This document shows, piece after piece, positions 1 through 64,000 of a stretch of 64,000 nt of DNA. The notes under the pieces were generated by a model. The model made no database searches and was not told the origin of the DNA. It worked only from the letters and a program-made list of their open reading frames with translations. The stretch spans positions 2,740-66,739 of the forward strand of contig MHFR01000008.1 of the NCBI GenBank assembly GCA_001804285.1. Direction: 5' to 3'. Position 1 is the stretch's first letter. The number at the start of each line of letters is the position of its first letter. A program made the translations under genes and the position numbers. Origin of the DNA: Candidatus Danuiimicrobium aquiferis. GTDB taxonomy: Bacteria > Omnitrophota > Omnitrophia > Omnitrophales > Danuiimicrobiaceae.

Positions 1-1350
1 CGAGAGACACAAAATAACTGGTTTTCGCGAGCGTCGTCGTATCATAATAATTGTATAAAAAGCCGCTCGAATGATGCTCCAGACTTTCAACCGTATTTAA
101 TGTCGCCCGTATCCGTCTCACCGCATCCTTCTTCGAAATAAACCGCAGATCATACGCAGACACAACACACATTAAATAAACGCCGACGTCCGTCACATTT
201 ATGTAATCTCCGATCCAAGCCCCAGAATCAATCGGCTCTCTGCGGCCGAGCTGAATCGTATCAAGGGGAAGCTGATGCTCGCGGTCAATCATTTGGTCAA
301 AAAACTTCCACGTATCGCGCGCCACCATTTTTAAAAATGCCCTATCATTTCTGGGCATCTCAATTTTATTCCAATTAACGGTTGAAAGCTCCCCAAAACA
401 GCCGACTCCAAAACGTGCAAAACTTCCGGCAATTTTCTTCTTCGCATGGACACGGGCATTCACTTCCTTCGGATACCCCTGCAGACGTTTCATCAGAAAT
501 CTCGCGAACTCGATCCCCTGAAGTCCGACCGGAGTTTTCATCATTGCCTGCTCAGGATGCTCCATGATCGTCGGTCCCATATTCCCTGTTTTCACAAAAC
601 GGAAATTATCGAAATAGAGCACGCCTTTTTTCCGCGTCACGCGTCGGCCTTCAAAATTAATCACCAACTCATCCAAATCTTTAAGCGCAAGCAACGGATT
701 GTTCCATATTTCCGGGTTTGTTTGATCGTAAAGACCCGTCATTAAATTAAGGGGAAACGAAACTGTCTGCCAATCAGACGTTATTTCTTTGGCGACCCGA
801 GTCCCTTTAATCTTATTGATCCGCTCATTATTTTTATATTTCTTAAGCTCGACTAAAAACACATTTGTAAACTCCTCGCCGGCAGATCCCTTGACCTCAA
901 ATTGCAAATGATCGTAATCGCTCGCATCCAACCCCATCAATTTGGTCCACACCCCGACATTCGTCGACTGATCGTCATCTAGATTATATGAAATTTTCAA
1001 AGAATGGTTCGAGCCTTTGGCGCCGTCATAGTCAACAACCTGAAGATCGATACTGACTTTGGGATTATCCGTTAAAAGATTCCAGCTACCTGTTTCTCCC
1101 ATTAATGAATTGCGGGACAATCCATCTTCATAGTCATCAATTAAAAGAATCTTTTTTGCATTCAAATCAAACACTTTGGGTTCAACCAAAACAGCAGATG
1201 GTCCGGAAGAAGCTGTCGTCGTTTGTTTTGGCGTCAATTGCCCCTTTGTTCCGACACGAAACACCTTAACTTCCCTTTCGCCGCTTACGGCAAACGGAGC
1301 CATAAGCGAAAAAAGGATTAAAATCGAAATAAACCGGTGAATTTTTTTCA
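1..1350 (-). CDS. Secreted protein, partial (N-terminal ~450 aa; the C-terminus runs off the window start). It has an N-terminal signal peptide, and the later part is glycoside-hydrolase/glucoamylase-like (low confidence).
   Basis: I translated this by hand from the minus strand. The protein starts MKKIHRFISILILFSLMAPFAVSG (signal peptide) at ~1350 and reads ...GDYINVTDVGVYLMCVVSAYDLRF...SGFLYNYYDTTT. The frame is open to position 1. The ORF track does not list it because no stop falls inside the window. Confidence 0.5.
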
Positions 1351-1456
1351 TGATATACGGCCTACTTAATAATTATTTAAAGTGGAATAGTTTAGCGGAT
1401 TTTAAAAAAGAATGGAAGTGAAATTGGATTCCCGCACAATCCGATATTGTGAAAGC

Positions 1457-2503
1457 TCACATATACGATGATAATGCAGCACGGGTTTCTGCGCCGACAA
1501 TTCCATCAGCTTCTATTTTTTTTGCGCGTTGAAAACTGCGGACCGCTTTAACGGTTATCTTGCCATAATAACCCGTTGCTCTTGTATGGAAGTAGCCGGC
1601 GCGCCTCAGGGCTGATTGGATGGCAAAAACATCATTTCCTCGATCTCCGTAAGAAATCAATTCGCGGGGTTTATAACCGCTCATCGCCTGAGCCATCGCT
1701 GTCACGTCGGTCCACAAGCGTTTGCTTCCCAACATCGAAACAATCAACCGTTTACCGGCATACCCGGCCGATCCGACAAAACAATACCCGGCCTGCCGGG
1801 TCCACCCGGTTTTCCCGATCACATCATACCGCCGCCAAAGCATTTTATTATGGCTCTTGAGATAATAAACTTTTCCCTCCGCCGTCCGCATCATGGAAGC
1901 TTTCTTTTTGAGAATCGACGCAATCACAACACTGTTCATCGCTGCACGCATAATCAACGCCAAATCATACACGGTGGAATATTGACCTTCTGCCGGAAGA
2001 CCGCTTGCCTTTTTAAAATTTGAATTTTGGGCGCCAAGCGCAATTGCTTTTTGGTTCATCATTTTCGAAAATTCATATTCAGAACCTGCCGCACCAATCG
2101 CAAGCGCAAGAGCCGCGTCATTTGCCGAATTCATCAGAATCGCCTGTAAAAGATCATACACCTGAATTTTTTCGCCCCCGCGAAGGTAAAGTTTGCTGGG
2201 TTCCACCCCTTCAACCCGCGAACTAATCGTCACCCACTGATCAAGCGGAAGCCGGTCTAAAATCACAAGAGCTGTTAGTATTTTCACGGTACTTGCGGGT
2301 GCGCGTTTCACATTGGGCGATTTGCTATACAAAACTGCACCCGTACTTTCGTCCATAATCACAGCAGATGGAGCTGTCAGATATACACTCATCGCCTCTG
2401 CTTGCGGAACCGGACAAAGAGGACACTGAAGTGCGATCAACACCGGAATTAAAACACCGGTCAGCCACTTATTGAACTTAAAACTTGCAGTTTTCTTCAT
2501 CAT
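1457..2503 (-). CDS. D-alanyl-D-alanine carboxypeptidase (S11, PBP5-like) with a C-terminal peptidoglycan-binding domain.
   Basis: The SxxK motif is ASTVK, the SxN motif is NSANDAA and the KTG motif is GKTGWT. The C-terminal region GDRGNDVFAIQSALRRAGYF...GIVGAETRAAL looks like a PG_binding_1 domain. There is an N-terminal signal/TM segment. Confidence 0.85.
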   Translation of the reverse strand: MMKKTASFKFNKWLTGVLIPVLIALQCPLCPVPQAEAMSVYLTAPSAVIMDESTGAVLYSKSPNVKRAPASTVKILTALVILDRLPLDQWVTISSRVEGVEPSKLYLRGGEKIQVYDLLQAILMNSANDAALALAIGAAGSEYEFSKMMNQKAIALGAQNSNFKKASGLPAEGQYSTVYDLALIMRAAMNSVVIASILKKKASMMRTAEGKVYYLKSHNKMLWRRYDVIGKTGWTRQAGYCFVGSAGYAGKRLIVSMLGSKRLWTDVTAMAQAMSGYKPRELISYGDRGNDVFAIQSALRRAGYFHTRATGYYGKITVKAVRSFQRAKKIEADGIVGAETRAALSSYM

Positions 2504-2654
2504 TTTTAATCAATTATATAAATTCGGGGGACTCACTCAACGTTGAAATCAATCATTTCACTTTCATAATTTACGGCAGAAAAAGCGCGTTCTTTACCTA
2601 AAAACCCTTCAAACAATCCGGAAAAACGATCACACAACGAAACCTGTGTTCTTT

Positions 2655-2850
2655 CATTGCTCACTTCATGTCATCCCCGCCCTTAACAACCCATGAATCT
2701 TTCATAGGAAGTTAACGACGGTACTGACCGCCTATTTAAATAGTAATTATGTTTTCAATGTGTGTCAGTGCCGCGAAAGCGGGGATCCAGCAGAATCTAA
2801 AAACAACTCGGATGGATTCCCGCTTTCGCGGGAATGACAAATGGATACAA
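2655..2850. repeat. Cluster of palindromic REP-like elements (gtcatccccgcgaaagcggggatccag / ctggattcccgctttcgcgggaatgac), arranged head-to-head.
   Basis: The same 25–28 nt hairpin unit (tcccgcgaaagcggga) recurs at 44690–44780 and at 50500–50620, with a variant at 48720–48800. It translates as DSRFRGND / IPAFAGMT in spurious ORFs. Confidence 0.7.
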
Positions 2851-2882
2851 TTTAAATTGTACGATCGCAAAAAACCCGCAGG

Positions 2883-4484
2883 TTACTTCTCTGCATACAC
2901 ACGCCAATCAACGTCAGAAAATAGATTATTCTTGTTTTCAATTTTGAGCAGCCATTCCAAATCGAGCGAATTATTTTGTATCCCTTCATATATTCGCGTA
3001 AAGTTTTGAATATGTTCGATCACGCGTTTTTTTGCATAATCAACCGTCGTCCCCATCTTCATAATAAAGGCCCAGTCACTCGACTCTGCAAGCAAAAGTT
3101 CTCGTGCCGCCTGTCTTAAAATCCGGTCAATCATCCCGCTGGCGTGACTGAAACGCTCGGCAAGTTCGGTCATCCGCGCACTTGCTTGATGGACATGCCG
3201 GTAAACCCAGTCATTTGAACCATCAAGCCAAACCTCGCTATATCCCATATACCCCCAACTTGAAAAAGAGGGGGTCACCAATTGATTCGTCCGATGGGCT
3301 TTCAAATATTCTTTGGCGGTCGTTAATTGCAGCACATCCGATTCTTCGGCTACGGTTCGAATCACATACTCAAGAAATTTGGGGCCCTCATACCACCAAT
3401 GCCCAAACAGCTCGGCGTCATAGGGAGAAACAATCACGGGGACACGGCCGCCCAAACAATCATACAGACGTTCAGCATGCCGCTCGCGGTATTTGACAAA
3501 ATGATGCGCATGATTTTTCGCTTTCGTCATCGCTTGTTTTGGGGCATAAATTTCTTTATGATCCCCTTTGCCGGTGATCCGATAATATTTAATTCCCAGA
3601 TTCGCTCGGATTCCTTCTCCATGCAAATAAGGCTTCACAATATCCAGAGGCAAGTCAAATCCTACATCCCGATAGAATTCGCGGTAATCGTAATCACCCG
3701 GATATCCTTCCTCTGCCGACCACACTTGTTTAGAGGAATCCAGATCCCGCCCGAAAGCCGCCACACCCGACGGACAATACACCGGTGCGTAAACGCCATA
3801 TTTCGGCCGCGGAGTTCCATGTAAAATCCCGTGTGCATCGAGAAAAAAATATTTGATACCGTTTTCATTAAGCAACCGGTCAATCCCTGGTTGGAAACCG
3901 CATTCGGGAAGCCATATTCCGCTGGGCGGGCGGCCAAACAACCGTTCGTATTGATCGCATGCAATCGCAATTTGTGCGCGAGCTGATGCCGGCACCGTTT
4001 CCATATTCGGCAAAAAGCCATGAGTCGCCCCGCACGTAATAATATCAAGTCTTCCCTGATCCTGGAATTTCCGGAATGCTTGTATTAAGTTGCAGCGGTA
4101 TTGGTTTTTATATAAATTGAGAGATTGTTTGTAACTTTCGTGATACATTTCGGCCAACGCACGAAAATCAGGCTGGCCTTTAGTCCTCACAACTTCTTTT
4201 CCGGAAAGTTCGATGAGCCCGTTCAGCCGTTTGATATACCGTTCTTGAAGCAACGGATCTACGAGCATAGCAGCCAGCGGCGGACTGATCGTCATGGTAA
4301 GGCTGTAATTCAAGCGGTCATGTTCAAATCGCTCCATCATCCGGATGAGCGGAATATAAGTTTCCGTAATGGCTTCGAAAAGCCAATCTTCTTCCATGAA
4401 ATTCTGATATTCCGGATGCCGGACGAACGGAAGATGCGCATGTAAAAGCAGTAATAGATATCCTTTTTTCATCGGGCCTTTCAT
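2883..4484 (-). CDS. GH57-family 1,4-alpha-glucan branching enzyme.
   Basis: The N-terminal signature LLLLHAHLPFVRHPE matches the GH57 branching enzymes (DUF1957-type). The length is ~530 aa. The start may be the internal MKKGYLL. Confidence 0.8.
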   Translation of the reverse strand: MKGPMKKGYLLLLLHAHLPFVRHPEYQNFMEEDWLFEAITETYIPLIRMMERFEHDRLNYSLTMTISPPLAAMLVDPLLQERYIKRLNGLIELSGKEVVRTKGQPDFRALAEMYHESYKQSLNLYKNQYRCNLIQAFRKFQDQGRLDIITCGATHGFLPNMETVPASARAQIAIACDQYERLFGRPPSGIWLPECGFQPGIDRLLNENGIKYFFLDAHGILHGTPRPKYGVYAPVYCPSGVAAFGRDLDSSKQVWSAEEGYPGDYDYREFYRDVGFDLPLDIVKPYLHGEGIRANLGIKYYRITGKGDHKEIYAPKQAMTKAKNHAHHFVKYRERHAERLYDCLGGRVPVIVSPYDAELFGHWWYEGPKFLEYVIRTVAEESDVLQLTTAKEYLKAHRTNQLVTPSFSSWGYMGYSEVWLDGSNDWVYRHVHQASARMTELAERFSHASGMIDRILRQAARELLLAESSDWAFIMKMGTTVDYAKKRVIEHIQNFTRIYEGIQNNSLDLEWLLKIENKNNLFSDVDWRVYAEK

Positions 4485-4524
4485 AGATATTTCATTAACG
4501 GCAAATTTTTCAAGAGATGAAGAC

Positions 4525-5346
4525 TTAAGAAGGAGATTTTGGAGTTCGTTTGAGAAACTCCGGCGATGAAATATTTTGTTCCCACATACTCCTCAGTTTT
4601 TTGGAGCGAATCACATCCAGGCTGGACTCTCCGCGGTTATATCCTCCGGACAATCTATAAATTTCCTCATAATTATCTGTCATCCATGATTCATCTATAA
4701 CGGTGGACGGCCGGTCACGCGGCGTATGAATCCGGTTGCTTCTGGCAATCACATATAAATTACTCTCAGGATCTATCAGGCCCAAATCCGCAATCCACTC
4801 CCTGTCCGGATGATTAAGCTGCAGATACCAATTCTTTGCGTCCAATAAAATTTCGAAATCATAATAATGATTCGCATTATTTCCCTTCCAATCGATTCCG
4901 GTAATGTCATAAACTCTCAAAACCGTACGCAACACACCCGGCCGCGCACGCAAAAGCATCATCATTTGATCCCACGTCTCTCCCGAAAAATCCCAATAGG
5001 AATAGGCCCAAACCGGATCGCGCACAATCAAAACAAGTTTTGTTTGGTTGTAACTAAACGCAAGGTTTTCTAAACTTGCACTTTGCGGTACGGAAGATTT
5101 CTGGGCTGACAACCCTTCTTTTTTAATCATTCCGGACGACGTCGGTGACGAGGCTTCGGATGCGCCGGTTTGTGATTGATCCAGAAAAATGGTTTTTCCC
5201 GCCGTTTGCGGCTTTTTTTTCAGTTCAATGTCAGGCACAGAAGACGTTTGAGATGCTTTGGACACAGTTTTCTTAATTTTTTCTTTTTCCTTCCGGGAAG
5301 CCGCTTTTCGTTTCCCCTGCTCACTTGTCACAGCATTTCTCCTCAA
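4525..5346 (-). CDS. Hypothetical protein, GH57-associated (DUF4912-like). It has a Lys/Ser-rich N-terminal tail.
   Basis: The ORF lies immediately downstream of the GH57 gene on the same strand. Its conserved core reads VRDPVWAYSYWDFSGETWDQ...; the DUF4912 assignment is from memory of typical GH57 neighbours. Confidence 0.45.
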   Translation of the reverse strand: MRRNAVTSEQGKRKAASRKEKEKIKKTVSKASQTSSVPDIELKKKPQTAGKTIFLDQSQTGASEASSPTSSGMIKKEGLSAQKSSVPQSASLENLAFSYNQTKLVLIVRDPVWAYSYWDFSGETWDQMMMLLRARPGVLRTVLRVYDITGIDWKGNNANHYYDFEILLDAKNWYLQLNHPDREWIADLGLIDPESNLYVIARSNRIHTPRDRPSTVIDESWMTDNYEEIYRLSGGYNRGESSLDVIRSKKLRSMWEQNISSPEFLKRTPKSPS

Positions 5347-5357
5347 TCACCGTTGTT

Positions 5358-6651
5358 TTATTTTCTTATGTCAATGGGAACGTAATCGGTTCGTTCCGGT
5401 CCCACATAAATTTGCCGGGGACGGCCGATTTTAGCCGGTTTCGACTCGCGCATTTCTTTCCAATGCGTAATCCATCCGGGCAGCCGCCCGATCGCAAACA
5501 TCACCGGAAACATATTGGTAGGAATCCCAATCGCTTTCAGCACAATCCCGCTATAGAAATCCACATTGGGATATAGATTACGCTTAATAAAATATTCTTC
5601 TCTCAGCGCCCGCTCTTCCAGTTTCATCGCAATTTCAAGAAGCGGATCCGTTCCTTTATGCTTCCGCAAAATCTTATGGCAGTACTCTTTAATAATTTTA
5701 GCTCTTGGATCATAGGTTTTGTAAATCCTGTGTCCAAAACCGGATAGCCGTTTCGACGAATTCGGAATCATTGCCTCGCTCAAATATGAATCAATGTTGC
5801 CGCCCGCTTGATGAATTTCTTCTAACATTTCCATCACATCCTGATTCGCTCCGCCGTGGATCGGTCCTGACAGCGCGGAAATTCCGGCGGCAATCGAAGC
5901 ATAAATATTGGCACGTGCACTGCCGACGAGGCGCACCGTTGACGTGCTGCAATTTTGCTCGTGGTCGGCATGGAGAATAAACAAAATATTGAGCGCCCGC
6001 TCCGCGTCCACATCGATGTTAAAATCCTCATACGGAAGCGAAAACATCATGTGAAGAAAATTCGCGCAATACTTCAAATCACGGCGCGGATAAATGAACG
6101 GCTGGCCGATCGAACGTTTGTAGGAATATGCGGCAATCGTCCGCACTTTCGCCATCAATTTAATCGCTGTTTGCTTATACACTTCATCGTCTTCAGCGGG
6201 ATCTTTCGGTGTCGGATGAAAACCGGACAGAGCACAGACAACCGACGACAGAATCACCATCGGATGAGTTGTACTTGGAAATCCGTAAAAGAAATGTCTT
6301 ACATCATCATGGAGCGCGGCATTTTCCGTCAATCCGGCCGAAAACCAATTAAGTTCAGCCTCGGTCGGCAGTTGTCCAAACAAAAGCAAATATGCCGTCT
6401 CTATAAACCGCGAATTTTCCGCCAATTGTTCCACCGGAATTCCGCGGTAACGCAGAATCCCTTTTTCTCCGTCGATATAACAAATCGCGCTTTGGCAGGA
6501 TCCTGTATTGCCAAAAGCAGGATCGTATGTAATATACGATGTCTTTGATCTTAACTCGCTCACATCAATTCCGCTGTCGCCTTCCGTCCCGTGAACGACC
6601 GGCAATTCATAGGCCTTCCCGTCAATTTTTAATTCAGCTTTGTCTGCCACA
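5358..6651 (-). CDS. gltA: Citrate synthase.
   Basis: The protein aligns along its length to type II citrate synthase (…GIPVEQLAE…HADHEQNCSTSTVRLVGSA…GFGHRIYK…DPRA…). The ORF track extends the N-terminus to 6788 through a palindromic repeat (translation PHPNPLPEGEGRGEG). A GTG at ~6649 preceded by AGAGG is the more likely start. Confidence 0.88.
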
Positions 6652-6681
6652 ATTATTACCTCTTCGTTAAAAGAATAACAC

Positions 6682-6730
6682 CCCTCACCCCTGCCCTCTC
6701 CCTCAGGGAGAGGGTTAGGGTGAGGGGCAA
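6682..6730. repeat. Palindromic repeat cccctcacccctgccctctccctcagggagagggttagggtgagggg.
   Basis: This is a perfect-ish inverted repeat. A second copy lies at 50395–50440. Confidence 0.7.
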
Positions 6731-6789
6731 ATTTATCTCGATACCATTTAAGGGCGATAATATACAGGAAAACAATTAATTGCGCCAAT

Positions 6790-6850
6790 GTTTTTAGCGG
6801 TTAGCGGACAAAATGTCGCTCACTAAACGCTCTACGCTATACGCTAACTT
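6790..6850 (-). terminator. Hairpin (gttagcg…cgctaac) immediately downstream of the giant-gene stop.
   Basis: An inverted repeat is visible directly 3' of the TAA at 6851–6853 on the minus strand. There is no obvious U-tract, so this may be a processing or terminator structure. Confidence 0.35.
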
Positions 6851-9800
6851 TTAAGCCGCAACTTCAACGGCTTTCTTGACTACCTGGAACATCTCAAGGA
6901 TCGTCAGGATATCGCCTAAACGTTCTGGATTCAGCGATAAACTGAGGCGGGAACCCGTTCCGTCTACAAGGCGTATTAATAGATAATCATCCGTAAGCTT
7001 CCTGATAGTTTCGGCATCGGGCTTCCCGGCCGCGACAAGGCCGAAGGCAATCTGCGCTCGCAGATATTCAGCAGGGACAATTTGTAGAGAATTGTCGATC
7101 AAAAATCTGTGCGCCGCCGTTGCAAGATATCCATTAAATACACTCGCCATTCCCGCAACCTGCGCGGTATTGCTTCGCCCCTCAATCGAATTGAAATCAC
7201 CTTTCTGTCCGCTCTTCAGATACAGGCTTTGCGCCTTCTGAAGCAGCCGGTTTACCCAGCGCTGGTCTTTCCTGTAAGAACCACTGCGGACAACTTGATC
7301 AACAAAAGCTGCGTAATCATTCACTTCTCCAAAAAGAAAAACACGGCTGTTAAATTGCTGATTTATTTTTTCGCGGATGTTTTCAGGAATTTTAAAAGGC
7401 GCGGCGAAAACCATAACTTTATACGGATGATTCTCCACCATCGATTGAACGCCCTCAAGCACCGCCGACAGATCATCAACGTTCATCTCCGCCAGAACCG
7501 GATAATAATTCACGCCAAATTCTCCGTGCCGCACAAGAGCAATCCGCTCGAACATTTTAATTTGTTGCTCGGTATATTTTTTTCCAAGCACTTCAAATTC
7601 CTTTTGCGTCAAACCTTGTCCCACCGATTCTTCCGCAAATGCTTCCGGAATGACCTGTCGGTAAATTTCATTCGCCATTTTTCCTAAATGAAGTCCGGCG
7701 ATCCGCCTCACCGCCCGCGCCACGTCGACCTGCGAACGAATGGATTCCGTTTCGAGTTCCGGGTTTCGGGCGGCCTTGCGAACATCATTGCGAGATATCG
7801 GCCCAACCACGGCCAGAGCGAAAGGTTTGCGCGCTACGCCGCGCGATTCAGAACGGGACATTCCTGGCAATACTACTTGAATCAAGCGAAGATGTCGTAA
7901 CCTGTCTACCGATATCATATTCCGTGATATCGATGGATCTAACTGAGAAATATCCTCATCCACCATCACAAGCCACGCCCGAGAAAGTTCTGAAACAGGA
8001 ACAGCTTTTTTCGTCTTCGCACCTTCAAATTCGTACCGCTCAGCAACAGCCTTTGTCATTTCAAACAAGACTCCTAGACGGCCCGGCACTAAATCGGTAG
8101 CGTTTTCAATTGAATGAAACAGGTATTGAAAATTAGCCCATAACGTATTCTCCGAAGGATCATTTGTTTTAACAGCACCTGTTTCGAGAGCATCCTTTAA
8201 ACCATCTTCCGCTTTAACGCCCCGATAAAAGAAACCTCCCTCTATATAGTCATCTGTCCGTGTCCGGGGATCCGGGAAATAATCAAAGAAATTAAATGGC
8301 ACTGCCCCTCGGATTGCCGCTTCAGCATCCTCCAGAGACTTAACTTCCGGCTTATCAGAAAACAAATCAGGCATCCTCTGCGTCTTCGGCGTCTGCCGCA
8401 GCTCGGCCCGTCCGCCTTCGGCGGGAGTTGCAAGTTTCGAGTTTAAAGTTTGAAGTTTACTTCTTCCATCCAACTTCGAACTTCGGGCACTTTGCCGCCC
8501 TTTAGGGGTAACTTTAAACTTTAAACTTGATTCATTGCGCGCTTCGGCCCTTGGTGGAGACGAAGTCGACGACGTCATGGAACGCGCAGGTTTTGTTGCG
8601 AAAAATATTAATTGTTTTCCTCCTCTTGAATCTGTTGCTTCCATTATCTTGATATGTCGAAAGCCATTACGAAAGAAAAGCCCTTTTAATTTTTGTGGTG
8701 TATACATTTCATAAAATCGAAAACCAAGCCCCTCAGATTGTCCGCTTGGATTTTTTGTGTCTAACAGATGAATGCCTTCTCCCGATTTTACAAGTCCGAC
8801 ATAAATCCCTCTTACCTTAAGCGCTTCGAAAGCATTACGCACCACTAAATCTGCTCCATGTTGAGAATCAATAATAGGAATGTGATGAAGACTGGCCCAA
8901 TCACGGACAACATCAAATGAAGATTCCTTTTCTTCACTTAACGGATCTTCCATATCCATAGTTTGGAGCTTGATTTGAGGCGAAATAACGTGTTTACGCA
9001 AATACGCAATTGATTCTGCAGCATTATCAATAGCGGTAACAACGACATCGCCTCGTTTGCTAAACCAGCTCAAGTCCCGGAGTGATGGACCTCTTTCCAA
9101 AATTTGATATGGCGGCTTAAAAGCTGGTAGAACTTTTTTAGAATGAGATCTTCGCGCAAGCCGAATAAAAAGTTGCTTCAACGCTGTTAAGTCATAAGAT
9201 TCAAAACTCGTTCGGAGCTCCGTGAAAAAATGCGGATTTTTATTATACGTATTACGGGTCACTTCTTTTATTTGCTGCCAAAGTGATACTGCGCGTTTAA
9301 AGCGATCCATCTGCTGTAACGAGGAACTGCTGTTAAGAGTGTCCATCTCTAATACAAATTGTTTGTATAGGTCTTCAACGTTGCGCAGATCGGAGAGATG
9401 CCTCAATGCATCTCCCGAAGCAGTGCTTGAATCAGCCGAATTCAAGCGCATCTCGGAGCGCACCTGAGAACGGGTAATGGCTGCGGTAACCGTTTTTTCA
9501 ATTTCTGGATCGTGCTTTAACGCTGACAAATACGGCATAGTTATCTTGGCTTCCGAGGCAATTCTCATTTGAGTAAGATTGCGCTCGTTCTCCAATCTTT
9601 CAATGGCTTTCTTGAGGCGTTCGACGGCTGGCTTTGCCCTTTTGTTCTTTTTGATTCCATATTTTTTGAGATCACGAGGGTACGCGCTAAAATGATCCGA
9701 AAGACCCACTTGACTGACGCCAATAACTTCCGCCGCTTCCGTAATATTCAAACCTTGAAGCGCGCCCTTGCCATGTTCTTCGAGACGTTGCGGAATAAAA

Positions 9801-12800
9801 GCTTCCCAGGGTTGAATTCCATAAGTTTCAAAATCTTCCTCATGTTGTCTTAAATGAGAATTCAACCCTGACAAACTCACACCGATTTTTTCCGCCGCTT
9901 GTGAAACATTTAAACCGTCCAAAGTTTTCTTTCCGTGCTGGGCGAGAAGATCGGGAATCACAGGCTCCCGCGGTTGCACCCCGTATTTCACCATATCTTC
10001 AGAATAACTTTTAAAATGAAGCGAGAGGCCTGTTTGGCTAACTCCAATCAACTCTGCCGCTTGGGTAACATTTAAACCATTCAAACGTTTTTTCCCATAG
10101 CGCTTGAGAAGCGCGGGAATGTGTTTGGGTCTCTCGATTCCATAGCGGTCAAAATCACCCTGATTCTTTTCCAAATGCTGCCCCAAACCAGCGTGGCTAA
10201 CCTTCATCAACCGAGCTGCTTGCTGGATATTTAAACCACGGAGTCTTTCTTGACCAAATTCTTTTAACCGTTCCGGAATGATTGACAAAAAAGGTTTGAT
10301 ACCATACTTTTTAAGATCTTTTGGGTTTCGTTCAAGATGCTGCGCAAGACCGGAAGGGCTGCTCCCAATCAAATCAGCTGCTTCGGCAATATTGAGACCC
10401 TTTAAACGCTTTTTTCCAAAACGTCTCAGAAGTGCCGGAATTTCCGGTTCTTGAGGAACAATTCCATATCTTTTCAGGTCTTCAGGGTATCTCGTAAAAT
10501 GATCGTACAAACTCCCATAATTGACTTTGATGGTCTGTGCTGTCTGCCGAATATTCAAGCCCCGCAATTTTTCTTTCCCTTTCTTTTCCAGAAGATCAGG
10601 AATGAAAGCTTCAACTTTAACGATCCCAAACCTCTTAAAATTTTTCGGATGCCTTTCCAAATAATCAGCCAAACCTTGTTGAGACACCCCGATTTTTCGC
10701 GCGGCTTGAGAAACATTTAATCCCTTTAACCGTCTTTTGCCAAAATGCTGAAGTAATTGAGGAATTTGCGCCTCACCTTTGACAATTTCGTATTGTCGGG
10801 CGACCTTCGGATGAGTGCCAAAAAATCGTGAGACTGTGGCTGAGGTGACGCCAATTACTCCGGCAACTTGGTTATAACTAAGACCTTTCAATTTTTTTCT
10901 ATATTTTTCCAAAAGCCCGGGCACTGTTGACGGTTTCCACCGGACTTCGGAACGCACCGGAACTGTGTTTTGTTGAAAATAAATTTCTATTAGCGTTTCG
11001 GAAGAAACGATACGATTACGATCGATCACATCAAGCGGTTCTTTTTTGTCACCGTCATATAATATAATTCGCGCGATCTCCGTTCCATCGCGTTCGTGCA
11101 ATTTTAAAATATGGTCTAAAACGTCTCCAAGTTTCACATTCTCGCGTCCCTGATTGATCGAATACACGAATTCTCCTTTCAGCCCATGTATTTCCTGCCC
11201 CATCAAATCCGTTCCTATCTTTGCACGCACTTCGCTACGCGTACTATAAATTTCGTGCAGAGGAGTTTTGCCGGTCTTCATGTATTGAAGCGCTAATAAC
11301 AATAAATAATTGGGGTCATATCGAGGAGCTGAAAAAGCTAATGTAGCATTACCGGTCGTTCCATGCATGCCGGCAAATTTCATCTTCGCTTGGTCACCTA
11401 TTCCTAACCATCCCTTGTATTCCCTTTCTTCCATTTCTTTAACAATCAAATTCGGGTCTCGGGTATATACTGAAATTTTTACTTTTGGATGATCCGTTTC
11501 TCGATCGATCACATTATCAACATACACTTCTATTCCGTCACCGATCATGATCCAATTACCTTTTCTAAAACCCCATAAAAACGGATGCTCTGTTGGTACC
11601 ATGGAACCGATCGGGAGCTTAAATGAATATTTTGAAATTTCGCTTTCCGCTTCCCTCGCCTCAGAACGGTTGGCATAAGAAACAATTATTTTAAATAAAT
11701 CATCTACCCTGTCAGCAAATAAAGATTGCTGCTGTTCCTCGACAAACGTTTGCAAAAGTTTTCTGAGGGACTGCTCATCGCCTTCATCCGCAAGTCTGAG
11801 CCACTGCCCGACTCTCGAAGGATATAGGCCAGCTCTTGCTGAAACTGGCAAGTTTTCTTTAAGCTGCTTCGTGAGCCTTTCAAACCGTGTCGGGCTTTGT
11901 TTCGCAATCGTTTGAATTTTTGCAAGCCGCGAAACTTCCTCCGGACTCAACTCAGCGCCAAAGCCCTGCATCTGGCGAAGGTTCCGCACAAACACACCGT
12001 CGATCTGGAGATGGATCGGAATTGATTGATCGGGATCAAAAAAGTGCTCATCCGAAATAAGAAGATCCATATTGCTGTGCCGGAAATCTTCCGTAAAACC
12101 GAGACGATCGTAATCATAATGGGGATTAGTAAGTTGATCATAAAAATATCCTTTTATAAATTCGCGCCAAGGACTAAAGCCTGCCTTCCTAATCGTCTGC
12201 ATGAGTTGAGAATTTAAGTTCCGCGCAATCACTTGAAGCGCCATGGCAATTGTTTGATACCGATAGGCAAACGCCTGCTCACGCGTCAAATCTTTTGATT
12301 CCTGCCATCCCCCCAAATCATACCAAATCGTTTTTTCTTTCCCTGTCAAATCAATATCTACATTTCCCTGATGGGGTTGATTGGGGAAAAATCCGGCATC
12401 ATTGACTTGTCGCAATGCCCGCCCATACGCTTGATAAACACTCGCCAGTTTCTCTTGAGCTAATTTCCCGACCACCGCTTTTCCATCCACTTGCGCCATC
12501 TGAATACGCCACGTGCGCAACGCCTTACGCCGGGCCGCAGCCAAACTCTTTTGTTCGGCATCCGAAAGTGCACTCGGAATGGCTTCAGCCAATTCATCTA
12601 ATCGCTGATTAAACGCGGCGCCGAAACGCTCATGATGCCCTTTCCTCACAAATGAAATGAAAACACCCAACTCAAAATCATTTTTCTTGAGCTCCGGACT
12701 CGTATACCGGCCGTAAGCCAAAGCAATCGGCCCGCGCAAGCCGGCCGCCGGAAGCGTGTATCTTGCGCGAATGAATTTTTTTCTTGCCGTTTCCGCCCCA

Positions 12801-15800
12801 TGCCCTCCTTCTTGAGAAAAAAGAGGCGGACTTAAAACAGGCCGGCCTTCGCGGTCAAAAGAAATATGGATGCCGAGACTCATCACCTGATCCATTGACA
12901 TATCTCGGACATGAAACGCTGTCGTTCCCCAAGAAGCCCCGAAAAATCCTTGCCCAAAGTTTTCTTTCTTGAATAACACTCCCGTAATTTCCACGGCATC
13001 CATCTCTTCACCGTTGACAACAACCGGTTCCTTCAACGCTATGCGAATGGTCCGGCCTTCGGCCTTGTTTTCCGTTAATTCTTCGTACCCGATTCCCTTC
13101 CATTCATCCGGATAATAAGCAGAAGCTTTTTCGATTTGCGCTTGCAGTTCCGGTGTTAAAGCTTTCCATAGATCGGGAACGTAAGTCATTTCAAGGGGCC
13201 GTGAGCCTTGCCATTCGGCCGTTATTAATGGATCCGTGATGGGGTCAACCACATTTTTTCTTGCCGCCAAAAAGGCGAAGGTGTCTTCCGCCAGCCATTT
13301 CGCTATTTTTTCTCCAATCCCGCGGATTTTATTTTGGGGATCCTTCAGCCATTTCTTGAATTGATCCGCATGATCAAAACTCCGCTCGCCGATTTTCGCA
13401 ACCAATTCCTGAATGACTTGCTCTGATTTGACACCGCTCGCTTGAAACACTTGAGCAATTCTGGCTTTTATCACTTCATTCCAGTCAATCGCACCCGCCC
13501 AAGTTTTTTCCGCACTATCATTATTGAAGCGACCTTCGGACCGACTAAATAACTCTTTATATTTATCCACATTAATCGTCACATAATCATCATAATTGGC
13601 ACGACGACTATAAGTTTTGACATAGCCTTCCTCTTGCAAACGGCGCAAAAAGCCTTCCATTGAAGATGCCTGAAAAACCCATGAAGATATGTTACGAGTC
13701 AGAGCCAGATAGCCTACAAGCAATTTCATAATGCCCCTTCTTTGAGGCATACTAAGTGCTGAAATAACAGAAATTGATCCGGAACCATCAATTTTATAGC
13801 CGACAGAACCAACCACGTTACCATCCGATAGGTTCATCACCGCTAAATGAAACATTTCGCCGGTCCTGGAATGGTGAACAATGAGAAATTTGACAGAAGT
13901 ATTCAAAATTTGTCCCACCGCTTGTTTTAACCGCTGTTCAAGCTCCGCATTCTCTTCCAATTCCCGCATTTCGGAGCGGCGAGCATCGGAATTCTGTCTC
14001 GGTCTTTGTCCGGATAAATACTCATCAATTGAAACTCGCCTTAGTATTTTTTTCAAGCGGTTAAACGTATGCCTGATCGAGCCGATAGAGATACCGGTTC
14101 TTTCTGACAAAGCGTCCATGCTCGAGAGCACAAAACCTTGATCGAATTCTTCCAAAATTCGGTTTGCGACCCGTCGCTCTTTGACCGGGAAAGATTTAAT
14201 CGCTTCATCAACGATTATTTCCAGCATGAAACGCCGTTCCGTTTCGGACGCCCGAAAATCATCAATGGCGGCTATCAGAACCATTTTGCCGCCGATATTA
14301 GCCCAATCCTTCCTCAACCCTAATTGCGAAAGGGTCAGGAAATCTTTGTACGACCTTCTCTCTTTCACAAGACCAACTTCTTCATATTTGATCTTGTTAG
14401 CATTTAACGCGTTGTATATGACGAAACGATTTTCAACTAAACCTTCCGAGAAATCGACCACGTTTCTGACGGTGGGCGCAATGTCCGCCGGCACTTTAGA
14501 AACCAACATTTTAAGAAAACTTTTCCGCTGATCCTTGGTTTTCGGCAACACTCTTTCCCTTACCAAGCCGAGCTCTTCGTAATTCATATCGTGCGTATTC
14601 ATCGCCGATCGAATTTGCCGGGCAGTAACCGTTCCATTCGATTGATCCGCCACATTGTTCACCGTTGGCGGAAGCCCAGGAGGTAATTTCTCGATTAGTC
14701 TGCGCAAGAATTCTTTCCATTCTCCTGTAGCTCTGGCTGGGGGCAACGCTTTCTCCATCCCGACTTCCTGGAAAGAAATTGAATGAAAGACAATCGCTGC
14801 GCGAATTTGTTCAGGCGTATGTTTTCCGCCGGAAAAAGCTGCGACATTTCTCGCGGTTCGCTTCAATCCGGAAGGAATTTTCCCTGCAATAGCAGAAAGT
14901 TCGGCAATCCATTCTGAGCGCGACCTTTTCAAATCTGTTTCATTTATCATCCCGACTTCTTGAAAAGTAATTCCGTGGTAATATAAGGCGTGCCAAATTC
15001 CAACCCCCGTTACTTCCCGGCCCGAAATATCCGCAACATTACGCGTCGTAGGTAGAGTGCCGGCCGGTAATTCCGCGACCCTGGCTTTTAAATATGCAAT
15101 CCATTCCTCTCGAGACTTGAACTCCCTGGTACTACGGGCCATTCCAACAGTTCTGTAAGGAATATCGTGCTTCCACAATGCCATTGTAATTTGCCGCTCT
15201 GAAAGAAAACTTCCCCACACGCCGGCGAGAACTTCAGGTGTTGCCGCTCTCCAGTGAGGAAGAAGTGTCACAAGGCCTTTTAATAATCTGATCCACTCAT
15301 TACGATTTTTTTTCTTCTTTCTCAGCAGCTGTTTAAGCTCTTTCCCGATAGCGGGACTCACCCGTTTTTCTCCTCGCGTGTCTCTCATTCTCTTTGCGCG
15401 ATCAGCGAGGCCATAATTCTGGATGCGCTCCCAAACTGTTGTCATATTGACATGCATACGTTTTGCCATCTTTTCCAAATGAGCATGATATTTTGCAAGC
15501 AATTTTTTAAAACGCTGCAGTTGAGAACGGTAACGCGCGGCGTTTTTCTCAAGCCCGAATCGCCTGATTTGACTGACAATAGCAGAACTCTTAACTCCTC
15601 CTAAATCTTCCGAGACTAATTTTAGATTCGCGCCTCGTTTTCTTAAGAGCTGATTCAGCACACCTTTGGTCACCCATCCAGCTTGTCTTGCCCGCAGCTC
15701 GGCCCTTGGCGAAACACTTTGTACACGCCAAGGACTCTCGTTCGTTTCGATTGATGACTGATTGGAACTTTCTTTATTGTTACGAACTTCGGAGCGATGC

Positions 15801-18800
15801 CTCAATGCATCGCCCGAAACAGTCTCGGATTTAACCGAAATCCGAGGCGGCTCGGACATCGCAACGGTTGGTTGCGATGCCGGAGCAGTCCTTAACTCCG
15901 CTCGCGATTCGTCGTGAGCTTCGGCATGGCGTGCTTGACTCTGCATAATACCTGTGCTAAATTTACTACCAATATGAGTACGTTGGTCCGAAAATATATC
16001 AGTATCAATCCTGCTATCTGCCATGGAAAGCCCTGTTTTCGCGGTACCCGGATTCCTGTATCCTTGATCCTGCAAATGCTTGAGGGGGGCGACTCTGTCA
16101 GCGCCATTCTGCGCGGATATCCTTCCCTTTCCAAGAAAGCGATCCAGGCTGCGTTGGAGTTTGCCAGCGAAGTCATTGACAAAAACCGTTTGAGCGCCCG
16201 TGTCCTCGCTGCTTAAATTTCGAATTCTCGCCGACGAAATGATCCACCAAGATGTTATCCGGTTGTTGATCAGTTTAGGAAGCGACGTTATCAGAACTCC
16301 AAAAGGATTCAAAAATGGCCAGGTATTCCAACTCGCAAAAAAAGAAGCGAGAATCTTACTCACCCAAGATAAAGACTTTTCCGACAGTAAACGATATCCA
16401 CCCTCTCTGACTGCAGGAATCATTTGCTTGCGCGTTTTTCCGCCGACCATCGCCAATCTGCTATCCCATGTCAAGAAATTCATCCATAAAACAACACCGG
16501 CTGACATCAAAGGGGAACTGACCATCCTTTCATAAAACGCGATCCCACGCCGCGTTTCGGAACGGCTTTCGCGTTCCTGCTCCCTTTTTGGCTGACTGTC
16601 ACCTGTTCGCAATCCGGAGGCATCAAGAAAACCACCTTGACTGTGGTTGAAATACAGAGCGACATCACTCAGTTTGCCACTACTGACAATAAGCCTTAGC
16701 GCTTCAAACTGGCCATAAAGAAAGCGCACATTTTTTTTCAATGCCCGGTATTTTGCTGTACTGGGAAACCAAGCTAAAGTTGCTTCGATTATTCCAAGTG
16801 CGGTATCCAAAGCATGTCCGACCATAATATCTCCCGACAAAGAACGCTCCTGCCTTTTTCTGCCGATTTTTCTGCCAACGATCGGATAAACAACCTCGGA
16901 CAACGGTTTCTTAATCTTTTCCAAAGCCGTCATGAATTCGGAATCCAATTCGCCGACTTTTGCTGCGTCACCCGCGTATCTCTCAACAAGCGTTTCAAGT
17001 TGAGGCCGCAGCCGGTCAATTTGATCCAGCACTTCAAGAATCGCTTTTTCATCCTGTTCAAGTCCCTCAACCTTGCCTTGCCTCGCTTCGGATCTTGATG
17101 CGGTACCTTGACTAAAAACACCTGCCGTGATAAACTCCCGCAGAGGTAAAACGAATGGACCCTTTAATCCAAAAATATCTGATAATTGACTCCAAAATCC
17201 AACACGGAAAACCTTGCTTCCGGGGAACCCGGATTCCGGTTTATGCGGTACTTGAGCTCTTAGAGGGCGGGGTGAAACCGGAAGAGATTGTGGGCGAGAA
17301 TTATTATCCGAATCTAAGTCTTGAACATATCCGAATTGCATTGCGCTTTGCAGCCCAATGGGCGAAAAACCAAGAATACTTTCCTTTTGAACAAACAACC
17401 TGAGCTTTTGAATGAAATTCCTCATTGACGAGGACATTCCCCTCAAACTCCTCAAAACACTTCTAACGCTTGGCCATGACTGTGTCCGCGCAACACCGGC
17501 TTCATCGGATCTCGAAGTGGTTGAGCGAGCTGAAAAGGAAGAAAGAATTCTGATCACTCTGGACAAAGACTTCACTAATATCACGATATACCCGCCGACG
17601 AAATTTAATATCGTCCGAATCCAAATCCATCCTCCGTATGCCGATACGATTATCGAAGCATTCCAAAAACTCTTAAATTCCGTTCCAGCGAAGGACTTCC
17701 AAGGATTAATCATTCTCCAGCCCAAAGGCCATATCCGCGTCATTCCGTAAACACGTTCCCGCGGCACTTCTAATCTCTGATTTTCCCGCGCTTCGGCCCT
17801 TGAACTGACTGTCATCCTGAGGGAGTCCGAAGAACGACTCTCCGCCACTAAAGCGTGGGCGGATCCGGCCGCGCTGTTTGGCGGAGAAGGATCTCCGGTT
17901 ATTGTCTCTGTCCGTGGCTTCCCCCCGGGCAAGCCCGGGGCACCTTTCAAAATCTGGCCTCGCTTGGAATTTTCTCTTTCCATGCTCGGCACGCCCTTCG
18001 GGCGCCATTCACCCCCGGGCAAGCCCGGGGAGCTCAAAGCGGCGTTTAGATCCTTCGACTCGCTCCGCTCGCTCAGGATGACTCCGACCCTACGCAGCTC
18101 GGAGCGGATCCCTTCTTTGATCCAAATAGATCCATCCGTCGGCTTTCCATACGACTGGCTGTCATAGAATGCACTTTCTATCATGTTCATGTCGAAAAGC
18201 TGGTTCATCCGAACACGGTGATATCCTGGGAAATTGGAATCACCCCCTTGGAAAGAAATCACGATCGGCGGGAATACAGTCCCTTCAGAAAGTATCTGTC
18301 CAAAATTCAAATCAGCTTTTTGTAAATAATAAGTTGTCCGCTCTCCGAAAATATCTCTGAAATCACCTTTCTTTGAAAATTCACGTTCATGATAAACAAT
18401 CGTCCGATTTACCGGTGGCATCCGGTTGCCGTATGACCACTGAAAACGGATCTCATAGTCATTCGGATTTCCACCCTTAACCACTTCAATATTGGTTGCC
18501 CCCAACGCTTCTAATTCCCACAATATCGGGATTTTGGTGTTTCCGATTGCCCACAAAGCCGGATAATCAATATAACCTTTTACAAGTAAACTCGAGCGGT
18601 AGGCCTCCTTCAATTCCTTGACATCTTTCTCCTGCACATCAAAACCAAACGGCAACGCATCATAGAAATGCATTTCTTTTGCATCCGTCATCAAAAGAGG
18701 CGCGATCACATCTGCGCCAGAAAACGGATAACTTAAAACGCCACCATCAAATCCGTTCTTCTTCAATTCCGCGTGGATCTTCGCATAAGCCAAAGAGACC

Positions 18801-21800
18801 GCCCCTGAGATGAAACGGTTTTCTATAGCTGTCCTGTGAATGAGCAGTTCTTTCGGAAAACGTTTAGACTCAAACAATCTCCGTGCAGCCATATGAAATA
18901 GAACTGTTTGGAATTGAAAAGTTTTTTCAAGAAGAATTGCTCGATACACCTGCTGTTCAACGGTGAATGCTAAGCCCACTAAACGTGCTCTCTCTTCCGG
19001 TTGGTTTCTCAACTGTGGAAAAAATACTTTCAAAATCATATCATGCGAACTTTTTCCGATTGTAAGCACCAGTGGACCATCAGGAGTTAAAGGATCTGCT
19101 TTCGCTATATCAAGCCGCTCGCGAATCAATTCTTTGACAAAAATTCCTTCGGTTTCCAACCTTGTCACAATCACTTCATCTGGATTTGAAGGCATTCGCT
19201 TTCCACCTGTAGCGTCTTTAGTCCCAAGCCTGGGAAGAAGAAATACTTGAAATAAGCGAGCCCGGTCATCATCGTTCCCCGCCAAAAGATCGATTCTTTT
19301 CTTGGCTTGGACAAGAAAATCGATAACATCTTTAAGCGGATCTTCATGGTTAACTTCCTCTAAACGATCAACCCCCGGCGTCGCAAACGATTTTAAAATA
19401 TAGGCTGCCAGCTGTATTAGCTTTTGAACTGACGAGTCGTCATCGGCAATTTGATTTCTTTCCATCTGACCTTTCAAAATCTTTAACTGACTGCGTGAGA
19501 TTCCGTAAAGCTGCGTCTGCTGTCTGCTTTCTGCATCTAACAAAGCTTGTATAAAACGAGGACCTGCTTTTTGATCGCGTTTTAAAAGCCCTTTATCAGC
19601 CGCAGCGATCAAACGATCAGCTGTTTTGACAAGTTGAGGAACCGATTCTACCGTTTGCCCATCGAGCGAGCGCACTTCGGCACGTTTGGCTAACACATGG
19701 TCCGCCAAAGTACTCTTGCGCGTCTTGATTGATGCCTGGTTGGAACTATTGTCATTGTTACGAACTTCGGACCGTGTAACGAGTACGGCGCGTTTAAGCC
19801 ATTCGTCGAAATGTTTGAGCGCCTCGGCGGAGACAGCGAATCCATCTGTTAGAGCCTCGCCCGACAAAAGAATTTTATTCCGCCCGGACAAGTATGTCTC
19901 GGTAACTAACAATGAATCTAAGTAAGACTCAAATCCGTTCGGGTCTTCCCGGTATTCTTCGTCCCCATCATCATCAAACAACATCTGATTCATTTCCGTT
20001 TCGATTTCAGTCATCGCCTCATCAAGAATATCCATAAAAAGATTTAGATCAATCCGCGTTTGCTGAAGGCGTTCTTTTGCTTCTATTTTGATGGTGGCCG
20101 GAAGTTCTTCGTTATACCGAATACTAAATTCCCGCAGCAAGTCGGCGTTTGTTGCCAGCGAAATCCCGAAATGTTCTCGCTTTATTTCTTGCATGAAGCG
20201 CAACGCGTGTTTGGCTGCTAACTCAGAGATCAAATCTATCAGCAGCGGGCCTTGCTCAAGTTGTGCAGTCCCTTGCTCTTTTGTTGTCGGATAATCCACC
20301 AAATCCGTTCCACTTTTCCGCATTCGCTCATGAACTGAATAATTCCGGTCCAGCATTTTTCGATACGTCTTCTTCAACACTTCCTCCGCCGCATAGGGTG
20401 TTACCGTTTGAGAATGTGTTGCATAATAATCTGTAAGCACCTGGCTGAATCGAGCCCTGAAGCTCTGTTGATGCGATAGAACCCCACTGAATAGTGTGTC
20501 GTAAAGCCCCCGAACCTCGGCCCTGGCAGTGGCAGTCTTCTGCCCGCGCCACAACTGCCAGGACACTTGCGCGCCTGGTTGAATCTCCGCTTTTGTATTA
20601 TCATTATTGAAGCGCGCTTCGGCCCTCGCTCGGTTCCTTTGTGCATCGCGAGGACTCTTATTCGTCACAATTGATAACTGGTTGGAACTACTTTCAAGGT
20701 TACGAACTTCGGCCCGGGGAAAGATACGGGCCCGTTTGAATCGCTCTGCTTTATTCCCTCCCATTTGTTCGGGAGTAGGAGATGTCAGGCCCATCGATGT
20801 GGCTGTCAATTCGCCGTCAACGACAGCAAGGGCCCGCTGCTGATGGTCTGCCGCTTCTCTCGCCAATGAAGCGAATCGGCTACGATCTTTTTCACCAACA
20901 TCTTCTCCTGACGAAAAAAAGTTGGTGTCAAAATCTCCGGCCCACGGCGCCAGATAAAGCAAGACGTCGATTCCTATCTTGTATTGTTTTGAAATTTCCT
21001 TTAGCGGCTCTAAAAATATTGTCGTGGTATTTCGGTGGTGATGATGCCGGTCCTCCCAATGCGGAAGAATGACCGACCACGAAATGCCGTCCGCACGGCC
21101 CGATTCCAACGCCGCCCGGTGTTGGCGGTAAAACGTTTCGAGGCGCTTTTTCATGCGGGCCGTCGCATCCTGAATCGCCCAGTCCGGCGCCAACCCAATT
21201 CCCCGCTGATACGCGGCAACTTCTTCATCGAGCCACTTCACTCTGATTTTGCCGGGCAATCCTTCCCGCAACACCGCGGCTTCACCCGCTATTTCTTTCC
21301 GCCGGATGACACGCCGCATCAATTCTTCAATTTCAAAATTTACCGCCTCACCCACTTTCCAATTCTGAATGAAACGGAGAAGTTTTTCGGGATTCGCAAA
21401 ACAATTTAGTTTTTCTCTGATCACCGGATCGATCTGAGTTCCTTTTTTATCCAATTCCTGAAGCACTCTTTGATAAAATGCATGGACATACTGAATGGTG
21501 CGGTAGAAACGGCTGTTGGGCCGGTACACTTGCTTAAGCTTCCTCATCGCCCAGCGGATTTCCTCTTCTTTGAAATCTGCCACACCCGTGTGGCCCGATC
21601 CGGCCACCCAATTTTCGACCTTCATTCCTTGGCCTAACGCATCAATCATGGCAGCGGCCGCCGCGACCACATCGTCGTCAGGATGAGGAGAAGCTATCAT
21701 CAACGGAACGTCCTTGTTCAAACGAAGCTGAAAATTTTCCTGAGCGTTAACAATTTCACCATTCTCAATCCGTACCACAGTAAACGGATTTGCATATTCA

Positions 21801-24800
21801 ACGTCATCGCCCAGCGCTCCGTCCAGTCTTCCTCTGAGAGCCGCGTAACGCGCCATTTCTTCAAGAATTTTCAGAAAATCAGTCCGGCGCAATTGAGTGT
21901 CTTGACTTCCAAACCCACGCAGGGCTTTTGTAAATCCGGCGCGCGAAAGCGGAAAATAAAAGTTGGCGACATTTCCCATTTGGTAAGATTCATAATAAAG
22001 AACCGTCACCGGACCTGCGCGGGCATCCGCATACGATTGAATAAACTTCTGCACCCACGTATCGTTATGAAATCCGTCATACGGAGCCAGAATCAAATCC
22101 GGCTGAAAATTGCCAAACACTTCACCTGGCGTTTGTTTTAAATCAAAAGCAAACTTGCGGACTTTATTTTTCAATTCGGACGATTGAATGGCTTTGACAA
22201 ATTTCCCGGCCGTATGCGCCGAGCCGCCCGGTTCCAATTCAAGGAGAGCAATATTCAGATTGTGCGGCAACGGAAATTGCTGGACCCTAACGTCAATTTT
22301 CTTATTTGTTAAAATCACTCCTCCCTTCACCTCGTCAATCTTCCAATCAACGTTCTGTATTTCAGCACTACGGATTTCGGCCCTTGGCGAAACACTTTGT
22401 ACACGCCAAGGACTCTCGTTCGTTTCGATTGATGACTGATTGGAACTATCTTTATTGTTACGAACTTCGGAGCGATGCCTCAATGCATCTCCCTCAGCCA
22501 AAGGCTGATCCGCCTCTGGCGGAGAAGCAGTCCCGCGCAGTTCAGCGCGGCGCAGCTCTGCGCGGTTATGATCGCGACTTCCGCTCCCGGTATCCCGTCC
22601 CGGATAGCCGGGCTCTTGATTTTCTGTGGTTTCTGGCCCTGTCGTGCCGGGTGCCCCGGTAGTAGCTTTTTTAAGCAGCTGTCGCAATACTGAAACGGTA
22701 CTCCCGTCGCGGGGAACCAATCGGAGGGCTTCTCTCGCCTGTTGATCCATAATCCGGTCATATGCCTGCTGGGTTTTCCGCATCGTCTGGAAACCTTGGA
22801 AGTTGATGAGAGGCCTAAGCGCTGGAAGCACAAGCGCCATTCCAAAAGATGTCACGAACCATGGGAGAGAAAAAAGCAGCATTAATAGGAAACTGAGAAT
22901 CGGAATAACAATCAGAGCTGAACCCAAAAACACTTCCATTCTTAAGCTCTGCAAATACTCCCGTTTCGCATCATATCTGTTTTCTATTGCTTTTCCGATT
23001 TCATCCCCGGCAAGAAGTTCGCCGGCCTGGTCGCGACGCGCCGGATCGGAATGGACTTGAAGAACGACTTGCAAATACGCGAGTAAACTTTCCCATTCGT
23101 TCATTAAAAAGAGACGGTGGAACACATGATCAAAACCATGAGAGAAAATACTCGCAACAAAAAAGAAATATGCCGCAATCATCGACCAGAAGCCAAAAGC
23201 CACGAACGTATTTAGCGCCGGCATTAAAGGCATAATCGACCGGAACATATAATACATTCCATAAAATAGCACTCCCGTCCCAAACGCCCATTGGGTCAAT
23301 TTGGGGCTATAGGTCCGGAACCAATTGGCAATTCCCGTGAATTCATGCTCAAACCGCAAAGGCGCGCCATAATGAAAAGGGTCGGTTTCCCGCTGCGCTA
23401 AAATGTGTGACAACACATCCGGCGGCCATCCTAATTTGCCCAAACGCTCAATTTTGGTCCGCAAGGTTTTTGCATCGTCATCCTTCTTCAACCTATCGAG
23501 GACCGGCGCTTCTTCAACGATTTTTCGAACCTGAGCGGTCTTGTCTGCTTCACTGCCGGCGGATTGTATTAAATGGACTGCCCATTCACGCCACAAGATC
23601 TGACGCGCCCACAAATAGATGCCCCTCGTGGGAACAAGATCGTCCAGGTCATAACCCATCGACCGGGAATCAAATCTGACGCGGGCTTCCAGCGAAGAGC
23701 CATCGATGTCCATTGAATCGATAGGCGTCATGAGCAAGTTCTGAAGCTCCATCAAACGCTCATTTCTGTTTGTTTCGATGGGCATCGTAAACAAAACCGG
23801 ATAGGGCCAGCCGGTTTTCATTCTGGTCAAAGTTGTCGCGTGCTCAAGGCCCTGCTCGGTTGCGAGTTGCAATCCGGAGATCATCTTTAAGATCATATCT
23901 TTATGTTGGGCAAATAATTGTCTGAGCGGCGCAAGCGATGGCGAATGGTCCAAATCCGCATCGCCGGCTTCATCCCACTGAAGCGCCTCCAAAACATATT
24001 TTCTGGTTTCCGGCTCTGTCAACTCAGGGAAAATCGCGAGAAACATAACTGCAACTGCAATTTTTAAAATGTTCTTCCTTCCGCCTTCGGAATTCTTTTC
24101 GATTGCCTGAAAAGCAGCCGCCACTTGTCTATCAATCGTCTCGAGAAATATTTTATTCAAAGCGCTGCGATCATTCCTCACATGAAAAGCCATGAGCAGA
24201 AGATGAAAATAGACGTATGCATTCCTGATCTGCGGTGGAAGTTGATGCAATCCGTCGAGCATCTTCCGCCGAATGTCAGCATGCTCGTCTGAAGGCGCAA
24301 GCGCACTTACGAATAACAGAGGAAGAGATATCATGCTTTTTTCGGCCGCCGGATGATAAATCGAAAGGATGTCGTTCAGCTGATCGATTGCGTCTTGAGA
24401 AACCACATCCTGAACGAGCAAGTAATGCGCCGCTGCGAACAAAACTCCCATCGGATCATGTTCGGATAAGCCATACAGCTCAAACTGCTTCCGGAAAAGT
24501 TCGCGGTGTTGTTCGTCTAATCGAGCGGTAATGCCTCGCATCAAGTCCCTATATTGGCCTTCTGCAACCGTCTTTCCAGAGCCTGTCTTCATCACGGACT
24601 TCAGCTGTCTCAACTGTGAAACAATATCAAATGACTGTTCACTCCGCGCTTCGGAGCGGCCGTGAACCTCTGGCAATACAAGGCGAGGCATTTCGTCTGA
24701 CGTAAATACAGCAAATCCGCTTTCTTTCCCCGCCGGCGGCCGGATAGATCCTATAGATGGAAATGGCCGTAAAAATTTATCTTTCACGAGTTCTCTGGCG

Positions 24801-27800
24801 TGAAGAGATGGAATAAATCCAGTACTTAAGGGTACCGCTTGACTTTCTCTGTGTTGCAATAAGAGCGTCTCAATTAATTTCCCGGAGAGGTCATAAACCA
24901 AAAAGGCAAATCCAACATCACCGACCCGGACATCGTGACCTGCCATCGTCCGCGCGTCAACATGTTCTGGAATAATCCGGGCAATCATGAGCGTTTCGCC
25001 GATAAAATTCCGGCCAACCGGAATGTATTCTGAATCCAACCGGACATAGCCATTCTGGTTCACTCGATTTCTCGGCACCTGAACGATTGGAAGCCATGAA
25101 TCATTCCCTGCCTTCCAGCTCTTGCCCTCGAGTGCACTTTGATAGGGATCATTTCCATCTCCTTTCACCATCCGGGTAAAAAACTCTACCACCCAAACAA
25201 TTGGTGCCAGTAAAGAAATCAAAAGGATCAGATGAAGATTCTGGGAGAACGAAACAGCCCGGGCCATAAATGGCCGCTTCTTGTAGAATTTGAGTTCGGG
25301 CTTTAAGAATTGTTTTATTGCTTCTCGGTTTCCCTCTCTCGTCCTTCCCGGTACCGGCTGGAAAATACGAAAAGCCTCCGATTTAGCCGGCAGAAAATGC
25401 TCATCCGTTCTTTCGTAGGATGGATCCATGTCATACTCGCGCTGGGCGACAGCGAGCAACCGGCTGTAATCAAAGGCCCCCTCACGATCGGATGGAAACA
25501 CATACCAGCGCTCCACATTATCCGCGTTGGTGCGGTCATATACGATATAGACATCGTCCAGCCCGGCAACGCCCGTCGCCAGATCAATCCATCGAATCCT
25601 TTTATTTTTCCTAAGCTCACCAAAAGAATAACTTGCTTCGTTCGAACCCGGCATTGCCGCCGATAAAGGAAACATCCAAATCAACGGAACCGATTTGTCA
25701 GCCTTCGTAACGGGAACTTTATAATAAAAATGATCCGCATTTCCATCAATCACGCCTCGCTTGAGCGAAATAAGTTTAATCTCCAAGTCATCCGGCCTGC
25801 GCTCAGAGGATGCGCCCGCACGACTAGTCCGCGCCTCGGCCCTGCGGATGTCATTGCGAGCCAAAGGCGAAGTTCGCCAAAAGGCTCGGCGGAATCCGTC
25901 AGGACGAATCTCGCCGGATTTATGGCGGACAATCCCAGAACTTTGGATTGCCGCGGCACCTCCTTGTACGTCACCTCGCAATGACTTGCCTTTTATGTTA
26001 CGAACTTCGGAGCGGCGGTAAGGCGGGGTTTCTTTAAAGTACACATCTTCCCACAGCCCATGCAATCGTTCCTTTAATCGATCAATACTTGCCTCGACCG
26101 CTTCCGGCAATTCCAGAGCTCTTTCTTCCACTTCCGCTGCGTTTTGCCATCGTTCCAGGTAATCCGCAATGGCAGAGATGAAATGCACACCGAAGTACTC
26201 CACAATGCTCCGTTCTCTCAAAATGTTTTCTTTATTAGGCGCAATCTTCCGCGGCTCCAGGTTTTCAATGACCCGCCTCGCGGTACTTAGAAAAACAAGA
26301 GCCTTGGGTTTCATTGCAATCAGACTGTCTGTTGAGGCTGCGCGCCGCATGTCGGCCACAAGTAATCTTAAATATTTGCCCGGATCTCCGAATTTTCCCC
26401 ACTGGATACGGTGCTCTGCGAGCAATTTCCCGCTTGATCGCGCAAAACCTTGATTCCTCAGTAATGGCTCCAGCATCAAACTTAAGCTTTGCACGTTTGC
26501 AAACGTTATCTCGTCCAATTGATCTACCCACTCAAATCTTCGCGCTAATTCTTTTTCTTCTGCAACGGCGCGACCGCTTTCCTCATCGTTAAAACCACTA
26601 AACCGGCGGTCGTAAGGACTTGGAATCCCTATCCCTTCATGCAGATGAGCCGGTGTCCGGACTGGCACCTTTTCACCGGACTTTGGCACGTGGGCTTTTT
26701 CTCTTTTTCTGCGCTTTATGCGTTTTTCGCCCTTCGCAACCATTTCAAAACGAGCCCGTCGTCCGGAAACTCTCGTTCGCAACATTTGCACAGCCTTTCC
26801 ATAAATATCCGCGAGATCTTCGGGGACATCTTCCTCCTTTTCCTCCAATTGAGGAACAATAATGGCATCCAAATAACTTTGCACCTCCGCCAGCGGACAG
26901 TTTAAGGCCCGGAAACCTTCCTCAATTTGCTCATGCAAATCTTCCGGCATCCCTTGACTCAGCATTTCCGTTAATACCCGTTCTTGTTCATAGGTCAAAT
27001 ACGTCACACCAATTTGCTGCTCAATTCTCGTTTCTAAATCGGAAACTTCAGTCAGATACATTGCCACTTCTGCCGCCCGCTTCATCTCTTCGGTCGTACC
27101 AATTTGTTGTTCGATCGCCTGTTTAACAACTTCGCGTATCATGGTCGTCCGCAGAAGATCTGCGAAATCCTTTTCGGTTGGCACATGTTCGGCAAGCGTC
27201 CGCCTCAAACCCTGCATGGCTGCACCCATTAAAATCGCCGCGGGCTGACGGGGCTTCGAACTGGGGGGAAACGCTAAACTGCGTATAAAAATATCCGAAA
27301 CTTTAAGCACCAGCGACAAATACTCATCGACAAATTCCTCCGGCATGTAATACCGCATCAATTCGGGATGCTGAGGAAGAATCTCTCTCCGCTTAAACCC
27401 GCCTCGTCGTAGCTTCAGTTTCGGATGATTAAAAACGCTCATCAAAATTTTGACATAGCTTCTCCCGAATAGATACGCAGTCGGCCCTCTGATCGCACCG
27501 TCCATCCCTAAGATTGAAAAATCAACCGATCTCATCCGGTAAATGTTGCTTCGCAAATTCTCAATCTGTTTTTCTGTCAGGCTGTCAATATCGGCGTACC
27601 GCGCCATTAACCGCGGACGTTTTCGTGTCAGTTGAAATCGGACGGATTCAAGAATCTGTTTTTCGGCAGTTTTCCCTTCAGAAGCCGTCCAAACGAGGCC
27701 AAATCCCAAACGGGTTAACTTCAATTTCGGAAAAGCGGCAATCAGAGTGTCTATGTAACTCCCGTTAAAATGGGGAACCACTTCCTTGCTTAAGACGGCT

Positions 27801-30800
27801 CTTCTCTCCCAAAGCTCAAAATGGCCATGTTGTAATTTATAAATCTCCTCGCTTAAACTTTCGATCTGTTCCGGTGTGGGAGAGTCTCCAAGCTCTAAAT
27901 ACTTTTTCCAAAGATGAGGTGCGTGGCGGGCAATCGCCTGCTGAACGGATTTAACCGAACTTTCGTACGTTGACCAATCCGGTTCAAATCCTAAAGGACT
28001 CAGGTTTAATTTCGGGAAAAGGTTAATCAGCACTTCCGCGAAACCGCCTTTAAACCATTGATTGGTCCCGTAAACAAGCCCCATTGCATTCCAGAGATCC
28101 CGATTGATGTCATAAACTTCGTTTTTTAACAACTCGACACTTTCGGGAATTAATTGGTCGATCTGATCATAACGATCCATTACGCTTGTCATGTCTTTTC
28201 TCAAGCGATAACGGATGGTTTCCAAAGTACCTTCCTTAGATGACCAATCGGGCTGGAATTCGAGCGGATTGAGATGTAATTGTTTGAAAAGAGCCTCAAG
28301 CGCCAACGCATACCGGCCCTCGTACCAGCGATTCGTCCCATGCGACAATCCCCAATAATCCCAAAGATGTGAATTAATTTCATAAATTTCCCGTTTCAAA
28401 GTTGCGATTCTCTCCGGCGAAAGCCGCTTGAAATTGTCGTAGTCCCTAATTAAATGCGGCTCCTTTTTCGCAATAACATAACGAAACGATTTTAGCGTCC
28501 TCGCTTTCGTCGACATATCCAGCTCAAATTCCAAAGGATTGAGTTTCAGTTTCGGAAAAGCAAGGAATAGCGCGTTAACGTAACTTCCCTCAAACCAGGG
28601 AACCGTCTCACGGTTCCCAATGCCCTCAAGCCCCAATAAAAGGAAGTGAGCATTCCTGATTTTGTAAAACTTTCTCCTGAGTATCTCCACGGCATCCGTC
28701 GAAAGCTGATCGATATTTTCATAATCGCGAAGCAACTTAGGATGATGGCGGCGAAACGCATCGACCACATTGGCAATGGCCAAATCCCGGTTTGGTTTCC
28801 TTTCTTCCAAGGGGTGATACGGCGGCTTCAGATGCTCTTTTTTATAACGATCACGGTCTGCCTGATTCAAATTCAAGCGCGGATGGTCAAAAAGAAGCCG
28901 GGCTGCCGGGAAAGCATGCCCGCCCGAATAGTCCTGAGTCAGAGCTCCCTGAAGTCCCCACGCTACAAAATGCCGATTCGTCAGTGCATAAATACGATTC
29001 CTCAATTCTTCAATCTCCGCCTCACCCAATTTTTCAATTCTGTCGAAAAGAGCGATTAATTGAGGAGCTTCTTTTTTCAGAGCGTAATAGAGCGAAACGC
29101 GAGCGTTCTTTTCATCAGACCAATCCAATAAGAATCCGAGCGGGTTGAGATTGAGTTTGGGAAACACGGCTTGAAGGGCTTTGACGGGATCCCCGTCAAA
29201 CCACCGCTTCGTTCCGGTCATCAGCTTCCAAACCTCCCAAATTTTTCCCGTCAACCGGTAAATGTCTTCGCTCAAATTCTCTATTTCGGCCGGACTCAAA
29301 CGGTCGATGCGTTCATATGTCCGCATCCAATGCGGTTTCTCCCGCCAAAGCACCTGTCGCATCGATTCAAGCGTTGCTTCTCTGGACGATATATCCAATC
29401 CCGATTTGCTACGCACCGCGGCTGACTCGAATTCCTTTTTTGTAAGCTTGATTTGGGGAAACAACTCGCGCAAAGCCACGGTATGGTCGCTGCCAAACCA
29501 GCGGTCGGATCCTTCCGCAAGTCCCCACAATTGCCAAACTCGCGGTTTGATTTCATAAATCTCTTGTGCCAACGCCTCGCGTTCGGCGGCACCCAATTGG
29601 TCCCAACGGCTGTAAGTTTCGATCAGATGAGGTTTCTCCACCATGATCTGGTACCGAAAAGATTCCAGCGCCATTTCCTTCGTTGAAAAATCTAAACCAA
29701 AACCGAGCGGGTTAAGCTTGAGTTTCGGGAAAATATCTGTCAACGCCTTTACAAAACTCCCCTCATAAAAGGGAACCAATTCCCGGTTTTCGACAAAACC
29801 AATGCCCCACAAAGTGAAATGCACTTTTCTTAACCGGTAGAATTTATTTCTTAACAAAGTCGCTTCAGCGGGCGAGAGGCGATCAATCTTTTCATAATCC
29901 TCAAGCAAATCAGGGCGGAATTCCTTCATCGCTTCAATAACAGCACCGGTCACAGCCTCTCGGCTTGGCGGCTCCGCTTTAGACCATTCATACTCCCCCA
30001 ACGGATGCTCTTTTCTGTATCTCTCATAACCTTCCCGAGTCAGCTTCAATCTGGGATCACCAAAGAAAAATTTTAAGGATAGGAACGTACTCCCTTTGAT
30101 ATAGTCCCGATGCAAAATACCGGAGGAGCCCCATAATTCGATGTGCCCCCTCGTAATGGCGTAAATTCGATCACGCAAATCGCCGATCTGATCCTCTCCG
30201 AGCTTATCGATTCGGTCATAATCCCGAATGATATCCGGAATTTCCCGTTCAAAAACAAAACGCATAGACCTCGTTGCCTCTTCGCGGGTATCCCACGTCA
30301 GGCCAAACTCCAGAGGATTAAATTCCAATTTTGAAAAAAACGCGATCAAGGCTTGAATATGACTTCTATCGAACCACCGGTCAATCCCGCCGCCCAATCC
30401 CCAAATTCTGAGGAGAGCGCTTTCCAGTTCACAAATTCGCTCCCGCAAGTCTTGTTTCTGTCCCTCTTTTAAATTTACAATGTTGTCATAATCTTTCATT
30501 AGCTCGGGCATTTCACGCTCAAACACATAGCGAAAGTATTCAAACGTCTTCGCCTTTGTACTGATATCCGATTCAAAATCATAAGGGCCGAATTTAATCT
30601 TCGGAAATAATTTGATCAACGGATCAAAGTACCGCTTAAAATGAAACGGCCGGTGAGCATCTGAAATCGCTCCCAAACCCCACGACTTCATGTGCTTATG
30701 CATAATTTGCGTAATGTCGTGCCTTAACTCTTCTTTTCCTTCCGCGGTTAATGCCTCGTAATGTTCATAGCGATGGATGATGGACGGCCGTTTGACGGAT

Positions 30801-33800
30801 AAGATAAAATGTAAGGACGCTAATGCCTGCTTTTCGTTCGACAAATCTAAACCGAACCCCAATGGATTCAAGTCGATATCGTCAAACACCGCCATGAGCG
30901 CGACGGCCGGATCCATGTTGAAATACTTCTTCCGCCGCGGAAGAAGCGCATTCGCCAAACCCAAAACTTTGAAATGGCCAACTCCCGCTGTCCCTTTGCC
31001 GATTTTGTAAATCTCCTGCCTGACCGCTTCTCGTTCCGCTTCCGAAAGCTGTTTCCTCCGCTGATATTGCTTCATTAAAAGCGGAAACTCACGTTCAAGC
31101 CGGTGCCGAATCGACCGGCTCGCCTTGGTACGCGTTGTCCAATCTGGTTTGAAGCCATACGGGCTGAGGTGCAATTTCGGAAACGCCGTTATTAATGCTT
31201 TCTTATAATTTCCTTCAAGTGCCGGAACAGCTTTGCGTTGAACAAATGAGGTCAGCGGGGGTTTTCTGAAATAGTCTGAGCTAATGTCATAAATTTCATT
31301 TTTAAGACTCGCTATTGCTTCCTCATTCTCCAGTTGATCAAGGCGCTCATACCGTTCGACCATATCGGGAAATACCTGAGACAATGCGAAGCGGAGAGAT
31401 TCTTCAAGTTGATTTTCCAAATCCAAATGAAAACCAAGCGGATTCAGCTTCAGGTCGGAGAAAACAGCCATTAACACCTTTGCGTACTTGCCGTCAAAAT
31501 AAGAAACGGTGTTCTTATTGAGAACACCCGCAAGCCCCCAAACGCCAAAATGTTCGCTGTTAATTTTATAAATGTCGTCTTTTAATTCCCTCAGCTCATC
31601 TTCGGTTAATTCTCCGCGACGGTCATACCGTTCCATGATCGTTGGAATTTTTCGCCGCAATCTAAACTGGATTGCTTCCATCGTTTCTTCATACGATAAA
31701 TTAGGGCCAAAACCGACCGCATAGAAACCGAGCGGATTAAGTTTTAGATCGGGAAACGCCGCGACCAGCGCACTCTTGTGGGAACCTTCAAAGTACGGTG
31801 CTTTATCGACCAGGAGGGCTTGCTGCATCCCGGGCCAGCTTTCGAATTCCTGGCGCTGGATTTCGTAAATGTCATCTTCCAAAATCATCCTTTGATACGG
31901 TGTCAGTAGATTCAGTTTTTTGTAACGTTTCATAATATCCGGTCTCACCCGTTCAATGGCATGCTGGACATTCTTAATTCCCTGCGCCATTGTCGTTCCC
32001 AACCACTGATACGGTTGAGTCTGTCCACCTTTTGTCCTTTTATATTTTTCCCCCCGCACCTCGGAGCGATGCCTCAATGCATCGCCCGAAGCAGTCTCGG
32101 ATTTAACCGAAATCCGAGGCAGCTCGGCCCTCGATACACGCCTTTTGAAACGTATCGAGGACTCTCGTGCGCTTTCTATTGATAAACGCTTTAAACTATC
32201 TTCATCGTTGCGCACCTCGGAGCGGGCCGGACGTTTGGATTTTTTATCCGCAGCCGTTTTTTCGGCTTGTCTCACCCGAACGGCACGGCGGCGATGGAAT
32301 TCCAAAGCCACCGTCAAACCTGCAAAGGTAGCCACCCCAAAACCGACACCTGTCACAATCCGGCCCCACGAACGCCCGCATTTTTTTTCAGGCGGAGCAA
32401 TTCGTTCAAATTCGCCCCTCACCCAATCCGGTTGGCTTTCCAAATGATCACCGACCAAAGTTTCCAAAATTTCCGCGTTTGGTTTGCGCCGTTCTTCATC
32501 CGCTGTGTAATTGGGTGAGTTGGCAATATCAACCGCTTTGATTTGATTCCCAAATCGATCGGAAAACTTACCGATCTGCCCGATCAGTTGCGCATGCCGC
32601 GCCTCTTCTTGTGGCGATCGGTTAACAAGATAATGCGGCTGATTTCCTGTCGGCACATGAAGATTATTGGGTTCTACTGTGCCGGCAAAATCAGCATCCG
32701 CTGTGAGATAAATCTGCGCATCGCCAATCACTTTTGCAATGGCATCCAAATTGTCCGGATCCAAAATGTGGAGTGTGACCTTTCTTATATCCGCAAGCTC
32801 AATGGTATCGAGTTCCGATCCCGTAGGAGGGTTCTTATCCGGATTGGGTTTTATCAAAATTTTACCTTGTGCGGAACGTCCGATCTCTACGTAATAGTCT
32901 CTGTAAGAATAACGATACTTTTTGCTCGCCGTTATGAATGCCTCTTTTGGGACAACCCAGGCAATTTCTATCGGCTGATTTCCATCATCAAGAGTTCCGT
33001 GAGCAATAAGTAACCGTAGCCATTCGCCTTCGTCGATGTTGCTTGCCGTAACAATATCCAATTCGTCATTGTCCTTAACTCTTTCCAAACGCTCCTCAAT
33101 CCCGGCCATTTCCGTTCTTGGTGCATCCAGATTCGCCATATCATTATGAGCGTCCCAGGTGACCACTATTTTTTTCCGGCCCGGCTGAAAGATTTTTGGA
33201 TTTTTAAAATCTCTGGCCATATGCGCAAAACTCATATTATGCCCTTGGGCATACCGAATGGGAGCACCTGCTTTCGTTCTGGCCGGTTGCTGAAACAATT
33301 GATTATGAATTTCAAGTTCTTTGAAGATGGGGGCCGCTTGCACCTGCCATCTTAAATATTGACTCATTTCCGAATTCAGATCGACATGCGGCCCAGGCGT
33401 CCCGAACGGCTGAAACCAGGTTTGAAATTTTCCGTACATATACCACACCAACAATTCATTTCTCCACGCACCTTGCTCATCGCGAATGAAAGTTACTGAT
33501 TTGTGCATTTGCTTGAAAACGGTAAAATAGGTTTTAAGAAACTCGTTTTTTGAAACCGCTGGTTCCAAAGCCTGGTGCAAATCTGTTTCATATAAAAACT
33601 TGACCGCCCCATACCAGTCACTCATATCAAGCGCGTGAACAAAATTCTTCCAATGGATGTACTCGCTATGGCCCTCTCCGATTTGAACGCCCCCGGCACG
33701 AACCAACGATTCAATAAATTGGCCAATCGGTTTTCTTTCTTGGCGCATCCGCTCTCCGTAAGATTTGTGCTCTTCAGTAAGCTCCTCCGCGCTTTTCAAC

Positions 33801-36800
33801 ATATGTTCCTTCCCCCGCATGAACGAAAAGTACACGATGGGAGAAAAAATCATTGCTGCCGCGGCGGCCAGCGCACCAAGTAATCCTCTGCGAGAAATTC
33901 CTGTTTTAAACGAATAGGCGATTGCTTCCTGCTCTTCACGCTTCAATCCTTTTATGCTTGTCCCCTGCAAAGCCATTTCGAATTGTTGCCGAGTTTTGAA
34001 AGGACGCTTCGCGAGAATCCACTGAGCCAATCGATCTTTCACTGATTGATCCAACAAATTTAATTGAGGGATGGCATCCACGTACCGCCGAAGCAGTTCC
34101 GGCTTCATTAGATTCACATTCGGTTTTTTAACTCGCCCAGTGCCTTCTGAAACTTGCTTTTCTTCCCCTTGCCGAACTTCGGACATCGCAACGGTTGGTT
34201 GCGAAAAAGTTGTCGCCTCAGCCAAAGGCTGATCCGCCCCTGGCGGAGAAGCAGTCCTTAACTCCGCTCGAGGTAAGGGCACTTCGGCCCTGGCAGCGGC
34301 AGTCTTTTGCTCGCGCCACAACTGCCAGGACACTTCGGCCCTTGGCAAAACACTTTGCCCACGCCAAGAACTCTCGTCCGTCGCAATTGATAACTGGTTG
34401 GAACTACCTTTATGGTTACGTACTTCGGAGCGGAAGAAGCGGTTGCTCCATGTCTGCGTTCGAGCCTCCTTGGGCTGTGTCATCCACTGCCAGGTCCTAC
34501 GAATTCCTTCCGCCGGCGTTACAAAATCATTTGGATCGAGACCAAGAATTGCCTTCATACGTCTCGTATCCATAAGCAAGCGAGGAATTTCTTTTGATGC
34601 AGTATCGAGGATGAGCGCGGCATCAGAACCCGAAGCATCAATAATCGCCTGCGCAACTTCTTTGTCCGAATAGCGCCTTCGCGCGCCGACATTGATTACT
34701 CTCTGATCTCTCAACTGATCCAAAGACGAAACAGCTGCGCGTACAAATGCACGTGCAACATCATCAACGTACGTTAGATTCTTTCTAACCGGTGAATATT
34801 TCAGCTCTGCCGCGCCATGGGCAACTTGATAAAGATACCGATGAACTAAACGGCGGTTCAAATCCGTTCTTGCGGAATCATAGGCTGGTCCGTAAACATT
34901 GCCAAGACGAAGCGAAACACCATTTTCATATTGATTAATGATTCTTTCGCAAATGCTCTTGGCGAGGGCATCCAACTTGGTTGCGTACTTTCCTGGCGGA
35001 GGGCGCGTGCTGAGAAAATCGCGTATTTCCTCCAATGTTTTCTTCTGATCCGCAGCAGAGGAAAGTCCAATAAAAAACTGAACCATTGTCTGAACCCAAG
35101 TTTCAAGTTTGGGTTCTAACTTTAATCCAGTTTCCTTAAGCAAACGTTTCCCTTTTAAATCCATAAGATCATACACGCGCATAGTGGAAGCAAAAACGAT
35201 ACGAGGCTTATGCGAGCTTTCCTGCGCTGTTTTGACAAAAATTGCCGCGGGGAGAACATTCCTATACATAAACTCGGAAATGTCCGCATCTTTCGCGCCC
35301 GCAGCGCCCCACATGGCCAAATGGAAAATGACGTCATTTTGATTCACCAACGCCCGCTGTAAATGAATGTCTGGGAGAGTCCCGACCTCAATTCCGGCCT
35401 TATCCTGATAATCAAAGCGATAGCCACTGAATGGTGCAAACTCTTCCTTTAACAGAACAGGCGTGGTTCGCTTCGCCATCGGCAATACCATATCCATCAA
35501 TACCGAACCAATGTTTCCTCCTGCGCCGGTGATCACAACTTTCTTATCGCGCAGCTCGGACATCGCAACGGTTGGTTGCGATGCCGAAGCAGTCCTTAAC
35601 TCCGCTCGAGTTAAGGGCACTTCGGCCCGTTTAAAACTTTCCATTGATAACTGGTTGGGACTACTTTTATTGAGGCGAACTTCGGCACGCATAACGGTTT
35701 CTCGTTTCAGTAGCCGCTGAACACCTTCGGCCAGCATAATAGATTTAATCAGCATACCGGCCGAAGAAATAACCGGGAACCCGTAACGCTCTGAAGCCAA
35801 CAGTATCCGATTGATTTTGGGAAACATACTTTCGCCACGGCGATGAAAACGCAAAATAGACGCTATCTCGGCTTTAAGACCAATCACGTCAGGATGAGAA
35901 GTCTCCGTGTCAACGGCATACCTTTCAACAAAAGCAAATATATCCCGAACGATATCGGTATAGGGTGTACGGATAATGAAACCATCCGCTTCTGCGGTAT
36001 AAACCATCCGGTCAACCATCAGGTAAGGCTGTTTATATTGCCATTTCGCTGGAGGATTCGACAATAAAGAAGTAATATCTGCTTTAAGTTTCTCTTCATT
36101 ATAATTTGAAGCGGTTTCTCCATGTTTCGTAAGCTCACCAACAATATCGTCAACCACTTCTGTTGTCTCTTTATTCTCGAGCTCCTTGAGAATCGCATTG
36201 ACCGCTTCATCAAAATCTTTGGTGCTGTCATAAGTTTCTCCCTGTAGCACCATCTTCACAAAATCTGATTTGAGGTCAAATGCTGTTTTGTCTGTTTGAG
36301 TGTCAGCCCATTGCACGAGGTTGATTAATCGCGAATTAAATTTCGGATTGGATGCGGATTTTTCAATTAAAAATTCAGAAAACTTATCACGCACTAACGC
36401 CTTTTGTTGATCATTAGAGGAATAGCGTCTGCTCCTCGATCGATACCAATCGGTTTGCCTATACTGGTCTATAAATTCTTTGAAAGCAGTCTCAATAAAA
36501 ACGATAAGCGCTTCATCGTCATCCGTCAACTGAGGCTTTTTAGTTTGAGCGTGAGATTCTCCTGCGGATTTCTGTATAAAATTCGGATCACGCTTATCAA
36601 CCCATGGGAAATAGAACCTAAATAAGAAAAATCGTAAAATCTTCACAACGAACGGAATCGACAGCAGGCAACCAACGAGCCACAAGCCAAAACGAGAAAG
36701 TGGCTTTTTCCCATGCTGGAGGATTCTGACGCCAACGCTCACCAAATCCCGCCTCAGACTACCCGATAAATATCCAACTTGCCCAAAGTCAAAAAGTGAA

Positions 36801-39800
36801 ATCATCCCTGTTAATTCTTCCCCAAAAATATTGCCGGGATGCGGATCTGAATGGAAAACCCCATCTGCAAGTGCCGCTAAGACAATGAGCAAAATCAATC
36901 TTCTGGCCGTTCTCCTCCGCAATAAAGGATTTTTCAACTCAGTGGCTTTAATACCTTTAACAAAACTCATTTCTAAAACATTCTCATTGCTTCCGTAAAT
37001 GGCGGGCTTACTGAATCCATCCGGATAGTGTCGAACGAGCTGTCTTGCCTGTTTGGCTTCGACATTCATATTAAGTTCGCGACGGACCGCTTTTTCAAAT
37101 TCCTCAAAAAACCGGGAAGGCGACATTTGAATAGCATCAGCTCCGGTAAATTTCTCCTTCGAGTTTTCCAGTGTCTTAATCACCTCTCTGATTTTTTCTA
37201 AACCGCTTAGGATTTTTCTTTTTTTTGCAGCAGGTACGACTTTCAAAACAACTTCTTGCCCATCGTGAGTTTTCGCAAGAAATGTGTCTGCCACCGTTCC
37301 GACTTTTAATCTTTTTAAATAAGGCATTTCGATTGCCGCACCCTCGATGGGCACCAACGCTTCGACAAGCGGTTTCCCATAGTAATTTTCAACGGAACGG
37401 ACTATCTCCCCCATTTCAGCGGGCGTCCCTTGATCTTGAAAAACCTCAAACGCCTCACGCATTCCTTCCGGCACCAAGCCTTCCCTCGTACTTAAAAACT
37501 GTCCCACCTTTTCAATTCCCGCAATTCTGAAAAATTCCGCATACGGTTGGGCGGCATGCCATTCCAGAAACCGGTCTTGAAGATCTTTTCCGTTTCTATC
37601 GAAAAGAAACAGTTGAAATCCATTTAAGTCCTTTGAGTATGAACTTCCGTCAAATTCACTCAAAAAATCTTGCTTGTTGGTCTCTGCGAAATATCTCCTT
37701 GCCTGCTGATAAAAATAAGTTTGGTCCTGGGAAGGATTCTTTCCATGATATTCCCCAAATGTGTTTAATATTTTTTCCTGATCACCCGCCGATAATCTTG
37801 AAAAGAACTCCCGTAATAAAAACTGCGCCAATTGAGGCAATGATTTAAGATGTTCTGAAAATCGGGCTATTTTCTCCATATCGGGCGGTTTGGCTGTGAA
37901 AACCCAATGCGCAGCATCCTCTTCTTCAATGTGCGGTGTTTGCATCCGACCCGCCAAGTAGCCGTCAACGCTGTAAGGACTAACTCCCAAAGGCAGGGTA
38001 CGGGCCGATGATTGAGGCGCTGAATCGGCAAAAATGGTCTTAACCCGCCCTGTGAATCCGGTCCTGCTGGCAATATAGCCCTCAACCGAGTGAGGTGACA
38101 AAGAAACGACGTCAACTTTTCGAACCTGTGGAACACGGCCCAAACTTTTCAAAACTGCTTCTGCGTTGGATAGATCATTCGGCGTGTTTAAATCAAGCAG
38201 GCCGTTTTCCTCTTTCACTTCATACATTCTTAACAAGTCCGTTCCCATAAAGAAACGGAAAAGAAAACCCGTTCTTACAATTGCGAAACGATTCAACTTT
38301 TTCGTTTTTTCATAATAAGCACGGCTGGATAGCGTATCTTTATGGACAGGGCCTTTAAACCATTGGATTAATTTAAATATAAATCTGACGAGTTTAAAAA
38401 CAAATGGGTGAAATAAATGAATACTGGCAGCAACTTCATGAATATTTTCCAGTTCATCGGCAGTTAAGTAACTGCCATCTGAAAGCTTGAGGCTTCCACC
38501 TTGCTCTTTTAAAAGGTCAATCTCCCGTTGTGTTGCGATTGTGTCAAATCTTCCGTTTCTTAATCGAACGATGCGGTCTACTCCATGCGGCTGAGTAAGA
38601 TGAGTGGTTACAAAGGTATAAAGCGCGGGCCAGCCACGCGGCGGTGAATGAATATGCATGGCATCAAAAATAATTTTCGGATTCGTAATGATCACATCTG
38701 CCGGCACGATCAATATGTGCTTGGACCTAAATTGATCTTGATATAAATCATACGGGGTAAATGCGGCATTCAGAGTACCAATATTGACCGGCACGACGGT
38801 GCTATGCGTCTGTTTTGCTGCTTCACTCACTCGAGAATCCGCTTGCGGATGCTCACCATTCAATACGGACACAAAAGATGTCAATCCGATTTCATCTGCT
38901 GTATCCAAAAAATACCGCATAAGCGGCTTCCCTGCCACATTTCTAATTTGTTTCGGCGTGGTATCCCCATCTGAAAACATCCGGCCGCTCGTTCCAGCAG
39001 CTAATTGAATTGCAACCCAAGAACTTAATTGATCTTTTCTGTCATTTTGTTCGCTCAATTTCTGAAAATCATAATGATGGACATCAAGAACAAAACGATA
39101 ATCAGGGATGAAAGGCGTAAACAGTGATGCTATCCGATTAGGAACAAGTAGGTGCGCTAATATCCATGCCACAAACCAATTCTTTTGATCAATCCGCGTA
39201 CTTCGAAGCAAGTGTTGCTGTCTGGCTTTATTAATGTCCTGTGCAACAAAAAGAGTTTTGGCTGCCCTTACCTTTTCGAAGAGAAATTTTGAAAATGTTC
39301 CTTCAATGATGATCATGGTATTCGGTTTTAGTGATTCGGAATTGATCATGTCTTTATTTAGGGCTTGCGAGAAGGATTGAATCTTTTCTTCATCAACATA
39401 ACAATTCGCAAGATAATGGATGAGTATTTTTTTCACGGTTTTACTTGGAATAACGGAAGCAAACAAACTGAAGGCAAAACCAAATAAAATCTGAAATACT
39501 AATTTAAATCCCCATGCCCGTGTTCGAGAAAAATCGCTCGTTTTGACCAGAATTACTTCACGCCCTCTTTGTTTTAAGAATGCCTGATATTCTTTGGCAA
39601 ATGTTGATTTCCCAACGCCAGGGACGCCATCTATCACAAGAATGAGATTCCGTTCTTTATCCTTCAAGAGTGAGGATGTTAATTTCTCAAACACTTGAAT
39701 ACGTTCAGAAACTGTTCCCACAGCGGCAGAAGATTCATTCCGTAGCTCGGAGCGAGGATTCATTTCCTCCTCGCCTGGAGCAGTCATTGACTTAACCAAA

Positions 39801-42800
39801 GTCAAGGGCATTTCGGCACGTCCGCCTTCGGCGGGAGTTTCGTTGCGCACTTCGGCCCTCGCAAAAGACTGCGAGGACACTCCCGCGCCGCGATCAATCA
39901 TCGACTTGGCACTATTTTCAATGTCGCGAGCTTCGGCCCTTGCAGCGGCATCATCTGGTCTTCGCCGCAACTGCAAGGACTCTTGTGCGTTTGGATCGCC
40001 CAAAACGGGGACAGGTTCTGATTTCACTGATACAGAACCTGTCCCCGTCTTTGGCGTGAAGTTGCGCACTTCTGACCGTCCTTGATTCAAATTTGAAATG
40101 AGTTTTTCGACACGCGGACGAACGGCTGACCAATTTGCATCGGCTTGAATCAAGTCGAGTAAATATCTGATTCGCGCTTCGACCTGACTGCTCACACGGG
40201 TCAAATACGGAATGTGATATTCGATTAATGAATTCACGAGCGCTTCGTTTTCTGAACGCACAAGACTGCGAACGAGAAGCGCAACAGCATCATAAGGATT
40301 ACCTTGATGGAATGGTTGTTCCTGATTGATCCAGCGCGTCACGTCCTTTGCTTGAATTTGATCAAGCTCACCCGGAACAACAAACCCGGCAATCATCAAT
40401 TCATCCGCCGGATCGTTATAACGCGTCATCCTGCGCGCACGGTTAATCGCAGCCGCCGCTTCAAGCGTTAGCAACTCACCGATCGGCACTTTAAAAAGCA
40501 TCTGCCGGTAAAGCTCAATATAATTTTTCGTTCGATTCAGCCAGCGATTATCCTGAATCAGCACTTGATACCGAATTTCACGTTCCGCCGCAGGATGATC
40601 TGCAAAAACCGTATAATGTTCGCGAGCCGATTTGAACCACTCAACGGGATTAAACAATTGAAACGCTTCAGCAAAATGAATATCGCCTTTATTAAAAGTA
40701 ATGGCACTGTCTTTCAGACCGTCCCGCCACGTTAAATGCCGAGGGACGCCGTACGCCGCAGCTTCTTGATTGCTGAGTCCGCCCGGTTCGAACGAAGACG
40801 GCATTCCGAACCGATCGGACCCCGAATAAATCAGTTCATAAAACGGTTCACTCGGTTCCACACGTCTGCCGATGTATCGAAATTGATTCGGAAAGCGAGC
40901 AGCGATATCGCCAAAACCTTGATCGTAAAACCTCCCTTTGTCCACAGCGCCGGCAATCACAAACTGTAAATCCGGATTCAATACCATGGCAACCTCAGCA
41001 GCCCGAAGTGCCCCCCGTTGATTTGTCCACGCATAGTCTTGAAGCTTTTTTTGCTCTTGGGCAGTAAGTTCATGGGCAATCCCCATTTCTTCAAAAAATC
41101 CTCCCGCTGTCCGCAAAATACCGGACTGATCGCCGCCGCGCCAAATTTCTGCCAGCAATAATTGATGCCCTTTTTGATCTCCGATCCGGTGCAGCATCGA
41201 ATAAACAAACTTTTCGCGATTCGTTTCTAACCCCACGGCCGCTTGAAGCCTTGCTTTTTGCAAGGGTTGGATGAACTCCGTAACCATGGCCGCAAGTTTT
41301 CTGCGTTCGGAGTCGTGCCCGATTTCCTGAAAACTGCGGATTGCCAGGTCCGGACGCGCCAGCACTTGCTCCAGCCAGTCCCGGTACTCAGGCCAGTCCT
41401 TATTCCATTCGTGATCATTCATTTTCTCGCGAATGGAATCTTGCACGCTAACCATGTTGAAGAAAGTTATCTTAAGTAATTGTTCGCGGCGGCTGAGAAT
41501 CGCATGTTTTTTTTGCCGATATTCGTCCGCACTTTTGGCTTGAATGTCTGAAATCTTACCGAAGGCGTCGTTCGGTTTTAAGATACGGTGGATTTCGCCG
41601 TAACGGTCATCATTTTCAATCACATTCTTAAGCGCCGCGAAAACGGCTGACGGGTTATCAAGCACGCACCGAATTAAATTCTCAAAACTTGTAAATGTTC
41701 TTTTCATCGCCGGCATTTTCATTATCTTTTTCATTTTGCGCCTGAGGTCGTGATTTTCGGAAAACATTTTTTTCATAAACGTCCGCTGACGCCCCACTAA
41801 ATCGAAGCCGTTCGGTGTGCCGTCATACGCACCCTTCTTTTTTGTCCCCGTCTCCGGATCAACAACTTCCTCTTCATTCCTTTGATTGAGCAGCGCGACT
41901 AAGTCCCCAAACTCTCTCGTGTACAGATCCACTAAACTTCGATCGTGATAGCCGCCGCTGACGGTTCTGAAATGGGCCGCTGTTTTAACTGCCGTATAGG
42001 CCGGATTAATGACATTCCACTCGCCAATATTCACTAAAATATCCCAGTCGGCGGACGGCCACATACCCAGATCGCTTACGATCATCGCATCACGTTCGGC
42101 TTCGTTATCCGCCGTTATACGGCCCTGATAAGCCCAATGGAGACTATGCCCGGTCGAAAGTACTTTCGTTCTATTCAAGTGCGGATCATGTTTCAATCCG
42201 GTCAAACCCGGATCGATGCGATCTCTCCCGTCAAGATATGCTTTCACGTAAGCGGTCGCCCAATCATTTGTATGAATGACGCCGGCGTGAATATTCATCT
42301 CGCGAATCGCAAGAAGCGTCCCCAAAGAAAGCATCCGTGCAAACCGGAGTTTGAAATTTTTCTTCCCGTCATACGCACTCGTGTCTCCTACTCTCAGGCG
42401 ATTGAAATAGCGGTCGTTTTCCAAATAAAGAACGCGGACTCCCTCGATATACGCTTCATAAATTTTCATTTCGGCGGATTCTTCCCCGTGTGCGCCGAAT
42501 TTCACCGTCACCGCTCGGCCGGTATCTTGCGGATGATATTTTGCAAACATCGTATGCTTTTCATTCCAGAACATCGGAACAACAACCGTCACCGGAATTC
42601 CTAATCGTGCAAGCTCTTTCGCCTGATCGCTGACATAAAAGCCAAGACCGCCGCTGCTGACGCTCCAATCCGATTCCGGAGAAGATAAAACGACCTCTCC
42701 GATATCATGTCCTCTCAATATCTGAATCGCATGAAATGACGCGTGCGGCGTAGCAGACCTGGTTTCCTCCGCAAATCGGACAGCAATGTCGATCAACATT

Positions 42801-45800
42801 TTGTGAATTCGCTCTTCAAACTCTTTACGATAAATCACAACATCATGAAATAAACTCGTCAGATCCCCGATCCGGATATCCGGATTCTTCACGACCAAAT
42901 CAGACAGCATATGGAATAATGACCCGAAAACAGCCGGATTGCTCCCGTTGATTTCAAGCGCCCGCGTAAGTTCACGCGAAGCGAAACTGCTCTCGAACCG
43001 GCCCTGAGAACCATATTTTTTGTAGCGGAGAAGCGAGTCTCTCAGGAGTTGCTGATACGCGGCGTTTCCAAATTTCGGAATCGTTTTACTTTTCCGGAAG
43101 AAACGAAGCGCCTTCGTCTCAAAAATATCGAGTGGCTTCCGAAGTCCCAAACCGAGGTTAGCTATTTCCCTCCCCGTAAACTGCATCCTTCGGATTCGTC
43201 GACTCTTGGCGCCAGAAGAAGGAATTTCGCGTAATTCATACACCGCGTCATCATCAAACAGGCCGAGCCCTTTTCCGTTCTGCATCGCGTCATCCGGATG
43301 AAAATTAATATCCGCCGCATAACGGGATCCTTGATGTGAAAGAAATAGAAAAAACTGATCGTCTTCAATCGGCTGGGCGATTCCTAAAACGCGGTCATGT
43401 CCGGCATCAAACGCAATCGGCCGATGAGATTCGAAAGCAGCTTCCAAATCCGGAACCCGCTTCGCTAACTTATCAAAATGCTCCTCATACCACGAAAGCG
43501 CGGTTTGTCCACCGGTTCTTACTTCAGACCGGGACATCGAACCTTCGGTCCCGCGGTGGTCCTCTTTTAAATACATCGTAATAAAAACAATTTTTCCGCT
43601 GACGCGCTCATTAACGCGATCTCCCGTCCTCCTGACAAGCCCTTCGTAATCAGCTACTTCGACATTTATGAATTCGGTTGCGTCGCCATAATTTTTCAAA
43701 TACCGAAGGAGTGATTGAACAACCGCTGCATATTCGGCAGGTGGAAAGGAGAACCAGCGCAATTCGTCTAAATCAGGGTGGCTCCATCCAGCTCCACGAT
43801 CATAATGAATCGAAAACGCGTTGATTCCGTGCGAATTATTTCTGTTTTCTGTCATTAAAACCCGTCTCAACTCTTCCATGCTGAGAACCCGCCCCACATG
43901 CAAAGACTCCACGTTATTGACTTCGCGTATCCCTCCTGTTTGAAGGCGGAGAAGCCCGGGCTGATGAGACGCCCATTCCGGCTGGCCACTCAACGCCCTC
44001 GCTTCGGCCCTTAACGCCGATTCATTCGGCGTTGTGAAGGGACGAGCTGTACTCGCAGCAACCTTCTCGTCAATACGAGGCTGCGAGTGCGCTTCGGCTC
44101 TCGCTTCATGAGACACGAGACGCGAAACAGGAGACACGTTTTCACTTACCGCTTGTCTCATGTCTCTTTCCCCTTCTATGCGCACCTCAGCCCTCGCTAA
44201 AGAGTCATCACCCGCAGACAGCCCATGAACTTCAATCGCCGGACCATCCGAAATTAAGTCTGTTTTTCCCAATTCGGTCAAAACACTCTGGATGACCGCT
44301 CGAATTTCACTCCGGTGATATTCGGCATCTTGGAGACCAATTTTTTCGCGCATCACATTCAGCGGAATACGCGCCGGACTTGACTGCGGAATATGCGAAG
44401 TGGCCGGCTCAAAGCTTGGCTTTAACAACATCCGTTCGTCATAGATAGTTTGCGGAACAATAGAATGAATTTTCGGAGAAACAGTGAGAAACGGAACGGA
44501 TCGGCGCTTCATCATAGCTTCAAATCCATCCGTATGAAAACCGCCGGTAACCAAGATTGATTTTGCATGCTTTCTTTGATGCCTGGCCCTGAGATAATTG
44601 CGAAACATCATTTTTTCCCGCTGAAATGCAAGCGTGTAGAAGCGGAGGCATTCGGTAAAGAGCGCGTTGAACTGATCATCATTGAAATTCGCACTCTTGC
44701 TATCCCCGCCCAGCTCCTCTGTCATTCCCGCGAAGGCGGGAATCCAGCTGGATCCCCGCTTACGCGGGGATGACAACCGTTCCATCATCACATCCGGCAT
44801 CAACTCTTCTTTTCTTTTCACCACGCTTTGAAACTCGTCCCGTGTTAATTCGAGAGCAAAAAGAGATTTCAGCAATTGATAATCGTCGATCGTTTTGACA
44901 AACGCCCGCTCTTTTTCGTTCGTAGTCAATGCATTTAAAATTTCATCCGTCAGCTTTTTAGTTTCTTCGTGAATTTTATTCGCATCAAGTTCTTCGGCAA
45001 GTACCCGCCCAGACCAATAATGAACCATGCGGGGATAGGATGAAAAAGCAAAACCCTTATTTGCCGCTTCCAAATAAAAAGATTCCAGAAGTGCACGGGT
45101 ATTTGTCAACTGTCCTTCGTCCCCGGGCTTCTGAGAATTTCGTTTAAAAAGATATTCATACCGGGTTATCCAGCTTCCTAAATCGTGCTTTCTGATCCAG
45201 TCACTCAGCTGCGTCTCTTCCTTTTGATATTCAACTTCCGGAATCTTCCGGGATTCTTTTTCTAAATCCTGCATCGTAAAATACCGCACAAGCTGCGGAT
45301 GTGTGATTTGATGTTTGGCTTCATGCAAATCCAAATCTATAAATTTCGCGGCCGACCTCCCCAAAAACTCCAGGTAAGAGGCGAACTCGGCGGAATCATT
45401 TCGGTAACTTACATATTCGCGCACAAATTCCCTCAGGTTTGAATTAAGCGCGGTTGCCTCAACATTCTTTAATTGTTCTGCCACGCTCGCCAAATATTGC
45501 TCTGCGTTTTTCTTTTGCTCGTATACTTTTCTGAAACTGAATAAGTTTTCCCGGTAAAGATCCGCGTCTTCAAGCCCATAAAGCTTGACACTCCCCTTTT
45601 GCTGCAGGTGAAATAATTCAACCCCGCCGATTTCTCCGATTTCCAGTAACCGTTCGGCGACTTTTTTATTCAGCGAATCGTCTTTAAAAAAACGGAGCAA
45701 GTCGGGAGAAATTTCACCGGCGAGACCGCCTTCCAGAAAAATCGTGTCAAAGCCATACTCGCTTTTCAGGTGAGACAGTAAATTTCCGATATTTTTCTGC

Positions 45801-46081: not shown

Positions 46082-46298
46082 CTGCCTATCAAAACCGTCC
46101 TATTCGCTAAAAGAATTCCCCTTGCATGACCTCCTATAAATTATTGTTTCTAATCTGGTTTTATTAAGGGGTTGATTAGTTTTGAAAACTGTTTAAAAAG
46201 TATACCATTAAATCACCTAATAAGCAAATCCCGCTGAAAATTTTTTGTTTTCATAAGTCGCTCAAATTAAAAGAGTTAGGAGTTGAAAGCAATCAATT
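46082..46298 (-). promoter_or_regulatory. AT-rich intergenic region upstream of the giant gene, presumed to hold its promoter and RBS.
   Basis: This is 217 nt of non-coding AT-rich sequence between the PDZ gene stop (46299) and the giant-gene ATG (46081). The weak SD TAGGCAG lies 3–9 nt upstream of the ATG. I cannot assign −10/−35 boxes confidently. Confidence 0.35.
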
Positions 46299-47345
46299 CT
46301 ATATGGGATTGATTTCAAGGTGCTTTTCGGGAGTGATGGAAATTGACAATTCCCGTCCATCCCGCTTAATCAAAAAAGATCTCGGGGTACCAGGAACAAC
46401 CTTATCCGCATTTTGATAATAAGTAAGCCAACTCATTAAAGGTCTTCCCTCCTCAGATACCAGAATATCACCGACTCTGAGTCCGGCAACTTCTGCAGGA
46501 CCTTTTGGCAAAACCTCAGTCACCAAGAATGCGTTTTCAATCTTGCCATAGTCAGCTTTAAACCCGAAATAAGGGGTATCGGAAGGAAAATAAAATGCGT
46601 TAATGTCTAAATCAATGACATTTTTTTTCCTCTCAAGAGAGAACTTCACTTTTCGCGTAGAATTAATTCCGGCCAAGGTTTTGAAGAAATTATGGACATC
46701 AACGTCCACTCCATCTAATTTTAAAACAATATCACCATTCCGGAAGCCTTGCTCCGCCCCGAGGCCGCCGTCATCGACATTGGCTATATAATATTTAAAT
46801 GTTGTTTCGTCTAAATAAAAATCACAGCCAACCACAATATGGGATAAATTCGGATATTTTCTTTGAACCAATAGTGCGCTAACTAATCCGCCCAAACGAT
46901 TTTCAAATACACCTTTCGAACTATCATGCCATCCCTTCTTGACGAGATAACTTCTTCTTGCACGTTGAAAATCAGGAACTATCATCAGCTGGCTGAGATC
47001 TTCCGATTTCCGACTGACCTTAATCAATAGCGTGCAGAAACCCGAAAGTGCCCAACTAGATGTTTTGGCCCATGCGCGATACTCACTACTACGAACCGGA
47101 AATTCCATAGACGTGATGGCTCCTGTTTGTTGATCGCTTGTTTGAACAGGAATAAAATCGTTTTTCAGAATTTCGTCAATCACACCCCATAACTCGTCAT
47201 ACGTTGCCGGATAGGTAAATGTTTTCGATGACAAAGGTCCGCGCTTGAACGGATTGCTTAACGCAGATACTTCGGGGGACAATAGACATAAAAAAAGCAA
47301 GCTGCCCACCAAAATGGACAACTTGCTTTTTTTAAACATTTTCAT
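46299..47345 (-). CDS. Secreted protein with two PDZ domains.
   Basis: The signal peptide is MKMFKKSKLSILVGSLLFLCLLSPEVSA. The PDZ-like cores are GFRNGDIVLKLDGVDV and GLRVGDILVSEEGRPL. Confidence 0.65.
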   Translation of the reverse strand: MKMFKKSKLSILVGSLLFLCLLSPEVSALSNPFKRGPLSSKTFTYPATYDELWGVIDEILKNDFIPVQTSDQQTGAITSMEFPVRSSEYRAWAKTSSWALSGFCTLLIKVSRKSEDLSQLMIVPDFQRARRSYLVKKGWHDSSKGVFENRLGGLVSALLVQRKYPNLSHIVVGCDFYLDETTFKYYIANVDDGGLGAEQGFRNGDIVLKLDGVDVDVHNFFKTLAGINSTRKVKFSLERKKNVIDLDINAFYFPSDTPYFGFKADYGKIENAFLVTEVLPKGPAEVAGLRVGDILVSEEGRPLMSWLTYYQNADKVVPGTPRSFLIKRDGRELSISITPEKHLEINPI

Positions 47346-47363
47346 CTACAACTAACCGACGCC

Positions 47364-47729
47364 TTAACGAGCACCAGTCCCCTTTGCTGAAACTCCCGAT
47401 CCGTTACCTGCTCTCATGTAAGCATCCGTTGCGCTCCACAAATGATTTGCCGCCAAAATACTAACGCCAACCGCCCAAACCAATGGTGAGCCAACTGTTC
47501 CGCCAAGAACGGCCGTTGCTACAATGCCACCAATTTCAATAATGATCATGGCTGCCATCTTGATCTTTCCGCCTTTGGTAGCCTGATCATCATTCAGGTA
47601 CTGCCCAAGTCCCGGCACTAACAATGAGGCTCCGCCACTCTTAAGCGGAGCAGCATCAGCATACGCTTGCCCGACAGGACCGGCAATCAAAACGAAAAGC
47701 AATAATACTGCTAAAATTCTCTGAAACAT
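47364..47729 (-). CDS. Small membrane/secreted protein (Gly-rich TM).
   Basis: The likely start is MFQRILAVLLLFVLIAGPVGQAYA (signal). The Gly/Ala-rich hydrophobic segment is MAAMIIIEIGGIVATAVLGGTVGSPLVWAVGVSILAA. The ORF track extends it to 47828. Confidence 0.45.
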   Translation of the reverse strand: MFQRILAVLLLFVLIAGPVGQAYADAAPLKSGGASLLVPGLGQYLNDDQATKGGKIKMAAMIIIEIGGIVATAVLGGTVGSPLVWAVGVSILAANHLWSATDAYMRAGNGSGVSAKGTGAR

Positions 47730-47912
47730 GTTCTTCCTCCCTTTAATTGAATTCACATCAATGCACGATTTTTTTATGTCTTCGGCATAATTCCGAAAAT
47801 CTATATAAAAGAAACTTGCATTATTCATATAAGCTATTATTTATTTTTTATTATACTAAAAAAATGAAGAAAAGCAATTTTTTGATAAAAAGGGTGAATT
47901 CTAAAACCCGGG

Positions 47913-48662
47913 CTAAACGCAAATTGGAAATGTTAGCCCAAAACACGTTCCCTTCCCGGGAAATGTCTCGGCATAAATCGTTCCTCCGTTTTGTTCAACC
48001 AGCGACCGGGTCAAATAGAGTCCAAGCCCATTTGCATTCGAATAAATGGCCGTTTTCGTCGTAAAAAACGGATCAAAAATGTAATGCAAAAAATGCGGCT
48101 CAATTCCCGGCCCCGTATCCACCAGATGAATCATTGCCGTCCGTTCCTCGGGTCCCATCAGACGATCCCGGTAAATACAGCTGACATAGGCACGAAGGAT
48201 TACTTTCCGATCCGCGGTTTGGGCCGCTTCCATGGCCTGCAATGCATTTTCCGATAAATAAAATAGAATCTCCCGGAGATGCTCGCCATGAGAAATAATC
48301 AGCGGAAAATCATCCGGTACCCGGTTTAGAAATTCGACGCCGTTCGAAATTTCAGTTTCTTTTAGCTGTTCGATTACCTCCTCAAATGTTTTTTGCAGAC
48401 TGACCTTGCGTTCTATCTTTACCGGAAACTGCGTCGTGGAATAGGGCGATTCCCGCTCCCTTATTCCGGGATTCCGCAATCGCTCGATAATTCCGATCGC
48501 CCGCTCTGAATGAATTTTGATTTTTTCAGCCCATTCGTGAGACAGTATCCCGGCATTCGCCACGCCTCTATCGCGAACTCTCGTCAAATTCTCCAAATGA
48601 ACTTCTGCCATCCCCTTGATCGCATAAAGCGAACCAACAAGATCATGATTTAAGTGCTTCAT
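47913..48662 (-). CDS. Cytoplasmic histidine kinase (HisKA + HATPase_c, no sensor domain).
   Basis: The H-box lies at the extreme N-terminus (MKHLNHDLVGSLYAIKG). The G-boxes are LVDTGPGIEP and NANGLGLYLTRSLV. Confidence 0.75.
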   Translation of the reverse strand: MKHLNHDLVGSLYAIKGMAEVHLENLTRVRDRGVANAGILSHEWAEKIKIHSERAIGIIERLRNPGIRERESPYSTTQFPVKIERKVSLQKTFEEVIEQLKETEISNGVEFLNRVPDDFPLIISHGEHLREILFYLSENALQAMEAAQTADRKVILRAYVSCIYRDRLMGPEERTAMIHLVDTGPGIEPHFLHYIFDPFFTTKTAIYSNANGLGLYLTRSLVEQNGGTIYAETFPGKGTCFGLTFPICV

Positions 48663-49063
48663 GGTTTGAGAAAACTCCTTCGGTTCTTAAATTTTCAATT
48701 AATTTTTGGTGTCTATTTAGCGTTCTGAAGTGGCGAACACGCCAGGTTCGTGTCATGCCCGCATGCTTAAGGCGGGCATCCACAGTTTCTGGATCCCCGC
48801 CCTTCATGTCTGTCACACCTTTTCTATTGGATTTTTTTATTTCCAGTTTTTGTAACTTTGCAAGTCTATAAGTTTTCATTTTATCACCTTACCCCCTCTT
48901 CCCTGTAATGCTTTATATAACGATACATACCTGATATATTTAAAAAGATCAAGCCGACAAACATGGGTTTTTTTATTAATATAATATGGAATTATTGAAA
49001 TCCTTATTAAACCCGTGTATACTTACGGGTTAGGTGCTTAAACGGCCTGAAAGGGCACGGATC

Positions 49064-50386
49064 ATGTACGAAAAAATCTTGAAGCATTTCAAGGCGGCTT
49101 ACCCGGGATTCCCTGCAAAGCCTTCCATTAATCTTGGCCTTGGAATCAAGCAAATCCGCCTTCGGATGGGCATGACGCAAGACGAGCTTGCGGGGCAGGC
49201 GAAGATGAAACCCACCGCGCTCAAGACCCTTGAAAACGGCTATGCCCAATTCACAAAAGCCTCCAATTTGGAGCGGCTGGCGTCCGCTCTGCACACCAAG
49301 ATTTGTGACATCGTCAATGAAGCACGAGAATGGTTTGCATCTAATTTCTTTGTCTTAAAACTTGAAGATCCCGAGCAACCATCACCGCGTCAACGCAAAT
49401 GGCGGGCGGAAAAATGGTTTAAGGCCAAGTGGCATTCATTTGACGGCTTCGATGCCTGCCTCTTAACGTCTCCGGCAGAAGGTCCGGCGCATTTTCACTT
49501 TGCCGCAATTGATATCCATCCCGGCCACGCGCTTAAACATTTGCATCGCAAATCTCATACGCTTACGCAAATCGCCGGTTTTGTCGAACGCGGTTCTTTA
49601 AAAATCATTTATACCGGCAAAGAAGCGAGCACCCTTTCCGGCAATCAGGGATTTATCCTCCGGGGTGACAAAACGCACCAATTCATCAACGAAGACCATG
49701 ACAACAAATTGCGGATCTATTTGGCGTTCTTGTTCCCGTTGCAAAAATCAATAAAGAAAAAACCCCGAAAGAATCTTTCGCGGGAATCCTTCTCCGTCGG
49801 GCGCGCCATTGAATCGCTTCGGCTACTTTATTCCGATTCGCCTGCCCGGCCGCTTTCATTTTCCCGTCTCGCCGAACTCACGGGCCTTGATGCGAAAAGC
49901 CTGAAATACCTCAGCAAAACCAATCATCCGGGACAAGTCGTTTACTGGGATAAGATCGAAGTCATCACCCATGCACTCCATATTCCGATTTCACGTTTTA
50001 TCGAACTTGCAGAAGGAAAAGATGATGGCTATATCAAAATCGCGACAGCGCACGACCGCGCTCTGATTGATTACCGGCATTATTTAGGCGTCCGGATCAA
50101 ATCCATTTTATTTCCGTCCTCCTCAAATCAATTTCATTTTTCAGAATTATATATCGAACCCAGGGGCGGAATTCGGCGCGCAAGCTGGCGTCGAACGGAC
50201 AACGCCATGATGCTTGCTTATGTGGAAGACGGAGAATTACTGGTTGAGGTGGGGAAAAACCGGAAAACTTTACTGTCCGCGGGCGAAAGCGTTTATTTTG
50301 ACGGAAGTTTGGGCTACATTTTCACCAACTCCGGCGCTAAACCCACAAAAATTTTATTCGTCACTCATCCCGCGATTATATTTTAA
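49064..50386 (+). CDS. XRE-family HTH transcriptional regulator with two cupin domains.
   Basis: The HTH is LGIKQIRLRMGMTQDELAGQAKMKPTALKTLENG. Two cupin-like blocks follow (…LLTSPAEGPAHFH…; …LYIEPRGGIRRASWRRTDNAMMLAYVEDGELLVEVG…). The track starts at GTG 49034; the ATG at 49064 with an upstream AAGGG is more likely. Confidence 0.7.
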   Translation: MYEKILKHFKAAYPGFPAKPSINLGLGIKQIRLRMGMTQDELAGQAKMKPTALKTLENGYAQFTKASNLERLASALHTKICDIVNEAREWFASNFFVLKLEDPEQPSPRQRKWRAEKWFKAKWHSFDGFDACLLTSPAEGPAHFHFAAIDIHPGHALKHLHRKSHTLTQIAGFVERGSLKIIYTGKEASTLSGNQGFILRGDKTHQFINEDHDNKLRIYLAFLFPLQKSIKKKPRKNLSRESFSVGRAIESLRLLYSDSPARPLSFSRLAELTGLDAKSLKYLSKTNHPGQVVYWDKIEVITHALHIPISRFIELAEGKDDGYIKIATAHDRALIDYRHYLGVRIKSILFPSSSNQFHFSELYIEPRGGIRRASWRRTDNAMMLAYVEDGELLVEVGKNRKTLLSAGESVYFDGSLGYIFTNSGAKPTKILFVTHPAIIF

Positions 50387-50389
50387 AAC

Positions 50390-50680
50390 AAAAGCCCCTC
50401 ACCCCTGCCCTCTCCCTCAGGGAGAAAAAGGGGACAGGCAATTGTTCAACTTGAGTCATATGCCTGTCCCGAATGGCACTGACTTAAGGAAATATACAGC
50501 GTTTTTTCTGGATTCCCGCTTTCGCGGGAATGACAAGAAAAGTGACGGAATATCTTTTGCCTAATAAAGTTACATTATATGTCATCCCCGCGAAAGCGGG
50601 GATCCAGCGGTAGGAATTAGCTGAAAAAGTTGTTAAGTCTTGTTAAGTCAGTGCCATTCTTGCCTGTCCCCTTTTTTACT
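50390..50680. repeat. Repeat-rich intergenic region. It contains the cccctcacccctgccc palindrome, a paired ggattcccgctttcgcgggaatgac / gtcatccccgcgaaagcggggatccag element, and gcctgtcccctttt hairpins.
   Basis: The elements are visible in the sequence. The aaaaggggacaggc…gcctgtcccctttt inverted repeats recur at 51497–51560 and 51600–51640 and could act as bidirectional terminators. Confidence 0.6.
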
Positions 50681-51497
50681 AACCGATCAATTTCCGCTCC
50701 AACGCGATTTTTTCCACGAGATCCATCACGTCAGCCATATAAAATGGCTTGGAAATGAAATCCTTACATCCGATTTTATGAAATTCGGCCTCAACATCTT
50801 CTGGTAAATCATTAGCAGACATCGGGATCATATAGGGAGGATTGGGCAGTTTGCTCAGCGCAAGAATCAGCTCGTTCCCCTGAATCCTTCCGCCCAATTT
50901 CATATCCACGAGTAAAATATCGACAGGCTCCGTTTTAAGCGCCTCGAAAGCCATGACACCGTTTGAAAAACACCTCACCTGATAATTCCGCCTTCCGAAT
51001 ATATCCTCAAGAACATCAAGGATATCCGGTTCGTCCTCGACAAATCCAATCACGCACCGGTTCTTCTCATAAATCTTGTCCTCGATTCGAACGCCTTGGC
51101 ACACAATCGACTGCCCAAGCTTTCGCTTAATCACGTTTTCCATTTCTTCAAACCGGAACGGTTTCGTCACCACGTCATTCGTCGAAATCCCGTGCCGTTT
51201 AAGTTCATCGATATATCTCGGAAGGTATCCCGTCATAATCATCGTGGGGGGAAGCGCAAGGCCGGCTTCAATAATTCTATCGAGCACCGCAATTCCGTCT
51301 AATTTTCGCATTTTCAAATCCAGCAGCATCAGTCTGACTGAAAAATTCCGCAGCTTATCGATCACCGTCGTCGGGTCCGCTGTCGCAATCGTCTCACAAT
51401 TCAATTTTTCGAAATGATCCTGCAACAACTCAATAATTTCGCGCTCATCATCAACAATCAAAATCAGCGGCCGTGGTTCAGGTTCAGTCATTGGCAT
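50679..51497 (-). CDS. Response regulator with two tandem receiver (REC) domains and no output domain.
   Basis: REC1 reads LILIVDDEREI…LLDLKMRKLDG…TGY; REC2 reads GFVEDEPDILDVL…LLVDMKLGG…KPF. Confidence 0.75.
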   Translation of the reverse strand: MPMTEPEPRPLILIVDDEREIIELLQDHFEKLNCETIATADPTTVIDKLRNFSVRLMLLDLKMRKLDGIAVLDRIIEAGLALPPTMIMTGYLPRYIDELKRHGISTNDVVTKPFRFEEMENVIKRKLGQSIVCQGVRIEDKIYEKNRCVIGFVEDEPDILDVLEDIFGRRNYQVRCFSNGVMAFEALKTEPVDILLVDMKLGGRIQGNELILALSKLPNPPYMIPMSANDLPEDVEAEFHKIGCKDFISKPFYMADVMDLVEKIALERKLIG

Positions 51498-51608
51498 GTC
51501 GTTCTTAAGAAAAGGGGACAGGCATATGACTCACAAGCAAGCAATTGCCTGTCCCCTTTTCTTCGTTTATTATTCGTCATTCGGATTTCGTCATTGCTCA
51601 TTTTACTA

Positions 51609-51998
51609 TCAATCGCCTGTCCCCTTTTCTTCACTTCCCAACAACGTCCCCACCTTCTTTAAAAACACTTCCGTGCGAAGATCAATCGGTTTTTCCAAGT
51701 AATCAATCACTCCGAATTTTTCAGCCTGCTGCTTCATGCCCATATCCACATATCCGGACATCGCCACAATTTTCATTTTTGGCCGCCGCTCACTTACTTT
51801 TTGGATCACATCCAGGCCGGTCATCGTTGTGGAAAGCTTCAAATCGACGATCATCAATTTGAAATCATGTTCATCGACAAGGCGAACCGCTTCTTCACCC
51901 GTGACCACAAACTTTCCCTTGAGATGAATCTGCTCAAGCACCTGGCACAGAAAATCCCCGATATCTTCTTCGTCATCAACAATAAGAACGTCGTACAT
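51609..51998 (-). CDS. Single-domain CheY-like response regulator.
   Basis: The sequence is MYDVLIVDDEEDIGDFL…MIVDLKLSTTMTGLDV…IVAMSGY…EKP. Confidence 0.75.
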   Translation of the reverse strand: MYDVLIVDDEEDIGDFLCQVLEQIHLKGKFVVTGEEAVRLVDEHDFKLMIVDLKLSTTMTGLDVIQKVSERRPKMKIVAMSGYVDMGMKQQAEKFGVIDYLEKPIDLRTEVFLKKVGTLLGSEEKGTGD

Positions 51999-52138
51999 GG
52001 ATTACCTTTCTAAAGGGCGCAAGTCACAAGCGCACAAGATCACAAGTAAAACCCCCGGTACCGTTGCCGTTGTGAAATATTTTCCTTGTGCGCTTATGCT
52101 CCTGTGCACTTCTGCTCTTTTGCACTTTTCACCATGGC

Positions 52139-54535
52139 TCACATCCCGCCTTCCGCCAGCGGGAGTTTAATCACGAATGTCGTTCCTTTTCCAACCTCAC
52201 TTTTCACGCCGATCGAACCCTTGTGGATCGATTCGACAATATGCTTTGTCACGAACAGTCCCTGCCCCTGTCCGGCCGCGCCGATACTATCGTCTTTCCT
52301 TGTTTTCGTCGAAAAACCCTGAAGCCAAATCTTCGCCGCCACTTCGGGCGGCATCCCGGGGCCGTTATCCGAAAACTCAATTTTTGCCATTTTGGGGTCA
52401 TCCTTGTCAAAACTTCCGTGGATTTCAATCACGCGCCGGCTTTGTCCATGCATCGCTTCGTAAGCGTTCTTTATCAGATTAACGAACACCTGAATCAGTT
52501 GCTCCAAATTCCCCATAATCACCACATTGGACGTGATGTGTTCCTGCAGTTCACAGCCCGCCAGATTTTCTTCATACGTTGAAAACCGGGCCGCCTCTAT
52601 GGCTTCCCGGCAAAGCACAATCAGACTCAAGGGCCCGATTTCACCGCGTGTATCTTTCAATATGTTCGTCAGCGTCCGCACAGCAATTTCAATGCGCTCA
52701 CCCGAACGCACAATCCGGCGGAGATAATCATCACTTTTAGTGATTAACTTCTCAAATTCTGCCACATCTTGACTGTCTATCCGTTCGGCATTTCGATTAA
52801 AAATCTCGCGGTATTTATTGAGTTCATACTTAATGAGCTGTTCACCGCGCCCGAGAATGGTTGAGAGCGGATTATTGACTTCATGCCCGATCGCCTTTGC
52901 CATTCCCACCATCGTCGCGCTTTTTTCTGCAACAATCAAAGATGCTTGCGTAATCTGAAGTTTTTTATTCGCCGATTCGGTTTCCTCAAGCGCTTGAATC
53001 AGGCCATGCTGGGCCCGCTCGAGTTCACGGTTCATCAACGCAAGCTCTTTTTGCTTTTGAAGGGCTTCATCGTAAAGCCGCGCATTTTCAAACGCAATAG
53101 ACGATTCCTGCGCAAGCGTAAAAAACACATCCAATTCTTCATCGGAATACGGCTCGTCGGACTTCTGCGGCCCAAGAAATAAAATTCCGCGCAAGTGGGA
53201 AACCCCTTTTCCGGCTTTCTCGTGAGATTGTTCTCCATTTTGCCGGTGAGCTTCGCCTCCGAAACACGGCACAGCCGCCTCCGCTTTGAGCGCCGTAAAA
53301 AGATCGAATATCCGATCCATCTCCTCTTTGATTTGAGAATCTTTTTCGGCCTTGCGCATCTCAATTAAATTCACTTTTTCTATCGGCCCGCGTTTTTGAT
53401 ACAGATAAACAATCAAGGGATGCGTAAACAGAATTTTTTTAAAATCGAAATCATGAATCGCCGGCCGGCTCGCTTCAAGCCTCAAACCCGTTTTGTCCCG
53501 CGCCGTGTAAACAAAAATACTCGCATTCGCAATCCGCGCCTTTTTGATCATGAACGACACAATCCGCATCGTCTGCTTCTTCAGCGAATCCACATGCGCC
53601 AAATACTCACTCGCCTCTTTCAGGAGCTGCCTATAATCCACCTTCTTTTGAAAAAGATACTGGTCTGTGAGATTTACCAGCAGCTTACGAACCGGATCAA
53701 ACAGCAGCATCGCAACGACTATACTTAGGACTCGAATACTATTCGGCCCCATCTTTAAATATTGCCCTGCAAAACTCTGCGCCAATGTCGTTACCATCGC
53801 AACCACACTCATCAACACCGCCAAAAGCCCGGCAAAGACAAGCGTCTTCTTGATGATGACTTCAATGTCCATCAGATGATGCCGAACAATCGCATAACCA
53901 ATGATAAAGCAATATATCGGAATAAAAAAGATGCCAAAGGGATAAATGTTCGGCAAAAAAGCAGGAAGAAACGTCGTTAGCCCTCCAATCACGCCAACAA
54001 AAGTAGCGATAAAAAAATAAGTAACCTGTAAACGTTTCAGGCCAATCGCGTTTAAAAAATACGAAAACAATAGAAAATATCCAATCAGAAATGGAACGCA
54101 AAAATAGATCATAAATAAAAAATAAAGTGGACCCGGCACCAGCCAATACTGAAACCCGGCTTTCAACTCGACACTTTTGATCACGTACGGCGTAAACAGA
54201 AGCGAAACAAACACGAAACCTGCCGCATAAAATGTTACTGTCAATCGCTTATGGTTTTTTGAGGCGGCTGCTTCGCAGAAAGAAATGACAAAATGTAAAA
54301 ATATGGGTGCTAATAATGCAGTCGAAATATTAATGAGCCTGATAAACGACAAACCGATCGTTTGAGTTTTCGAAAAAAATGATCCGATGAACCCAATACT
54401 GACAAAACCAACTAAAAAACAAAAAAAAGCCCACAATTTTTGAGGCAAAGAACTTTTGGGACGCGATATAATAAAAAAACCAAGAATAAAACTACCGATT
54501 AAACTAACAAACCAAGACGTGCAATAATAAACCAC
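52139..54535 (-). CDS. Membrane sensor histidine kinase (multi-TM N-terminus, GAF-like domain, coiled coil, HisKA, HATPase_c).
   Basis: There are ~7 hydrophobic helices in the first 250 aa. A GAF-like block (…ANASIFVYTARDKTGLRLEAS…LGPQKSDEPYSDEELDVFFTLAQESSIAFENARLYDE) follows. The H-box is AKAIGHEVNNPLSTILG and the ATP-lid is DNGPGMP…GQGQGLFVTKHIV. Confidence 0.8.
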   Translation of the reverse strand: MVYYCTSWFVSLIGSFILGFFIISRPKSSLPQKLWAFFCFLVGFVSIGFIGSFFSKTQTIGLSFIRLINISTALLAPIFLHFVISFCEAAASKNHKRLTVTFYAAGFVFVSLLFTPYVIKSVELKAGFQYWLVPGPLYFLFMIYFCVPFLIGYFLLFSYFLNAIGLKRLQVTYFFIATFVGVIGGLTTFLPAFLPNIYPFGIFFIPIYCFIIGYAIVRHHLMDIEVIIKKTLVFAGLLAVLMSVVAMVTTLAQSFAGQYLKMGPNSIRVLSIVVAMLLFDPVRKLLVNLTDQYLFQKKVDYRQLLKEASEYLAHVDSLKKQTMRIVSFMIKKARIANASIFVYTARDKTGLRLEASRPAIHDFDFKKILFTHPLIVYLYQKRGPIEKVNLIEMRKAEKDSQIKEEMDRIFDLFTALKAEAAVPCFGGEAHRQNGEQSHEKAGKGVSHLRGILFLGPQKSDEPYSDEELDVFFTLAQESSIAFENARLYDEALQKQKELALMNRELERAQHGLIQALEETESANKKLQITQASLIVAEKSATMVGMAKAIGHEVNNPLSTILGRGEQLIKYELNKYREIFNRNAERIDSQDVAEFEKLITKSDDYLRRIVRSGERIEIAVRTLTNILKDTRGEIGPLSLIVLCREAIEAARFSTYEENLAGCELQEHITSNVVIMGNLEQLIQVFVNLIKNAYEAMHGQSRRVIEIHGSFDKDDPKMAKIEFSDNGPGMPPEVAAKIWLQGFSTKTRKDDSIGAAGQGQGLFVTKHIVESIHKGSIGVKSEVGKGTTFVIKLPLAEGGM

Positions 54536-54537
54536 GT

Positions 54538-55224
54538 TTATGATTCCTTTTTTCTTATTCGAGGAAAAACCATTCCCGTTGTCTTCCGGTATTTTTTATA
54601 TTGCTGCCCGAAAATTTTAATATTATTCAACTCCTCTACCCTGATCCTCATAAAATAGGCCGGAATTGTTAAAAATAAAAAATAGAGAATCGTCATGTAG
54701 GCATTGGCAATGAGAACAACTCCCAACAGCTCAAGCAATGTCGCTGTATAAATTGGATGCCTGATATACTGATACGGACCTAATGTAATTAAACGCTTAT
54801 GCTCGATCTTTTTTTTACCAATGGCGTGAATGGCCCATTGTTTCCCAAGCGCCGCCATGCCCCACCATCTTAGTCTAAACGCCGCGACATAGATAAGCAA
54901 TCCGGAACCGCTAATAGCTAAGTTGATACTTCTCCCTGTCAGATAAAACTCTGTCATGACCAAATAGAATAAGAACACATAAGCGAAAGTCACCAGCACC
55001 AGTGTCCCATCGTCAGAAATAACAAACGTATCTTTTTCTTTAGAGGTAAAAAAGGTTTCCCAAATTCTAAAGATCGAATGAAACAAAATAAAAAAACACA
55101 GCGCAAGACCATACGGCGTAGGACGGGATCGATAAAAAATAAAACAAATAACCGGAGCAATCAAAGACAACCCGATCAAAAAAGAAAGGATTAATTTTTT
55201 ATAACTTACAATAATATTTTGCAT
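54538..55224 (-). CDS. Isoprenylcysteine carboxyl methyltransferase (ICMT)/PEMT-family membrane methyltransferase.
   Basis: It has several TM helices, and ITLGPYQYIRHPIYTATLLELLG matches the ICMT/PEMT SAM-binding signature. Confidence 0.65.
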   Translation of the reverse strand: MQNIIVSYKKLILSFLIGLSLIAPVICFIFYRSRPTPYGLALCFFILFHSIFRIWETFFTSKEKDTFVISDDGTLVLVTFAYVFLFYLVMTEFYLTGRSINLAISGSGLLIYVAAFRLRWWGMAALGKQWAIHAIGKKKIEHKRLITLGPYQYIRHPIYTATLLELLGVVLIANAYMTILYFLFLTIPAYFMRIRVEELNNIKIFGQQYKKYRKTTGMVFPRIRKKES

Positions 55225-55228
55225 AACC

Positions 55229-56215
55229 CTAAGCTCCTGATTGATACAATCGGACTACTTTTTTCAGCAAATCGTTGACATCGGATCTGGGACTATAACC
55301 ATATTTCTCTGCTTTTGAAATATCCATCACCCAATGACTCATCAACTCTTTGATTTGTTCCGGTGCCGGAAAATCGAAACTTTTAAGAGAAGAAACTCTA
55401 TTAATTAAATGTATGATGCTGCTGAAAAACAAGGCCTTCATCGGAGAAATATTTTTGTTAGGCTCTTGAATATTATTTGTTGAACATATCAGACTGACCA
55501 ATTCGCGCATCAATAGCACTCGCTTGTCTGCGATATTAAACAACTCAACATTCGACAAATTCAAGCTCGGAATCAATGAAAAGAAATCGATCAGATTATC
55601 AATGCTACAAAAACTAATTTGATTGTTGCCATTTCCTATATGTCGGTATGTTTGATGAACAAGCTTCGATGTCAGCACAAAGAGCCTAGAATCCGAATTC
55701 ATTCCTTCACCATAAATAAGAGGGCACCGGACGATCACAATATTTCTCTTAACCGTTGGGAATAGCGTTCTGATAGCAAGCTCTGCCGCCAACTTGCTTT
55801 GCCCGTACAAAGAAATCGGATGTGGCTTCACATTTTCATCATTTTTACTATTTTGGTCGGAAGGCCCACATGCGGTGATGCTACTCAAATAAATAAATTT
55901 TTTGATATTTGTATCAGCAGTGGCCGAATATAAACTGGCAGTTGCTTCACAATTAGCTCTAAATAATTCTTTTTTACTTTGGCTAAAAACCGATCCCGCC
56001 AAATGATAAATAATATCGACATTCTTGATTTTATTTTTCAGCGAGGCCGTGTCAAAAAGGCCGGAAGTCCAAATTTCAATGTTTAGATCTTTCAAGCCGT
56101 CAATTCCGACACTTTCGGGCCGCAATAAACAAATAACTTTATGCCCGTCAGCAATCAAACGCTTTAACAAGTATTTCCCGACAAAACCAGTACTACCAGT
56201 CACAAGAATATTCAC
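55229..56215 (-). CDS. NAD-dependent epimerase/dehydratase (SDR family).
   Basis: The sequence is MNILVTGSTGFVGKYLLKRL…YGQSK…. It is 4 nt downstream of the ICMT gene on the same strand. Confidence 0.75.
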   Translation of the reverse strand: MNILVTGSTGFVGKYLLKRLIADGHKVICLLRPESVGIDGLKDLNIEIWTSGLFDTASLKNKIKNVDIIYHLAGSVFSQSKKELFRANCEATASLYSATADTNIKKFIYLSSITACGPSDQNSKNDENVKPHPISLYGQSKLAAELAIRTLFPTVKRNIVIVRCPLIYGEGMNSDSRLFVLTSKLVHQTYRHIGNGNNQISFCSIDNLIDFFSLIPSLNLSNVELFNIADKRVLLMRELVSLICSTNNIQEPNKNISPMKALFFSSIIHLINRVSSLKSFDFPAPEQIKELMSHWVMDISKAEKYGYSPRSDVNDLLKKVVRLYQSGA

Positions 56216-56276
56216 AGTATCACTATCCCTATACCGCGGGTTAATAACGAATCGCTCTATCTCTAAAAAAACAACA

Positions 56277-57962
56277 TTATTTTATAAATTTCCTCACAAC
56301 AATCGCCACATTTTTGCCACCAAACGCCAAACTGTTACAAACAGCTACTTTAAAATCCCCTTTGCGTCCAATATTTGGGACACAATCTAAATCACATTCA
56401 GGATCCGGAACTTCATAGTTTATTGTTGGATGGATAAAACCTTCATGAAGAGCAAGCAGCACGGCGGCTAACTGTTGCCCGCCCGCTGCACCAATTGGGT
56501 GCCCCAACATTGATTTGGACGAAGGCATAACAAGTTTATAAGCATGTTCGCCAAAGACCCTTTTCACAATAGCTGTTTCATAACTATCATTAACCGGAGT
56601 TGCATTGCCATAAGCTTCAAAAATATCAACTTCCTCTGGTTTGATGTTGGCATCTTCCAAAGCAAGTTCGATTGCTAACGAAGTATAATCACCGGAAGGA
56701 TGCGGTTTAGACATATGCCAGGCATCACAAGTAGCACCGTAACCAACTAATTCTCCATAAATGCGAGCGCTCCGCTTTAAGGCATATTCCAATTCTTCTA
56801 TAACAAACACCCAGCCACCTTCCGCAATCACAAAGCCATCTCGATCTTTATTAAAAGGACGCGATGCCTTTTTATCATTGCGCGTTGATATGGCTCCCAT
56901 TTGACAGAAAGCCGCAACAATAGCAGAGGTTACACAAGCATCGGCCCCACCAGCTACTACAATCTCCGATAATCCATATCGGATTTGTTTTAAAGCATAT
57001 CCAAAAGAATCTGTAGCGGATGTGCAACCGTTAGAAAAGGTAATGCACATACCTTTTGCACCTATCGCTCGTGCTGCCTCTGAAGAAATCGCCCCACCAA
57101 AACCTGCGATACCAGCAAATGGACGAACGCGACGCACCCCACCTCTTTCTAACGCGCGTATTTCAGGCTCTGCATAATCAAGGCCAGATGTCGCACTACC
57201 AATAATGACATCCACAGAATCGCAATTAAATAAATCCAACCCAGAATCTTTAACTGCAAGTTTTGATGCCGCAACCGCTAAATGTGCAGATCGCCCCATT
57301 CGTTTAATCTCATGAAAGTCTTCGACAAACAATGATGGGTCGAAATCACGGATTTCTGCTGCAACTTTTGAAGGATACAAAGAACAATCAAATAAAGTAA
57401 TTTGGTCTACACAATTTTTTCCTTCTCTGAGTCCTTTCCAATATTCATCTTTGCCAATCCCACTGGGCGCAACCACTCCGATGCCAGTAATAACAGCCCT
57501 TTTTAAGCCGGTTTTGTCATCTCTTCTTTTATGATGTGGCAGTGGTTCTGACGTAGAATCCTTAAGCTTTCTTTCCTGCTCGATAAGCTGAAGTTCTTCA
57601 TGAATACAGTTCAAAATTACATCATTATCAAATGGCTTAAAAATAAACTTATTAATGCCAAGCTTAATCGCATGCTCAGGAGTATCTTCCTCCGCATACC
57701 CTGTAATTAGAATATATCCGCACCCTATCGCCTTTGCTGAATAAATCTCCTTGATCTTTTGGATCGCAACCACTCCATTATCACCGGGCATTCTGATATC
57801 CGAGATAACCAAGTCAAATTCAAACCGCGCCGCTAACGACACCGCTTCGATGGCATTCGCAGCTTTTCGGACTGCATAACCTTGTTTTGTGAGTAGCTTA
57901 CTAATGCTCTGTAAAACTAATGGATCATCGTCTATTAATAAAATATTGTATGTTCTTTTCAT
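56277..57962 (-). CDS. Fusion protein: an N-terminal response-regulator receiver domain followed by a C-terminal beta-ketoacyl-ACP synthase II (FabF-like).
   Basis: The REC part is ILLIDDDPLVLQSI…DLVISDIRMPGDNG…ITGY…KPF (aa 1–120). The KAS part is …KRAVITGIGVVAPSG…FSNGCTSATDS (Cys)…CDAWHMSKPHP (His)…KSMLGHPIGAAG (His)…AFGGKN. Confidence 0.7.
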   Translation of the reverse strand: MKRTYNILLIDDDPLVLQSISKLLTKQGYAVRKAANAIEAVSLAARFEFDLVISDIRMPGDNGVVAIQKIKEIYSAKAIGCGYILITGYAEEDTPEHAIKLGINKFIFKPFDNDVILNCIHEELQLIEQERKLKDSTSEPLPHHKRRDDKTGLKRAVITGIGVVAPSGIGKDEYWKGLREGKNCVDQITLFDCSLYPSKVAAEIRDFDPSLFVEDFHEIKRMGRSAHLAVAASKLAVKDSGLDLFNCDSVDVIIGSATSGLDYAEPEIRALERGGVRRVRPFAGIAGFGGAISSEAARAIGAKGMCITFSNGCTSATDSFGYALKQIRYGLSEIVVAGGADACVTSAIVAAFCQMGAISTRNDKKASRPFNKDRDGFVIAEGGWVFVIEELEYALKRSARIYGELVGYGATCDAWHMSKPHPSGDYTSLAIELALEDANIKPEEVDIFEAYGNATPVNDSYETAIVKRVFGEHAYKLVMPSSKSMLGHPIGAAGGQQLAAVLLALHEGFIHPTINYEVPDPECDLDCVPNIGRKGDFKVAVCNSLAFGGKNVAIVVRKFIK

Positions 57963-58139
57963 ACAGCCCTCACAAAATTTTGGATATGCTTTTAGAAGTT
58001 AAAATCTTTAACATCTCTTTATTTTACGGCTTCTTTTGGGTTTTCTGGAGAGGGCTTGTACATTTGGTTCCAGCACACAAGAGCACAGGATCACAGGATC
58101 ACATGAGCATAAGTTACGCTTTTGCATTTGTGCTATTGT

Positions 58140-58340
58140 GATGACGTCGTTTAGCCCGGATTTCTCATCGTTAATAAGAAATTCCGCTCGTAAGAGCTGC
58201 GGTGCAAGGATGTTTGCGTCTTTGCGACGCAGGGCTTATCTTTTGCGCCCTGATTTACCAAGGGCGCAAAACTTTGGTCGAAACTAATTGCGCCCAAAGC
58301 GCCTTTCTCGTCGATTCACAAAATCGATGAGAAAGGCGGG
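58140..58340. repeat. About 200-bp hairpin-rich intergenic element (copy 1). Copy 2 is at 63770–63990.
   Basis: The shared blocks are …ttatcttttgcgc(c/g)c…gggcgc(gc)aaaactttgg… and the terminal hairpin tttctc(g/a)tcgatt-loop-aatcgatgagaaa. Confidence 0.6.
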
Positions 58341-59848
58341 TTAGCCCTCTGCCATCATAAACTCAATCACAAATGTCGTCCCTTTACCCGCGTCGCTTTC
58401 TACGGTAATCTTCCCGCCGCTGCGCTCGACAAGCTGTTTAGTGATGTAGAGCCCGAGGCCTGTACCTTGTTCACCTTTCGTCGTTCGAAAAGGTTCAAAG
58501 AGATGTTTCAATTGATCGTGGAAAATTCCGGTTCCGGTATCCAGGATCGTTAAAACAACCGTCCCTGTGTCATTGCGAGGAGGCCCACCAAAAACAGGAC
58601 GACTTGCCCGCCACATTCCTCGGCGGGCGAGCAATCTACGTTCTGAGATTGCCACACCCCTGCCTGTCCGGCAGGCAGGCCTTTGGGGCTCGCAATAACA
58701 GACTTCTACTCGAATTGCAATTTCCCCACCCTCGGGCATCGCCTGACAAGCATTTACGATGAGATTGAATAAAATTTGTTCTAACTCATGTTGATCAATT
58801 TTAACACGCGGCAGATTCTCGGGAATTTGATTTCTGACACTAATTTTCTCAAGCGAAAATTGGTACGCCACTAAATCCAAAACCATCTTCACTGCTTCAG
58901 CAAGCAAAGCATCCGGCAGTTGACTTCCCTTTTGATCCGCACAAGGTTTCGCAAAGTGATTCAAAGTAGTAATAACATTTGTGATCCGGTCTATCTGAAA
59001 TAGCATTTTCTCAAACGATTCCAATGGATCATGATCCGGGCTGCCCTCTTTCCACCTTTCAATTTCAACTTCTACTCTTCCTCGCAGTGCATGCAACGGG
59101 TTCTTGATCTCGTGATTGACGCTCGCCGCAAGGAGTCCGATCGTCGCTAATTTCTCTTTCTGAAATGCATCCGCAATCGCTTCGATATCGAACAGATGGT
59201 ATCTCATCATAAAATAAGCCATCACGAAGGGATAAATCGGCATGATAAATATTCCATATTGTGGGATCCGTATATCATATACGGGAAAAAAAGATAATGA
59301 TCCTCCAATAAATCCAGTTAATGTTGCAATCATAAATCCGAGCATTTGCGTTTGTTCCGGACCGCGCAGGAGCCGCATTCTTTTCACCAGTAAATAAAAA
59401 GCAAAAGGAACGGCAGTATAAAAAACAGCAAATTCAACATGAAAAACCGGGCCGTAGTGAGCAAAGTGAGAAAACTCGAACATCGGTTTTAACTCTGGAA
59501 TCAACCATGGCGTGAACGCCATGCACAAAATAAAAAGTGCCGCCATATAAAAAAATAAAGCAATCTGTAGAATTTTTTCGGATAACCTGTATAAACTATA
59601 ATAAAATGCAGCCAAGTTGCCGAAATAAAAGAAGCTGCCATATTTGCCAATCTTGCGCAAAACAACGCTTGCCCGTAAGGCGTTTGATTGGTTACAACAA
59701 ACGATAAAGCAGAGCTCCAAATACCGACAAATACACAAAATATAAAATACCGCATCCCAACTTCGTCTTGCCGTTTCAGCCAAATAAGCACAGCTATCAG
59801 AAACGTGCAAAATGAAAAAAACAGCAAGCTAAATGTATACGGATTCAT
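58341..59848 (-). CDS. Membrane sensor histidine kinase. It has a probable frameshift near 59500–59530 (or a sequencing error) and carries an in-frame hairpin-repeat insertion in the ATPase domain.
   Basis: The main frame 58341..59810 holds the TM helices, the H-box (AASVNHEIKNPLHALRG), the N-box (FNLIVNACQAMPEGGEI), G1 (DTGTGI) and G2 (GTGLGL). A separate ORF 59501..59848 (MNPYTFSLLFFSFCTFLIAVLIW…) encodes TM helices homologous to the N-terminus of the 52139..54535 kinase and overlaps in another frame. Confidence 0.6.
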
Positions 59849-59937
59849 AGTCCCTCAACCGGTTATAAAATAATCATCGGCGGCCAGCCATAAGCACACA
59901 AGAGCATATGTTCTATCTTGTACACTTATACTCACAT

Positions 59938-60070
59938 GCGCTTACCAGTATCCTTTTTCCGCAACTGCTTCATTAATGCTTCCAATTTCGCATAGACCAA
60001 GCTTCTCACCCGCGGGTCTTTAATCAGCTCAATCCATCCTTGAACTTTTTTCAACCGGAATTGTTTTGTT
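59938..60070. repeat. About 130-bp direct repeat (copy A) of the 3' end of the AbiEi-like gene. Copy B is at 60946–61080.
   Basis: The block cttcattaatgcttccaatttcgcatagaccaagcttctcacccgcgggtctttaatcagctcaatccatccttgaacttttttcaaccggaattgttttgttaaatgaag is shared nearly identically. A spurious 62-aa ORF, 59932..60120, duplicates the AbiEi C-terminus. Confidence 0.8.
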
Positions 60071-60124
60071 AAATGAAGCTCAGGAAACGAACCAAAAAAA
60101 CGATACCGCAATTTACACAAATTT

Positions 60125-60511
60125 TTATTTCAATCGAATTTTTCTTCGAACGAATTCGCGGATTTCTTTCAAAGCCTTGATTGCACCCATAGCATCACGC
60201 CGCATTGCCCGTTCACCCGGATATCTAAATTCAACCGAGTACGGATTTAAAGAAATGATCAGGTCCGAAACCAACTCAAAATCTCCGTCTTCATCGGAAC
60301 AAAGATTTTTTAGAAGAATTAAATCGTGGGTTTTGGGAAAGGAAATCTTTTCACGGGATAGATAAGCTTTTAAATATTTTTCTACGGACTGCTGACTGTG
60401 GAAGCAAATAGAACTGAAAAGATGTTTCCGTTTCGTTTGCGACAAAATAATCGCTGCACAATAGTCTTCTTCCGCTTTTTCGCGCCATTCTCTCGCAATT
60501 TCACTGCTCAT
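60125..60511 (-). CDS. HEPN-domain protein (toxin of a HEPN/MNT pair).
   Basis: The protein is 128 aa, with a C-terminal …EFRYPGE… (Rx4–6H-like region). It overlaps the upstream MNT gene by 11 nt. Confidence 0.65.
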   Translation of the reverse strand: MSSEIAREWREKAEEDYCAAIILSQTKRKHLFSSICFHSQQSVEKYLKAYLSREKISFPKTHDLILLKNLCSDEDGDFELVSDLIISLNPYSVEFRYPGERAMRRDAMGAIKALKEIREFVRRKIRLK

Positions 60512-60842
60512 ACAAGACCTTCCCCTTTTCGATCACTTCGATAAAAAAAGGGTCTTTCAAGCGGAGGCGCTTTCGGATTTCATCCGGGGTGCGAACCATA
60601 ATATCCATAGCAAAAGGATAGTACTGGATTGCCTTTGACACTTCGACCGCACGGGCTGGCGGCCGCTTTTTGCTTTCCATCACAACCAAAAGATCGACGT
60701 CGCTATCATCGTTAACTTTTCCATAGGCATAAGAGCCGAAAAGAATTATTTTTTGAGGACGAAATCCGGCGGCAATTTGATCAACAACTTGCCCGATCAA
60801 TTTACGTTTCTGATTTTTGTTATAATTAGAACAAATCATCAC
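60501..60842 (-). CDS. Minimal nucleotidyltransferase (MNT, antitoxin of a HEPN/MNT pair).
   Basis: FGSYAYGKVNDDSDVDLLVV matches the GSx(9–13)DxD polymerase-beta-type NTase motif. The protein is 113 aa. Confidence 0.75.
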   Translation of the reverse strand: MMICSNYNKNQKRKLIGQVVDQIAAGFRPQKIILFGSYAYGKVNDDSDVDLLVVMESKKRPPARAVEVSKAIQYYPFAMDIMVRTPDEIRKRLRLKDPFFIEVIEKGKVLYEQ

Positions 60843-60945
60843 ATCCCGCCTTTTGCCTGAATGGCGCTATTATAATCAAATTCCTGAAAAAGTTAACTTC
60901 CTTTTCCGGTGCTATTCATGGCACCACGAGAACCGGTACCACAAG

Positions 60946-61566
60946 TCACCGCACCTGCTTCATTAATGCTTCCAATTTCGCATAGACCAAGCTTCTCACC
61001 CGCGGGTCTTTAATCAGCTCAATCCATCCTTGAACTTTTTTCAACCGGAATTGTTTTGTTAAATGAAGTTCAGGAAACGAGCCGTAATTTCTTTTTTTTC
61101 TGACAGACAAATAAAGACTGTCGGCCAAAGCCTTTTCCGGTTCTGCAATCAAAAACCGTCCCGTTCCCTGATGCCAATCAAATCCTTTAAAAAAACTGGG
61201 CTCAATCTGGTGAATCCGATAATGAGCCACCCGCGTCCGAATCAAACGTGAGTGCATCGGCGCAGCACACGTAATCACTTGCGGAATTTGATCGATCAAT
61301 CCATGCAAATGAAGCGCACTCACAAATGAAACATAAACCTGATGGTTGGGTAAGAGAAACGGGATCATATCGTAGGCATTAAAATTGCCTTTTTTGCCCC
61401 ACACGCCCCTGTGAATTTTGTCAAACGCCTCCTGCCGCGATAAGTAATTGAGCGTTTGCGTCACAGTCGATACGGATTTCCCGGTCAGCAAAGAAATTTC
61501 CCGGGTGGTAAAAACGGGCCGGTTCAAACCATGAATCACAGATAAAACACTTTTAGTTTTTTTCAT
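60946..61566 (-). CDS. AbiEi-family (type IV TA antitoxin / wHTH transcriptional regulator)-like protein.
   Basis: The likely start is MKKTKSVLSVIHGLNRPVFTTREISLLTGKSVSTVTQTLNYLSRQEAF (an AbiEi_4-like N-terminal wHTH). The ORF track extends it to 61668, overlapping the upstream gene. Confidence 0.55.
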   Translation of the reverse strand: MKKTKSVLSVIHGLNRPVFTTREISLLTGKSVSTVTQTLNYLSRQEAFDKIHRGVWGKKGNFNAYDMIPFLLPNHQVYVSFVSALHLHGLIDQIPQVITCAAPMHSRLIRTRVAHYRIHQIEPSFFKGFDWHQGTGRFLIAEPEKALADSLYLSVRKKRNYGSFPELHLTKQFRLKKVQGWIELIKDPRVRSLVYAKLEALMKQVR

Positions 61567-62329
61567 GACCAAGCGCTTCCAGCAAACCCAACACTTTCGA
61601 TTGAATGTTGTCCCATGAGGAACGCTCCCCATAGACCCGCTGGTCTTCCGATGATAAAAATGAAACAACCGCGGCCTTGTATCCCTGAAAATCGATTTTC
61701 ATCACTCGTTCATACGCTTTTTTGAGAATGGACTGATTAACTTCCACCCGGCATAACTCTGTTTCTGAAATTTGCGAACTCAATAAATAGAGGTCAAACA
61801 CGTCACGGGCCTGCACGACAGTCCTCCCCGTCAAAGCACCCAACTTCTGCACCACGACCGAAGGAGCATGATAATGAGGAATCAAAACGGGAGAAATTTT
61901 ATACCGTTTGAGAATCAAATCCCCCACCACACCGACGTCAGTTTCTCCCGGCTGCTCGCGCCTGGAACATTCAATTTTGGTAAATAAATCCAGACCATTT
62001 GAGGCTTTTAGATGAATTTTAAAACGCTGGGTCGTTTCTGTCTGTTTGGCTTTTGTCAGGTCGGGCGGTTGAATCGCACCAATTCCAAACGCCTTTAATG
62101 CATAAAGGAATGATTGATTCTCGAGAATTTGCATCACATTTTTCTTTAACGTCGCAACGGCAACATGCATGACATCGATATCTAAATCTTCGGAATAACG
62201 GATACTGCCGAAAAAGAGCCTTAGATTAACTCCGCCCTTCAAGGCATACTGATTGGGTTTCAGTTTTCTCCCGAGCCACCTCAAGAATTCGATATGAAAT
62301 ATTTCCCGTAATTGAAGGTCGGTATACAT
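61553..62329 (-). CDS. AbiEii/AbiGii-family nucleotidyltransferase toxin (DUF1814).
   Basis: …LKGGVNLRLFFGSIRYSEDLDIDV… matches the DUF1814 NTase motif (GGTALrl…R.SeDlD). Confidence 0.65.
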   Translation of the reverse strand: MYTDLQLREIFHIEFLRWLGRKLKPNQYALKGGVNLRLFFGSIRYSEDLDIDVMHVAVATLKKNVMQILENQSFLYALKAFGIGAIQPPDLTKAKQTETTQRFKIHLKASNGLDLFTKIECSRREQPGETDVGVVGDLILKRYKISPVLIPHYHAPSVVVQKLGALTGRTVVQARDVFDLYLLSSQISETELCRVEVNQSILKKAYERVMKIDFQGYKAAVVSFLSSEDQRVYGERSSWDNIQSKVLGLLEALGHEKN

Positions 62330-62516
62330 ATATGTCTTTTTGTTTAGTTTAAACTAATTAATTACACATATATACTACCATCTAATCCGCCATTTTTCAA
62401 AAACTTTTTCCAGACAAAACTTTTTCCAGACAGCAACCAGTACCGCTTGTTTGCTTGCGTGCTTTCGCAAAATCTTCCGGTACTATTTCAAACGGTACTT
62501 TCACTCTTTTTTCCCG

Positions 62517-63767
62517 TCACTTGAGCGACGGAAGAACGCTCGTGAGAAAATCTCCATAAGGAATTGCGGTTTCTGATTTTGAAAATTTCTGAACACTTCT
62601 TCCCGTATAAATCACATACTTTTCCGCCTGTCTGTGAGCAAATCGATCAAATACTCTCAAACCGTTCAAATCATGTTCAGCAACATTCTTGCCTGATTTG
62701 CATTCAATTGCCAGAAGCCTCGAACCCGTATCCAAAATCCAATCCACTTCTGCCCCCGTGTCTGTACGGAAAGAACTGATTCTCCAGCCTTTTTTGTTGA
62801 TATCATTAAAAGCCATCAATTGGAGAAAAATCCACTGCTCGAAAAGGTTCCCTTTTTCCATGGGGCTAAGGTGACCGCGATGAATTCCAAGAAGCGCATT
62901 GCGCACACCGGGATCAAAGAATACAAAACGTTCCCGCTGGCTAACACGCCTTTTAGACACTTTTGGCCGAAACGCTTGAACTCTATGTACCACAAGCGTA
63001 TCCTCAAGCAGTGCATAAAAACGGCGAAGCGTTTCCTTTGGAATTTCACTGTCGCTGGCGAGCTTTGAGTAATTAATCCACCTGCCGCTCGCTTCGGCCG
63101 CCATGTCGAGAAAACGGGCATAAGCCCCCAAGTTCTGCGTCAAAGCTTCATATTGAATTTCCTCACGTAAGTAGATTTGGCCATAACTTTCAAGAAGCGC
63201 CTCCCCTGTTTCTCCGGCCTCCAAATAAACTCCAGGCAAAGTTCCAATGCGAAGCGCTTTTTCCAAATCAAACCGCTCGCCTAATTCCCAATAAGCTAAT
63301 GGGGCAAGATGCTCAATTAAAATTCTCCCCGGTAAAAGATTGGCGTGCCCGCGTTTCAGTTTTCGCGCACTTGAGCCGGTCAGCAAAAAACGGTGTTTGC
63401 ATCCTTCGTCCAAAAGCACTTGAATGCTATTTAAAAGCGCAGGAACTCGCTGAATTTCATCAATCGCAATCAGCGAAGGTTTCGTAATGGCAGCAATTTC
63501 ACGGTGCAAACGCGCAGGGTCTTTCATATACGAAAGGTATAAACTTTCATCCATTAAATTGATAATCCTCATGGGATGAAGCGATCGCATTAGCGTAGAT
63601 TTACCCACTTGCCTGGGGCCCAAAAGCAAAACACTTTTGGGTGAAGCTTGCAGTCGCTTGGAAAGTATTCTGTCTAACATATGGTCTATTTTCATTGAAA
63701 ATGACCCAAAGTCAAGCTTTTTTTGGTTTTTGCCGCTTTCTAACCCGACTTTCTTGTTAACCCGCAT
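62517..63767 (-). CDS. AAA+ ATPase of the AAA_14/DUF4143 family.
   Basis: The Walker A is LLLGPRQVGKSTL and the Walker B is LIAIDEIQR. The C-terminal region (…FRTDTGAEVDWILD…LAIECKSG) is typical of DUF4143. Confidence 0.7.
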   Translation of the reverse strand: MRVNKKVGLESGKNQKKLDFGSFSMKIDHMLDRILSKRLQASPKSVLLLGPRQVGKSTLMRSLHPMRIINLMDESLYLSYMKDPARLHREIAAITKPSLIAIDEIQRVPALLNSIQVLLDEGCKHRFLLTGSSARKLKRGHANLLPGRILIEHLAPLAYWELGERFDLEKALRIGTLPGVYLEAGETGEALLESYGQIYLREEIQYEALTQNLGAYARFLDMAAEASGRWINYSKLASDSEIPKETLRRFYALLEDTLVVHRVQAFRPKVSKRRVSQRERFVFFDPGVRNALLGIHRGHLSPMEKGNLFEQWIFLQLMAFNDINKKGWRISSFRTDTGAEVDWILDTGSRLLAIECKSGKNVAEHDLNGLRVFDRFAHRQAEKYVIYTGRSVQKFSKSETAIPYGDFLTSVLPSLK

Positions 63768-63769
63768 TT

Positions 63770-63990
63770 CTCATCTTTATGGATGAGAAATGCGCTCGAA
63801 GAGCTTTTGCGGAAATCATTTAAATTATTTTCGCAAAAGGGTTTATCTTTTGCGCGCTGTTCTATTTGGGCGCGCAAAACTTTGGACAGCACATCCGTAT
63901 TAGTTGTGCTGTCCAAAGCGGTTTTCTCATCGATTGAAAAAATCGATGAGAAAACCGGGTTAACGATGAGAAATCCGGGCTAACGGACTA
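63770..63990. repeat. About 200-bp hairpin-rich element (copy 2 of the 58140–58340 element).
   Basis: See copy 1. It contains cccgcatttctcatc…gatgagaaatgcg and ttttctcatcgattgaaaaaatcgatgagaaaacc hairpins. Confidence 0.6.
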
Positions 63991-64000
63991 TCGGACGCAT

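Follow-up and report, generated by a model that had tools for sequence, protein, structure and literature searches.

The region at aa ~1127-1869 of a 13,076-aa giant protein from Candidatus Danuiimicrobium aquiferis (Omnitrophota) is read here as a divergent GT5 core within a self-contained module that would elongate alpha-glucan, and its adjacency to a GH57 branching-enzyme gene as accidental; moderate confidence is placed in this joint reading. The family, fold, residue conservation and boundaries of the module, its fusion partners in relatives and its lack of conserved synteny were established by the analyses that follow.

A giant ORF in Omnitrophota

The window (the whole 64-kb stretch of DNA analysed) contains one uninterrupted ORF of 13,076 aa, and the nucleotides flagged in the initial annotation (40650-42750) correspond to aa 1111-1811 of its product. 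As a single ORF it lies above the length of at least ~7,000 aa that characterises Archaeovorin-type proteins. The closest relatives of both its glycosyltransferase (GT) module and the GH57 neighbour are annotated as Omnitrophota.

6851..46081, minus strand: giant ORF, an 'Archaeovorin-like' multi-enzyme Omnitrophota protein (ORF scan; nearest homologues all Omnitrophota)
45983..46081, minus strand: signal-peptide-like or signal-anchor segment, aa 1-33 (three Lys, hydrophobic aa 13-31, then SYA/QE)

The N-terminal segment, as read from the sequence and a hydrophobicity scan, resembles the N-termini of stand-alone homologues of the module, and a simple Kyte-Doolittle scan found 11 hydrophobic 19-mers in the giant. 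Its N-terminal ~600 aa were homologous (BLASTP) to the N-termini of nine other module-bearing giants. Self-BLAST revealed no second GT5 copy, and a Methyltransf_25 match in Pfam was weak (24.8 vs 27 bits). No PDB sequence match was obtained for aa 5001-13076 at E<=1e-4, ~8,000 aa of the giant thus having none.

The two glycosyltransferase halves form one GT5-type core

The initial annotation had taken the region for a split, glycogen synthase-like enzyme. Pfam, a collinear GlgA match and AlphaFold2 modelling combined with Foldseek all bore this out, placing both halves in one family and in a single GT-B fold of the GT5 type. PF08323 (Glyco_transf_5) matched aa 1130-1380 (E=4.7e-20; 72.8 bits vs a gathering score of 22.7) and Glycos_transf_1 matched aa 1690-1781 below threshold (19.8 vs 26.4); PF08323 and PF00534 are the usual pair in canonical GlgA-type matches. 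Both halves also matched the NCBIfam model TIGR02095 (glgA) collinearly (E=6e-34), the N half at model positions 4-220 and the C half at 305-475. The TIGR02095 score was 117.5 bits, far under the cutoff of 328.45, and equivalog GlgA models scored at most 109 bits against cutoffs of 459-870. Because these values fall so far short of the NCBIfam GlgA cutoffs, the module is classed, from its sequence, as a GT5 relative and not as a GlgA orthologue.

A PDB profile search with the GT region returned only GT5 synthases at E<=1e-8, 6kih being weaker (E=3.6e-5). The AlphaFold2 model of the module (pLDDT 84.8, pTM 0.87) gave as best Foldseek matches Arabidopsis SS4, the glycogen synthases (GS) of E. 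coli and A. tumefaciens, GBSS and P. abyssi GS, with E-values down to 5e-19 and target-normalised TM scores of 0.74-0.81. The top 14 matches were all GT5 synthases (target-normalised TM 0.65-0.81), aligned over ~750 columns across both halves; GT35 phosphorylases came next, at TM ~0.44. Identity to solved GT5 structures was 14-16%. Assignment to the GT35 phosphorylases, considered in view of SGGLG and of a weak match to TIGR02094 (E=1.7e-4), was rejected, the GT5 scores and TM values being much better.

41798..42703, minus strand: GT5 N-terminal Rossmann half, aa 1127-1428 (PF08323; motif alignment)
40475..41335, minus strand: inter-domain helix, GT5 C-terminal Rossmann half and returning C-terminal helix, aa 1583-1869

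The GT-B core thus extends to ~aa 1869, past the 3′ limit first proposed. Its N half carries SSGGLG (1142), HTNDW (1270), the His of TGHSL (1312) and NGFD (1424), and its C half HRIGDQKG (1631), SFEPGGL (1763) and RDGLKD (1786). Of the motifs originally reported, SSGGLG was recovered, with Ser in place of the Lys, and so was SFEPGGL, but the supposed 'GGL-D' is really RDGLKD at aa 1786. In an alignment with 2qzs, from which the E. coli GS numbering of catalytic residues was taken, Asp137 corresponds to the Asp of HTNDW (which fits the canonical pattern H[TL]NDW), His161 (in TIHN) to the His of TGHSL, Arg300 and Lys305 to residues of HRIGDQKG, and Glu377 to that of SFEPGGL; the NG of NGID is also kept. 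A change from HAHDW to HTNDW was considered as a loss of the active site and rejected, since canonical GT5 enzymes also have H[TL]NDW and the Asp is the conserved residue. These Asp, His, Arg, Lys and Glu residues, along with NG and QKG, are invariant or nearly so in a family of Omnitrophota and Planctomycetota proteins sharing 25-45% identity.

Two positions depart from the canonical pattern. In the giant, Ser replaces the lysine of KTGGL (Lys15 of E. coli GS), a position held across the family by Gly, Ser, Thr, Pro or Ala; loss of the lysine is not disqualifying for GT5, since P0013, a GT5 match of canonical length, likewise has Ser there. The alignment places Pro or Ile opposite Tyr355 of E. 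coli GS, a residue taken to stack on the adenine; with no aromatic residue there, the donor of the module may be other than ADP-glucose.

The core lies in a conserved module of ~1,150 aa

Homology with stand-alone Omnitrophota proteins extended from end to end of a unit much larger than the GT-B core; in one case, aa 79-1175 of such a protein (P0003) aligned to aa 891-2000 of the giant with 40% identity (BLASTP).

40082..43459, minus strand: conserved ~1,150-aa GT5 module, aa 875-2000 (end-to-end homology with stand-alone Omnitrophota proteins of 1,064-1,463 aa)
42704..43417, minus strand: pre-GT region, a beta-sandwich (aa ~889-998) and a helical bundle (aa ~1007-1126) (model pLDDT 85.8)
41336..41797, minus strand: insertion 1, aa 1429-1582, 154 aa, all-helical (gap analysis vs canonical GT5 and P0007/P0009)
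40982..41155, minus strand: insertion 2, aa 1643-1700, about 51-58 aa (17+34) (gap analysis, alignment, model)
40082..40474, minus strand: helical C-terminal extension of the module, aa 1870-2000 (BLASTP, model, gap analysis)

The insertion of ~250 aa first described between the halves is real and its size roughly right, but it is not a single one: when defined against three canonical GT5 proteins, it resolved into segments of 154 aa and ~55 aa. The helices of insertion 1 were modelled by AlphaFold2 at pLDDT 60-80; this segment is poorly conserved and lineage-variable, and some family members lack it (aa ~1440-1580). Insertion 2, a small beta/alpha excursion that follows the opening beta-alpha unit in the C half, is conserved in the family. 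The pre-GT region is collinear with the end of a GH13-like domain in Planctomycetota relatives, and probably consists of what is left of a glycosidase 'domain C', together with a linker. Used alone as a Foldseek query, the pre-GT domain matched nothing at E<=0.001, the GH36, GH97 and GH13-like C-terminal beta-sandwiches being matched weakly (E 0.03-0.09), so that its likeness to GH13 domain C is argued from collinearity.

Relatives of the module are fused to alpha-glucan enzymes

Besides the giants, the module occurs in stand-alone, signal-bearing Omnitrophota proteins (1,064-1,463 aa) and in ~1,850-aa Planctomycetota proteins, where it follows a GH13-like domain. A GH77 4-alpha-glucanotransferase is fused in 5 of 19 module-bearing representatives (L015 among them, E=9e-91), alpha-amylase PF00128 in two and GT35 phosphorylase in one, while in the L014 giant PPDK_N and PEP-utilizers domains precede the GT5 module. 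The alpha-glucan theme suggested at the outset is thus independently backed, these GH77, GH13-like, GT35 and PPDK-like fusions supporting, by domain content, such a role for the module.

Predicted function of the module

For activity, donor, acceptor and cellular location, we infer the following. The segment at aa ~1127-1869 would be a divergent, probably active, retaining GT-B catalytic core of family GT5. Within the module, a domain-C-like beta-sandwich would be followed by a helical linker, the GT-B core with its two insertions and a helical tail, the whole being delimited on both sides, within the giant, by RSEVR-containing linkers. The reaction predicted from the fold, the conserved residues and the fusion domains of relatives is most likely the transfer of glucose from an NDP-glucose to a bound alpha-1,4-glucan chain. 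Counting against this is the signal-peptide-like start of the giant and of its stand-alone homologues, since an exported enzyme would not meet NDP-sugars; the genes of the stand-alone proteins, moreover, adjoin those of surface or secreted proteins (CHU_C/FlgD_ig, an S8 peptidase with a beta-helix, and Omp85).

Further segments of the giant bear on the choice of sugar.

39062..39688, minus strand: P-loop nucleotide-kinase-like segment, aa ~2132-2340 (Walker A GVPGVGKST at aa 2152; weak matches)
38462..39016, minus strand: GlmU-N-terminal-like sugar-1-phosphate nucleotidyltransferase, aa ~2356-2540 (PDB 2v0h, E=3.6e-7)
34472..35539, minus strand: SDR-type NDP-sugar epimerase/dehydratase, aa ~3515-3870 (Pfam Epimerase, E=2e-14)

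The nucleotidyltransferase and the P-loop segment were correctly reported as belonging to the same protein, as PDB and NCBIfam matches attest, those of the P-loop segment to particular families being weak (thymidylate kinase, PSTK and PRK07667 only; a hydrophobic stretch lies at aa 2194-2212). The nucleotidyltransferase keeps its LAAGxxGRM...PK motif intact and matched the NCBIfam GlmU models under their cutoffs (best E=5e-12). The SDR domain matched a dTDP-glucose 4,6-dehydratase-related protein in the PDB (E=1e-5) and has a linker motif on either side (aa 3492 and 3884).

It is possible, if unlikely, that a module with the GT5 fold glycosylates something other than alpha-glucan, such as a protein, or a glycoconjugate of a surface or of prey, with an NDP-sugar provided by the nucleotidyltransferase and SDR modules. 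The presence of a GlmU-like nucleotidyltransferase and a dTDP-glucose-dehydratase-like SDR in one polypeptide with the GT would point towards modified sugars over plain glucose, and the lost KTGGL lysine, the non-aromatic residue aligned to Tyr355, the closeness of both insertions to the inter-domain cleft and the surface-protein genes beside the stand-alone homologues are all in line with such a function. Glycoprotein glycosylation is also among the possibilities raised by West-Roberts et al. (10.1101/2023.11.21.568195). Against this, it is enzymes of alpha-glucan (GH77, GH13, GT35), not of glycoconjugates, that recur as fusion partners in two phyla, and the nucleotidyltransferase and SDR are neither conserved alongside the module nor in its segment, lying (like the kinase) in linker-delimited segments other than that of the GT. 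Homologues of all three were absent from the other module-bearing giants examined, and aa 2021-4000 gave no tblastn match in 45 related loci. In a BLASTP comparison with 158 retrieved proteins, the only homology outside the GT module lay in the first ~600 aa and in one segment of P0018, and on this basis the neighbouring nucleotidyltransferase, kinase, ABC1 and SDR are judged, by sequence comparison, to be no conserved partners of the module. The proposal that an activated-sugar supply is fused to the GT was therefore not upheld.

The elongation of alpha-glucan by a GT5 core remains the preferred reading. Since the module is portable, has an intact GT5 active site, exists in stand-alone forms and is fused to glucan enzymes in relatives, it offers biochemistry a concrete, expressible target, a discrete unit of ~1,150 aa, and the repeated fusions in two PVC phyla tie at least one activity of the giants to alpha-glucan metabolism.

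RSEVR linkers bracket the modules of the giant

The motif R-[SA]-E-[VLAI]-R occurs in 37 copies in the giant, bracketing its modules.

43517..43531, minus strand: RSEVR linker, aa 851-855, shortly before the GT module
40064..40078, minus strand: RSEVR linker, aa 2002-2006, shortly after the GT module

Beyond the GT module the motif recurs at aa 2048, 2075 and 2110. It is enriched ~130-fold and confined to giants, the codons used for it vary, and in three independent giants (the present protein, L014 and P0015) it brackets the GT module. These properties, together with the export-like N-termini, are compatible with the giant being a polyprotein cut at R-[SA]-E-[VLAI]-R, from which a freed ~1,150-aa GT5 enzyme and the kinase, nucleotidyltransferase and SDR would act outside the producer's cytoplasm on prey glycogen; we nevertheless think this decidedly unlikely. 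On such a reading the released GT5 enzyme would be equivalent to the signal-bearing stand-alone homologues, and would work on or inside a host or prey cell, with prey alpha-glucan and not the producer's own store as the target. The linker motif supplies candidate module boundaries or cleavage points, information said to be lacking by West-Roberts et al. 2023 (bioRxiv 10.1101/2023.11.21.568195).

The neighbouring GH57 genes form an independent cassette

The order of genes downstream of the giant, with citrate synthase followed by DUF4912 and GH57, was confirmed.

5358..6788, minus strand: citrate synthase gene, between the giant gene and DUF4912-GH57 (Pfam E=4.5e-134)
4525-5346, minus strand: DUF4912 gene (in the cassette 2883..5346)
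2883-4484, minus strand: GH57+BE_C branching-enzyme gene (PF03065 E=3.1e-37, PF09210 E=7.5e-37)

It would be tempting to see in the GT5 module and DUF4912-GH57 one dedicated, co-transcribed alpha-glucan pathway, with the GT elongating and the GH57 enzyme branching, a tie that the initial annotation had drawn. Both enzymes are of alpha-glucan type, all genes from the giant to GH57 lie on the minus strand with short gaps, no recognisable terminator separates the giant gene from that of citrate synthase, and canonical glgA and glgC are absent from the 64-kb window and just beyond. A promoter and terminator scan from the giant gene to GH57 found nothing above shuffle expectation. Synteny, however, has already weakened such a pathway. 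None of 45 related GT-module loci had GH57 or DUF4912 within +/-10 kb, and tblastn with the window's GH57, DUF4912, PDZ and S11 proteins found no match in these loci; citrate synthase, whose gene intervenes between the supposed partners, gave one (30% identity, L007). Conversely, DUF4912-GH57 was present in all three other Omnitrophota genomes checked, with unrelated genes upstream and neither a giant gene nor citrate synthase; in two of the three it was followed, as in the window, by S11 peptidase, PF10091, Cu-oxidase_4 and EF-P. The GH57 neighbour shares 57-65% identity with its best 119 matches (those with a named source being mostly Omnitrophota), and branching enzymes of the GH57 family, at ~60% identity, are ubiquitous across Omnitrophota and neighbouring phyla. 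DUF4912-GH57 is an independent syntenic cassette outside the conserved context of the GT module, and a joint pathway is very improbable. The position of the module upstream of DUF4912-GH57 would then be a local accident of gene order and reflect no conserved pathway; the 'operon' interpretation is removed as unsupported.

Two further explanations concern the module itself. That it could be a catalytically dead pseudo-enzyme, binding glucan or serving as a scaffold, would fit its high divergence (14-16% identity to solved GT5 structures), the missing KTGGL lysine and the export signal predicted on the giant, yet the near-invariance of the active-site residues and of NG and QKG at 25-45% identity is what would be expected of a working active site, and we hold out scant prospect for it. 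An assembly or frame artefact, either in the giant ORF or in the 'split' GT, found no support and can practically be discounted: a stop-free 39-kb frame is impossible by chance, the 13,076-aa gene model is identical on an 87.8-kb public contig, the genes downstream were found again on nine contigs from several samples, and the insertion-bearing architecture recurs in independent genomes at 40-45% identity.

Comparison with known systems

With the GT5 synthases (E. coli GlgA, 2qzs; A. tumefaciens GS, 1rzu; SS4, 6gne; GBSS, 3vue and 6gnf), the module of the giant shares the GT-B fold (target-normalised TM 0.74-0.81), a PF08323 N half with a PF00534-type C half, the equivalents of Asp137, His161, Arg300, Lys305 and Glu377, and the NGID and QKG motifs. 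It differs from them in its low identity (14-16%), its replaced KTGGL lysine and its scores below the GlgA cutoffs, and adds a helical insertion of 154 aa between the halves, one of ~55 aa in the C half, a pre-domain of ~250 aa and a helical tail of ~130 aa, all within a protein of 13,076 aa whose N-terminus is signal-like. The GH57 branching enzyme with its DUF4912 partner is, in the window, a standard GH57+BE_C enzyme.

Fungal alpha-1,3-glucan synthases (Ags1/Mok1) combine a GH13-like domain, GT5 and a membrane domain. In domain order alone they resemble the ~1,850-aa Planctomycetota relatives, in which an N-terminal GH13-type domain is likewise fused to GT5; the giant's module keeps just the beta-sandwich that follows the GH13-like domain, and the bacterial proteins are without the C-terminal multi-pass membrane domain. 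A large review of prokaryotic alpha-glucan enzymes yielded, on a term search, no GT5 fusion from Planctomycetota and no multidomain GH13-GT5 one.

The Omnitrophota giants rank among the longest proteins predicted, and of their recognisable parts the GT5 module is one of the most frequent. The domain set of Archaeovorins comprises glycosyltransferases, methyltransferases, glycosyl hydrolases, peptidases, SAM methylases and NUDIX hydrolases (10.1101/2023.11.21.568195); the GT5 glycogen synthase-like type is the most prevalent glycosyltransferase and the second most common Archaeovorin domain class, PF08323 occurring in 153 of 916 long proteins (10.1101/2023.11.21.568195; Nielsen & Lui 2026, bioRxiv 10.64898/2026.06.07.730766). 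The present giant shares with these proteins its origin as an Omnitrophota ORF, its N-terminal and further hydrophobic segments and its GT5 domain, while their peptidase, NUDIX and glycoside-hydrolase domains were not detected in it (Pfam, E<0.01). Annotation in the two Archaeovorin papers (West-Roberts 2023; Nielsen & Lui 2026) is at the domain level only, and a term search of their main texts found no module boundaries, insertions, residue analysis, stand-alone or Planctomycetota relatives, or RSEVR linkers. GT5 domains in Omnitrophota giants are thus already published, and the present module is a structural variant of them, no new system.

A giant protein carries a single GT5-type GT-B fold

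A single ORF occupies positions 6851..46081 of the window on the minus strand and specifies a product of 13,076 aa (the giant). The stretch initially flagged as a split glycosyltransferase (GT), nt 40650-42750, corresponds to residues 1111-1811 of this protein, and the observation is real. Both motifs reported are present, although the element read as 'GGL-D' is in fact DGL-D, within RDGLKD.

Features of the GT region (giant residues, minus strand)
1142: SSGGLG
1429-1582: insertion 1, 154 aa, seen as gaps in three canonical GT5 proteins
1643-1700: insertion 2, 17+34 aa, seen as gaps in the same three proteins
1763: SFEPGGL
1786: RDGLKD

Pfam placed Glyco_transf_5 (PF08323) on residues 1130-1380 (E=4.7e-20, exceeding the gathering score) and a sub-threshold Glycos_transf_1 match on residues 1690-1781, a two-model pattern that is usual for GT5 synthases, as seen in the matches of canonical length. 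Both halves were collinear on the NCBIfam glgA subfamily model (E=6e-34). The score, 117 bits, fell short of the cutoff of 328, which marks the region as a GT5 relative rather than a GlgA orthologue. The AlphaFold2 model of residues 875-2020 was confident (mean pLDDT 84.8, pTM 0.87). When it was compared with the PDB using Foldseek, places 1-14 were all taken by GT5 glycogen/starch synthases, including Arabidopsis SS4 (6gne; E=5e-19, TM 0.80 target-normalised), E. coli GS (2qzs; TM 0.81), A. tumefaciens GS, GBSS and barley SSI; GT35 phosphorylases came after these (TM ~0.44). The alignments spanned ~750 columns and therefore covered both halves. By Pfam, NCBIfam, the model and Foldseek alike, the split GT is one GT-B fold whose halves do not derive from unrelated families, and a GT5 and alpha-glucan reading of the flagged stretch is reasonable. 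Antisense to the N half runs a 155-aa ATG ORF (42137-42604, plus strand), most likely open by chance within the giant gene.

Two insertions and the active site

The GT region was aligned with its closest relatives and with three canonical GT5 proteins. Extra sequence does separate the two halves, but it sits at two sites rather than forming the single ~250-aa insertion first described. Insertion 1 is flanked by the NGFD strand, the last of the N half, and by a long helix entering the C half, and was modelled as a run of helices at lower confidence (pLDDT 60-80). It is poorly conserved; residues ~1440-1580 are missing from family members P0007 and P0009, so this insertion is dispensable for the fold. 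Insertion 2 comes after the R-x-x-x-Q-K-G strand-helix unit and is present throughout the family.

Active-site positions were assigned in E. coli GS numbering from the profile-to-PDB alignment together with the family alignment. The equivalents of Asp137 (HTNDW in the giant; H[TL]NDW also in canonical matches), His161 (the H of TIHN, in TGHSL), Arg300 and Lys305 (HRIGDQKG) and Glu377 (SFEPGGL) are kept, as is the NG of NGID, and several of these positions are invariant over 18-19 sequences from two phyla. Judged by these residues, the giant's GT reads as an active enzyme. The lysine position of KTGGL is Ser in the giant and G/S/T/P/A in the family, and the position aligned to Tyr355, the residue that stacks on the adenine in E. 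coli GS, is Pro or Ile. The nucleotide donor may not be ADP-glucose.

N-terminus and location

At the giant's N-terminus, three Lys come before a hydrophobic stretch of 19 residues, followed by SYA|QE; under the positive-inside rule, this arrangement should lead to export or form an N-in anchor. The hydrophobic segment that comes next is at residue 2194, so the GT would be outside the cytoplasm, where NDP-sugars are unavailable; localisation is the weakest step of the proposed mechanism. Published views of such giants differ: they have been described as extracellular (West-Roberts et al. 2023, bioRxiv 10.1101/2023.11.21.568195) and, to the contrary, as lying at the cytoplasmic face (Nielsen & Lui 2026, bioRxiv 10.64898/2026.06.07.730766). 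After the signal-like segment comes an N-terminal 'head' (residues ~10-640; window 44162-45982, minus strand) that matched no Pfam or NCBIfam family and has homologues (22-33% identity) in the N-termini of nine other giants bearing the GT module, and in L014.

Adjoining segments, linkers and repeats

The proposal that an activated-sugar supply is fused to the GT is not supported, although the domains it names are present. A GlmU-like nucleotidyltransferase (residues ~2356-2540) is well supported, and the P-loop kinase is indicated only by a Walker A motif and weak matches; an ABC1 kinase and an SDR NDP-sugar epimerase/dehydratase lie downstream of the P-loop segment. No homologues of the nucleotidyltransferase, P-loop kinase, ABC1 and SDR segments were found in the other module-bearing giants and loci compared, and their combination with the GT is thus specific to this protein. 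The P-loop segment also holds a strongly hydrophobic, Phe-rich 19-mer, LVFQILFGFAFSLFASVIP (residues 2194-2212; window 39446-39502, minus strand), ~40 residues past the Walker A motif, an odd site for a membrane helix.

There are 37 copies of the pentapeptide motif R-[SA]-E-[VLAI]-R in the giant, always within low-complexity linkers; over 500 shuffles the average was 0.29 copies and the highest count 2. Different codons encode the copies, so selection acts at the level of the protein.

Linker motifs around giant domains (minus strand)
851-855 (nt 43517-43531): before the GT module
2002-2006 (nt 40064-40078): after the GT module
3492 and 3884: around the SDR

In two further giants the GT module likewise lies between copies of the motif: L014 (residues 2141 and 3170) and P0015 (1673 and 2662). 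No stand-alone or Planctomycetota homologue compared has it. The motif may delimit modules or serve as a processing site; term searches of the texts of the two giant-gene preprints did not find it. Near-identical linker copies, GDALRHRSEVRNNK[DE]SSNQSSIETNESPWRVQSVSPRAE[IL]R, were seen at residues 7835-7907 and 10055-10133, and also at 3884, 8456 and 8770. Strings typical of translated short repeats occur near residues 445 (SSWIPAFAGMTEE) and 9335 (ILSERSESKDL). Residues ~4696-6250 (window 27332-31996, minus strand) form a long tandem array of ~95-100-aa repeats with 28-40% mutual identity and no family match. More internal repeats (41-46% identity) lie at residues ~11720-12170 (window 9572-10924, minus strand) and 10257-10574, in the C-terminal third, a part rich in weak helix-turn-helix Pfam matches.

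The GH57 neighbours and the rest of the window

Citrate synthase, DUF4912 and GH57+BE_C genes do lie downstream of the giant gene, but synteny argues against a functional link with the GT. No GH57 or DUF4912 gene was found within +/-10 kb of related GT loci (0/45). Three other Omnitrophota genomes also have the DUF4912-GH57 pair, there with unrelated genes upstream and no giant gene; in two of them, S11 peptidase, PF10091, Cu-oxidase_4 and EF-P come next, exactly as beyond the window's left edge. Branching enzymes of the GH57 type with ~60% identity occur widely in Omnitrophota and neighbouring phyla. The adjacency of GT and GH57 therefore looks accidental, and the suggested operon or pathway is unsupported; the adjacency could still matter if the source genome has no other synthase. 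In the syntenic block (window 1457-5346, minus strand, and past the left edge, L048), S11 is a D-Ala-D-Ala carboxypeptidase and PF10091 is 'Glycoamylase'; at another locus, L051, the DUF4912 protein additionally bears a Rho_N domain.

Other features of the window
56277-57962, minus strand: response-regulator receiver domain fused to a beta-ketoacyl synthase (both KS domains E<1e-29), among histidine kinases, an SDR epimerase and an ICMT-type methyltransferase
60125-62329, minus strand: HEPN-domain gene close to an AbiEii-type nucleotidyltransferase toxin gene, which looks like a toxin-antitoxin or defence islet
62517-63767: DUF4143/AAA_14 ATPase

A portable module and its probable substrate

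In 'Archaeovorin' giants, glycosyltransferases have been reported to rank second among domain classes, and GT5 glycogen-synthase-like domains are the most frequent kind of glycosyltransferase there (West-Roberts et al. 2023); PF08323 was reported in 153/916 long Omnitrophota proteins (Nielsen & Lui 2026). A GT5 domain in such a giant was therefore already known; within these known giants the present module is structurally distinct. Term searches of both preprints and a large alpha-glucan review did not find a definition of the module, either insertion, an analysis of its residues, the stand-alone and GH13-/GH77-fused relatives or the negative synteny.

The best relatives were Omnitrophota proteins annotated 'glycogen/starch synthase' (44-46% identity, whole query covered). 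Several of them exist as stand-alone proteins (1,064-1,463 aa) and match residues ~875-2000 of the giant end-to-end; their signal-peptide-like N-termini resemble the giant's own. The module also occurs inside other long proteins (2,370-7,625 aa and more). Among 19 module-bearing representatives, five carry a GH77 4-alpha-glucanotransferase, two an alpha-amylase domain and one a GT35 phosphorylase domain. An alpha-glucan would be the favoured substrate, chiefly because the module is repeatedly fused to alpha-1,4-glucan enzymes.

Domains joined to the module in other proteins
L015:3204-8390 (Omnitrophota): signal-like N-terminus, GH77 (E=9e-91) and GT5 module in one chain
P0158 (Omnitrophota): signal-like N-terminus, GH77 and GT5 module in one chain
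L014: PPDK_N and PEP-utilizers domains preceding the module

The ~250 aa upstream of the GT were modelled as a beta-sandwich and a helical bundle. In Planctomycetota relatives of ~1,850 aa (25-29% identity over module residues ~4-988), the sandwich comes after a divergent GH13-like domain, recognised by a weak Malt_amylase_C match and weak collinear matches to GH13 structures. The giant's sandwich is thus probably a remnant of a glycosidase 'domain C', for which Foldseek support is weak. Loci L016-L044 (e.g. L041:7040-12574), from Phycisphaerae, Pirellulales, Sedimentisphaerales, Anaerohalosphaeraceae and Gimesia, encode a conserved ~1,845-aa Planctomycetota protein without a signal peptide, in which an N-terminal region of no assigned identity is followed by the divergent GH13-like domain, the beta-sandwich and the insertion-bearing GT5, an architecture that recalls the fungal GH13+GT5 alpha-glucan synthases.

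Follow-up and report, generated by a model that had tools for sequence, protein, structure and literature searches.

The gene at positions 56277 to 57962 on the reverse strand of the analyzed DNA (a 64-kb stretch from an Omnitrophota genome, hereafter the window) codes for a receiver (REC) domain fused to a domain resembling beta-ketoacyl-ACP synthase II (KAS II). In the reading that we favor, with moderate confidence in the whole of it, the protein is a response regulator with a divergent, non-canonical KAS-II-like acyl-thioester output, which has the putative active site Cys313/Tyr451 (+Asn453)/His488/Lys483. On this reading it is a member of an Omnitrophota-specific clade, as opposed to a housekeeping FabF, and part of a conserved, apparently non-transcriptional two-component module. 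It is best read as an enzyme of a specialized lipid or lipid-signal pathway that would be switched by phosphorylation. The parts of the gene referred to below are:

56277..57962, reverse strand: REC-KAS fusion gene, 561 aa plus stop (ORF listing; Pfam REC and ketoacyl-synt N/C)
57603..57944, reverse strand: REC domain, aa 7-120 (Pfam and residue alignment)
57924-57932, reverse strand: REC acidic pocket D11-D13
57798-57800, reverse strand: codon of the REC phospho-acceptor Asp55
57702-57704, reverse strand: REC T87
57636-57638, reverse strand: REC K109
57504..57602, reverse strand: linker, aa 121-153, in which the alpha5 helix runs on until about aa 135 and then gives way to a basic, disordered stretch (AF2 model)
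56286..57503, reverse strand: KAS-II-like (thiolase-fold) domain, aa 154-559 (Pfam, alignments, Foldseek)
57024-57026, reverse strand: KAS Cys313
56610-56612, reverse strand: KAS Tyr451
56604-56606, reverse strand: KAS Asn453
56514-56516, reverse strand: KAS Lys483
56499-56501, reverse strand: KAS His488
56322-56324, reverse strand: KAS Phe547

As originally predicted, these parts form one gene: the 561-aa ORF is uninterrupted, with neither a stop nor a frameshift between the REC and KAS parts, and a GAGGG Shine-Dalgarno-like site precedes its ATG. Pfam profiles recover Response_reg (PF00072) at aa 7-120 (E 4e-24; 85.3 bits versus a cut-off of 30.2), ketoacyl-synt at aa 156-392 (E 4e-39) and Ketoacyl-synt_C at aa 402-517 (E 4e-30). 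A database protein search found the identical protein (P0001) on 13 contigs, while the REC-KAS ORF recurs at 58-100% identity in at least 57 clusters (defined at 90% identity) from independent samples and assemblers. Moreover, the database entry P0058, nominally a 'stand-alone' KAS, belongs to a continuous REC-KAS ORF whose gene call had been truncated. Metagenome assemblies do have a general error rate, and one neighboring kinase gene is frameshifted; nevertheless, this recurrence and the re-reading of P0058 make it exceedingly improbable that the fusion arose by mis-assembly or by the merging of two genes through sequencing error, and we rejected an artefact on these grounds. The architecture, which the original prediction allowed might turn out to be common and already characterized, is indeed common, comprising these clusters and an additional group of REC-KAS proteins with a canonical triad. 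As for characterization, we found no publication on REC or PilZ fusions to ketoacyl synthases or on ketoacyl synthase (KS) variants with a His to Tyr replacement, although such silence is no proof of absence. In databases, fusions of this kind, including the HMG-CoA reductase and thioesterase fusions described below, carry no label more specific than 'response regulator' or 'beta-ketoacyl-ACP synthase II'.

The REC domain was judged against the residues required for phosphorylation in CheY, namely the acidic Mg2+ pocket D12/D13, the phospho-acceptor D57, a Thr/Ser at T87 and the Lys at K109. All the equivalents are found (D11-D12-D13, D55 within DLVISDIRMP, T87 and K109-P110), and the domain is complete, as had been claimed. 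An alignment of 46 family members showed D12, D55, K109 and P110 to be invariant, along with an E91-E92-D93-x-P95 motif in the beta4-alpha4 region. Judged by these residues, the REC domain looks fully phosphorylatable. In the AF2 model both the REC and KAS domains fold well and a helix spans residues 113-135, while pLDDT drops below 50 for aa 136-148; with the linker disordered, the model has no reliable REC-KAS interface, and the loop bearing Tyr451 and Asn453 is predicted with low confidence (pLDDT ~61).

By Foldseek, the KAS domain matches B. subtilis FabF (PDB 4LS7) with a TM of 0.94, an rmsd of 2.0 A and 42% identity. It passes the KAS II subfamily model PRK07314 (406.7 versus a cut-off of 387), but at 421.2 bits falls below the cut-off of 493.75 of the NCBIfam fabF equivalog model TIGR03150. 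We mapped its residues by alignment to B. subtilis FabF and in E. coli FabF numbering, which is used here for the reference positions. Cys163, Lys335, the second catalytic histidine His340 (KSMTGH) and the gate Phe400 are retained as Cys313, Lys483, His488 and Phe547, as are Asp311, Asp265, Asn396/404 and most of the basic ACP-docking residues, including those at positions 68, 69, 127 and 128. In place of His303 (NAHGTST) there is Tyr451 (EAYGNAT), Thr305 is replaced by Asn453 and Gly399 by Ala546, with the gating loop, whose hinges in FabF are Gly399 and Gly402, reading A546-F547-G548-G549 and not GFGG. Hence, the Cys-His-His triad, earlier described as intact, is really Cys313-Tyr451-His488, because of which the domain cannot be termed a 'full KAS II'. 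The histidine of CDAWHMSKP, formerly counted as a triad member, falls in the non-catalytic DAYH motif in alignments with FabFs; this illustrates for annotation how the wrong histidine can be chosen when motifs are spotted by eye.

The conservation of this site covers both what is kept and what is swapped. It reaches 100% at Cys313, Lys483, His488, Phe547, Asp459 and the Asn residues that flank the site. The two replacements, Tyr and Asn, do not vary either, which suggests that both are used. Other invariant or near-invariant swaps are Arg206 to Gly (94 of 99 sequences with the 'YGN' site), Ala162 to Gly, Lys312 to Ser and Ile148 to Arg; the hinge Gly399 is Ala (or Ser) in 98 of the 99. This pattern indicates purifying selection on what would be a working but altered site. 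In a simple neighbor-joining tree, computed without support values, the Cys-Tyr-His 'YGN' site is invariant across a pure clade of 98 sequences that includes the at least 57 full-length Omnitrophota REC-KAS clusters, while the sisters of this clade carry the canonical His.

The Tyr at the position of His303 could abolish catalysis or could still permit condensation, as the original prediction would have it. The latter corresponds to an ordinary FabF/KAS II under receiver control, which would elongate with malonyl-ACP and whose phosphorylation would tune bulk fatty-acid or polyketide elongation, for instance in homeoviscous adaptation via membrane-sensing 7TM kinases. FabFs are the best matches by both sequence and structure, the PRK07314 cut-off is passed, and the domain retains Cys, Lys335, His340, Phe400 and most of the residues used in ACP docking. 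Further, the second REC-KAS group (P0103, P0111, P0113, P0118 and P0120), which is ~40% identical to the first, has the canonical Cys-His-His and adjoins genes for an ACP and a thioesterase. It is also conceivable that Asn453 stands in for the lost His, given that Cys-His-Asn condensing enzymes exist (KAS III). However, in elongating KSs both histidines of the Cys163-His303-His340 triad are described as catalytic (PMC9006962; bioRxiv 10.1101/644518), and here His303 is an invariant Tyr accompanied by the likewise invariant changes at Thr305 and the loop-1 hinge Gly399 and by the loss of Arg206 in most YGN sequences. The score below the fabF equivalog cut-off and the lack of fab genes in the 64-kb window also speak against an ordinary FabF, as do the canonical acpP-fabF pairs found in other Omnitrophota metagenome-assembled genomes (MAGs) among the matches listed from a scan of a genome collection. 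Those matches were mainly ordinary FabFs of 40-46% identity, and the peptide patterns used in the scan, PDP[ED]CDL.. and TCDAWHM, proved generic. All told, we consider an ordinary FabF unlikely. Regulation of fatty-acid chain elongation, as originally put forward, thus lacks support in view of the non-canonical triad with its invariant Tyr and Asn/Ala/Gly swaps, the location outside a fab operon and the ordinary acpP-fabF pairs in other MAGs of the phylum.

The neighborhood of the gene matches the original prediction. Pfam recovers both sensor kinases, the two receiver proteins (one with a single REC, the other REC-REC), the ICMT-like protein and the SDR/epimerase:

58341..59848, reverse strand: upstream 7TM histidine kinase (Pfam HisKA and HATPase_c), frameshifted near 59555-59573
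55229..56215, reverse strand: extended SDR, 328 aa (Epimerase/NAD_binding_4/3beta-HSD-like), with TGxxGxxG and YxxxK motifs
54538..55224, reverse strand: ICMT/PEMT-family integral-membrane methyltransferase, 228 aa (Pfam/NCBIfam)
52139..54535, reverse strand: sensor histidine kinase, 798 aa, with HisKA_7TM at aa 9-224, a central region, the H-box IGHEVNNPL and HATPase_c
51609..51998, reverse strand: stand-alone receiver protein, 129 aa (Pfam)
50679..51497, reverse strand: double-receiver (REC-REC) protein, 272 aa, two Response_reg stretches
49034..50386, forward strand: XRE-type HTH and cupin protein, convergent with the array (Pfam)

The REC-KAS gene is thus flanked by two HisKA/HATPase kinases. 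The frameshifted upstream one has about 30 inserted residues in its ATP-lid region (roughly 58500-58670), and its orthologue from locus L001 yields two tblastn HSPs in different frames; the gene is a pseudogene unless the assembly is in error here. The ICMT-like gene starts 4 nt past the SDR gene and ends 2 nt ahead of the downstream kinase gene. Its product is 44% identical to a stand-alone ICMT of L095, and it is kept directly 3' of REC-KAS in L001, L003, L005, L091 and L095; in L001 the SDR slot is likewise occupied. The SDR is weakly similar to the HpnA, thioester-reductase and OleD models, but with scores far below the curated cut-offs, and we rejected its assignment as OleA/OleD, as a hopanoid (HpnA) enzyme or as a thioester-reductase. 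The HTH and cupin protein is possibly a small-molecule-responsive transcription factor; in L005, L010 and L092, too, the module has HTH and/or cupin genes next to it, and we count the protein as a member only tentatively. A scan of the window for promoters and terminators gave counts not above shuffled expectation. There is a weak terminator-like hairpin past the upstream kinase.

Almost every related locus that we examined displays the same array: 7TM-HK, REC-KAS, SDR and/or ICMT or START, 7TM(-GAF)-HK, REC and REC-REC. No DNA-binding response regulator was found inside the array in these loci. All of them bar L010, which has no called gene in that stretch, carry an orthologous 7TM(-GAF)-HK downstream of KAS; a single-REC gene follows the kinase in most, and L003, L005, L010, L091, L092, L093 and L095 all retain REC proteins of 242-278 aa. 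The partner encoded 3' of the KAS is an ICMT in some loci and a START protein in others, and not every locus has the SDR, for which reason the 'pathway' is possibly looser than drawn below. In L091 and L095 an ACP gene lies just upstream of REC-KAS, the ACP of L095 being 79 aa long, and L095 additionally encodes a REC-4HBT thioesterase and a REC-HMG-CoA reductase. The REC of this thioesterase is 45% identical to that of REC-KAS and both have a GYAEEDxP motif. HMG-CoA reductase (HMGR) likewise comes in parallel REC-fused, PilZ-fused and stand-alone series. The KAS domain itself is always the C-terminal output part, preceded by REC, PilZ, GGDEF or PocR, and never takes a sensor position. As the window itself has no ACP, thioesterase or HMGR gene, the putative pathway is incomplete locally.

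These contexts also bear on the other reading of the altered site, according to which the KAS-like domain is catalytically dead and works as a sensor that binds acyl-ACP or lipid, or as a scaffold, with the protein acting as a signaling adaptor or as a KS partner akin to the chain-length factors (CLFs). The loss of a triad histidine and of the hinge glycine of the gating loop, together with the dense signaling neighborhood, would fit such a role, and there are precedents for KS homologues that are incompetent for condensation: the KS0 domains, which lack the histidine (PMC6855096), and the CLFs and the anammox amxFabFmut, with the CLF-type proteins losing the Cys (bioRxiv 10.64898/2026.05.19.726425). 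However, the remainder of the site is fully conserved, Cys included, and the replacement residues are as invariant as those they accompany; the domain is restricted to the output position; and a dedicated ACP adjoins it in L091 and L095. Each examined locus has a single KAS gene, with no second KS gene adjoining REC-KAS for a heterodimer. The invariant Cys313 and the want of a partner led us to reject a CLF-like heterodimer. Membership in the KS0 group was also rejected: the residue pattern is analogous, but this is a discrete type-II KAS outside the context of a PKS module. Accordingly, a dead enzyme seems improbable to us.

We prefer the reading of a response regulator with an altered but presumably working KAS-like enzyme. 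Direct phosphorylation-dependent control of a condensing enzyme, as originally proposed, is still the most reasonable reading in so far as it concerns control of the C-terminal enzyme domain, since the fusion is genuine, the REC looks phosphorylatable and the context of kinases, receivers, ICMT and SDR is conserved; its portrayal as a canonical FabF does not hold. From the architecture, residue pattern, clade, synteny and parallel fusions, we infer phosphotransfer partners, a gating mechanism, a chemistry and a product along the following lines. One or more of the polytopic 7TM histidine kinases would detect a membrane or lipid cue and phosphorylate Asp55. The resulting change on the alpha4-beta5-alpha5 face of the REC, with its invariant AEEDxP motif, might shift the packing of the tethered REC on a constitutively dimeric KAS and thereby gate the access of acyl-ACP to Cys313. 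The first half-reaction, acyl transfer onto the Cys, would still be performed, while the second, normally malonyl decarboxylation and condensation, may be remodeled by the Tyr/Asn/Ala swaps. The product would then pass to the co-transcribed SDR for reduction and to the ICMT-like membrane methyltransferase, or elsewhere to the START lipid-binding protein. The outcome could be a specialized membrane lipid or a lipophilic signal, with feedback onto these kinases.

A more speculative extension, which we offer as a tentative possibility, is that Omnitrophota and their relatives have a small acyl-thioester/lipid pathway whose enzymes (KAS-like, 4HBT thioesterase and HMG-CoA-reductase-like) all bear a REC of their own or, in paralogues, PilZ/GGDEF/PocR. 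Switching of the entire pathway by the membrane-embedded 7TM kinases and c-di-GMP might then be post-translational and need no transcription factor. The Cys-Tyr-His(+Asn) KAS might perform a chemistry other than decarboxylative Claisen condensation and so produce a novel lipid or lipophilic signal that those same kinases sense. The neighboring REC-HMGR and thiolase genes also brought up an HMG-CoA-synthase-like/mevalonate role for the KAS; neither its residues nor its pathway context support this, and we dropped it as pure speculation.

The control of bacterial lipid synthesis is commonly attributed for the most part to transcription and acyl-ACP feedback, and we know of no description of direct two-component or c-di-GMP control of a condensing-type enzyme. 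The fusions are both conserved and diverse (REC-, PilZ-, GGDEF- and PocR-KAS, REC- and PilZ-HMGR, REC-thioesterase). The invariant Cys-Tyr-His(+Asn) site amounts to a natural experiment in what His303 does for KAS catalysis, and it may stand for a reaction new to the thiolase superfamily. For the Omnitrophota, which are uncultured, ultra-small and possibly dependent on hosts, the module also provides a concrete handle on membrane sensing and remodeling or lipid-signal exchange.

Among known systems, REC-KAS shares the thiolase-type fold with FabF (B. subtilis, PDB 4LS5-4LS8; E. coli), but differs in its N-terminal receiver, altered active site, sub-equivalog score and lack of acpP/fab neighbors. 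Like the KS0 domains of trans-AT PKSs it keeps the Cys and loses the HGTGT histidine; however, it is a discrete type-II protein with Tyr and Asn strictly conserved as the replacement rather than a variable loss. From CLF and amxFabFmut it is set apart by the kept Cys nucleophile and the lack of an adjacent KS partner. The PilZ-KAS, PocR-KAS, PocR-GGDEF-KAS, GGDEF-KAS and canonical-triad REC-KAS proteins have the same layout, an 'S-T-G-C' nucleophile motif (Gly162) and 7TM-GAF kinase neighbors, but most of them keep Cys-His-His, and their inputs are c-di-GMP-related or PocR instead of phosphorylation. In its overall organization REC-KAS resembles the response regulators with enzymatic outputs, such as the CheB methylesterase, the GGDEF proteins PleD/WspR and the HD-GYP protein RpfG. 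In these, a phosphorylatable REC at the N-terminus is connected through a flexible linker to a catalytic domain at the C-terminus, the genes of the cognate kinases lie alongside, and the output is post-translational rather than transcriptional. It departs from them in having as output an acyl-thioester enzyme of the thiolase superfamily, for which we found no description in the literature, and in that sister enzymes of the same putative pathway (4HBT thioesterase and HMG-CoA reductase) carry their own REC. The fusion of REC to metabolic enzymes is a recognized route to environmental control of enzyme activity (Galperin, PMC5847659). Finally, an analogy may be drawn to lipid-linked two-component circuits. 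DesK-DesR in membrane-fluidity control, Rpf/DSF, and PhcBSR in 3-OH-fatty-acid-methyl-ester quorum sensing are such circuits, and in them, as would be the case here, polytopic membrane kinases are tied to lipid-modifying or signal-making enzymes; a methyltransferase and an RpfG-like REC-HD-GYP also occur in loci related to REC-KAS. The likeness to DesK, RpfF and PhcB is one of organization; in the system described here the receiver sits on the enzyme itself, in an array without a transcription-factor response regulator.

The gene at 56277..57962 (-) is a single uninterrupted ORF of 561 codons, whose start is preceded by a GAGGG ribosome-binding-like site within a 378-nt intergenic region. Pfam searches recover a Response_reg domain at residues 7-120 (E 4e-24), followed by the N-terminal (156-392; E 4e-39) and C-terminal (402-517; E 4e-30) ketoacyl-synt domains. 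NCBIfam and PDB searches both place the C-terminal part nearest to KAS II/FabF: it scores 421 bits against TIGR03150 (cut-off 493.75) and 406.7 bits against the broader model PRK07314 (cut-off 387), and matches B. subtilis FabF (4LS5, E 7e-100) ahead of the actinorhodin KS (1.5e-79) and FabB (~1e-52). An AF2 model with 46 homologues as input (mean pLDDT 83, pTM 0.73) displays the receiver (REC), a long α5 helix (113-135), a disordered linker (136-148) and a KAS domain that superimposes on B. subtilis FabF with a TM-score of 0.94 and an rmsd of 2.0 Å. Taken together, the continuous ORF, the Pfam domains, the profile and PDB matches and the model superposition establish that the REC-KAS fusion and its FabF-type fold are genuine, as the original prediction had held. 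The database search for this architecture that had been proposed with it recovered at least 57 clusters (90% identity) in which the REC+KAS arrangement is complete, at 58-100% identity; those with a named source come from Candidatus Omnitrophota. This recurrence excludes the possibility that the fusion arose as an assembly artefact. In the case of P0058, a database entry listed as a 'stand-alone' KAS, the gene call had been truncated and the underlying REC-KAS ORF is continuous.

The receiver residues are all in place, namely the acidic pocket D11-D12-D13, the acceptor D55 (DLVISDIRMP), T87 and K109-P110, and the earlier description of a complete REC domain stands. Across the 46 aligned family members, D12, D55, K109 and P110 are invariant, as is a family-specific motif, E91-E92-D93-x-P95, in the β4-α4 region, the part of a receiver that shifts upon phosphorylation. 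Judged from these residues, nothing suggests a pseudo-receiver.

The catalytic domain departs from what had been anticipated. E. coli FabF has Cys163, His303, His340 and Phe400, a GFGG gating loop at 399-402, and the ACP-docking residues Lys65/Arg68/Lys69 and Arg127/Lys128/Arg206 (bioRxiv 10.1101/644518). We aligned REC-KAS with B. subtilis and E. coli FabF, residue identities serving as a check on the latter sequence. Cys313, Lys483, His488 (FabF His340, K-S-M-T-G-H) and Phe547 are retained, but the position of FabF His303 (N-A-H-G-T-S-T) is occupied by Tyr451 in E-A-Y-G-N-A-T. Hence, in place of the intact Cys-His-His triad claimed originally, the alignment gives Cys313, Tyr451 and His488; the 'CDAWHMSKP' histidine previously counted as catalytic is part of the non-catalytic DAYH motif.

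The Tyr-bearing motif, A-Y-G-N-x-T, is found in every close relative, be it a REC-KAS, PilZ-KAS, KAS-START or stand-alone protein. In a neighbor-joining tree of 248 KAS domains the 98 sequences bearing it constitute one pure clade (the YGN clade), of which clustering at 50% leaves a handful of representatives; sister to it are P0097, P0102 and P0106, stand-alone KAS proteins that carry the canonical His. Specific to the clade, and invariant or nearly so, are H303Y, T305N, G399A (one hinge glycine in the gating loop), K312S and I148R (E. coli FabF numbering), while A162G, R206G, G236W and S264C are similarly fixed and partly common to the nearest His-bearing relatives. R206G removes one ACP-docking arginine; the basic residues equivalent to 68, 69, 127 and 128 are kept, along with Asp265, Pro272, Asp311, Asn396, Asn404 and Phe202. 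Because the nucleophile and the first-half-reaction machinery are strictly conserved and the malonyl-decarboxylation site is altered in a fixed way, this pattern does not look like decay and would instead reflect a fixed remodelling of that site. The proposal that the KAS domain is a dead pseudo-enzyme or a sensor is weakened because its Cys, Lys, His and Phe residues are invariant, as are the replacement residues, and because a dedicated ACP is encoded just upstream of REC-KAS in two related loci (L091, L095).

Beyond the YGN clade, the next-best matches are mostly KAS domains with N-terminal PocR, PocR-GGDEF, GGDEF or one to two PilZ domains, and a separate REC-KAS group, ~40% identical, retains Cys-His-His. 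Throughout these relatives the signalling domain is N-terminal and KAS holds the output position. Two PilZ-KAS proteins (P0161 and P0179) form a second, independent Tyr303 pair adjoining a Phe303/Gln340 variant in the tree, which points to an unusually plastic active site in this branch. The uncharacterised KAS-II-like set with such N-terminal domains is broad (P0121-P0185) and its triad is mostly the canonical Cys-His-His; it also includes a KAS-NUDIX fusion (P0149). In some relatives the triad differs, being Cys-Phe-Gln in P0140 and P0183, and Cys-His-Gln or Cys-His-Asn in P0146, P0166, P0211, P0216 and P0234.

The gene lies in the following array.

Genes of the REC-KAS array, in order
58341-59848 (-): 7TM sensor histidine kinase (7TM-HK), frameshifted; 378-nt gap to REC-KAS
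56277..57962 (-): REC-KAS; 61-nt gap to the SDR
after REC-KAS (-): SDR, of epimerase type; 4-nt gap to the methyltransferase
after the SDR (-): ICMT-like integral-membrane methyltransferase; 2-nt gap to the second 7TM-HK
52139-54535 (-): second 7TM-HK; 140-nt gap to REC
after the second 7TM-HK (-): REC; 111-nt gap to REC-REC
last gene (-): REC-REC

The neighbors named in the original prediction (two kinases, REC, REC-REC, ICMT-like and SDR) are thus present, with the qualification that the upstream kinase is frameshifted. Its coding sequence changes reading frame near 59555-59573, and relative to its L001 orthologue it has ~30 extra Arg/Pro/Gly-rich residues in the HATPase ATP-lid region (~58500-58670). 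Either the gene is a pseudogene or the assembly is wrong here. No ACP, thioesterase or HMG-CoA reductase (HMGR) gene was found in the 64-kb window.

The order KAS, ICMT or a small START/SRPBCC protein, 7TM(-GAF)-HK, REC and REC-REC recurs in independent loci (L001/L002, L003/L004, L005/L006, L091, L092, L093, L095), the ICMT sometimes being fused to a class-I methyltransferase; reduced arrays are seen in L007 (PilZ-KAS) and L008 (a true stand-alone KAS). No DNA-binding response regulator was found beside REC-KAS in the examined arrays, in which the sole output domains are enzymes. L095 additionally codes for a REC-4HBT thioesterase, whose receiver is 45% identical to the window REC and shares GYAEEDxP with it, and for a REC-HMGR. 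Such REC-HMGR fusions (L003 6782-8365; L004 1459-3261; L094 10001-11596; L095 10001-11587) belong to a family conserved in Omnitrophota, comprising at least 29 clusters, and often adjoin a 7TM histidine kinase and sometimes REC-KAS; PilZ-HMGR, PilZ-REC-HMGR and stand-alone forms parallel the KAS series. With the L095 thioesterase (11897-12808), three acyl-thioester enzymes of one array each have a receiver; this array also has an ACP and two ICMT-like genes. In L009, a canonical-triad REC-KAS is accompanied by an ACP, a 4HBT thioesterase, a 7TM-GAF-HK, a REC and an HD-GYP protein, the module being flanked by lipid acyltransferase and glycolipid genes. Among the matches listed, Omnitrophota MAGs also contain ordinary FabF (T-A-C ... 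A-H-G-T-S-T ... G-H-L-L-G); in four of five cases its gene directly follows one for an ACP. This points to the phylum possessing a normal elongating enzyme. The original view of REC-KAS as a genuine FabF under regulation is weakened by its gene context and by the Tyr/Asn/Ala substitutions in its active site.

On the best-supported reading, REC-KAS is a genuine response regulator that has a predicted neofunctionalised KAS-II-like acyl-thioester enzyme as its output, and it would be one of several enzymes carrying a receiver or PilZ tag within a specialised lipid or lipid-signal module under polytopic 7TM kinases. Since KAS II enzymes are already obligate dimers, phosphorylation of the receiver would more probably gate access of substrate or ACP, in a CheB-like manner, than drive dimerisation. 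The module might directly remodel membrane lipids post-translationally in response to the state of the bilayer, using the KAS-like enzyme, the PEMT/ICMT-like methyltransferase, HMGR, the HpnA-like SDR and an MMPL transporter (L001). Alternatively, KAS, ACP, the thioesterase/reductase and the methyltransferase or START carrier might make a lipophilic signal that is then sensed by the same 7TM-GAF kinases, with feedback via REC, PilZ and HD-GYP. Both roles are consistent with the gene content and are not separable on it.

Adjoining the module are a 249-residue HATPase_c-only protein (47913-48662, (-)) and an XRE-HTH + cupin protein (49034-50386, (+)); as L005, L010 and L092 have counterparts (a 248-residue HATPase_c protein, cupin and/or HTH genes), both may form part of the system. 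An inverted repeat with 39-nt arms (50508-50607; CTGGATTCCCGCTTTCGCGGGAATGAC...) separates the convergent HTH-cupin and REC-REC genes and might act as a bidirectional terminator or represent a REP/MITE-like element. A ~23-nt motif (minus-strand sense GAAGAAAAGGGGACAGGCAATTG) lies at or just past the 3' ends of the REC and REC-REC genes (50419-50444, 50657-50679, 51542-51564, 51610-51635), one copy being inverted. A HEPN and nucleotidyltransferase (NTP_transf_2/Polbeta) pair of the toxin-antitoxin type, overlapping by 11 nt, occupies 60125-60842 (-); a pair of this type also lies inside the homologous module of L010, and L005, L008 and L092 have ParE/Phd pairs scattered among their genes. Further away, a giant uninterrupted ORF of 13,076 residues (6851-46081, (-)) takes up 61% of the window. 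Its only Pfam matches are ABC1 atypical-kinase, GT5 starch-synthase-like and epimerase domains in the first 5,000 residues and weak HTH-like ones in the last 3,076, with none in residues 5,001-10,000; such ORFs are typical of the phylum Omnitrophota (PMC10066038). The left end of the window (1457-6788, (-)) is taken up by ordinary housekeeping genes, which encode a D-Ala-D-Ala carboxypeptidase bearing a PG-binding domain, a GH57 branching enzyme, a DUF4912 protein and citrate synthase.

Proteins of the REC-KAS type are named 'beta-ketoacyl-ACP synthase II' or 'response regulator' in databases. Our literature search found no description of a receiver- or PilZ-fused KAS, of a Cys-Tyr-His KAS, or of a pathway with several acyl-thioester enzymes each receiver-tagged; nor was a description of the REC-HMGR fusions found. 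That REC can be fused to metabolic enzymes is recognised as a general phenomenon (PMC5847659), and KS homologues with degenerate triads are known in the form of KS0 (PMC6855096), CLF and amxFabFmut (bioRxiv 10.64898/2026.05.19.726425).
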